From positions 1,590,001 to 1,622,000 of the forward strand of contig NZ_CP011304.1 of NCBI RefSeq assembly GCF_000981785.2: a DNA stretch of 32,000 nt, read 5' to 3'. The notes beneath the pieces were generated by a model. The model had not been told where the DNA came from. It saw nothing but the letters and a program-made list of their open reading frames with translations, and did no database searches. Each line of letters starts with the position of its first letter. The first letter of the stretch is position 1. The DNA is from Microcystis aeruginosa NIES-2549 (GTDB lineage Bacteria > Cyanobacteriota > Cyanobacteriia > Cyanobacteriales > Microcystaceae). Made by a program: the position numbers and the translations under genes. Below are positions 1-32,000 of this stretch, in pieces.

Positions 1-44
1 GGCTGTTAACCGATTGGTCGTAGGTTCGAATCCCACCCGGGGAG
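1..44 (+). tRNA. tRNA-Asn (anticodon GTT), 3' portion only; the 5' portion lies upstream of the window
   Basis: The window opens in the anticodon arm: GG | CTGTTAA (GTT at anticodon positions) | CCGAT. This is followed by variable TGGTC, T-arm GTAGG-TTCGAAT-CCCAC (one A:C mismatch), acceptor 3' strand CCGGGGA and discriminator G. No CCA is encoded. Confidence 0.8.
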
Positions 45-60
45 TTAATCAAAAATAGAA

Positions 61-90
61 GCGGCAATAAGAAAGTATTGCCGCTTTTTG
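61..90. terminator. Bidirectional intrinsic terminator between tRNA-Asn (+) and the convergent peptidase gene (-)
   Basis: 9-bp stem GCGGCAATA (61-69) / TATTGCCGC (76-84) with a 6-nt loop, followed by TTTTT (85-89) and preceded by an A-rich run. Confidence 0.7.
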
Positions 91-96
91 CTCTGA

Positions 97-1356
97 CTAG
101 AGAATTTCAGCGATCGCATTTTCTGGACCGACTAAAGAAATGTAAGGATTTTGAAAATATTTACTGGCTACCGATCGCGCTTGTTCGGGAGTAATCTGAT
201 TAATAGAATCCAGGAAAGTGCGATCAAATTCAATCCCCAAACCTAAGCTTTCGTACCAACCGTATAATTGAGCGATTTCGGCGTTAGTTTGTTTACCGAG
301 AGCATATTGACCCAATAACTTATTTTTAGCTGACTGTAACTCCTCCTCGCTCAAAGTTACTTTATATAACCTTTCTGCTTCCTGACGCAATCCCGACAGG
401 GCCATGGCTGTGTTTTGGGGTGCAGTTCCCATATAAATGACAAATTGGGAAGAATCGAGACGGGTGGGATAAAAAGCGGAAACATCGTAGGCTAATCCCC
501 GTTTTTCTCGCAATTCCACGAATAAACGACTAGATAAACCATTCCCCAGATAGGTACTCAATAATTTTAAAACGGCATAATCATCCTCTTGCACAGAAGA
601 GCCGGGGTATCCTAACATAACGATCGCCTGTTGACTAGCTTGGACGGTAGTTAAACAGGTGGGCTGAAAATCAAAAGCAGCTGGGGGTAAACTAGATAAA
701 GGAAGATCGGGAATTGACCAACTGCCAAAAATTTCCGTCACTGCTTTTACTGCTTGCTCTAGGGTAATACGGCCAGAAAGACTAATTACCAAGTTATCGG
801 GACGGAAAAAGCGACTATGATAGGCCAGCAGGTCATCCCGTTGCAATTGCGAAACCGTTGCCTCCGTACCCAATAAAGACATACCATAGGGGTGATTGGG
901 GTACATAGCGGCGCGTAATTGATTAAAAGCCACATTAAAAGGCTGTTCCAATTGAGAGCGAATGCTTTGACGGGTGAGATTTTTCTCTAATTCGATTTCT
1001 GGGGGTGGAAAACTGGGAAAACGAATAATTTCCGCCGCTAGACGCAATATATCTAAAAAATCCTTGGTAACAGTCTTTAAACTAACCACAAAATAATCGG
1101 TCCCCGTGTCCGCACTTAAACCGGCCCCCGTGGACTCAATGCGATCAGCAATTTCTAGGGAAGATAACTTTTCTGTACCTTTGGTGAGCAGCACGGCTAA
1201 AAGACGAAATAAACCCGCTTTTTCGGCTTTTTCCCACCGAGTACCCGCATTTTTGAGAAAAATCCTCCCTGCAACTAACTCCACGGCCGTATTTTCCACC
1301 ACTAAAAGGGTGATGCCATTTTCTAAGGTTAAGCGGTGAATGGGGGAAGCGGACAT
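97..1356 (-). CDS. M16 (pitrilysin/insulinase) family peptidase, non-catalytic-type subunit (no HxxEH motif)
   Basis: 419-aa ORF with ATG start. The N-terminus LENGITLLVVEN... is typical of M16 proteins but the zinc motif is absent. It starts 3 nt after the stop of the upstream M16 gene (TAA-AAG-ATG), suggesting a heterodimeric pair. Confidence 0.75.
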   Translation of the reverse strand: MSASPIHRLTLENGITLLVVENTAVELVAGRIFLKNAGTRWEKAEKAGLFRLLAVLLTKGTEKLSSLEIADRIESTGAGLSADTGTDYFVVSLKTVTKDFLDILRLAAEIIRFPSFPPPEIELEKNLTRQSIRSQLEQPFNVAFNQLRAAMYPNHPYGMSLLGTEATVSQLQRDDLLAYHSRFFRPDNLVISLSGRITLEQAVKAVTEIFGSWSIPDLPLSSLPPAAFDFQPTCLTTVQASQQAIVMLGYPGSSVQEDDYAVLKLLSTYLGNGLSSRLFVELREKRGLAYDVSAFYPTRLDSSQFVIYMGTAPQNTAMALSGLRQEAERLYKVTLSEEELQSAKNKLLGQYALGKQTNAEIAQLYGWYESLGLGIEFDRTFLDSINQITPEQARSVASKYFQNPYISLVGPENAIAEIL

Positions 1357-1359
1357 CTT

Positions 1360-2637
1360 TTATTCACAGGGTTGCATTATTGTAATAGCATATCGCTCCG
1401 GGGAGAGATACTGACGAGCCAGACGCTGGAGATCTGACGGTTGCAAACTTTGGATAACTTGGGGATAGATCGTGGCTAGGTCGGCAGCTCTCAGGGTTTG
1501 ATAATATCCATAGAGTCCCGCTAATTGGCCCGGGGTTTCTGTGGAGAAAATATAATCGTTAGCTAATAACTGTTGAGTGCGGTGTAATTCTGGGGGGGTG
1601 ACGGGATGATCGTGCAGATGTTGGAGATGTTCACAGATAATAGCTTCGATTGTCTCAGTTTGTGGGCTAGATAGCCAAGCGCCGATGGTAAAGAGACTGG
1701 AATCTCGTTGCAGGGAAAAATTACTGTTAATATCGAGGACGATTTGCGCTTCTTCTCGCAGCTGTCGCACTAACCGCGAACAGCGTCCCCCGGCAAGAAT
1801 TACCGAAAGCAAGTCTAATCCAAAGGCATCTTCTAGGCGATCGCATCCTGGTCCAGTCCATCCCATCAAGAGACGAGAATGTTCTAGGTGGGGTAAATAT
1901 ACTTGGGAACGACGAATTTCGATCAGGGGGGGTTCGGCAACCACTAAATGGGGAGGGGATTCCGAGGGGACGGGAAATTCCCGAAAAGATTGCCGGATAA
2001 TTTCTAAAGCTGGTTGGGGTTCAATTCCCCCGATAATCGCCACACACATATTTTCTGGTTGATAATAGGTGCGATGGAAACAGCGCATTTGATTGGGGGT
2101 TAATTGCTCTAAACGGGGTTCATCACCTAAAATAGAGCGTCCGTAGGGATGGTTTTGATAGATACTTCCGCAGAGGGTTTGGTAGGCAATCCAATCGGGA
2201 TCATCATAACAGGCCCGTAATTCTTCTAAAACTACATCTTTTTCCCGATAGAATTCCTCATCGTCAATCTCAGCATGGAGGAGAATTTCGGCCAGATGGG
2301 GTAAGGTATGTTCAATTTGATCCACACTGGTGGTGAGATAGAAGTGCGCGTAATCGTGACTGGTGGCAGCGTTGGTCATGCCGCCACAATTTTCGATTAA
2401 ATAGTCAAAGAGTCCGGGGGGAAGTTTTTTCGTCCCCTTAAAGATCATGTGTTCGAGAAAATGGGCCATACCTAACCATGGGTCGGGTTCAGCGATCGCA
2501 CCTGCTTTCACCCACACATCCACCACCACCACAGGAGTCACGGGTAAATACTGATGAATTACGGTTAAACCGTGATCTAATTGCCATACCTGAGCGGGAA
2601 AAGAACTCGTTTGACACTGCGCTATCGACTTGATCAA
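1360..2637 (-). CDS. M16 family zinc peptidase, catalytic subunit (HxxEH)
   Basis: 425-aa ORF containing HFLEHMIFKGT (inverted zinc motif HxxEH) and a downstream LEEL glutamate. The start in the track is TTG at 2637 with no in-frame ATG nearby, so the start is somewhat uncertain. Confidence 0.8.
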   Translation of the reverse strand: MIKSIAQCQTSSFPAQVWQLDHGLTVIHQYLPVTPVVVVDVWVKAGAIAEPDPWLGMAHFLEHMIFKGTKKLPPGLFDYLIENCGGMTNAATSHDYAHFYLTTSVDQIEHTLPHLAEILLHAEIDDEEFYREKDVVLEELRACYDDPDWIAYQTLCGSIYQNHPYGRSILGDEPRLEQLTPNQMRCFHRTYYQPENMCVAIIGGIEPQPALEIIRQSFREFPVPSESPPHLVVAEPPLIEIRRSQVYLPHLEHSRLLMGWTGPGCDRLEDAFGLDLLSVILAGGRCSRLVRQLREEAQIVLDINSNFSLQRDSSLFTIGAWLSSPQTETIEAIICEHLQHLHDHPVTPPELHRTQQLLANDYIFSTETPGQLAGLYGYYQTLRAADLATIYPQVIQSLQPSDLQRLARQYLSPERYAITIMQPCE

Positions 2638-2753
2638 TGTCCGTTAACCAGATTTTTTGTTAAATTCTATACTTATGCTATCTTATCTCTTGCCTGCTCA
2701 ACCATTAAAAAACTTTTGTCATGATTTCTAGATAATTCCGCCAAATATCGGCC

Positions 2754-2982
2754 TTATCAGTGATCAGTTATCAGTGATCAGTTATCAGATGTGAGTTTTT
2801 AGTGAAGAGTAAGACAGCCTTTCTCGTAAAGGTGAGGCACAAGCTGATCTTTGCTAATCAAGTATTTCAGCTGCAAGAACGAACCTCATGTATCTGAGAA
2901 AAGCTGTAAGTGAGGAGTATTAAATAGCATTAACAGTGCTGTCTTTTCACTGATTACTGATTACTGTTCACTGTTCACTGAA
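2754..2982. repeat. MITE-like element, copy 1: inverted arrays of tandem heptamers flanking a ~160-bp core
   Basis: Left arm 2754-2788 is TTATCAG TGATCAG TTATCAG TGATCAG TTATCAG. Right arm 2948-2982 is CACTGAT TACTGAT TACTGTT CACTGTT CACTGAA, the reverse-complement family. The core has an internal inverted repeat AAGACAGC ... GCTGTCTT and patchy similarity to the core of the copy at 20741-21079. Confidence 0.55.
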
Positions 2983-3001
2983 AATACTTCCCACTAACTA
3001 A

Positions 3002-3781
3002 ATGACTGAGCAAGATACTGACTGGATAGGTTTGATGATCGGCAATTCTCGGCTACATTGGGGGTATTTTCGCGGTCAAACCCTGTTAACTTGTCTCGAT
3101 ACTCCCCACCTGACCGAACCCCCAAGTAATGAATTTTTGCAACAAATTTTCCCTAAACTCTTGACAAATGAATGCAAACGTGCATTGGTTGTCGCCTCTG
3201 TGGTTCCTAGCCAAAAAGAATTATGGGCAAATTATGGCAATTTACGGATAATTACTTTAAAAGATATTCCTTTATTGGATTTATATCCAACATTCGGCAT
3301 TGATCGAGCTTTAGCTGTCTTAGGTGCGGGAAAAAAATATGGATTTCCCTGTTTAGTCATCGATGCGGGAACAGCCTTAACTTTTACGGGAGTGGATAGG
3401 GATAAAAAGCTAGTGGGAGGAGCAATTTTACCCGGGTTAAAGGTGCAATTAGCCAGTTTAAGGGAACGGACGGCAGCCTTGCCAGAGGTGTCCTTATCGG
3501 AAAGATTACCGCAGATGTGGGCAAAAGAAACAGCAGAAGGGATAAGAAGTGGGATAATTTATACAATTTTGGCGGGAATAGAAAAATTCAGTCAGGAATG
3601 GTTAAATTTATATCCAGAGAGCGGGATAATTTTAACGGGGGGAGATGGGGACTTAATTAGGGATTACTGGCAAGAAAACGCCATTAAATCACCCCTAGTG
3701 GATAAGACGATAATTTTTCAGGGAATTGCCGCAGTTAAGGGAATCTCTTCCTGTTTAATTGACAAAGGCGAACATATCTAG
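3002..3781 (+). CDS. coaX: Type III pantothenate kinase
   Basis: 259 aa with CoaX/ASKHA motifs: IGNSRLHW (DxGNT-like phosphate 1), FGIDRA, VIDAGTALT and VGGAILPG. Confidence 0.85.
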   Translation: MTEQDTDWIGLMIGNSRLHWGYFRGQTLLTCLDTPHLTEPPSNEFLQQIFPKLLTNECKRALVVASVVPSQKELWANYGNLRIITLKDIPLLDLYPTFGIDRALAVLGAGKKYGFPCLVIDAGTALTFTGVDRDKKLVGGAILPGLKVQLASLRERTAALPEVSLSERLPQMWAKETAEGIRSGIIYTILAGIEKFSQEWLNLYPESGIILTGGDGDLIRDYWQENAIKSPLVDKTIIFQGIAAVKGISSCLIDKGEHI

Positions 3782-3851
3782 TAAAGTCGGGGAAAGTTTT
3801 CTCAACTTGGGAAATTTCTGAACAACTAGGCAAAAAATTCAGGATATAGTT

Positions 3852-4919
3852 ATGGCGATCGTTCTAGTAACCGGTTCTGCTGGTTTAATCGGTTCCGAAT
3901 CAGTCAGATTTTTTTGTGATCGGGGTTATACCGTTGTCGGCATCGATAATAATATGCGTCAGGTATTTTTTGGCGAAGACGCTTCAACGGAGTGGAATCG
4001 AGCCAAATTATCCCAAGATTACGGGGATAAATACATTCACCATGCTGTGGATATTCGCGATCATGAAGCTATTGCAGCTATATTTAAAACCTATAGTCAT
4101 GATATATCCTTGATTATCCACACGGCGGCGCAACCTTCCCACGATTGGGCAGCTAAGGATCCCTATATGGATTTTAGTGTCAATGCTAACGGAACTTTAG
4201 TATTATTAGAAAATACTCGTCAACACTGTCCCCAAGCAGTATTTATTTTCTGTTCCACTAATAAAGTTTACGGGGATAGACCGAATGAATTACCTTTAAT
4301 AGAAAAAGAATTACGTTGGGAAATCTCGGAAAATCATCCTTATTTTGCTCATGGTATTGACGAGTTGATGAGTATTGATGCTTGTAAACATTCTTTGTTC
4401 GGTGCCTCGAAAGTGGCGGCGGATGTATTAGTACAGGAATACGGGCGTTATTTTGAGATGAAAACTGCCTCTTTTCGTGGCGGTTGTTTAACCGGTCCAA
4501 GTCATTCGGGAACGCAATTACACGGGTTTTTATCCTACTTGATGAAATGTACGATGATCGGCAAAGAATACAGTATTTATGGGTATAAGGGTAAGCAGGT
4601 ACGCGATAACATTCATAGTTACGATCTCGTCAATGCTTTCTATCATTTTTATCAGGCCCCGCGAGTAGCAGAAGTTTATAATATCGGTGGTAGTCGCTTT
4701 AGTAATTGTTCCATGTTAGAAGCTATTCAAGAATGTGAAGCGATTGCGGATAAAAAGTTAAACTGGCAATATGTGGAGACTAATCGCATTGGTGATCATA
4801 TCTGGTGGATTTCTGATGTGAGTAAGTTTAAAAATCATTATCCTGATTGGCAGTTAACCTACACAGTAACGGATATTCTCAAAGAGATTTTTAGTCAAAA
4901 CGTTAGCCGTTGGACTTAG
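3852..4919 (+). CDS. Extended SDR, NAD-dependent epimerase/dehydratase (CDP-paratose/tyvelose 2-epimerase-like)
   Basis: 355 aa with N-terminal Rossmann motif [10 protein letters not shown] and STNKVYG. The GxSKxAAD context resembles RfbE-type epimerases, but the sequence reads FGASK (F183, K187) where YxxxK is expected. Confidence 0.7.
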
Positions 4920-5097
4920 GGCAAATCAAGAATTATTCTGGTCAATTTTTATCTGCTAGTTTTCCCTCGTTACCAAAGTGATTTTTAGCAAAATATACTG
5001 CTAGTAATTGAGGGACTATGTTAATTAGTTAGTAAGAGGATATTAATAGCAATATTGACCTAAAAAAACTAAACCAGAGCATATTTAAGAGACTATT

Positions 5098-6369
5098 ATG
5101 TTAACTAAAATCTACAAGAATAAAATTTTCCGATTTCTCATTGCTGGGGGAGTGGCATTTCTAATCAACTTATTCTTAATTTATTGGTTCATTGACGACT
5201 TGGGATTTAATACCCCATTTCTGAAGAATGTTGCTAATGTTATTTCGATAGAAATATCTTTAATTGCTAGTTTCTTTATCTATAGAATCTGGGTGTGGAC
5301 TGGAGGAGATTGGACAATCAGAGATGTGATTTTGATACAACTTCCTCTCTATCATCTCTCGGCAGGTTTAGCCGTTTTACTGCGAGTTTTCTTGATATTT
5401 CCCTTCTTAAACTGGTTAGGAATTAGCCCCGGAGTTAACACAATGATTGGGGTTTTACTGGGAGCTAGTATTAACTATGTTGCCAGTGATAGCCTAATTT
5501 TTAAACCCAAGAATAAGACTAATGAGACAGAAATGTACTATCCCGAAGGATTAGCACCAGCTTTCGAGATGGACGGTTACTCTCACCCACGTCAATCAAG
5601 GGATAACCATGCAGTAAAAACCTTATCAATAGTTATCCCTGCTTACAACGAAGAAGATTGCATCGAAAGCACTGCTCACTTAATATCCGAACGTTTAGAA
5701 CGGGATAAAATTGATTATGAAATCCTAGTTGTTAATGACAATAGCAAAGATAACACCGAAGCAGTTCTGCAAAAAATCAACCAAGAAAACCCTCGGATTC
5801 GCTACATCAATAACTATTATCCCAATGGTTTTGGTTTTGCGGTACGCTGTGGATTAGAAAATTTTAGCGGCGATGCGGTGGCAGTAGTAATGGCAGATAA
5901 TTCCGACTCTCCCGATAACATGGTGGACTATTATTATAAACTGCAAGAAGGCTACGATTGCGTTTTTGGTTCTCGTTTTATCAGGGGAGGAAAAGTTATT
6001 GATTATCCCATACACAAGTTATTCGTCAATCGTTTGGCTAATCTCTTCATTCAAGTTTTATTTGGGCTAAAATTTAATGATACCACTAACGCCTTTAAAA
6101 TCTATCGGAAGGAGGTTATCGAAGGAATCTCACCTCTACTCTCTCACCATTTTAACTTAACAGTAGAGATGCCCTTAAAAGCAATCGTGCGAGGATATTC
6201 CTACACGACAATTCCCATCACTTGGCGCAATCGTACCACGGGGGTTTCCAAGTTAAAACTCAAAGAAATGGGTAGTCGTTATTTATTTATAGTTCTCTCT
6301 ATCTGGTTAGAAAAATACCTTTCTCGAGGCGACTATAAGCGCAAACAGAAAAAGAATCAAGTCGGTTGA
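5098..6369 (+). CDS. GtrA-like membrane domain fused to a family-2 glycosyltransferase (polyprenyl-phosphate sugar synthase type, DPM1/ArnC-like)
   Basis: 423 aa. Residues 1 to ~135 form a hydrophobic GtrA-like four-helix region (FRFLIAGGVAFLINL...NYVASDSLIFK). The C-terminal region has GT2 motifs IVIPAYNEE, VVNDNSKDNT and MADNSDSP. Confidence 0.75.
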   Translation: MLTKIYKNKIFRFLIAGGVAFLINLFLIYWFIDDLGFNTPFLKNVANVISIEISLIASFFIYRIWVWTGGDWTIRDVILIQLPLYHLSAGLAVLLRVFLIFPFLNWLGISPGVNTMIGVLLGASINYVASDSLIFKPKNKTNETEMYYPEGLAPAFEMDGYSHPRQSRDNHAVKTLSIVIPAYNEEDCIESTAHLISERLERDKIDYEILVVNDNSKDNTEAVLQKINQENPRIRYINNYYPNGFGFAVRCGLENFSGDAVAVVMADNSDSPDNMVDYYYKLQEGYDCVFGSRFIRGGKVIDYPIHKLFVNRLANLFIQVLFGLKFNDTTNAFKIYRKEVIEGISPLLSHHFNLTVEMPLKAIVRGYSYTTIPITWRNRTTGVSKLKLKEMGSRYLFIVLSIWLEKYLSRGDYKRKQKKNQVG

Positions 6370-6396
6370 TAATTATTATCTAGTGGAGTATTATTG

Positions 6397-7461
6397 ATGA
6401 CTAGGCAAGTGTTAATTACTGGTGGTGCGGGTTTTGTGGGCAGTTCTTTAGGTTTGGGATTAGCCCAACGTTATCCTGATTGGAAAATTATCGCTTTAGA
6501 TAACTTAAAACGTCGCGGTTCTGAATTAAATATTCCCCGTCTCAAACAAGCGGGAATTGAATTTGTTCATGGAGATGTCAGAAATGCGGAAGACTTAGAA
6601 GCATCCGCTTTGCCAGTGGATTTAATCCTAGAATGTTCGGCAGAACCTTCCGTTTTAGCTGGTTATAATTCCCCCGGCTATGTTTTGCAGACTAACTTAA
6701 TTGGAACGATTAACTGTTTAGAATTAGCTAGACAAACCCAAGCAGATTTTATTTTTCTCTCCACCAGCAGAGTTTATCCCATTGCCTATCTTAATCAATT
6801 AAACTATACAGAAACAGATACTCGTTTTCAGTTATCTGAACAGCAAAATTTACCCGGGGTTTCTGCTTTTGGTATCAGTGAACAATTTCCCTTAGATTTG
6901 CCCCGTTCTCTCTACGGTTCGACTAAGTTAGCATCGGAATTGATTATTAATGAATATGGGGATGCCTACGGATTAAGAACTTTAATTAATCGTTGTGGAG
7001 TTTTAACTGGTCCTTGGCAGATGGGAAAAGTTGATCAGGGAGTTTTTGCCCTTTGGGTGGCTAATCATTACTTTCAGAAGTCCTTAAAATATATCGGTTA
7101 TGGGGGTACAGGGAAACAGGTTAGAGATTTTCTTCATGTAGCTGATTTACTCGATTTAATCGATATTCAGATTGCTAATTTAGAACAATTCAAAGGGCAG
7201 ACTTTTAATGTGGGGGGTGGGCAAGATTTTTCTTTGTCTCTTTACGAAACCACAAAACTATGTCAGGAAATCACGGGCAATAGTATAATGATTGAGGCAG
7301 TTCCCGAAAATCGCACCGGAGATATGCCAATTTTTATAACTGATTCTCGCAAAATCAGTTCTATAACTGGATGGCAACCCCAGCGAGACGGTAGAAAATT
7401 AATCCAAGATATCTTTGATTGGATTTATAATCACGAGAAGGAATTAAAAGGTATTTTTTAA
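6397..7461 (+). CDS. Extended SDR, NAD-dependent epimerase/dehydratase
   Basis: ITGGAGFVGS Rossmann motif and canonical YGSTK (YxxxK). The track starts at TTG 6394, but ATG 6397 lies 8 nt after GGAG (6385-6388), so I prefer 6397. Confidence 0.75.
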   Translation: MTRQVLITGGAGFVGSSLGLGLAQRYPDWKIIALDNLKRRGSELNIPRLKQAGIEFVHGDVRNAEDLEASALPVDLILECSAEPSVLAGYNSPGYVLQTNLIGTINCLELARQTQADFIFLSTSRVYPIAYLNQLNYTETDTRFQLSEQQNLPGVSAFGISEQFPLDLPRSLYGSTKLASELIINEYGDAYGLRTLINRCGVLTGPWQMGKVDQGVFALWVANHYFQKSLKYIGYGGTGKQVRDFLHVADLLDLIDIQIANLEQFKGQTFNVGGGQDFSLSLYETTKLCQEITGNSIMIEAVPENRTGDMPIFITDSRKISSITGWQPQRDGRKLIQDIFDWIYNHEKELKGIF

Positions 7462-7471
7462 CTGAATAATT

Positions 7472-9697
7472 ATGCAAAAAAAATCTCTCAAATTACCTGT
7501 AGTCGTCAAGGGAATACTAATTATTATTACTGCCTACTTTTTTCTGGCAAATTTACCTAGGATTGACTGGTTAGAAATTGGTTTAGATGCTTCTTGGGCT
7601 TTTGCTATTAGTGATGCTGCCCATAAACAGTTAATTTTTGGACAAGATATTATCTTCACCTATGGACCACTAGGCTATCTGGTTCATGGCACATCTTTAA
7701 ATCACAACTTTTCCCAAATTATCTATTTTCGCTGGTTGATACACCTTTGTCTATTAGGGGTGGTTATTCTCAGATTATTATTTATTAAAAGCTATAGCAA
7801 TCAAATAGTTTTTGTGCTGTCAATTATTTTTGCTACTCTAGTAGGAAATCCCTACAACAGTATCGGCTTTACTGTTGATTATCAGATGACATTTATCCTC
7901 CTGATACTAATGTCTTTTGATAACTTTTTTCAAAAGTACATCAATTATTTAGCTATAGCTATTGGCATGATCAGTGGGTTCTCTATACTCACTAAACTAA
8001 CTCTAGGAATTTATCTAGCAGGCAGCCTGTTTATCTACATATTTGTTAATATTGTTCGGGGATATTTTCAGAAGTCACCATCGATAGTTATAAAAAATGT
8101 TCTCGCTGGTATTAACTTAACTTTAAGCATTCCTTCCATTGCCTTTATTTTTCTCTATCCAGCCTCTTATAACCGAGCCTTTATTCACATTATAGTTAAT
8201 CTTTGCATTGCTGGAGGAGTAGCTTTGGCTCTCTGGTTTATCGCCAGATCTGCCCGCCTATCGGCACCCCCCGTATTAAGGGAGGCAAGGGGGATCAAAG
8301 GCAAAATCTATCTTCTATTTAATCAGAACTACTTACTTAACTTCTTACCTCTGTTAGTATTTTATGGGCTTTATGGGTTACTTCTTCTCCAAACAATTAA
8401 TCTAAATAATTTTCCCTCTCTCATGGAATATTTGAGTAATTCTTGGCAAATTTCTTCTGGTTATTCCAGTGCGATGAGTATTGTAGGAAATTACCCGCGT
8501 TTACTAATTGCCTTGCTCTGCTTTGCCTTAAGTTTGCTTTTAATGTCGCTGGCAATTATAGACCAAAAAATTAGTCTGGCTATTGCCTATATTTTCCCTA
8601 TATTTTTATCATTTAAGCATGGATTTGTTAGGCAAGATGCTCACGTTGTTGTTTTTACACTTGTGGTTATTCTCTTAGCTTCTCTCTATACAATAATTAT
8701 TAAAAACTCTCGGTTTAAGAAGATTGCCTATTGTGCTTGGGGAATAATTTTTTTGGGATGTATTCTTATCACCTCTAGTCCTAATCGGACTATACTGGAA
8801 AATGCTCGCCAGTGGAGTAATTTCAGTCCCGATAGAGTGTTTAATAATATCGGGGTTGTCATTTCCTCTATGCTTAATCCCACAGAATTAAAGATGCGAG
8901 GTGAAAGAAGTACAACTCAAAATTTACAAGTCATTGCTACCGCTACCAAAATACCTGATTCTGTGCTGGAAAAAGTGCAAGGCAAAACTATTGATATAAT
9001 TCCCTGGGAATTTTCACTTATTCCGGGCAATCAGCTTAATTGGAAACCGAGGCCGATTATTCAATCCTATTCTGCTTATACAGAAAAACTGGATGAACTA
9101 AATTATCAAAGCTTATCTCAATCTCCCAGAGATTATCTGATTTATCACTTTCAATCTATTGATGACAGACATCCTTTTTTTGATGAACCTAAAGCCTTTT
9201 CCTATGTGGTTTGTAATTATCAACTTGACTCGGTAAATTCGCCCTTCCGCGTCCCCGCAATCAAAACCAACTTTTATCTTCTAGAAAAACAAAAAGTCAG
9301 TCGTTGCAGTCCAACCCCTTTAGGAGAGACTACTAATGTTACTTGGGATCAAGTCTATGAATTACCTACTCGTAATAGTGGGATTACTCGTGTTCAAGTT
9401 AAATTTGAATATTCTTGGTTGGGTAAAATAGTCAAACAACTCTTTAGAATCCCTCCCGTGATAATTAACGTTAATTATCTCGATGGAACTCAAGCCAATT
9501 TTCGCTTTCTTCAAGATAATTCAGCTAATGGAGTTATCCTTAGTCACTTACCAAGAAATACTCAGGAATTAATGGCATTTTTTCAAGGAAAATTACCACC
9601 ACAAGTCAAATCCTTTAGCTTTTCTGTCAGTAATCCTCTGCTATTCTCGCCAGAAATAAAAGTAACGCCTTTTTGGGAAGTTGAGACTGGTTCATAA
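7472..9697 (+). CDS. Large polytopic membrane protein of unknown family, with a ~300-aa C-terminal non-membrane domain; possible GT-C-type lipid-linked-sugar transferase
   Basis: 741-aa ORF that is very hydrophobic over roughly the first 440 aa (more than 10 predicted helices by eye), followed by a hydrophilic C-terminal part. The ATG lies 10 nt after the preceding gene. The function is inferred only from operon context with the GtrA-GT2 gene. Confidence 0.6.
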   Translation: MQKKSLKLPVVVKGILIIITAYFFLANLPRIDWLEIGLDASWAFAISDAAHKQLIFGQDIIFTYGPLGYLVHGTSLNHNFSQIIYFRWLIHLCLLGVVILRLLFIKSYSNQIVFVLSIIFATLVGNPYNSIGFTVDYQMTFILLILMSFDNFFQKYINYLAIAIGMISGFSILTKLTLGIYLAGSLFIYIFVNIVRGYFQKSPSIVIKNVLAGINLTLSIPSIAFIFLYPASYNRAFIHIIVNLCIAGGVALALWFIARSARLSAPPVLREARGIKGKIYLLFNQNYLLNFLPLLVFYGLYGLLLLQTINLNNFPSLMEYLSNSWQISSGYSSAMSIVGNYPRLLIALLCFALSLLLMSLAIIDQKISLAIAYIFPIFLSFKHGFVRQDAHVVVFTLVVILLASLYTIIIKNSRFKKIAYCAWGIIFLGCILITSSPNRTILENARQWSNFSPDRVFNNIGVVISSMLNPTELKMRGERSTTQNLQVIATATKIPDSVLEKVQGKTIDIIPWEFSLIPGNQLNWKPRPIIQSYSAYTEKLDELNYQSLSQSPRDYLIYHFQSIDDRHPFFDEPKAFSYVVCNYQLDSVNSPFRVPAIKTNFYLLEKQKVSRCSPTPLGETTNVTWDQVYELPTRNSGITRVQVKFEYSWLGKIVKQLFRIPPVIINVNYLDGTQANFRFLQDNSANGVILSHLPRNTQELMAFFQGKLPPQVKSFSFSVSNPLLFSPEIKVTPFWEVETGS

Positions 9698-9738
9698 TCT
9701 TTCTTGAACCTTGAAAAGCGGTTAATATCTCTGGAAAA

Positions 9739-9811
9739 TGGAGAATAGGGAACTCGAATCCCTGACCTCTGCGGTGCGATCGCAGCGCTCTACCAACTGA
9801 GCTAATTCCCC
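9739..9811 (-). tRNA. tRNA-Ala (anticodon CGC)
   Basis: The reverse complement reads GGGGAATTAGCTCAGTTGGTAGAGCGCTGCGATCGCACCGCAGAGGTCAGGGATTCGAGTTCCCTATTCTCCA. It has acceptor GGGGAAT/ATTCTCC with the G3:U70 alanine identity pair, anticodon arm CTGCG-ATCGCAC-CGCAG (CGC) and T-loop TTCGAGT. Length is 73 nt and no CCA is encoded. Confidence 0.92.
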
Positions 9812-9942
9812 ATATATAGGCCATAATAGCATTTTTGAGCAGAAAATCCTAGGAACTGGCAAGGGATCGAGGCGCAAAAAATCGAGCGGCTTCTCTCTGG
9901 AAAACTTTAAAATAGAAAAAGTAATCTTGAGGATGATAACCA

Positions 9943-10494
9943 ATGGCGATACTACGCTTAGAGAATGGGACAACCTATACCCAGTTAGCCGATATTAGTC
10001 TGGAATTGGCTAAATTAAATGTTACTTTAAACTATTGGCCGATCGAAAACCAGGCCACCCGTCAGCTACTTAAGCAAGCTTCTCTTACCGAAGAAGAAAA
10101 AGAAATAGTTTTAACCAGCTTAGACGGTTATTTTGAGCAACTAAAGCAAGAAGCGGGTTATCAAGCTAGAGATTTAATCGTTTTACACCCTGAAATTCCC
10201 AATCTCGACACTTTACTGGCAAAATTCGAGCGCTGTCACACCCACGCTGACGATGAGGTGCGTTATATCATTGATGGGGAGGGGGTTTTTGGCTTTGTCT
10301 TTCCCGATGGTTCTCAGGGGGAATTAACTATTCAACCTCAAGAATACATCAATGTTCCCGCCCATAGCGAACACTGGTTTCACCTCACTGCCAGTAAACG
10401 AGTTAAAGCAGTACGTTACTTCACCAGTACCGCCGGATGGGTTCCCGAATATACGGAAACCGTTATTCGTTTTCCTAGTTTAACAGCCGTGTAG
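9943..10494 (+). CDS. mtnD: Acireductone dioxygenase (methionine salvage, ARD cupin)
   Basis: 183 aa with the ARD cupin metal motif HTHADDEVRYIIDGEGVFGF and a downstream HSEHWF. Confidence 0.8.
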   Translation: MAILRLENGTTYTQLADISLELAKLNVTLNYWPIENQATRQLLKQASLTEEEKEIVLTSLDGYFEQLKQEAGYQARDLIVLHPEIPNLDTLLAKFERCHTHADDEVRYIIDGEGVFGFVFPDGSQGELTIQPQEYINVPAHSEHWFHLTASKRVKAVRYFTSTAGWVPEYTETVIRFPSLTAV

Positions 10495-10595
10495 CCTTTG
10501 GTTTCAGGCGAGTGCTTTCCCAGTAAGACAGATAAGTTTTGCGGGGATGGCAACGCCGGCAGCCACAATCTGTTAAGCGGCAAATCTGTCCTGTT

Positions 10596-10636
10596 GAAAA
10601 TCTCCCGTCTAGTGCCTAGCTTGACGGGAGATTTTC
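10596..10636. terminator. Bidirectional intrinsic terminator between convergent mtnD (+) and petG (-)
   Basis: Perfect 14-bp stem GAAAATCTCCCGTC (10596-10609) / GACGGGAGATTTTC (10623-10636) with a 13-nt loop. The A-tract and T-tract are built into the stem ends. Confidence 0.75.
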
Positions 10637-10663
10637 TCAATTCGGGGGATTGGCGTGATAGAT

Positions 10664-10780
10664 TTAGTCTAAGCCGAATTGATTGCCCCGTTTGTACTGT
10701 AAATAGGCGGCAACGAACAAACCCGCTAGGGTAATGGGAATTAAGCCTAGGACAATCCCTAGCACTAAAGGTTCAATCAC
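10664..10780 (-). CDS. petG: Cytochrome b6-f complex subunit 5 (PetG), 38 aa
   Basis: Not in the ORF track because it is too short. The minus strand reads GTG ATT GAA CCT ... GAC TAA, giving (M)[37 protein letters not shown], the conserved PetG sequence. AAGGAG lies 9 nt upstream of the GTG start. Confidence 0.9.
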
Positions 10781-11012
10781 GTCTGTACTCCTTGGATTAG
10801 CAATTTTTCACCCGTATTTTATCCTAGCAGGGGTCGCCCGCGAAAGATAGGGCGGACAGGGGGGAGATGCTGCGATCGCACACACTTCGTTAATATCACC
10901 TCCCTGGCAAAAATCAAAAATCCTCCCTTATGGGTGTAGGGTGTTTTGACATTTTCTGCCAAGATAGCAGCCGCGTACCATAACTATAGCTATAGTTAAT
11001 TATTGGTTGCAG

Positions 11013-12149
11013 CTATTCTCTCATCTCCACCAGCAAGTCTGAGCGCTGATAACTGAACTGATGCTTGAAACTAATTACGGCTTGATTGTCGATAAAATGG
11101 GGATTGCCGAGGGGATCGATGGCACTGAAAGCGTAGAAATAACGGCGTACTAGGGGTGGAAAATCGCTAAAATCGAAGATTGTGTCACCTTGGGCCACAT
11201 CTGCCCAAAAATTTCGTAATTTCGGGGCTAATTCCTCCGCTAGACTCATGGGAAGATTGAGGGGATGGCAGGTTAACAAACGCATCATAAAAGGATAAGA
11301 GCGATCGCCTAACCATTGCCGAGAAATAGCGGGTAAATTCTCCCATCCGGGTATATTTTGCAGATGAAAGGATTCTATGGCTAATTCTCCCGTGTTTTCG
11401 CAATATTCTAACACCCGGTAAGGATGGGGATAACTGACGAGGGAACCGGTGGTAATTTCATAGATACCTCTACTAAAAGCCAGATCCTGCACGTGGAGAT
11501 GGCCGGTAATCAACAATTTTACGCCGTTTTCCTGTAGTATATCGAGCAGTTCTCCCGCATTAGCCAACATATAGCGTTTACCTAATTCATGATTGCTTTG
11601 TCCGGGTAAATGCTCGATAACGTTATGATGGATCATCACCATCACTAGATCGTTTTTTAGCGCTGGTAAAATCTGTTTTAACCAATGCAATTGTTCTGCA
11701 TCTAAACTGCCAATTTGTCCACCTTGCTCATCGAATTGATTAGAATTAAGACCGATTAATTGCACTCCGGGTAAAATTTCTTTTTGGTAGTATATTTGTT
11801 CGGGGTCGCTGTAACCAAATTGTTGATAATAAAAGGGAAAATCTCCTAAACCGATCTGGTTTTCTGTTGCGGTTAAACTCAAAACATCATGATTACCCGG
11901 CACCACATAGACGGGAAAGGGTAAAGTAGCTAAACAATCGGCTAACCAACGATGATTTTCTGGTTCACCATCTTGGGTTAAATCGCCAGCAATCAGCAGA
12001 AAATCGAGGTTAAGGGTGATCAGATGGTCTAAAACAATTTTTAAAGCGGGAATACTCACTTCCACCAGATGAAAGCGATTAGAATGGTTCAAAATGGTTG
12101 TGGGTAAAGCGATATGAGGATCGCTGAGAATGGCGAAACGGAAATTCAT
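11013..12149 (-). CDS. Calcineurin-like metallophosphoesterase
   Basis: All five MPE motifs are present: SDPH, GDLTQDG, GNHD, IHHN and GHLHV. The track start is TTG 12158. I prefer the in-frame ATG 12149 (MNFRFAILSDPH). Confidence 0.8.
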   Translation of the reverse strand: MNFRFAILSDPHIALPTTILNHSNRFHLVEVSIPALKIVLDHLITLNLDFLLIAGDLTQDGEPENHRWLADCLATLPFPVYVVPGNHDVLSLTATENQIGLGDFPFYYQQFGYSDPEQIYYQKEILPGVQLIGLNSNQFDEQGGQIGSLDAEQLHWLKQILPALKNDLVMVMIHHNVIEHLPGQSNHELGKRYMLANAGELLDILQENGVKLLITGHLHVQDLAFSRGIYEITTGSLVSYPHPYRVLEYCENTGELAIESFHLQNIPGWENLPAISRQWLGDRSYPFMMRLLTCHPLNLPMSLAEELAPKLRNFWADVAQGDTIFDFSDFPPLVRRYFYAFSAIDPLGNPHFIDNQAVISFKHQFSYQRSDLLVEMRE

Positions 12150-12214
12150 CGCATTCAATTGGGCTAAATATCGGTAAACTAGATTGACCGAGGAGAAATG
12201 AGGAGAAAATATCT

Positions 12215-12850
12215 TTGGCTAAAGTTCGCGTTCGTCAGCACGTCAATCCCTTAAGTCATAAATATCGCCATCCGATCGCTCCCCCCGATTGGAATCAAGT
12301 TTATCAGGATATGACGCCACCTCTCCATCTTGATATTGGTTGTGCGCGGGGTAAATTTTTGTTACAAATGGCCCAAGTATATCCAGAAATTAATTTTTTG
12401 GGGATTGAAATTCGTCAACCTTTGGTAATTGAAGCCAATCAGGAACGGGAAAGGTTAGGATTAAGTAATCTCGCTTTTGTTTTTGGCAATATGAATGTTG
12501 CCCCAGAAATTTTACTGCAATCTTTGCCCGCAGATAAGTTATTTTGGGTGTCGATTCAATTTCCCGATCCTTGGTTTAAACAGCGTCACAGTAAGCGTCG
12601 AGTTGTGCAGCCGGAATTAGTCATAGCTTTGGCTAAGTATATGGTAGCTGGAGGCTGGGTTTTTTTACAGTCGGATGTGGAATCGATCGCCCTGGAAATG
12701 ACGGAGAGATTTCAAGCACATCCCCATTTTGTTCGGCAACATCAAACCCCCTGGTTAGAGGAAAATATTTTCCCCATAGCGACGGAAAGGGAAAAGTCCA
12801 CTTATAATAAAGGTCAACCGGTTTATCGCTCGCTTTTTCGAGTTCGGTAG
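12215..12850 (+). CDS. trmB: tRNA (guanine46-N7)-methyltransferase
   Basis: 211 aa. The N-terminus (M)AKVRVRQHVNPL is the conserved TrmB opening, which supports the TTG start at 12215. The SAM motif LDIGCARG is present. Confidence 0.85.
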   Translation: MAKVRVRQHVNPLSHKYRHPIAPPDWNQVYQDMTPPLHLDIGCARGKFLLQMAQVYPEINFLGIEIRQPLVIEANQERERLGLSNLAFVFGNMNVAPEILLQSLPADKLFWVSIQFPDPWFKQRHSKRRVVQPELVIALAKYMVAGGWVFLQSDVESIALEMTERFQAHPHFVRQHQTPWLEENIFPIATEREKSTYNKGQPVYRSLFRVR

Positions 12851-12884
12851 CTTCAGCTAAAATATCTTGGCACTGTCTCAAATC

Positions 12885-13493
12885 ATGGTTATAAATCTCG
12901 ACTCACCCCTAATACTTGAGGACAATAATCGCCCCCCTGTCTCTCAATTGCTAGAATTTCTCTTAACCAAAGAAAAAAACACTAAAAAAACTAAAGAAAA
13001 TCTGACTTTTGAGGCTTTAGTCGGTACTTGGCGATTATACTTTATCACGGGAACTCAAAAAGCGAAAAAGAGAGCGGGAATTGTTTTGGGGAAGGGTCGC
13101 TATCTACCATCCTGGTTAAAAATTACCATCTCTTACCAAAGAAATGAGAGTTTAGAACTGGGAGAATTTATCTCTGGAAGCGTCAGCAATCAGATAGTTT
13201 TAGGGGCAGTAAAACTATCTGTAAGCGGTCCGGTTAAGTTTTTTCCTAAAACCCGTCTTCTCGCCTTTGATTTCACCCGGCTCAACCTAACCCTATTTAA
13301 TCGCTCTCTCTATTCAGGTTTTATTAGAAATGGCCAGGTAAGCGAAGCGAATTTTTATCAGGAAAGTATCAAAAAACAGGCATTTTTTGCCTATTTTCTG
13401 ATCACAGAAACAATGATAGCAGCCCGGGGACGAGGGGGAGGATTAGCCCTTTGGGTAAAAGAGATAAGTGAGACAAAACTAGCTGAAAAATAA
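12885..13493 (+). CDS. Conserved hypothetical protein (possibly PAP/fibrillin-like)
   Basis: Long ORF. The GTWRLYFITG segment and the C-terminal ARGRGGGLALWV resemble fibrillin-family motifs, a weak call from memory. The track start is TTG 12867 and the first ATG is at 12885. Confidence 0.5.
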   Translation: MVINLDSPLILEDNNRPPVSQLLEFLLTKEKNTKKTKENLTFEALVGTWRLYFITGTQKAKKRAGIVLGKGRYLPSWLKITISYQRNESLELGEFISGSVSNQIVLGAVKLSVSGPVKFFPKTRLLAFDFTRLNLTLFNRSLYSGFIRNGQVSEANFYQESIKKQAFFAYFLITETMIAARGRGGGLALWVKEISETKLAEK

Positions 13494-13512
13494 TTTATTA
13501 GAGGAGAAATAG

Positions 13513-14313
13513 ATGGGATATTCTATCGATGTAGATGGGACAAATTTTGACAGTGAAGTGATCGAGAAATCCTATCTAAATACGGTGATTTTAGACTTTT
13601 ATGCCCTGTGGTGTGGACCCTGTAAATTGGTAAAACCGATGCTGGAAAAACTGGCAAGTGAATATAATTTTATCCTGGCAAAAATAGATATAGATAAAAG
13701 TCCCGAATTAGCCGAACAATACAATGTAGAAGGAGTTCCCGATGTGCGAATTGTCAGCAAGGGAGAAGTGTTACCCTGTTTTGTCGGTGCTTTGCCAGAA
13801 GAACAAATTAGAGACTTATTTTCCCGTCTCGATTTACAATCGGAATTAGAAACAGGATTAGCAGAAATCAAAGAAGCGATCGCCCTCGATAATTTGCCCG
13901 CAGCTAAACAATTATTTGATCGTCTTTTCCCTAAATATCCCAACGAACCGCGATTAATTATTATGGCGGTCAAATTTCTCATGCGTCTAGAAAAATGGTC
14001 AGATGCCTATCGATTAATTAGTGCTATTAAAGAGGAAAATCCTGTTATAAAAGGTTGGAAAACTCTCCTAGAATTTCAACAATTAAAACCAGAAAATAAT
14101 CCCCTCGATCCGATATTTTTTACTGGGATTAATTCCGCATTAAAAGAAGATTATGCCGCCGCTTTAGATAAACTGATCAGCCTGGTGGGAGAAAGTAGAA
14201 AATATCGTCAGGATGGGGCAAGAAAAGCCATGTTAGCCATATTTCAGATTTTGGGGGTTAGTCATCCCCTCACCCAAGAATACCAAGCAAAGTTAACATT
14301 TCTGCTCTACTAG
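13513..14313 (+). CDS. Thioredoxin-domain protein with a TPR-like C-terminal domain (YbbN/CnoX-like)
   Basis: 266 aa with the WCGPC active site near the N-terminus and a helical repeat C-terminus. GAGGAG lies upstream of the ATG. Confidence 0.8.
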   Translation: MGYSIDVDGTNFDSEVIEKSYLNTVILDFYALWCGPCKLVKPMLEKLASEYNFILAKIDIDKSPELAEQYNVEGVPDVRIVSKGEVLPCFVGALPEEQIRDLFSRLDLQSELETGLAEIKEAIALDNLPAAKQLFDRLFPKYPNEPRLIIMAVKFLMRLEKWSDAYRLISAIKEENPVIKGWKTLLEFQQLKPENNPLDPIFFTGINSALKEDYAAALDKLISLVGESRKYRQDGARKAMLAIFQILGVSHPLTQEYQAKLTFLLY

Positions 14314-14456
14314 GTAGGGTTTACTAAAAAAGTTTGTTGATGGGGTTAGGAGTCAGGAATCGGTCAAAACTAAAGCAATTCCCCGGGGAATTTCAACAAA
14401 TCTATTCCTAGAATTTCTGTTGACAATTGCCAGGGAATTGCTAGAGACAAGACAGC

Positions 14457-15935
14457 TTATTTGTGGCGAATCATTTCATAGAGGGCAACGTATTCTTCCC
14501 CGGGGCGATTCCAAGAGTAATCGCATTCCATGCCTTGGATCGCTAATTTTTGGAATTCTTCTGGTTGAGTGTACCACAATTCCAATGCCCGGGACATGGC
14601 TGATTCGAGGGCATTATTATCGGGATCAAAAAAGACAAAACCATTGCGTTCTTCTGGTTTGTGATAGGTATCATAATCGCGATCAAAAACCGTATTAACT
14701 AAACCACCAACTCCCCGGACAATGGGAACAGTTCCGTATTTTAAGCTGATTACTTGTGTCAGTCCGCAGGGTTCAAAATTACTGGGAACCACAATCATAT
14801 CAGCCCCCGCATAAATGAGGTGAGATAATTCCTCATTAAAGCCCAATTCAATATGAACATCAGGGTTATTATTGAGGTGATTTTTCTCGTGCCAGAACCA
14901 GTTATTAATTAACGATTCGGTGGCGGAACCTAAGAGGACAAATTGCGCCCCGCGAGCTAAGGCATAATACATGGCATGGTGAACTAAATGTACGCCTTTT
15001 TGGTCATCTAAACGACCGACATAACAAATTAAGGGTTTTTCTGCCTCATCTCTTAACCAGAGTCTTTCTCGCAGTGCCTTCTTATTGCGTGCCTTCTCGG
15101 AGAAGCTATCAACACCGTAGGGTGCAGCAATAAATTTATCTACTTCTGGGTTCCAGATATTGTAATCTAAACCGTTGAGAATGCCAGTAAATTTGTGTTG
15201 ATGCTGGTGAATTGTATGGCCCAAACCGTAACTAACATCAGTGTGGTGTGCTTCCCAAGCATGGTGGGGCGAGACGGTATTGAAATAGTTGGCAAAAACG
15301 ATGCCACCTTTCATAAAATTAATCACAAAAGGATTGAAGTTATCGCGCAGTCGGGCATAGCTAAAGTAGTAAGGATCGTTATTTAATCCTGTTGCCCAGA
15401 GAATTTCCGCACCACCAAATCCTTGATGTTTAAAGTTATGGATGGTGTAGAGAACGCGCTGATTGCCCATACCATGATATTTATAAATTTCAAACAGTAA
15501 GGGCGGAATTAAACCGGTTTGCCAGTCGTGACAATGAATTATATCGGGACGTTTATTACTTCTGAGCAAAAATTCTAAAGCGGCTTTAGAGAAGAAGGCA
15601 AAACGCATATTATCGTCTTTACAACCGTAGTAAGTACCGCGATTAAAGAAATTATCGCCCGAATTGGGTTGAATAAAGAAACACAAGCGCCCGTGTACCC
15701 AACCACAAAAAACGTTACAGTGAATTGCCCCACCGAACCAAGGCACCCACAGGTCCCGATAAGCCTCGTGTAAGCCCCAAATTTGGTCGTAGCGCATACA
15801 ATCATACATGGGTAGGATTAGCTCCACGCAATGACCGCGAATTTCTAATTCTCGACTCAATCCATATACCACATCCCCCAATCCCCCAGCTTTAATCACC
15901 GGGGCGCACTCAGAGGCAACCTGAACTATATACAT
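14457..15935 (-). CDS. glgA: Glycogen (starch) synthase, GT5
   Basis: 492 aa. The N-terminal motif ECAPVIKAGGLGDVV (KxGGLxDV) and overall GlgA-like sequence support the call. Confidence 0.9.
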   Translation of the reverse strand: MYIVQVASECAPVIKAGGLGDVVYGLSRELEIRGHCVELILPMYDCMRYDQIWGLHEAYRDLWVPWFGGAIHCNVFCGWVHGRLCFFIQPNSGDNFFNRGTYYGCKDDNMRFAFFSKAALEFLLRSNKRPDIIHCHDWQTGLIPPLLFEIYKYHGMGNQRVLYTIHNFKHQGFGGAEILWATGLNNDPYYFSYARLRDNFNPFVINFMKGGIVFANYFNTVSPHHAWEAHHTDVSYGLGHTIHQHQHKFTGILNGLDYNIWNPEVDKFIAAPYGVDSFSEKARNKKALRERLWLRDEAEKPLICYVGRLDDQKGVHLVHHAMYYALARGAQFVLLGSATESLINNWFWHEKNHLNNNPDVHIELGFNEELSHLIYAGADMIVVPSNFEPCGLTQVISLKYGTVPIVRGVGGLVNTVFDRDYDTYHKPEERNGFVFFDPDNNALESAMSRALELWYTQPEEFQKLAIQGMECDYSWNRPGEEYVALYEMIRHK

Positions 15936-16035
15936 ATATCAATAACTCCCTCGATTAATCTACAGGTCAGCTAGAAGCAATTTTTACAAAAGTATACAGT
16001 CTTCTGTGATTAATTGACTCGATCGAATTAGTTGC

Positions 16036-16117
16036 GGGTTGGGGGTTGGGGAAGTTGGGGTGTTGGGGAGAACAAAGCTGCCTTTTGCCTTTTGCATGAG
16101 CGCCTTTTGCCTTTTGC
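16036..16117. repeat. G-run tract (G-quadruplex-type motif) followed by a duplicated heptamer-repeat block
   Basis: 16036-16068 reads GGGTTGGGGGTTGGGGAAGTTGGGGTGTTGGGG, five G runs of at least 3 nt with 2-5 nt loops. GCCTTTTGCCTTTTGC occurs at 16080-16095 and again at 16102-16117. Confidence 0.8.
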
Positions 16118-16127
16118 CTCCTAAAGA

Positions 16128-17552
16128 TTAACAGCGTTTTAACTGTCCTAGGAGCAAAATCACCTCATCGATGCCGTTTCTGAGGGTAGTGGCGGGTTTA
16201 TCGCTGTTATTGACGGTTATGCTAAAGATTAGGGGTTGATTGTCGGCGGTTTCTAGATAACCAGCGAGAGCGGTAACTCCGGTTAAAGTCCCGGTTTTTG
16301 CCTGTAATCGTCCTTCTAGGGGAGTCTGGCGAAATCTATTGGTTAAAGTGCCATCAATGCCGCCAATAGCTAAAGAACGCCGATAATCAGGATTTTCTGC
16401 CATTATTTGTAAAATTTGACCTAAAGTATTCGGTTTAATCAGGTTTTGTCGTGATAGCCCCGAACCATCGCCGATTTTATAACTATCGCTGTTAATTCCC
16501 AGTTTTGTTAAAGTTTCTTGTAATCCCGAGACACCGCCGAGCATTTGTAGTAGGGTTTCCGCTAGTAAATTATCGCTATTTTTATTGACTTTTTCCACCA
16601 AATATGCTAAGGGTTCTGATTCTAAATTGGTGATTTCATCGCCGCGAATTTCTGAGCTAATTTCGGCGGTTTTAACGGTAATTCCCGCTTTTTCAAGGAT
16701 ATTACGCCAGCTATCCAGGAAATATTCCGAGGGTTGGGGAATAGCTAAATTAAAATCATCTTGACTATCAATAGCCAGAGAACCAGTGATAATCAGGCGA
16801 TTATTGGCTAAATTGCCCTTAATTGCCAGAGTATTCGGGCTTCCTTGCCCTGCGGTGCTGGTTTGATTCTCAATTAGCCATTGTTTAGCGGCAATGGGAT
16901 CGGACCATTGTAAATCTAAGCTTTGCCCCAATTGTCGCGGTAAAAGCCTTAAAGTGACGGAATTTTCGTTTAAAACCAAGCTAGAAGCACTAACTCCATA
17001 GTCAAAAAAGACATCTTCCCATTCCCAGGTTTTTTGACTATCGGAGACGACAAAAGGACTAGCAACGACAATTAAGCGAGAAATTGAGTTAATTCCCCCT
17101 GCTTTTAACTTTTCTGCTAATTTTTCTAACTTTTCTGTGGTTATGGTTGCATCTCCCCTCCCGACTAAGGTTAAAGTTTCTAAATCGGGGGGGTTGCCTT
17201 GGGCTAAAATGGGGGTTTTCAGACGATAATCGCGGTTAAATTTGCTAAAAGCGGCGGCAGTGGTTAATAATTTCGCAGTAGAAGCGGGAGTAAAAAAGTT
17301 ATTTTCGTGGAGACTATAGAGATTTTCCTGAGAATTAAGGGATTTTACTAAAATTCCCCAATAAGCGCCTTGATAATCGGGGCGGGCCAAAATGCGATCG
17401 ATCTCGGTGGCTAAGTCTGCTGGACAGATAAACTGGGAAGGGGGGGAATTGTCTTGACTGATGGGGTTTGCGAGGGTGAGGGGATGGTTTACCCAGAGAA
17501 ATAGGGAACAAGTCCCCAAGAGAAAAGATAATTTCGATCGGCGTGTTAGCAT
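16128..17552 (-). CDS. dacB: D-alanyl-D-alanine carboxypeptidase/endopeptidase (PBP4, peptidase S13)
   Basis: 474 aa with an N-terminal signal-like segment, SxxK motif PASTAKLL and KTG motif AKTGTLTG. Confidence 0.8.
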   Translation of the reverse strand: MLTRRSKLSFLLGTCSLFLWVNHPLTLANPISQDNSPPSQFICPADLATEIDRILARPDYQGAYWGILVKSLNSQENLYSLHENNFFTPASTAKLLTTAAAFSKFNRDYRLKTPILAQGNPPDLETLTLVGRGDATITTEKLEKLAEKLKAGGINSISRLIVVASPFVVSDSQKTWEWEDVFFDYGVSASSLVLNENSVTLRLLPRQLGQSLDLQWSDPIAAKQWLIENQTSTAGQGSPNTLAIKGNLANNRLIITGSLAIDSQDDFNLAIPQPSEYFLDSWRNILEKAGITVKTAEISSEIRGDEITNLESEPLAYLVEKVNKNSDNLLAETLLQMLGGVSGLQETLTKLGINSDSYKIGDGSGLSRQNLIKPNTLGQILQIMAENPDYRRSLAIGGIDGTLTNRFRQTPLEGRLQAKTGTLTGVTALAGYLETADNQPLIFSITVNNSDKPATTLRNGIDEVILLLGQLKRC

Positions 17553-17726
17553 AGAATTAAATCTTGGCAGTAGTCAAATTGGCTCTAATTTAGCAGCATT
17601 AGTGACTATATTGTGCTAGTTACTCGATAGATTCAGTTAGGGATTGATCCGAGATATTCGCTCTCCTTTTTGCCCTGAAAGTTTTTTGATTCCGTCAAAT
17701 TTCTATTTATTTGCGAGGATATTTTT

Positions 17727-19079
17727 ATGAGTTATGATTTTGATCTATTCGTGATTGGTGGTGGTTCTGGGGGTATTGCCACCGCTAGACGGGCTGCCGA
17801 ATACGGGGCAAAAGTGGGATTAGCAGAATACGATCGTTTAGGAGGAACCTGTGTTAATCGCGGTTGTATTCCTAAAAAATTAATGGTTTATTCTAGTCGT
17901 TTTCCCCAACTATTTAAGGATGCGGAAGGTTACGGTTGGAGTCCGGTAGAGAGTCAGTTAAATTGGCAAAAATTAATTAGCGCGCTTAATCAGGAAACTA
18001 TCCGTTTAAATGGCATTTATCAAAAGATGCTCGATAATTCTCAAGTGACGCTTTTTCCTAATTATGCCAAGTTTATTGATACCCATACCCTAGAGGTGGG
18101 AGATCAGAAAATTACTGCCGATAAAATTTTAATTGCCGTGGGGGGACATCCCGTTAAACCTGATATTCCGGGGATCGAACATACAGTAGTTTCTGATGCC
18201 ATGTTTCAACTGCCAGAACAACCAAAAAGAATTATAGTTTTAGGGGCGGGATATATTGGGGTAGAATTTGCCGGTATTATGCACGGATTAGGGACGGAAG
18301 TGGTGCAGTTAATCCGTAAAGACAAGATTTTAAGAGGGTTTGATGAGGATATCCGCGATGAGATTCAAGGGGAAATGATCCGTCAGGGAATTAAAATTAT
18401 GCCCGAAACTTTCCCCACTTCGATCGAGAAAACTGAAGAGGGGTTAAAGGTACATATTCAGGGGAAAGAAACCTCAGAAATGCTCTTTGTTGATGCCCTA
18501 GGATTAGCGGCTACTGGAAGAATTCCTAAGCTGGAAAAATTGGGCTTAGAGAATGTCAATGTCGAGGTAAAAAAAGGGGCAATTGTCGTCAACGAGTATA
18601 GCCAAACCAGTGAAGATAATATCTACGCCGTGGGCGATTGTACCGATAAAATTAATTTAACTCCCGTGGCGATTAATGAGGGGCGAGCTTTTGCCGATAC
18701 AGTCTTTGGTAATAAACCCCGGTTAATGAGTTATGAAAACGTTCCTTCGGCAGTATTTTCTACTCCTGAAGCGGCGACGGTGGGATTAACGGAATTGCAA
18801 GCAAAAAAACAATATGGTGACACGGAGATTAAAGTTTATCGGTCTAAATTCCGCCCCGGTTACAATGTTTTACCAGGCCGAGAGGACAAAACTTTGATGA
18901 AATTAGTTGTCCATCAGGAAAGTGGTAAAATCCTTGGGGCGCACATGGTGGGAGATCACGCCGCCGAAATTATTCAAGGAGTAGCCATTGCCGTAAAAAT
19001 GGGGGCGACAAAAGCCGATTTTGATGCCACTGTCGGCATTCATCCCAGTGCTGCCGAGGAATTTGTCACCATGCGTTAA
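17727..19079 (+). CDS. gor: Glutathione-disulfide reductase
   Basis: 450 aa with FAD motif GGGSGGIA, redox-active disulfide GGTCVNRGCIPKK and C-terminal HPSAAEEFVTMR. Confidence 0.85.
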   Translation: MSYDFDLFVIGGGSGGIATARRAAEYGAKVGLAEYDRLGGTCVNRGCIPKKLMVYSSRFPQLFKDAEGYGWSPVESQLNWQKLISALNQETIRLNGIYQKMLDNSQVTLFPNYAKFIDTHTLEVGDQKITADKILIAVGGHPVKPDIPGIEHTVVSDAMFQLPEQPKRIIVLGAGYIGVEFAGIMHGLGTEVVQLIRKDKILRGFDEDIRDEIQGEMIRQGIKIMPETFPTSIEKTEEGLKVHIQGKETSEMLFVDALGLAATGRIPKLEKLGLENVNVEVKKGAIVVNEYSQTSEDNIYAVGDCTDKINLTPVAINEGRAFADTVFGNKPRLMSYENVPSAVFSTPEAATVGLTELQAKKQYGDTEIKVYRSKFRPGYNVLPGREDKTLMKLVVHQESGKILGAHMVGDHAAEIIQGVAIAVKMGATKADFDATVGIHPSAAEEFVTMR

Positions 19080-19091
19080 TCAGCAATTTTA

Positions 19092-19117
19092 GGTGTGTTA
19101 AACCAACCTAACACACC
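19092..19117. terminator. Hairpin between convergent gor (+) and the SPFH gene (-); possible terminator
   Basis: 9-bp stem GGTGTGTTA (19092-19100) / TAACACACC (19109-19117) with an 8-nt loop. The flanking U-tracts are weak on both strands. Confidence 0.4.
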
Positions 19118-19125
19118 AGAGAAAA

Positions 19126-19911
19126 TTAACCTTTTGGGCTATTGACAATTGAGCCATTTTGTGATGTTTTTTCGGTTAATTTTTGAGCGAGATTTAAGAT
19201 ATCAGAGGGGAGCATAATCACGGTACTGGTGTTATTTTCCGCTCCAATTTCCGTTAACATTTGTAGGCGGCGTAATTCCAAGGCGGCGGGGTTTTCCATG
19301 ATTAATTGGGAAGCTTCCGCTAATTTTAAGGAGGCTTCCTGTTCTGCGGCAGCTTTAATCAAACGGGCCCGTTTTTCTCGCAATGCTTCCGCTTCCTTGG
19401 CCATGGCCCGCTGCATACCGGTGGGAATTTCCACATCTTTCATCTCCACCCGTTCGATATCAATGCCCCAGGGTTCGCTAATTTCATCGACAATTTGTTG
19501 GACCGCTTGATTGATTTTGTCCCGTTTTTGCAAGACATCATCGAGATGATTTTGACCGACGACATTTCTTAAAGTGGTCATGGCCGCTTGATAAACGGCC
19601 GCGGGGTAGGATTCGACTTTATTAATCGCTTTGCTAGGGTCGATAATACGATAGTAGAGAACCGCATTAACCTTAATTGTGACATTATCGGCGGTGACAG
19701 TTTCTTGCGGGGCGATATCGACGGTTTTAGTGCGAATATCCAGCTGCATTTTTTGGTCAACTAGGGGAATGATCCAGTACAGTCCGGGACCTTTGGTGTC
19801 TTGATAACGCCCTAGGCGAAAGATAACACCACGCTGGTATTCTCGATCGATTTTAAAGCCATTTAACCCCAGAATGCCCGCTATCAACAGCAAGGGTGCT
19901 AAAAATTCCAT
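19126..19911 (-). CDS. SPFH/band 7 (stomatin/prohibitin-like) membrane protein
   Basis: 261 aa with an N-terminal TM helix followed by SPFH-like sequence (REYQRGVIFRLGR...) and a coiled-coil Ala/Glu-rich C-terminus. Confidence 0.8.
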   Translation of the reverse strand: MEFLAPLLLIAGILGLNGFKIDREYQRGVIFRLGRYQDTKGPGLYWIIPLVDQKMQLDIRTKTVDIAPQETVTADNVTIKVNAVLYYRIIDPSKAINKVESYPAAVYQAAMTTLRNVVGQNHLDDVLQKRDKINQAVQQIVDEISEPWGIDIERVEMKDVEIPTGMQRAMAKEAEALREKRARLIKAAAEQEASLKLAEASQLIMENPAALELRRLQMLTEIGAENNTSTVIMLPSDILNLAQKLTEKTSQNGSIVNSPKG

Positions 19912-20144
19912 ATTAATTACCAGTTATCGGGTTCAAGTTAATCGGTGTGCGGTGACATCTCAATTACAATCTCCTCGCTCCTGACCACTAATACATTCAT
20001 TCTAGACAGTAACCGGGCTGTCGGGGAAACTCATGACGAAATATTACAGATTTTTAGGAATTGCCTAACCAGCAGCGATGACTCGACTTCCAGACCCCGA
20101 CCTGAGATAAACTACAGAATGTTATCAGAATTTACCTTGATATT

Positions 20145-20630
20145 ATGAGCGTAGTTAGCCAAGTCATCCTCAAAGCCGACGACGAACTTCGTTATCCTAG
20201 TAGTGGTGAACTACAGGGTATCGGGCAATTTTTAAAAACCGGTGAGCAGAGAATTCGCATTGCCGAGACTCTCGCTGAAAATGAGAAAAAAATCGTCGAT
20301 CAGGCTCAAAAACAACTGTTCAAGAAACGTCCCGATTATAGAGCGCCGGGGGGTAATGCCTACGGTCAGCGTCAATATAATCAATGCTTGCGCGATTATG
20401 GTTGGTATCTGCGTCTAGTTACCTATGGGGTATTAGCTGGAGATAAAGGACCGATCGAACAAACTGGTCTGATCGGGGTCAAAGAGATGTATAACTCTCT
20501 TAATGTTCCCGTCCCCGGCATGGTGGAGGCGATTCGTTGTCTCAAAGAGGCCGCTTTAGGTCTTTTGACTCAAGAGGATGCTGTGGAAGCAGCCCCCTAC
20601 TTCGACTTTATCATCCAGTATATGTCCTAA
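20145..20630 (+). CDS. apcD: Allophycocyanin alpha-B subunit
   Basis: 161 aa. [23 protein letters not shown]...[15 protein letters not shown]...[22 protein letters not shown] matches ApcD rather than ApcA from memory. The bilin-binding Cys is in the expected context. Confidence 0.85.
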
Positions 20631-20651
20631 GCGATCGGGACAATCCCAGAG

Positions 20652-20710
20652 GCCTGAAGTCTGAAAAGGGGCAAATTTCGTCTCTTTCAGGGTTCAGGCT
20701 TGACTTTTTT
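20652..20710 (+). terminator. Probable intrinsic terminator of apcD
   Basis: Interrupted stem GCCTGAA-gt-CTGAAA (20652-20666) / TTTCAG-gg-TTCAGGC (20685-20699), followed by TTGACTTTTTT. Confidence 0.5.
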
Positions 20711-20740
20711 CAGTGTTGCCAAAGGCACGGCGTAGCCGTC

Positions 20741-21079
20741 CAGTGATCAGTGATCAGTAATCAGTAAACAGTAATCAGGGATAAAGATGAAGATAAATAA
20801 CTAACTAATTATAGCGTTTCTCACACCTGTGTGGCACAGTTAAACCTTTGCTGATTAAGCTTTTCCACATCGATAATGTACGGCTTGCGAACAGGAAATG
20901 CTATAACTTAACACTTACATCTGATCAGGTGATTTCCTCTGAAGAAATTACCAGAGGATCAATTATCTGCTGTCAGAGCTTGGCATTGTTAAACTCTGCC
21001 GAAGGTAAATTTGTTCTCGGAAATCACCTAACTTACATCTGATAACTTACATCTGATCACTGATAACTGATAACTGATT
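20741..21079. repeat. MITE-like element, copy 2: inverted tandem-heptamer arms flanking a ~250-bp core
   Basis: Left arm 20741-20782 is CAGTGAT CAGTGAT CAGTAAT CAGTAAA CAGTAAT CAGGGAT. Right arm 21031-21079 is ACTTACATCTGATA ACTTACATCTGATC ACTGATA ACTGATA ACTGATT. A third ACTTACATCTGATC lies at 20913-20926. Core segments such as GTGTGGCACA...CCTTTGCTGATTAAG resemble copy 1 (GTGAGGCACA...CTTTGCTAATCAAG). Confidence 0.55.
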
Positions 21080-21592
21080 ATGTTTTGGCGTATTATACTA
21101 CTTACCTTTCTGATTCCATCGGTCTATGGGGTGTTTGGCTGGTCGATCGCCCATGAGCGTTTATCATGGAGTGATTGGTTACTTGCCCGTGGTGATGAGA
21201 TGAATTGGACTCTCACTAGCGAATGGCTAGAAATCATCATCTATATCCTAGCGGTAGGGGTTATCCTCTCAATTGCCCTAGGATTAACTCTGTTTAGCGA
21301 CTTAATGCCGCTATTTTTCCGCAGTTGGTTTAAAAACGATATTAGCGCTGTATTATCAATTCTCGGCTGGTCTTTGGCGGTAGTCTTTATCTTCCACAAG
21401 TGGGCGGTATTTAGTCGAGTTTTAATTCTGTTAGCTGCTGCTATACTCGGCCGTCTAGAACTTCAGGAAGCGGGTTACAATAGGTGGCAAGTTTTCCTGA
21501 TGATCACCATCCTCTGCTTAGGTAGTTTTGGCCTGGGAATTTGGGCTTATCATCTTTGGGGTCAGGAATTTCATCAAGTTACTACTGATTAA
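21080..21592 (+). CDS. Hypothetical integral membrane protein (about 5 TM helices)
   Basis: 170-aa ORF, hydrophobic throughout, with no recognisable motif. The ATG directly abuts the repeat arm and no SD is visible, so the start is uncertain. Confidence 0.55.
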   Translation: MFWRIILLTFLIPSVYGVFGWSIAHERLSWSDWLLARGDEMNWTLTSEWLEIIIYILAVGVILSIALGLTLFSDLMPLFFRSWFKNDISAVLSILGWSLAVVFIFHKWAVFSRVLILLAAAILGRLELQEAGYNRWQVFLMITILCLGSFGLGIWAYHLWGQEFHQVTTD

Positions 21593-21616
21593 TCTTATCT
21601 CTAATCTTGAAAAAGT

Positions 21617-22126
21617 ATGCCAAAAAAAAATAACGATACCCTCAAACGAGTCTTAATTGTTTCCTCTGGTTTAGTATTTCTGGCTTTAATGGTGGTGCCA
21701 ACTTTGGGTTTATTGAAAAATAATAATTCTAATTCCCCCCAAGGCAGTCAACCCGGGCAAGAGGCAACGATTCCCCCCGAAAAATTAGCAGAAATGGTTA
21801 AAGGTTACGAGAAAATTCTCGAACGTGAACCGGATAACCCCACTGCTTTGCAAGGACTAGCACAAGCTCGCTTACAGTTAAAAGATTTTATCGGAGCCAG
21901 AGAACCTTTAGAAAAGTTATATCAAAAATATCCCGACAATCTGGAAGTTATGCTAGTTCTTTATGGAACAAGATTACAAACTCAAGATGTTTCTGGGGCC
22001 AAAAATATCCTAGAAAAGTTAGTCAAAAACTATCCCCAAGAACCGAAGTTTAAAGAAGAATTAACTCGCTTAAATCAAGCGATCGCGGCAGCTTCCAAAC
22101 AGCAACCCCCAGAACCTAAAAAGTAA
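21617..22126 (+). CDS. TPR-repeat protein with an N-terminal membrane anchor
   Basis: 169 aa with an N-terminal TM helix (VLIVSSGLVFLALMVVPTLGLL) followed by TPR-like helical repeats (EREPDNPTALQGLAQARLQLKDF...). Confidence 0.65.
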   Translation: MPKKNNDTLKRVLIVSSGLVFLALMVVPTLGLLKNNNSNSPQGSQPGQEATIPPEKLAEMVKGYEKILEREPDNPTALQGLAQARLQLKDFIGAREPLEKLYQKYPDNLEVMLVLYGTRLQTQDVSGAKNILEKLVKNYPQEPKFKEELTRLNQAIAAASKQQPPEPKK

Positions 22127-22282
22127 TGAAAAAAGAATTAATTATCGAAGCTGGGCGAAGGGAAAGACAATATCGAGCATTTTTTATCTCTTGACTTGTT
22201 GCGATTATCGGCATTTTGGGCATCACTGCGGCCATTCTTCGGTAAATTAGCCCTTTTACCTGGTCATGGCGCTGCCCCCTAG
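22126..22282 (+). pseudogene. Decayed remnant of an ABC-2 type (Wzm/KpsM/TagG-like) polysaccharide-export permease gene
   Basis: An ATG overlapping the preceding stop (TAATG) opens MKKELIIEAGRRERQY, like the conserved N-terminus of cyanobacterial ABC-2 permeases, but the frame stops after 22 codons. A shifted frame downstream reads AFWASLRPFFGKL, resembling the IAWALIRPFL motif. The WRDLWRYRELF...RYKQT segment between them is missing. Confidence 0.45.
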
Positions 22283-22457
22283 ACAACTAGAAAGAAACTT
22301 TGCCAATATCATCTAACGCTGACATTAGCTAACTTTGTTAGATAAGAACTTTTTTAAGAATTACGATCAGCCTATAATAATAACTGTAGTCACCCCTATC
22401 CTTTAGGGATAATTCTTGGTTTAGGGTTGATGTCCTTCAGCGCAAGCGAGATTGGTT

Positions 22458-22631
22458 ATGAAAATTAGCGAACTAGAAAACTACTTGGCTCAGGTTAAGT
22501 TAGAGATTGGTGACATCGATATCGTCTATCAATGTCACAACCAGCACTATAGTTGGTTGGACAAAATTAGAAGCCATCAACTGAAAGTGTTAAAAAATAC
22601 CGCTGACACTAAATTATTAATTTCTCTGTAA
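22458..22631 (+). CDS. Small hypothetical ORF (57 aa)
   Basis: ATG-to-TAA ORF (MKISELENYLAQVKLEIGDIDIVYQCHNQHY...) in an otherwise gene-poor stretch. It has no recognisable family and no clear SD. Confidence 0.3.
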   Translation: MKISELENYLAQVKLEIGDIDIVYQCHNQHYSWLDKIRSHQLKVLKNTADTKLLISL

Positions 22632-22693
22632 TAGCCATTTTCTCTTACTAGATGCCAGCCATGCAATCCAGTCTGTCTAATCTGCTTAACAGT

Positions 22694-23854
22694 TTATCTT
22701 TTCTTCACTGTCGATAGGTTCTTAAACCAGCCGCGTCGCCAAAAGAAAATGATTAAACTGAAAGCAACGGTTAGCATCAACACCCAGACGAATACATAGC
22801 CCCAATACCATTCTAATTCGGGCATATTATAGGGGGATTTATCAGTATTAAAGTTCATGCCATAAATACCGACAATGAAGGTGAGCGGGATAAAAATCGT
22901 CGAGATTACCGTTAAAGTTTTCATAATCTCGTTCATTTTATTACTCACGGAAGATAGGTAAAAATCCATTAAACCATTGGCAAATTCCCGGTAATTTTCG
23001 ATAACATCGAGGATTTGTACCACATGGTCATAACAGTCTCTTAGATAGGGTTTAATGGTTATATCGATGACAATGTACTCATCGCGTAGAAGCGCATTGA
23101 GGGTGTCCCTTTGCGGCCAAATTGCTCGTCGCAGGGAGAGTAATTCCTGACGTATTTGGTAAATTTTTGATAAAGTCTGTTCCGTGGGACTAGCTAAAAT
23201 TTCGTTTTCTAACTCCTCGATTCTTTCTCCGTAGGACTCTAAAACAGGAAAATAACCGTCAATAATGGCATCCCAAATCGAGTAGGCTAAATAACCCGAT
23301 TTTTGCTGCCGGATGGAACCTTTATTTAAACGGATTCTTTCCCTAACTCCCTCTAAAGAATCGTATTGTCCTTCTTCCTGCACGGTTAAAACATAATTCT
23401 TCCCGACTATTAAACTGATTTGTTCTAGCAAAAAACCCTGATGATCGATCAGGATGGCCATTGGTACTATAATTAAAATATAATTCTCGCATTCTTCCAC
23501 TTTTGGTCTTTGGGGAATACTGACTATATCCTCAAGGGTTAAGGGATGTAAATGAAAAATTTCTCCCAACTCTTGCAGTTTATCTTCATTACCCAAACCG
23601 ACGATATCAACCCAAGAGATGGAATCATCGGATAAATATTTAAGACAGTCTTGAGGTAAGATATTATTGACTCTAGTGGCTTGTTGGGAGTTATAATTGA
23701 TTAAAAATATCTCGGTAGCAACGGCATTTTCATCGATGGTGATTAACCCCGGCATCGTCCCGGGTTGGTTATAGTGATAATCATAAAGGTGGGGTTTTGT
23801 CTGGGAGGATTTTCGCCCTTTTTTATACCGAGTTAATCTTTTGTTATTGCTCAT
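22694..23854 (-). CDS. corA: CorA-family magnesium/cobalt transporter
   Basis: 386 aa with two C-terminal TM helices and the signature YGMNF between them (VGIYGMNFNT). Confidence 0.88.
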   Translation of the reverse strand: MSNNKRLTRYKKGRKSSQTKPHLYDYHYNQPGTMPGLITIDENAVATEIFLINYNSQQATRVNNILPQDCLKYLSDDSISWVDIVGLGNEDKLQELGEIFHLHPLTLEDIVSIPQRPKVEECENYILIIVPMAILIDHQGFLLEQISLIVGKNYVLTVQEEGQYDSLEGVRERIRLNKGSIRQQKSGYLAYSIWDAIIDGYFPVLESYGERIEELENEILASPTEQTLSKIYQIRQELLSLRRAIWPQRDTLNALLRDEYIVIDITIKPYLRDCYDHVVQILDVIENYREFANGLMDFYLSSVSNKMNEIMKTLTVISTIFIPLTFIVGIYGMNFNTDKSPYNMPELEWYWGYVFVWVLMLTVAFSLIIFFWRRGWFKNLSTVKKR

Positions 23855-23945
23855 AGTTGAGATCGATCGCTGTTGGTCTTTTTCTTAGCATTGATCACTC
23901 AAAAATTCCTCAATTTTTAGCTAACTTTAAGATTGTCCAAGACTG

Positions 23946-25223
23946 TTAAAAAACGAATATTAAACGTAAATGCCAATTATTAGCCGTTTCCCTCTCGATT
24001 TCGATGCGACGGATAAACTCACGAAAATAAAAACGGCGCTCGATTTCCGATAAATCTCGCCAAAATTGCGGAAAAGCAACGGCACGAGCGATAATAGTCA
24101 GGTTATCCGGGGGTAATTGGTCTAAACGTCCTTGAATCTGCGCGATCTCGTTTTTCAGTTTATAGGCCCGTAGATTAGCTGTTTCTCGATCTAAAATTCC
24201 CGCCGCTTCTAGGGAGGGCAATTGCGACAAAATATCGTTTTTTTGCCCTATTTCCTCGCTCATTCCCCGTTTGATCGTCTCTAAATCAGGTAAAGATATC
24301 TGGGCGATCGTCGGCGGTAGGTCTTGACAAATGCGCTCGATTGTGCTGTCGAGAATTTTTTCATAAGCGATCGCCGAACATTTTTTTGTCCGGGGACATT
24401 GCAAAGGTCGCAAATAGAGGTATTCTAGGCCCTTTCCTCGCGCTGTCACTTTGGTAATCGTCATCCCCGATTGACATTGACTACAGACGACTAAACCCGC
24501 TAAGGAACGCGGGGCGCTGGCACTGCGGGGGGGTAATTTGCGATTATTTCTCAGGATGCGATCGATCTGGGCTGCTTCTTCCCGGGAGATAATCGGGGTG
24601 TGGGTATCGGGGATAATATCTTGACCGAGATAGCACAAATCGCCGCGATAAACGGGATTGGTCAGCCATTTATGGGCAGTAGCTACCGATATCTTTTTAC
24701 CGTAGCGTTTTTCTAGATAGCGCACCGTGGAACGCAGGGAAGCAGAAATCAAAAAGCGATCAAAAAAGTCTTTGACTACCGGCGCGGTACTGCGATCGAG
24801 TATATAACGCTCCTTGCCACGACGATAACCGTAGGGTGCTTTTCCGGGGGGAGGTAAAGCTTGCAGACGATTGTGAGCGTGGCCAGCTTTTAAACGATTA
24901 CTTAGTTCGTTTTTTGATATTTCTTGCAGAATCTTGGCAAAATTCAGCTTATAATCTGGGTCTTCTAGGGCAATTATATCTATGTCGAGGGCTTCTAAGG
25001 ATTGTAAAATTTTGCTAACTTCTGTGCCATTGTCTCCCAATTCTGCTAGACGACGCAGGATCAGCAGTCGGGGGGGAGTCCCTTGACAATCGCGGAGCAG
25101 TTGCTGCCGTTGTGAGCGATCGCCAAAATCCTGATACACTTGTTCGGGAGAATAGGCCCAAATGGAGGCATCGGGGGGACTATCGAGCAGGGGATTGGTA
25201 TAGGTGTAGGCGATAATTTTCAT
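23946..25223 (-). CDS. Large serine recombinase family homolog (resolvase-like N-domain with apparently degenerate catalytic motifs, recombinase domain, zinc ribbon)
   Basis: 425 aa. Recombinase-domain motifs are GKAPYGYRRG...HKWLTNPVYRGD, and the Cys pairs are CSQCQS...CPRTKKC. The N-terminus MKIIAYTYTNPLLDS and LLILRRLAELGDN occupy the places of YxRxSxxxQ and LDRLxR. AGGAGG lies 12 nt upstream of the ATG. Confidence 0.7.
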   Translation of the reverse strand: MKIIAYTYTNPLLDSPPDASIWAYSPEQVYQDFGDRSQRQQLLRDCQGTPPRLLILRRLAELGDNGTEVSKILQSLEALDIDIIALEDPDYKLNFAKILQEISKNELSNRLKAGHAHNRLQALPPPGKAPYGYRRGKERYILDRSTAPVVKDFFDRFLISASLRSTVRYLEKRYGKKISVATAHKWLTNPVYRGDLCYLGQDIIPDTHTPIISREEAAQIDRILRNNRKLPPRSASAPRSLAGLVVCSQCQSGMTITKVTARGKGLEYLYLRPLQCPRTKKCSAIAYEKILDSTIERICQDLPPTIAQISLPDLETIKRGMSEEIGQKNDILSQLPSLEAAGILDRETANLRAYKLKNEIAQIQGRLDQLPPDNLTIIARAVAFPQFWRDLSEIERRFYFREFIRRIEIERETANNWHLRLIFVF

Positions 25224-25313
25224 GTTTTGCCAAAATCCTCCTATAGATAATTATCTATCTAAATTGGATCAAGAGGACGGGGGCATCTCACATTTGCAGA
25301 AATACCGAAAATC

Positions 25314-25345
25314 AGCACCGCCATCGTTGCAATAATAGCGGTGCT
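25314..25345 (-). terminator. Probable intrinsic terminator of the dynamin-like operon
   Basis: 8-bp stem AGCACCGC (25314-25321) / GCGGTGCT (25338-25345), located 16 nt downstream of the 772-aa ORF stop. On the minus strand it is followed by GATTTTCGGTATTT. Confidence 0.55.
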
Positions 25346-25360
25346 TTGCTATAGCTAACG

Positions 25361-27679
25361 CTACTGAGAGGAACTATTTCTTTTCAAGGCAATTGCTAAT
25401 TGTCTCAGTCGTTCACTAACTTCTAAATTAAATTCTTGAGATTGCAAATTAGCGGGTAATTCTGCTACAAGCTGAGGATTCTCTTTATACCATTCGTTTT
25501 GAGCGACACCTGCCCATGTTCCTTCTTTTTCTCGAAAAATATCCACTAATCCTCTTAATTCTTGAATACAGTAGGACTCAAATCCTGCGGCTTCAAAAAT
25601 ACCATGGCGTAGATATTCTTCAAAAGCGTTAATATCATTAGTTACTTCAAAGGTAACAACCTCTCTGGGTGGGGTTAATTGGTCAGCCAAATCGATCCAA
25701 TTAACCCCAACTGTATCTACCGTCATTCCGATAACGTTTTTGGCAATTTCTGTTACACCTAATACCTGTTGACGAAGACTAGGGTTAAAGAGTAAATCAG
25801 AACCATACTTAACGTATTTTTTTAAGACTCTAAAAGCAGGTTCATCTCCTTGATAATAGTTATCAATTAGTTCCACATCAGCCCCTAATGATTTGACAAT
25901 TTGGCTGCGGGTATCACTGTTAACAGGACCGCGAATTAATGCTTCAGCAACGGGACGAGCAAACCTTAAAAATAACACTGATAAACTATTTTCTAACCGG
26001 GTTAAAAACTCCTGTTCTGAATAACCAATTAATCGTTCTTTTACTTGAGAACTTCCCCATAATAAAGAGGACATATAATCGACTAATTTTAAGGCTTCAT
26101 CTTTTAATTCTGCCGCTAATTGTCGAGCAAGGGCAGCCAAAAATGTTCTAACATCCCCATACAAGTCATCCCGCCAAGCATAATTAGCTCTTACTTTGTC
26201 GAAGTCTGGAAAAGAATTTGCGTCAAAAATAATTTCTTTTTTTCTTAAAGTTTCCTGTCTTAATTTTGCCATTTCACTGGCTAACAGTTGCCCATAGCGT
26301 TCTTTAAATTTTTCGATACTACTGGAAGATTCGTTATTAACTTTTTCTAAGGGTTTGTTAATGGCAGATGTTTCATAAAAGTTTTGTAAATCAGCTTTTA
26401 TCTGTTCCCATTTTCTATGCCACCATTCTGAAAAATCAATTCTTCTTCTTTCTTCTTCCAAGCGTTGTGCTTCTTCAGGATTTTCGGGAAATCTTTGACT
26501 GACAAAATGGTGAATATCCTCTGAGGTGCTGACAATTTTATCAATGGAAGCTTCACAGCGTTTCTTGAGAATTGCTACTCGCTCAGTATTAATATAATTA
26601 AAGATTTTTTGTTTAATTTCAGGGATTCCTGTAGCTTGAGTTCTTAACATTTCATCATCTATAATTCCAGTCAAAGTTTTTAATTTATCTTGAATATTGC
26701 TGGCTTTTCCGATTTCTAATTGAGTATGTTCTTCCGCCAGATTATTTAAGATTAAATAAGCTCCTGCTGAACCAGAAACAATGCGATTAACCGGTAAATT
26801 AGCGCGTTTTGACCAATCCTGAGAGGCTTCTGTAATATGAGTTTTAAGGGCTTCTGGGCTACCAAGAGAGTCAATATGACTTAAAAAGACAAATAATTTA
26901 TCAGCAATGGTGACATTCTTATCACCTTGTTCTGTAAATTTAATAATTTCTAATTCGGCTTCTCGAATACTGCGAAAACGCTGAATCACGATGACTGCAT
27001 CACAGTCAGATAACATTTGTTGGGCTTCATCAACGTGCTTGGCTAACCCAGAATCTGAACCAGGGACATCATAAAAGACGATTCCTTCTGCTTGAGCGAG
27101 TTTATTAGTATAAAGTCGTGCTTCTAGGACCGCATGGGCGTATTTTTCATCAGCAACGTATTTTTTTAGTTGTTCTCGGATGTCTTCTAGTCGAGTAAAA
27201 GGAATAACTAAATTACCTTCTCGTCTGACTTGTTTTAGGGTGATTTCGTTTTCTCTAATGGTGTTTAAGTCTTCTTTTGCGCCAACGGTTTCTAATTCTT
27301 TGAGAAGATGAATAAATTGTTCTTCGCTGCGGGTTTGCACTTCTAATCTTTGTTCAGATTCGCTTTTAACGGAATAAATTTGCGTGGTGGTAAAGGTACA
27401 TCTTCCCCCTTTGGCAGGAAGTAAATCACATTCTAACCATGCGTTAATAAAGGTACTTTTTCCCGCCTTTTCTAAGCCAACCACAGCAATACGAAATTCT
27501 CTTTTTCTCAGTCTTTCGAGTTGACGGTTAGCAGGTATTGCCTCTTGCAGGAGGATTTCTGTTAATTTAGAGGGAACTTCAGCTTGGGGAAGTTTGGCTA
27601 AGTCAACGGCAAAATGTTGGATATTTAAGACATCACTGAGGCGGGTTTCATAGTAAGATGATGCGGATTTCCAATCCAT
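25361..27679 (-). CDS. Dynamin-like GTPase (bacterial DLP), 772 aa
   Basis: G1 P-loop GLEKAGKST (aa 68-76), G3 DVPG (aa 204-207), and SHID (aa 267-270) at the G4 N/TKxD position, followed by a ~500-aa predicted helical region. ATG start with GGAG 8 nt upstream. Confidence 0.8.
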   Translation of the reverse strand: MDWKSASSYYETRLSDVLNIQHFAVDLAKLPQAEVPSKLTEILLQEAIPANRQLERLRKREFRIAVVGLEKAGKSTFINAWLECDLLPAKGGRCTFTTTQIYSVKSESEQRLEVQTRSEEQFIHLLKELETVGAKEDLNTIRENEITLKQVRREGNLVIPFTRLEDIREQLKKYVADEKYAHAVLEARLYTNKLAQAEGIVFYDVPGSDSGLAKHVDEAQQMLSDCDAVIVIQRFRSIREAELEIIKFTEQGDKNVTIADKLFVFLSHIDSLGSPEALKTHITEASQDWSKRANLPVNRIVSGSAGAYLILNNLAEEHTQLEIGKASNIQDKLKTLTGIIDDEMLRTQATGIPEIKQKIFNYINTERVAILKKRCEASIDKIVSTSEDIHHFVSQRFPENPEEAQRLEEERRRIDFSEWWHRKWEQIKADLQNFYETSAINKPLEKVNNESSSSIEKFKERYGQLLASEMAKLRQETLRKKEIIFDANSFPDFDKVRANYAWRDDLYGDVRTFLAALARQLAAELKDEALKLVDYMSSLLWGSSQVKERLIGYSEQEFLTRLENSLSVLFLRFARPVAEALIRGPVNSDTRSQIVKSLGADVELIDNYYQGDEPAFRVLKKYVKYGSDLLFNPSLRQQVLGVTEIAKNVIGMTVDTVGVNWIDLADQLTPPREVVTFEVTNDINAFEEYLRHGIFEAAGFESYCIQELRGLVDIFREKEGTWAGVAQNEWYKENPQLVAELPANLQSQEFNLEVSERLRQLAIALKRNSSSQ

Positions 27680-27691
27680 TAAATTAACTCC

Positions 27692-28147
27692 TTAAATACG
27701 GTTAAATTTTCTGAGAATAGAGACATTTTTGAGAAACCCTATTTCTGTAACCTTCCCTGTTGCATTAAGTGGAAGTTCTCGCTTCATTCCATACTGAGTT
27801 TCTTTACCAATGATATTACCTCCATTTTTGAGATTAATTCTAACGTAGAATTTTAATCGACTTTCAGGAGAGCGTCCTTCGTCCGGTATAGTCTCTACAG
27901 ATATTTTTTTATACTCTGGCACACATAAAAATTCTGTAGCACAATCAATTAATCTTACAACTTCATCTCTACTAAGAGAATCCCCTTTCCGCAACTTATA
28001 AACTGCTGATGCGGGAACGGCTAGACATAAAGAAGCTGTTGAATTACCTTGCTTTGTAGAACGAGTCTTGTCCTTGTCTATAGTATTAGATTTTATGGAA
28101 GATACAAATTCACGAAATTTTTTGCCAATATTCAAAACATCTTTCAC
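27692..28147 (-). CDS. 151-aa protein of unknown family encoded between the two DLP genes
   Basis: The GTG start overlaps the TAG of the upstream DLP by 1 nt (TAGTG), with GAGGA 9 nt upstream. Its TAA is immediately followed by GGAG and, 12 nt later, the ATG of the next DLP. No motif is recognised. Confidence 0.65.
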   Translation of the reverse strand: MKDVLNIGKKFREFVSSIKSNTIDKDKTRSTKQGNSTASLCLAVPASAVYKLRKGDSLSRDEVVRLIDCATEFLCVPEYKKISVETIPDEGRSPESRLKFYVRINLKNGGNIIGKETQYGMKRELPLNATGKVTEIGFLKNVSILRKFNRI

Positions 28148-30576
28148 TAATTCACATCCTCTTTTTCAAAATTTTCTAACTCAGCAAGGCTTTGTTTTAA
28201 AAATTTAGCTCTTTCTTGGATAGGTTTCCATATAATTTGTGTTTCCTCGTAGTTAGTAGTTATTTCCTGTTGAGCTTTTTCTAGGCTGGCTAAATAGCTA
28301 TTAAAAATGTCATGGGTTTTATGATCTACATTTTTTTTTAAATTATCAATCTGTTCTAATAGCCATTCAAACATTGAACATAACATTTCAGGTTCGCCCT
28401 GTTGCTGGAATTGATGAATCCAATTCTGTAAAAGAGTTTCAGTGCTTGGAATTTCTGCAATCATGCTTTCCTTTTTTTTCATCCATAGCCAGTGTTTAAA
28501 ACTTCTGTAAGTACCAGAACTGATTTCAATATCAGACTCCAAATTAAAGTCAAATTCCAGTTTTCTAGTAAATGTATTAAGTTCAGATTGTGGAAATTTT
28601 ATAACAAAATTTGGTGCTTTTTCTTCAGCACCCTTTTCTATATGTTTAATATGAAATCTAAATAATTCAGATACAGATTCCTCTATTCTGTTACTCTCCT
28701 GAGCAGACACTCTCTTTAATATTTGCGATAAGATGATAGTTAGATGAATTGATAAATTATTTAACTCTTTCTTAATTATTTGAAGATTTAATTTCTCTTT
28801 ATCCCTTTTTGCTGTGATTAATAAACCATTTCTTGCATCTGAACCTCTATAGCCCAATTGAATCAGGATATCCAAGTTGTTTTTTAGCATATTAACCTGA
28901 TTAACATTGGCCTTTTTAAAGTTGATATTGTCCAAATCAACTCTGCCATTATCTAAAGATTTAACTACTGCTTCTAAAACGTTTCTAATAACAGTCTTTA
29001 GTGCCTCTCTCCACTCAACTAAGGGAACTAATTTCTCTTGAATTTGGTCATAAGGGGGAGTAAATTGAAGTTCATTGATAGCCTCTCTTAAACTAGCTAC
29101 TAAATTATCGGCTGTTTTGGTATCAATATCTAATTTTTCAAAAACGGCTAGAGGCTTTCTTAATTTGGCATTACTAGCTTGGAGAAAAGAATCAAGATTT
29201 TCTTTTGTTTGTGATAACAATTCAGATTCTTGCTGATAATTTTCTTCTGAACTGTTAAGAATTGCCGTGGTCGTTTGTACTGCCCATTGTGCAATACTAT
29301 TTCCTGCCGCTACATTAAATTTTTCTATAGCTTGGGGAATAACTAATTTAGGAAAATGTTCTGCTATATGCTTGCTTAGTTTGTCTTCAAATTCTTCTGC
29401 ATAGGATTGTTTGAATAACTCTTTAGCAATTTGTTCTTGTTGAGAGACAGTCCATTTTTTAGGATCATTATCTAATTCTCCTTTTCTAATAGCATTCTTA
29501 ATTAAGAATTGAAAGTGATCAATAGCTTGTTCATGGGGTCTTAATAGTTGATTAATTCTACTTTGATCGTGTTCTGACCATTTATCTTTTATAGTAGGTA
29601 ACTCTTCTAAAATATCTTCAACTAATTCTTTATTTTCTTGGATTTGCAAAGCCAATAAAGCTGGCCATGTACTTAGTTTCAGAATTGTCAAATTTTCAAT
29701 CTCTTCATTGTACTCTCTTAGTTGTTTTGTTAATTCTAATTTAATATTCTTGGTAGTCTTTTCAATAAAACGCTGTTCACTCCTCGGCCATCTTTGATCT
29801 TTTCTAAAAACATCAATTTTATTGAGAATAAATAGCATTCGTGCAGGAGAGCCGCCTAAATCTTTAACTTGATCAACAACTTCTGATAACAAATTATCAA
29901 CTTTGTAAGGATCTGTTTCTTCACTATTATAAGTCACTAAACATAAAGCCTCACGACACTGTTTAATAATAGCTAGATTCCTCTCATCTCCGACATAAGA
30001 TAATCCGGGTAAATCTAATAACTTAACTCTAACCCCTTTAGGCAATTCTAAGAGACTTTCATCTTTAATCAGTCTGAAAGGATAATAAATATTTGCTTGA
30101 GGACAAGCTAAATTAGGTTGTTCTTCTCTAGCATCAATATAACTACTCATTGCATCATATAAAAGGTCATAAATTTCCTCATCGCTAATATTTTTCCATT
30201 CACCACATTTCCACAAGGCTCCAGGTGTTTTTTCAATAATTAAACCTTTTTCTTGGTTATATTCAATCGTAACTGCTCCTGCACTCATCTCACTGACGGC
30301 GGTTGGTACAATATCAGCACCACAGAGGAAATTAACTAAGGTACTCTTACCACTGCTCGTCGTGCCAGTCGTCGCTAAAATCAGGGTAGGATGGCGCAAT
30401 TCATTGATTAACACTTCTAAAGCTTTCTCTAGGTTACTAGAAAGTTCCTGGATTTCACCATGATAGGATTCAGGCAAATGCTGAATAATCTCCGTTTTGA
30501 AGTCACCCCAATAACCCGCTAGAAGGTTAGCTTTATTTTCCACTGCTTGGAAAACTTCGTAAGATTTTTGACCCAT
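28147..30576 (-). CDS. Dynamin-like GTPase (bacterial DLP), 809 aa
   Basis: G1 GTTSSGKST (aa 71-79), G3 DLPG (aa 188-191) and G4 NKID (aa 252-255), followed by a long helical, coiled-coil-like C-terminal region. ATG start. Confidence 0.85.
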   Translation of the reverse strand: MGQKSYEVFQAVENKANLLAGYWGDFKTEIIQHLPESYHGEIQELSSNLEKALEVLINELRHPTLILATTGTTSSGKSTLVNFLCGADIVPTAVSEMSAGAVTIEYNQEKGLIIEKTPGALWKCGEWKNISDEEIYDLLYDAMSSYIDAREEQPNLACPQANIYYPFRLIKDESLLELPKGVRVKLLDLPGLSYVGDERNLAIIKQCREALCLVTYNSEETDPYKVDNLLSEVVDQVKDLGGSPARMLFILNKIDVFRKDQRWPRSEQRFIEKTTKNIKLELTKQLREYNEEIENLTILKLSTWPALLALQIQENKELVEDILEELPTIKDKWSEHDQSRINQLLRPHEQAIDHFQFLIKNAIRKGELDNDPKKWTVSQQEQIAKELFKQSYAEEFEDKLSKHIAEHFPKLVIPQAIEKFNVAAGNSIAQWAVQTTTAILNSSEENYQQESELLSQTKENLDSFLQASNAKLRKPLAVFEKLDIDTKTADNLVASLREAINELQFTPPYDQIQEKLVPLVEWREALKTVIRNVLEAVVKSLDNGRVDLDNINFKKANVNQVNMLKNNLDILIQLGYRGSDARNGLLITAKRDKEKLNLQIIKKELNNLSIHLTIILSQILKRVSAQESNRIEESVSELFRFHIKHIEKGAEEKAPNFVIKFPQSELNTFTRKLEFDFNLESDIEISSGTYRSFKHWLWMKKKESMIAEIPSTETLLQNWIHQFQQQGEPEMLCSMFEWLLEQIDNLKKNVDHKTHDIFNSYLASLEKAQQEITTNYEETQIIWKPIQERAKFLKQSLAELENFEKEDVN

Positions 30577-30611
30577 AATACTCTATCGCTGACAGAATAA
30601 GCCACAACTTC

Positions 30612-30640
30612 ATTATAACGATAATTTTTTTTCCTGCCTA
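30612..30640 (-). promoter_or_regulatory. Candidate sigma70-type promoter of the DLP operon
   Basis: The minus strand reads TAGGCA (30640-30635), a 17-nt spacer, then TATAAT (30617-30612). This would place a TSS about 30 nt upstream of the ATG at 30576. It is a pattern match only. Confidence 0.3.
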
Positions 30641-30832
30641 TATCTCCTGCAAAAATCAAAAATTTTCCCTTATGTAAAGAGACGAACGACAGTAGGAGAA
30701 AAAATACAAGAAACCAATAGACTCTCGATAAAAACCAAGATTATGTCAAATTTATCTGAAGTTTTAGATATTTTGAACCGATAGAGCCTCGATAACTTAC
30801 TTTTACAGGAGGTCTCCTTTAATTCTCCTATT

Positions 30833-31324
30833 CTAAACTGGTAAAAAATCAAAATCTATAATTTCTGCAAAGGTATAAGGACAAACTTGCGGAAACCTAT
30901 CAACAGATAAACCAGTTTTTTTGATTACCGATCGCTTGGCTTTATCATAAATAATATCTAGCCTAGAAGCCCCATAATTGTAGAGGGTTTTTGACTGGAA
31001 TAAAATTTCTAGTTCTAGACGGAAATTATCGATTTCATCGGCCCATCCCCGGCCACAATTACCTTTTTCAGTCAGCCAATACTGATACATTAATAAATGT
31101 TTAACGGTTTGAATTAGATAGCTTTCCACTTTGTTCCTTTGTTCTCTCCCCAAATCTTCTATCTCCGTTAAAAGATGTTCCCAATCTAAATTTTTAATCT
31201 CCCCGCGTCGAATTTGTTCAGTGGTTCGCTCAATCCACAAAACAAAGTCCTGATCATAAAGTTGTTTTAATTCTTCCACCTGCATAGATTTTTGGGATTG
31301 AGCCGTGTTTTTATTATCAATCAT
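30833..31324 (-). CDS. DUF29-family protein
   Basis: LYDQDFVLWIERTTEQIRRGEIKNLDWEHLLTEIEDLGREQRNKVESYLIQTVKHLLMYQYW matches the DUF29 pattern common in cyanobacteria (from memory). The track start is TTG 31330. I prefer ATG 31324. Confidence 0.65.
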   Translation of the reverse strand: MIDNKNTAQSQKSMQVEELKQLYDQDFVLWIERTTEQIRRGEIKNLDWEHLLTEIEDLGREQRNKVESYLIQTVKHLLMYQYWLTEKGNCGRGWADEIDNFRLELEILFQSKTLYNYGASRLDIIYDKAKRSVIKKTGLSVDRFPQVCPYTFAEIIDFDFLPV

Positions 31325-31330
31325 AAACAA

Positions 31331-31360
31331 AACCCCCCACCAATGGGCGGGGGGTTTTTT
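31331..31360 (-). terminator. Intrinsic terminator of psaB
   Basis: CCCCCC (31333-31338) / GGGGGG (31349-31354) stem with additional inner pairs, flanked by A and T runs. On the minus strand the hairpin is followed by TTTTGTTT. It lies 19 nt downstream of the psaB stop. Confidence 0.75.
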
Positions 31361-31378
31361 AGTTACCTAATTCAAGGT

Positions 31379-32000
31379 TTAGCCGAACTTGCCAGCAGTG
31401 GAGGCGATCAAGAAGGCGGCGTAGGTGAAGATATAGCCAACGGTGAAGTGAGCTAAACCAACCAAACGAGCCTGAACGATCGAGAGAGCCACGGGTTTGT
31501 CTTTCCAACGAACGAGGTTCGCCAGAGGAGTGCGTTCGTGGGCCCAAACGATAGTTTCGATCAACTCTTGCCAGTAACCACGCCAAGAGATCAGGAACAT
31601 GAAACCGGTTGCCCAAACGAGGTGTCCAAAGAGGAACATCCAGGCCCAGACAGAAAGGTTGTTAACACCGTAGGGGTTGTAACCGTTGATTAACTGAGCC
31701 GAGTTAGCCCAGAGGTAATCGCGGAACCAGCCCATCAGGTAGGTGGAGTTTTCGTTAAACTGAGCCACGTTACCCGACCAGACACCGAGGTGTTTCCAGT
31801 GCCAGTAGAACGTTAGCCAACCCAGGGTGTTCAACATCCAGAACATGGCTAGGTAGAAGGAATCCCAAGCAGAGATGTCGCAAGTACCGCCACGGCCGGG
31901 ACCGTCGCAAGGGAAGGAATACCCGAAGTCTTTTTTATCGGGCATTAATTTGGAACCACGAGCGTCTAAAGCACCTTTAACCAGGATTAGAACGGTGGTG
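31379..32000 (-). CDS. psaB: Photosystem I P700 apoprotein A2, C-terminal part (gene continues beyond the right edge)
   Basis: The translation ends ...[32 protein letters not shown] and contains the FX cluster loop [18 protein letters not shown]. The frame stays open upstream of the track Met (…[19 protein letters not shown]) to the window edge. Confidence 0.95.

What the first reader, a model, noticed from the sequence alone, without database searches (positions are those of the whole stretch)
25361..30576. Two dynamin-like GTPases bracketing a 151-aa orphan in one translationally coupled operon: candidate uncharacterised defence or membrane-surveillance system
Seen in the sequence: three co-directional minus-strand genes with essentially no intergenic space. 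The first is an 809-aa protein with a complete dynamin-type G domain (GTTSSGKST, DLPG, NKID). The second is a 151-aa ORF whose GTG overlaps the upstream TAG (TAGTG). The third is a 772-aa protein with GLEKAGKST and DVPG but SHID at the G4 position, starting 12 nt after the small ORF behind a GGAG. A terminator hairpin follows at 25314-25345. Established knowledge: bacterial DLPs usually come as tandem pairs. The Eleos system (LeoA/LeoBC) is a DLP-based anti-phage system, and B. subtilis DynA limits phage spread. Cyanobacterial DLPs (Nostoc BDLP, SynDLP) are otherwise linked to membrane remodelling. Inference: two divergent DLPs plus an obligatory small third component, in a compositionally foreign block, fit an accessory defence or membrane-repair module better than a core function. 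The non-canonical G4 in one partner suggests an asymmetric heterodimer in which one subunit is regulatory or has altered nucleotide specificity.
Basis: partly seen in the sequence, partly recalled or inferred. Interest (0 to 1): 0.85.

Follow-up and report, generated by a model that had tools for sequence, protein, structure and literature searches.

The report
Cyanobacterial two-dynamin operon with adaptor gene
This is an uncharacterised three-gene module found across cyanobacteria: two very different dynamin-like GTPases plus a small, usually membrane-anchored partner protein that is truncated in this genome. One half is almost frozen in evolution, while the other half is swapped between strains and genera as deeply divergent variants.

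Summary

- **Not an orphan.** The small protein belongs to an unannotated cyanobacterial family (240 representatives). It normally has about 260 aa: a variable N-domain, one TM helix and a conserved C-domain. The window copy is an in-frame deletion derivative that keeps only the C-domain.
- **Not foreign or strain-specific.** The A-small-B order and the 11-12 nt small-to-B spacing recur across most cyanobacterial orders. The operon sits at the same psaB-DUF29 locus in six Microcystis lineages, and its low GC is family-wide.
- **Not Eleos.** There is no LeoA hit, no consistent defence island, and no phage or plasmid copy.

The new result is population-genetic. DLP-B is 97-99% identical within Microcystis (dN/dS about 0.1). 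DLP-A residues 301-809 and the small gene co-segregate as two ancient haplotype classes (54-65% and 43-49% identity, dS above 1), one of them closer to Crocosphaera. The module also decays recurrently.

Best reading: a dispensable, adaptor-dependent heterotypic dynamin machine for membrane repair or surveillance. A defence role remains possible.

The parts
30612..30640 (-). Promoter-like site of the operon (TAGGCA-17-TATAAT)
   Evidence: the best-scoring sigma-70-like match in the region (10/12), about 36 nt upstream of the DLP-A ATG. This is a consensus match only. The number of such sites in the region is not above the shuffled expectation.
28147..30576 (-). DLP-A: 809-aa mitofusin/BDLP-class dynamin-like GTPase (MYAER_1586). 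G domain about residues 64-301, helical stalk 303-803.
   Evidence: ORF. (Dynamin_N 43.9 bits against a cut-off of 27). (100% identical to M. aeruginosa NIES-2549 MYAER_1586). (G1, G3 and G4 conserved across 55 sequences). (AF2 pLDDT 78; Foldseek hits to mitofusin-1/2, IniA, SynDLP, BDLP and Cj-DLP1/2 at E 1e-8 to 1e-10).
27692..30216 (-). Hyper-divergent, horizontally exchanged cassette: DLP-A from about residue 121 to its end, plus the whole small gene. The class-defining block is DLP-A residues 301-809 plus the small gene, about 27692-29676.
   Evidence: within Microcystis, DLP-A residues 1-120 are 91-98% identical and DLP-B 97-99%. DLP-A 301-809 falls into two classes (54-65% identity between them), and the small protein co-segregates (43-49% between classes); between-class dS is 1.1-1.4, against 0.08 in the flanking coding sequence.
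27692..28147 (-). Small adaptor gene, short allele (151 aa, GTG start overlapping the DLP-A stop). It retains only the conserved cytoplasmic C-domain (residues about 37-151, beginning at the CLAVPAS motif). The N-domain and TM helix have been removed by in-frame deletions.
   Evidence: ORF, TAGTG. (homologues; long forms of 226-320 aa). (TM helix present in most, absent here). (DNA alignment to long class-I alleles shows in-frame deletions and 95-100% identity over the C-domain). (AF2 of the long form: C-domain pLDDT above 90). (240 family representatives).
25361..27679 (-). DLP-B: 772-aa dynamin-like GTPase, the slowly evolving partner, translationally coupled to the small gene by a 12-nt spacer with GGAG.
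   Evidence: ORF. (Dynamin_N 57 bits). (G1 GLEKAGKST and G3 DVPG invariant in 56/56; G4 S[R/H]ID). (70% identity to Nostocales, 86-89% to Crocosphaera and Geminocystis). (the small-to-B gap is 9-17 nt in 58 of 66 loci). (dN/dS 0.07-0.12).
25314..25345 (-). Intrinsic terminator of the operon. Synteny with other Microcystis genomes ends just beyond it.
   Evidence: 12-bp stem, 6 GC pairs, T-run. (homology to five other Microcystis loci ends at window 25316-25355).

Best explanation
The locus is the Microcystis copy of an ancient three-gene dynamin module that is widespread in cyanobacteria. Two deeply divergent mitofusin/BDLP-class GTPases, DLP-A and DLP-B, are co-translated with a dedicated partner protein. 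In its ancestral form that partner is a single-pass membrane protein with a variable N-domain outside the cytoplasm, one TM helix and a conserved cytoplasmic C-domain.

Proposed mechanism (inferred): the partner's C-domain docks onto the DLP-A stalk and, through its TM helix, places a heterotypic DLP-A/DLP-B assembly on a membrane. GTP binding and hydrolysis by both G domains then drive tethering, fusion or sealing of damaged membrane, as in other paired bacterial DLPs. DLP-B is the conserved engine. DLP-A plus the partner form a fast-evolving recruitment or specificity cassette that moves between strains and genera by homologous recombination anchored in the conserved DLP-A N-terminus and DLP-B.

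The module is conditionally useful (membrane stress, possibly including phage-inflicted damage) and not essential. In NIES-2549 the partner has lost its N-domain and TM helix, so this allele should work as a soluble cofactor or with altered recruitment.

Shown here: gene architecture, family membership, conservation, allele structure, selection regimes and recurrent decay. Inferred: physical contacts, topology, membrane activity and the trigger.
For: Identity and fold: Dynamin_N passes threshold in both proteins, and the G motifs are conserved family-wide. The DLP-A model matches mitofusin, IniA, SynDLP, BDLP and Cj-DLP1/2.

Module integrity: the A-small-B order is found in 66 of 83 loci, spanning Nostocales, Oscillatoriales, Chroococcales, Spirulina, Pseudanabaena, Chamaesiphon and Leptolyngbya. 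The small-to-B spacer is 9-17 nt in 58 of 66 loci. No other neighbour is conserved between genera.

Adaptor role: neither DLP has a TM-grade hydrophobic segment, whereas 130 of 208 partner proteins have one. Positive-inside bias places the conserved C-domain in the cytoplasm (C-flank net charge +2.45 against -0.26; 97 of 130). TM-less alleles keep the C-domain.

Partner-DLP-A coupling: the two co-segregate in all six Microcystis loci. In the mirror-tree analysis, partial r(S, A-stalk | B) is 0.63, against 0.04-0.09 for r(S, B | A).

Engine versus cassette: dN/dS is 0.07-0.12 for DLP-B, 0.2-0.5 for DLP-A and 0.33-1.14 for the partner.

Dispensability: frameshifts, A-B fusion deletions or loss of DLP-B occur in about 11 loci, including the isolates C. 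watsonii WH8501 and T. erythraeum IMS101.
Against: No experiment or complex prediction supports any of the proposed contacts. The mirror-tree and co-segregation signals could reflect co-transfer of adjacent DNA rather than physical interaction. About a third of partner proteins, including this one, lack the TM helix, so membrane anchoring cannot be the universal role of the partner. Exporting an N-terminal domain of about 110 aa without a signal peptide is unusual, so the hydrophobic helix might not span the membrane. BDLP paddles bind membranes without TM-grade hydrophobicity, so the DLPs may bind membranes on their own. Nothing here shows what triggers the system or which membrane (plasma or thylakoid) it acts on. 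The ancient, exchanged allele classes fit a conflict (defence) role at least as well as generic repair.
Confidence: 0.5

Rival explanations
1. It is a dedicated anti-phage immune system. The polymorphic DLP-A stalk plus partner, especially the partner's extracytoplasmic N-domain, recognises phage components or phage-induced envelope damage. The conserved DLP-B then executes membrane sealing or abortive remodelling. In function this would resemble Eleos, DynA or animal Mx proteins, but built from different families.
For: There are two ancient haplotype classes at one locus within a species (dS 1.1-1.4 against 0.08 in flanks), with mosaic recombinants. The class II cassette shows lower dS to Crocosphaera (0.37-0.56) than DLP-B does (0.71), which indicates inter-genus exchange. 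Partner dN/dS reaches 0.55-1.14 within classes. Recurrent loss and decay are typical of defence genes. The operon is AT-rich in every host. Some neighbours are defence-like: Uma2/PDC-S03 in 12, AAA_21/AriA-like in 3, mad genes in 3-5 of 150. Paired DLPs are proven defence systems elsewhere (DynA).
Against: There is no PADLOC LeoA hit and only a marginal LeoBC hit (E 7e-4, 16.8 bits). Neighbours are mostly housekeeping genes, and none recurs across genera. By contrast, 60% of Eleos operons sit next to defence systems. The locus is fixed next to psaAB-DUF29 in all Microcystis examined. Conservation of DLP-B (70% between Microcystis and Nostocales) and the order-wide distribution look vertical and core-like. 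No copies are found on plasmids or phages. Uma2 genes are very abundant in cyanobacteria generally (my own background knowledge, not measured here), so 8% of neighbours is not a demonstrated enrichment.
Confidence: 0.28
2. It is a housekeeping membrane-dynamics machine for thylakoid biogenesis or maintenance, or for cell division, comparable to what is proposed for SynDLP, Nostoc BDLP or Streptomyces DynA/B. The allele diversity is neutral introgression.
For: The distribution is broad and largely phylum-restricted. Purifying selection on DLP-B is very strong. The operon lies directly downstream of psaA-psaB in Microcystis. Cyanobacterial DLPs are generally discussed in the context of thylakoid dynamics.
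Against: Recurrent pseudogenisation and partial deletion occur in free-living isolates. The partner's N-domain and TM helix were lost independently in several lineages. The psaAB linkage is confined to Microcystis. Very low GC3 (0.23-0.26) may suggest weak codon adaptation and low constitutive expression, but that is my inference and was not tested. Deep allele classes maintained at a housekeeping locus would be unusual.
Confidence: 0.14
3. In this particular genome the module is functionally crippled or on its way to decay, because the partner has lost its N-domain and membrane anchor. The intact ORFs are then only a snapshot.
For: The window allele arose by several internal deletions that removed about 115 codons, including the TM helix. 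The module decays elsewhere.
Against: All deletions are in frame. The GTG/TAG overlap and the 12-nt coupling spacer are preserved. The C-domain is 95-100% identical in DNA to long alleles. The same short allele occurs in four further 90%-identity clusters of 25 sequences. DLP-A proteins 97-100% identical to the window's occur in more than 20 Microcystis assemblies. TM-less partners arose independently in Nostoc, Dolichospermum and Phormidium/Geitlerinema with intact flanking DLPs. DLP-B dN/dS remains 0.07 in the class I pair.
Confidence: 0.08

Closest known systems
Campylobacter jejuni DLP1/DLP2 pair (PDB 5OXF/5OWV) and, generally, side-by-side bacterial DLP pairs (Nostoc punctiforme BDLP1 'Tandem B' with Npun_R6512 'Tandem A')
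   Same: Two adjacent, co-directional, mutually divergent mitofusin/BDLP-class GTPases that are expected to work as a heterotypic assembly. The DLP-A model matches 5OXF, 5OWV and 2J69 at probability 1.0.
   Different: There is no usable sequence similarity: phmmer against BDLP gives E 0.06 and 0.025. A conserved third gene lies between the two DLPs. DLP-A and DLP-B are about 100 aa longer than BDLP. Jilly et al. 2018 define six cyanobacterial DLP clades and describe no clade with this architecture.
Eleos anti-phage system (LeoA + LeoBC; Millman et al. 2022)
   Same: An operon of two dynamin-like GTPases with intact P-loops. Eleos is reported to be present in Cyanobacteria too.
   Different: No LeoA profile hit, and a LeoBC hit of only 16.8 bits in the stalk. 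The operon has three genes with a non-dynamin middle gene. It is not consistently next to defence systems. LeoA ranks 43rd among structural matches.
Mycobacterial iniBAC operon (IniA and IniC DLPs plus IniB)
   Same: A three-gene operon with two DLPs and one smaller non-GTPase protein, linked to envelope stress (my own background knowledge; the IniA paper is listed). IniA is among the top structural matches of DLP-A.
   Different: The gene order differs: iniB comes first, whereas here the small gene lies between the DLPs. No homology between IniB and the partner was detected or tested. The phylum differs. IniA is about 600 aa.
Bacillus subtilis DynA (two-headed fused DLP; phage-lysis delay and membrane repair)
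   Same: Two DLP units act together. The role is non-essential and stress- or phage-related, and clustering is membrane-dependent. NCBIfam DynA model NF052648 hits the DLP-B G domain (45.8 bits).
   Different: In DynA the two units are fused, not separate. The score is far below the family cut-off of 1600. DynA binds membranes through its own D1 region and has no dedicated TM adaptor of this kind.
Eukaryotic Drp1 with tail- or TM-anchored adaptors (Fis1, Mff, MiD49/51): functional analogy only
   Same: A cytosolic dynamin without an intrinsic membrane anchor is recruited by a small single-pass membrane protein (established knowledge, not tested here).
   Different: No homology. Topology and partner domains are unrelated. 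This is an analogy for the proposed mechanism, not a family assignment.

Membership tests
Dynamin superfamily (large GTPases, Pfam PF00350 Dynamin_N) | G domain recognised by the family profile above the curated threshold | tested here: met
   DLP-A 43.9 bits and DLP-B 57.0 bits, against a cut-off of 27.
Dynamin superfamily (large GTPases, Pfam PF00350 Dynamin_N) | Conserved G1 P-loop, G3 DxxG and G4 [N/T/S][K/R]xD motifs | tested here: met
   DLP-A: GTTSSGKS[TS], DLPG, N[RK]ID. DLP-B: GLEKAGKST (56/56), DVPG (56/56), S[RH]ID with Asp retained in all.
Dynamin superfamily (large GTPases, Pfam PF00350 Dynamin_N) | Helical stalk or neck-trunk attached to the G domain (BDLP/mitofusin-like fold) | tested here: met
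   For DLP-A only: AF2 pLDDT 78; Foldseek hits to mitofusin-1/2, IniA, SynDLP, BDLP and Cj-DLP1/2 at probability 1.0.
Dynamin superfamily (large GTPases, Pfam PF00350 Dynamin_N) | GTP hydrolysis and nucleotide-dependent self-assembly or membrane remodelling | not testable with these tools
   Needs biochemistry.
Eleos (LeoA/LeoBC) defence system | A protein matching the LeoA profile | tested here: not met
   no LeoA hit for any of the three proteins at E up to 0.1.
Eleos (LeoA/LeoBC) defence system | A protein matching the LeoBC profile | tested here: inconclusive
   DLP-A E 7.2e-4 (16.8 bits, stalk region 383-552 only); DLP-B E 0.041. This is at the level of superfamily resemblance.
Eleos (LeoA/LeoBC) defence system | Two-gene (or split three-gene, all dynamin-derived) architecture | tested here: not met
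   The middle gene is not dynamin-derived. It has no Pfam, PADLOC, NCBIfam or PHROG hit and no structural relative.
Eleos (LeoA/LeoBC) defence system | Frequent co-localisation with known defence systems (about 60% in Millman et al.) | tested here: not met
   of 150 nearest neighbours from about 40 loci, most are housekeeping genes and only scattered defence-like hits occur. This is a crude ORF-based test without a genome-wide background.
Eleos (LeoA/LeoBC) defence system | Protection against phage that depends on the P-loops | not testable with these tools
   Needs infection assays.
Nostoc BDLP1-type 'Tandem A/Tandem B' cyanobacterial DLPs (Jilly et al. 2018) | Sequence membership in the BDLP1 (Tandem B) or Npun_R6512 (Tandem A) clade | tested here: not met
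   phmmer against 2J68 gives E 0.06 and 0.025, confined to the P-loop region. The profile of 48 DLP-A sequences does not retrieve BDLP at E up to 0.01.
SynDLP (Slr0869) family | Full-length sequence similarity to Slr0869 | tested here: not met
   DLP-B E 1.6e-4 over residues 57-119 only; no hit for DLP-A.
iniBAC-type operon | Gene order iniB-iniA-iniC with an IniB-like small protein | tested here: not met
   The order here is DLP-small-DLP. Homology of the partner to IniB was not specifically tested.
New family proposed here: cyanobacterial DLP-A / partner / DLP-B module | Partner C-domain (CLxVPAS ... FNRI) encoded between a DLP-A and a DLP-B orthologue, with a spacer of about 11-12 nt before DLP-B | tested here: met
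   Window. Family.

The most novel reading that the evidence does not exclude
The module is a cyanobacteria-wide, previously unrecognised class of dynamin-based innate immunity or envelope surveillance with a swappable sensor. The partner's extracytoplasmic N-domain and the DLP-A stalk form a polymorphic recognition cassette, maintained as ancient allele classes by balancing selection and traded between genera. The near-invariant DLP-B is the common effector that seals or remodels the membrane. This would be a bacterial analogue of the polymorphic Mx/IRG/GBP logic of animals, and the truncated allele in NIES-2549 would be a naturally 'uncoupled' variant.
Probability: 0.2. Interest if true: 0.85.

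Novelty: new variant of a known kind. Interest (0 to 1): 0.6.

Why it matters
What bacterial dynamin-like proteins do in vivo is still largely open, and for cyanobacteria it is essentially unknown. This work defines a discrete, phylum-wide three-component module with an unannotated partner family that has no detectable sequence or fold relative. It makes a concrete and testable prediction about architecture: the partner docks on DLP-A, and DLP-B is the conserved engine. It also provides natural allelic series (TM-containing and TM-less partners, two deep haplotype classes, decayed copies) that can be used directly for genetics and comparative work. If the polymorphic cassette reflects conflict with cyanophages, it would bear on strain-level bloom dynamics in Microcystis and on the evolutionary link between bacterial and animal dynamin-based immunity. 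If it is a repair machine, it supplies the first example of adaptor-dependent dynamin recruitment in bacteria.

Tried and rejected
1. Eleos membership: rejected on PADLOC profiles, architecture and neighbourhood.

2. 'Orphan' status of the 151-aa ORF: rejected.

3. Recent foreign acquisition inferred from low GC: rejected, because the operon is AT-rich relative to its flanks in 38 of 39 loci across genera and is syntenic in Microcystis.

4. Linkage of the adjacent XisF-like recombinase (an excision-element hypothesis): rejected, because synteny with five Microcystis genomes stops at the operon terminator and the recombinase and corA are not found there.

5. Phage or plasmid carriage: no tblastn hits for DLP-B or the partner, and no PHROG hits.

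6. A known fold for the partner: Foldseek against the PDB and BFVD gave nothing with E below 0.2. The top viral hit, an uncharacterised Microcystis phage MaMV-DC protein (E 0.21, probability 0.15), is not significant and was not pursued.

7. The 1,280-aa relatives as A+partner+B fusions: rejected. They are DLP-A proteins with a duplicated G domain.

8. SHID as a degenerate G4: rejected.

9. DLP-A and DLP-B as recent paralogues: rejected, since BLASTP finds no significant similarity.

10. Literature on the locus tags or on a tripartite cyanobacterial DLP operon: none found.

Full report
**1. Observation.**
The DLP-A stop and the small-gene start overlap as TAGTG. Twelve nucleotides containing GGAG separate the small gene from the DLP-B ATG. 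A 12-bp hairpin with a T-run follows at 25345-25314. The best sigma-70-like match in the region lies about 36 nt upstream of the DLP-A ATG. Both large proteins pass Pfam's gathering threshold for Dynamin_N, at 43.9 and 57.0 bits against a cut-off of 27. The quoted motifs and P-loop lysines (K77, K74) are correct. DLP-A is 100% identical to MYAER_1586 of Microcystis aeruginosa NIES-2549. The rest of the window is ordinary cyanobacterial chromosome: M16 peptidases, a sugar-modification cluster, glycogen synthase, allophycocyanin, corA and the psaB 3' end.

**2. The small ORF is not an orphan.**
A word-indexed search found ten relatives in Microcystis and Snowella. tblastn against 79 related loci and two profile searches extended the family across cyanobacteria. 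An exhaustive hmmsearch of 1.84 billion representatives found 240 members (112 at E up to 1e-30). All are standalone proteins of 68-364 aa, and none carries a Pfam domain or an informative name.

- The typical protein has 250-300 aa: a poorly conserved N-domain of about 110 aa, one strongly hydrophobic helix, and a conserved C-domain of about 115 aa beginning at a CLxVPAS motif and ending in FNRI.
- An AlphaFold2 model of a long allele of the window's own class (P0006) is confident (mean pLDDT 82). It shows a helical N-domain, a disordered linker, a long helix at 115-147 and an alpha/beta C-domain with pLDDT above 90.
- Foldseek found no relative in the PDB or in the viral structure library (best E about 1 and 0.2).
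- The flanks of the hydrophobic helix obey the positive-inside rule, with the C-side positive (net +2.45 against -0.26; 97 of 130 proteins). This predicts a cytoplasmic C-domain and an extracytoplasmic N-domain.
- The window's 151-aa protein is a derivative of a long class-I allele. Several in-frame deletions removed the N-domain and the helix, leaving recognisable remnants and a C-domain 95-100% identical in DNA to long alleles.
- The same short allele occurs in four other 90%-identity clusters. TM-less forms arose independently in Nostoc, Dolichospermum and Phormidium/Geitlerinema.

**3. The operon is ancient and self-contained.**
A scan of one genome per GTDB species returned 79 loci encoding DLP-A relatives. 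Wherever enough sequence was present, the order DLP-A, partner, DLP-B was found (66 loci counting four extra Microcystis contigs). These loci come from Nostocales, Microcoleus, Trichodesmium, Okeania, Moorena, Planktothrix, Crocosphaera, Geminocystis, Snowella, Spirulina, Pseudanabaena, Chamaesiphon, Leptolyngbya and Phormidesmis.

- The partner-to-DLP-B spacer is 9-17 nt in 58 of 66 loci, so translational coupling is conserved.
- No flanking gene family recurs between genera.
- Of 150 nearest neighbours, most are housekeeping genes. The commonest families are Uma2 (12), DUF2887 (4) and a few AAA_21/AriA-like ATPases and mad genes. That is not a consistent defence island.
- Neither DLP-B nor the partner has a homologue in 50,697 phage or 72,556 plasmid records, and none of the three matches a PHROG.
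Both DLP genes are more AT-rich than their flanks in 38 of 39 loci (means 0.363 and 0.377 against 0.430), and GC3 in the window is 0.23-0.26.
- In Microcystis the operon always follows psaA-psaB-DUF29. Homology between the window and five other Microcystis lineages ends just past the terminator, so the XisF-like recombinase and corA are not linked to it.

**4. What the two GTPases are.**
DLP-A and DLP-B share no significant sequence similarity with each other beyond the P-loop, and almost none with any solved DLP. The AlphaFold2 model of DLP-A (pLDDT 78) matches mitofusin-1/2, IniA, SynDLP, Nostoc BDLP and the Campylobacter DLP1/2 pair at probability 1.0, with LeoA further down the list. Motifs are conserved across 55-56 orthologues:

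| Protein | G1 | G3 | G4 |
|---|---|---|---|
| DLP-A | GTTSSGKS[TS] | DLPG | N[RK]ID |
| DLP-B | GLEKAGKST (invariant) | DVPG (invariant) | SRID 41, SHID 11, SQID 2 |

SHID is therefore a Chroococcales variant of an [N/S]RxD-type G4 with the Asp retained, and it sits in the more conserved partner. It gives no evidence for a degenerate or regulatory subunit. Neither DLP has a TM-grade hydrophobic segment. PADLOC gives no LeoA hit and only a marginal LeoBC hit, so the module is not Eleos. The six cyanobacterial DLP clades of Jilly et al. 2018 (KGK, HSR1, chaperone, Tandem A, Tandem B, unclassified) do not describe this architecture. None of the literature searches run found any work on these genes.

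**5. The unexpected result: one operon, two evolutionary regimes.**
Between the window and M. aeruginosa NIES-843 the psaB-DUF29 flank is 98% identical in DNA. DLP-B is 98.3% identical in protein, DLP-A only 64.7% and the partner 44%. Across six Microcystis lineages the pattern is as follows.

| Segment | Pattern within Microcystis |
|---|---|
| DLP-A residues 1-120 | 91-98% identical |
| DLP-A residues 121-300 | three types |
| DLP-A residues 301-809 | two classes, 54-65% identical between classes |
| Partner | co-segregates perfectly with the stalk classes, 43-49% identical between classes |
| DLP-B | 97-99% identical |

Class I comprises NIES-2549 and M. ichthyoblabe, plus W13-11 by its partner allele (its DLP-A is frameshifted). 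Class II comprises NIES-843, M015S2 and LSC13-02.

- Synonymous divergence between the classes is saturated (dS 1.1-1.4), against 0.08 in DLP-B and the DLP-A N-terminus.
- Class II is closer to Crocosphaera sp. XPORK-15E (77-83% protein identity) than to class I.
- The dS of class II to Crocosphaera (0.37-0.56) is lower than that of DLP-B (0.71) or the DLP-A N-terminus (0.97). The cassette was therefore exchanged between genera after they split.
- The class I partner is closest to a Snowella allele (63-67%).
- dN/dS is 0.07-0.12 for DLP-B, 0.2-0.5 for DLP-A and 0.33-1.14 for the partner.
- Across 45 loci, partner distances track the DLP-A stalk (r 0.83; partial r 0.63 controlling for DLP-B) and do not track DLP-B once DLP-A is controlled for (0.04-0.09).
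- The module also decays repeatedly: DLP-A frameshifts (for example C. watsonii WH8501, where DLP-B is also split by a 2-kb insertion), A-B fusion deletions (Nostoc linckia z4, L076) and loss of DLP-B (T. erythraeum IMS101, Anabaena UHCC 0204, Cronbergia). Some cases in metagenome-assembled genomes could be assembly errors.

**6. Interpretation.**
Shown: a phylum-wide, self-contained, dispensable three-gene dynamin module. It has a strongly constrained subunit (DLP-B) and a fast-evolving, horizontally exchanged pair (DLP-A plus partner).

Inferred: the partner is an adaptor whose cytoplasmic C-domain binds the DLP-A stalk and whose TM helix, when present, anchors a heterotypic A/B assembly at a membrane. 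GTP-driven tethering, fusion or sealing would follow, as in other paired bacterial DLPs.

I rank generic membrane repair or surveillance first (0.5). A dedicated anti-phage role with a polymorphic sensor cassette comes second (0.28), because the allele structure, inter-genus exchange, recurrent loss and AT-richness fit conflict genes, while the neighbourhood, fixed locus and profile tests do not. Constitutive thylakoid or division housekeeping is third (0.14), since recurrent decay argues against it. Functional decay of this particular copy is last (0.08), since the frame, the coupling signals and the conservation of the C-domain all argue against it.

**7. Caveats.**
- Neighbour genes were called with a crude longest-ORF heuristic and without a genomic background.
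- Mirror-tree and co-segregation signals may reflect co-transfer of adjacent DNA rather than physical contact.
- Nei-Gojobori estimates are noisy for short, similar sequences and saturate above dS of about 1.
- Topology rests on charge bias only.
- DLP-B and complexes were not modelled.

**8. Verdict.**
The locus is a new variant of a known kind: paired bacterial dynamin-like proteins, here with a dedicated and previously unrecognised partner family and a cassette-like allelic architecture. Interest is moderate to high (0.6). It is not categorically new, but it gives a specific and testable handle on the unresolved in vivo role of cyanobacterial dynamins.

Noticed in passing
window 23946-25223 (-): The XisF-like large serine recombinase directly downstream of the operon looks atypical. 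Its N-terminus (MKIIAYTYTNPLLDS) lacks the usual Y-x-R-V-S catalytic-serine motif. The Pfam Resolvase match begins only at profile position 48, and the NCBIfam XisF score is 145.8 against a cut-off of 375. It sits exactly at the point where synteny with other Microcystis genomes breaks.
   Followed up: partly
window 7472-9697 (+): A 741-aa ORF has no Pfam hit. It lies at the end of a low-GC (0.35-0.39) cluster of two NAD-dependent epimerases/dehydratases and a GtrA-GT2 glycosyltransferase (3852-9697). It may be an uncharacterised component of a surface-polysaccharide locus.
   Followed up: no
window 30833-31330 (-): A DUF29 gene lies between psaB and the operon, behind the strong psaB terminator at 31358-31329. 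It is conserved at this position in all Microcystis loci examined but not in other genera.
   Followed up: partly
window 12867-13493 (+) and 21080-21592 (+): Two ORFs of 208 aa and 170 aa have no Pfam match and sit among housekeeping genes.
   Followed up: no
proteins P0040 and P0041 (metagenomic contigs, 1279-1281 aa): These DLP-A relatives carry a tandem duplication of the N-terminal helices plus G domain: residues 6-396 are repeated ahead of a full-length copy at 449-1280. This gives a two-headed DLP-A.
   Followed up: partly
L079 (Anaerolineales MAG, 3.9-kb contig): This is the only non-cyanobacterial locus with a DLP-A homologue (34% identity) followed by the start of a DLP-B-like gene. 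It could be binning contamination or a rare transfer outside the phylum.
   Followed up: no
operon in 39 loci (L001-L077) and window 25361-30576: The operon is AT-rich compared with its flanks in nearly every host genome, whatever the host's GC content (38 of 39 loci). Window GC3 is 0.23-0.26, against 0.30-0.47 for neighbouring genes. No explanation was established; candidates are low expression, amino-acid composition or repeated exchange from an AT-rich gene pool.
   Followed up: partly
BFVD hit A0A075BUY5 (Microcystis phage MaMV-DC), compared with model mc770e8136631: The top hit of the partner protein in the viral structure library is an uncharacterised protein of a Microcystis phage. It is statistically insignificant (E 0.21, probability 0.15, TM 0.18-0.28) and is recorded only because of the host coincidence.
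   Followed up: no
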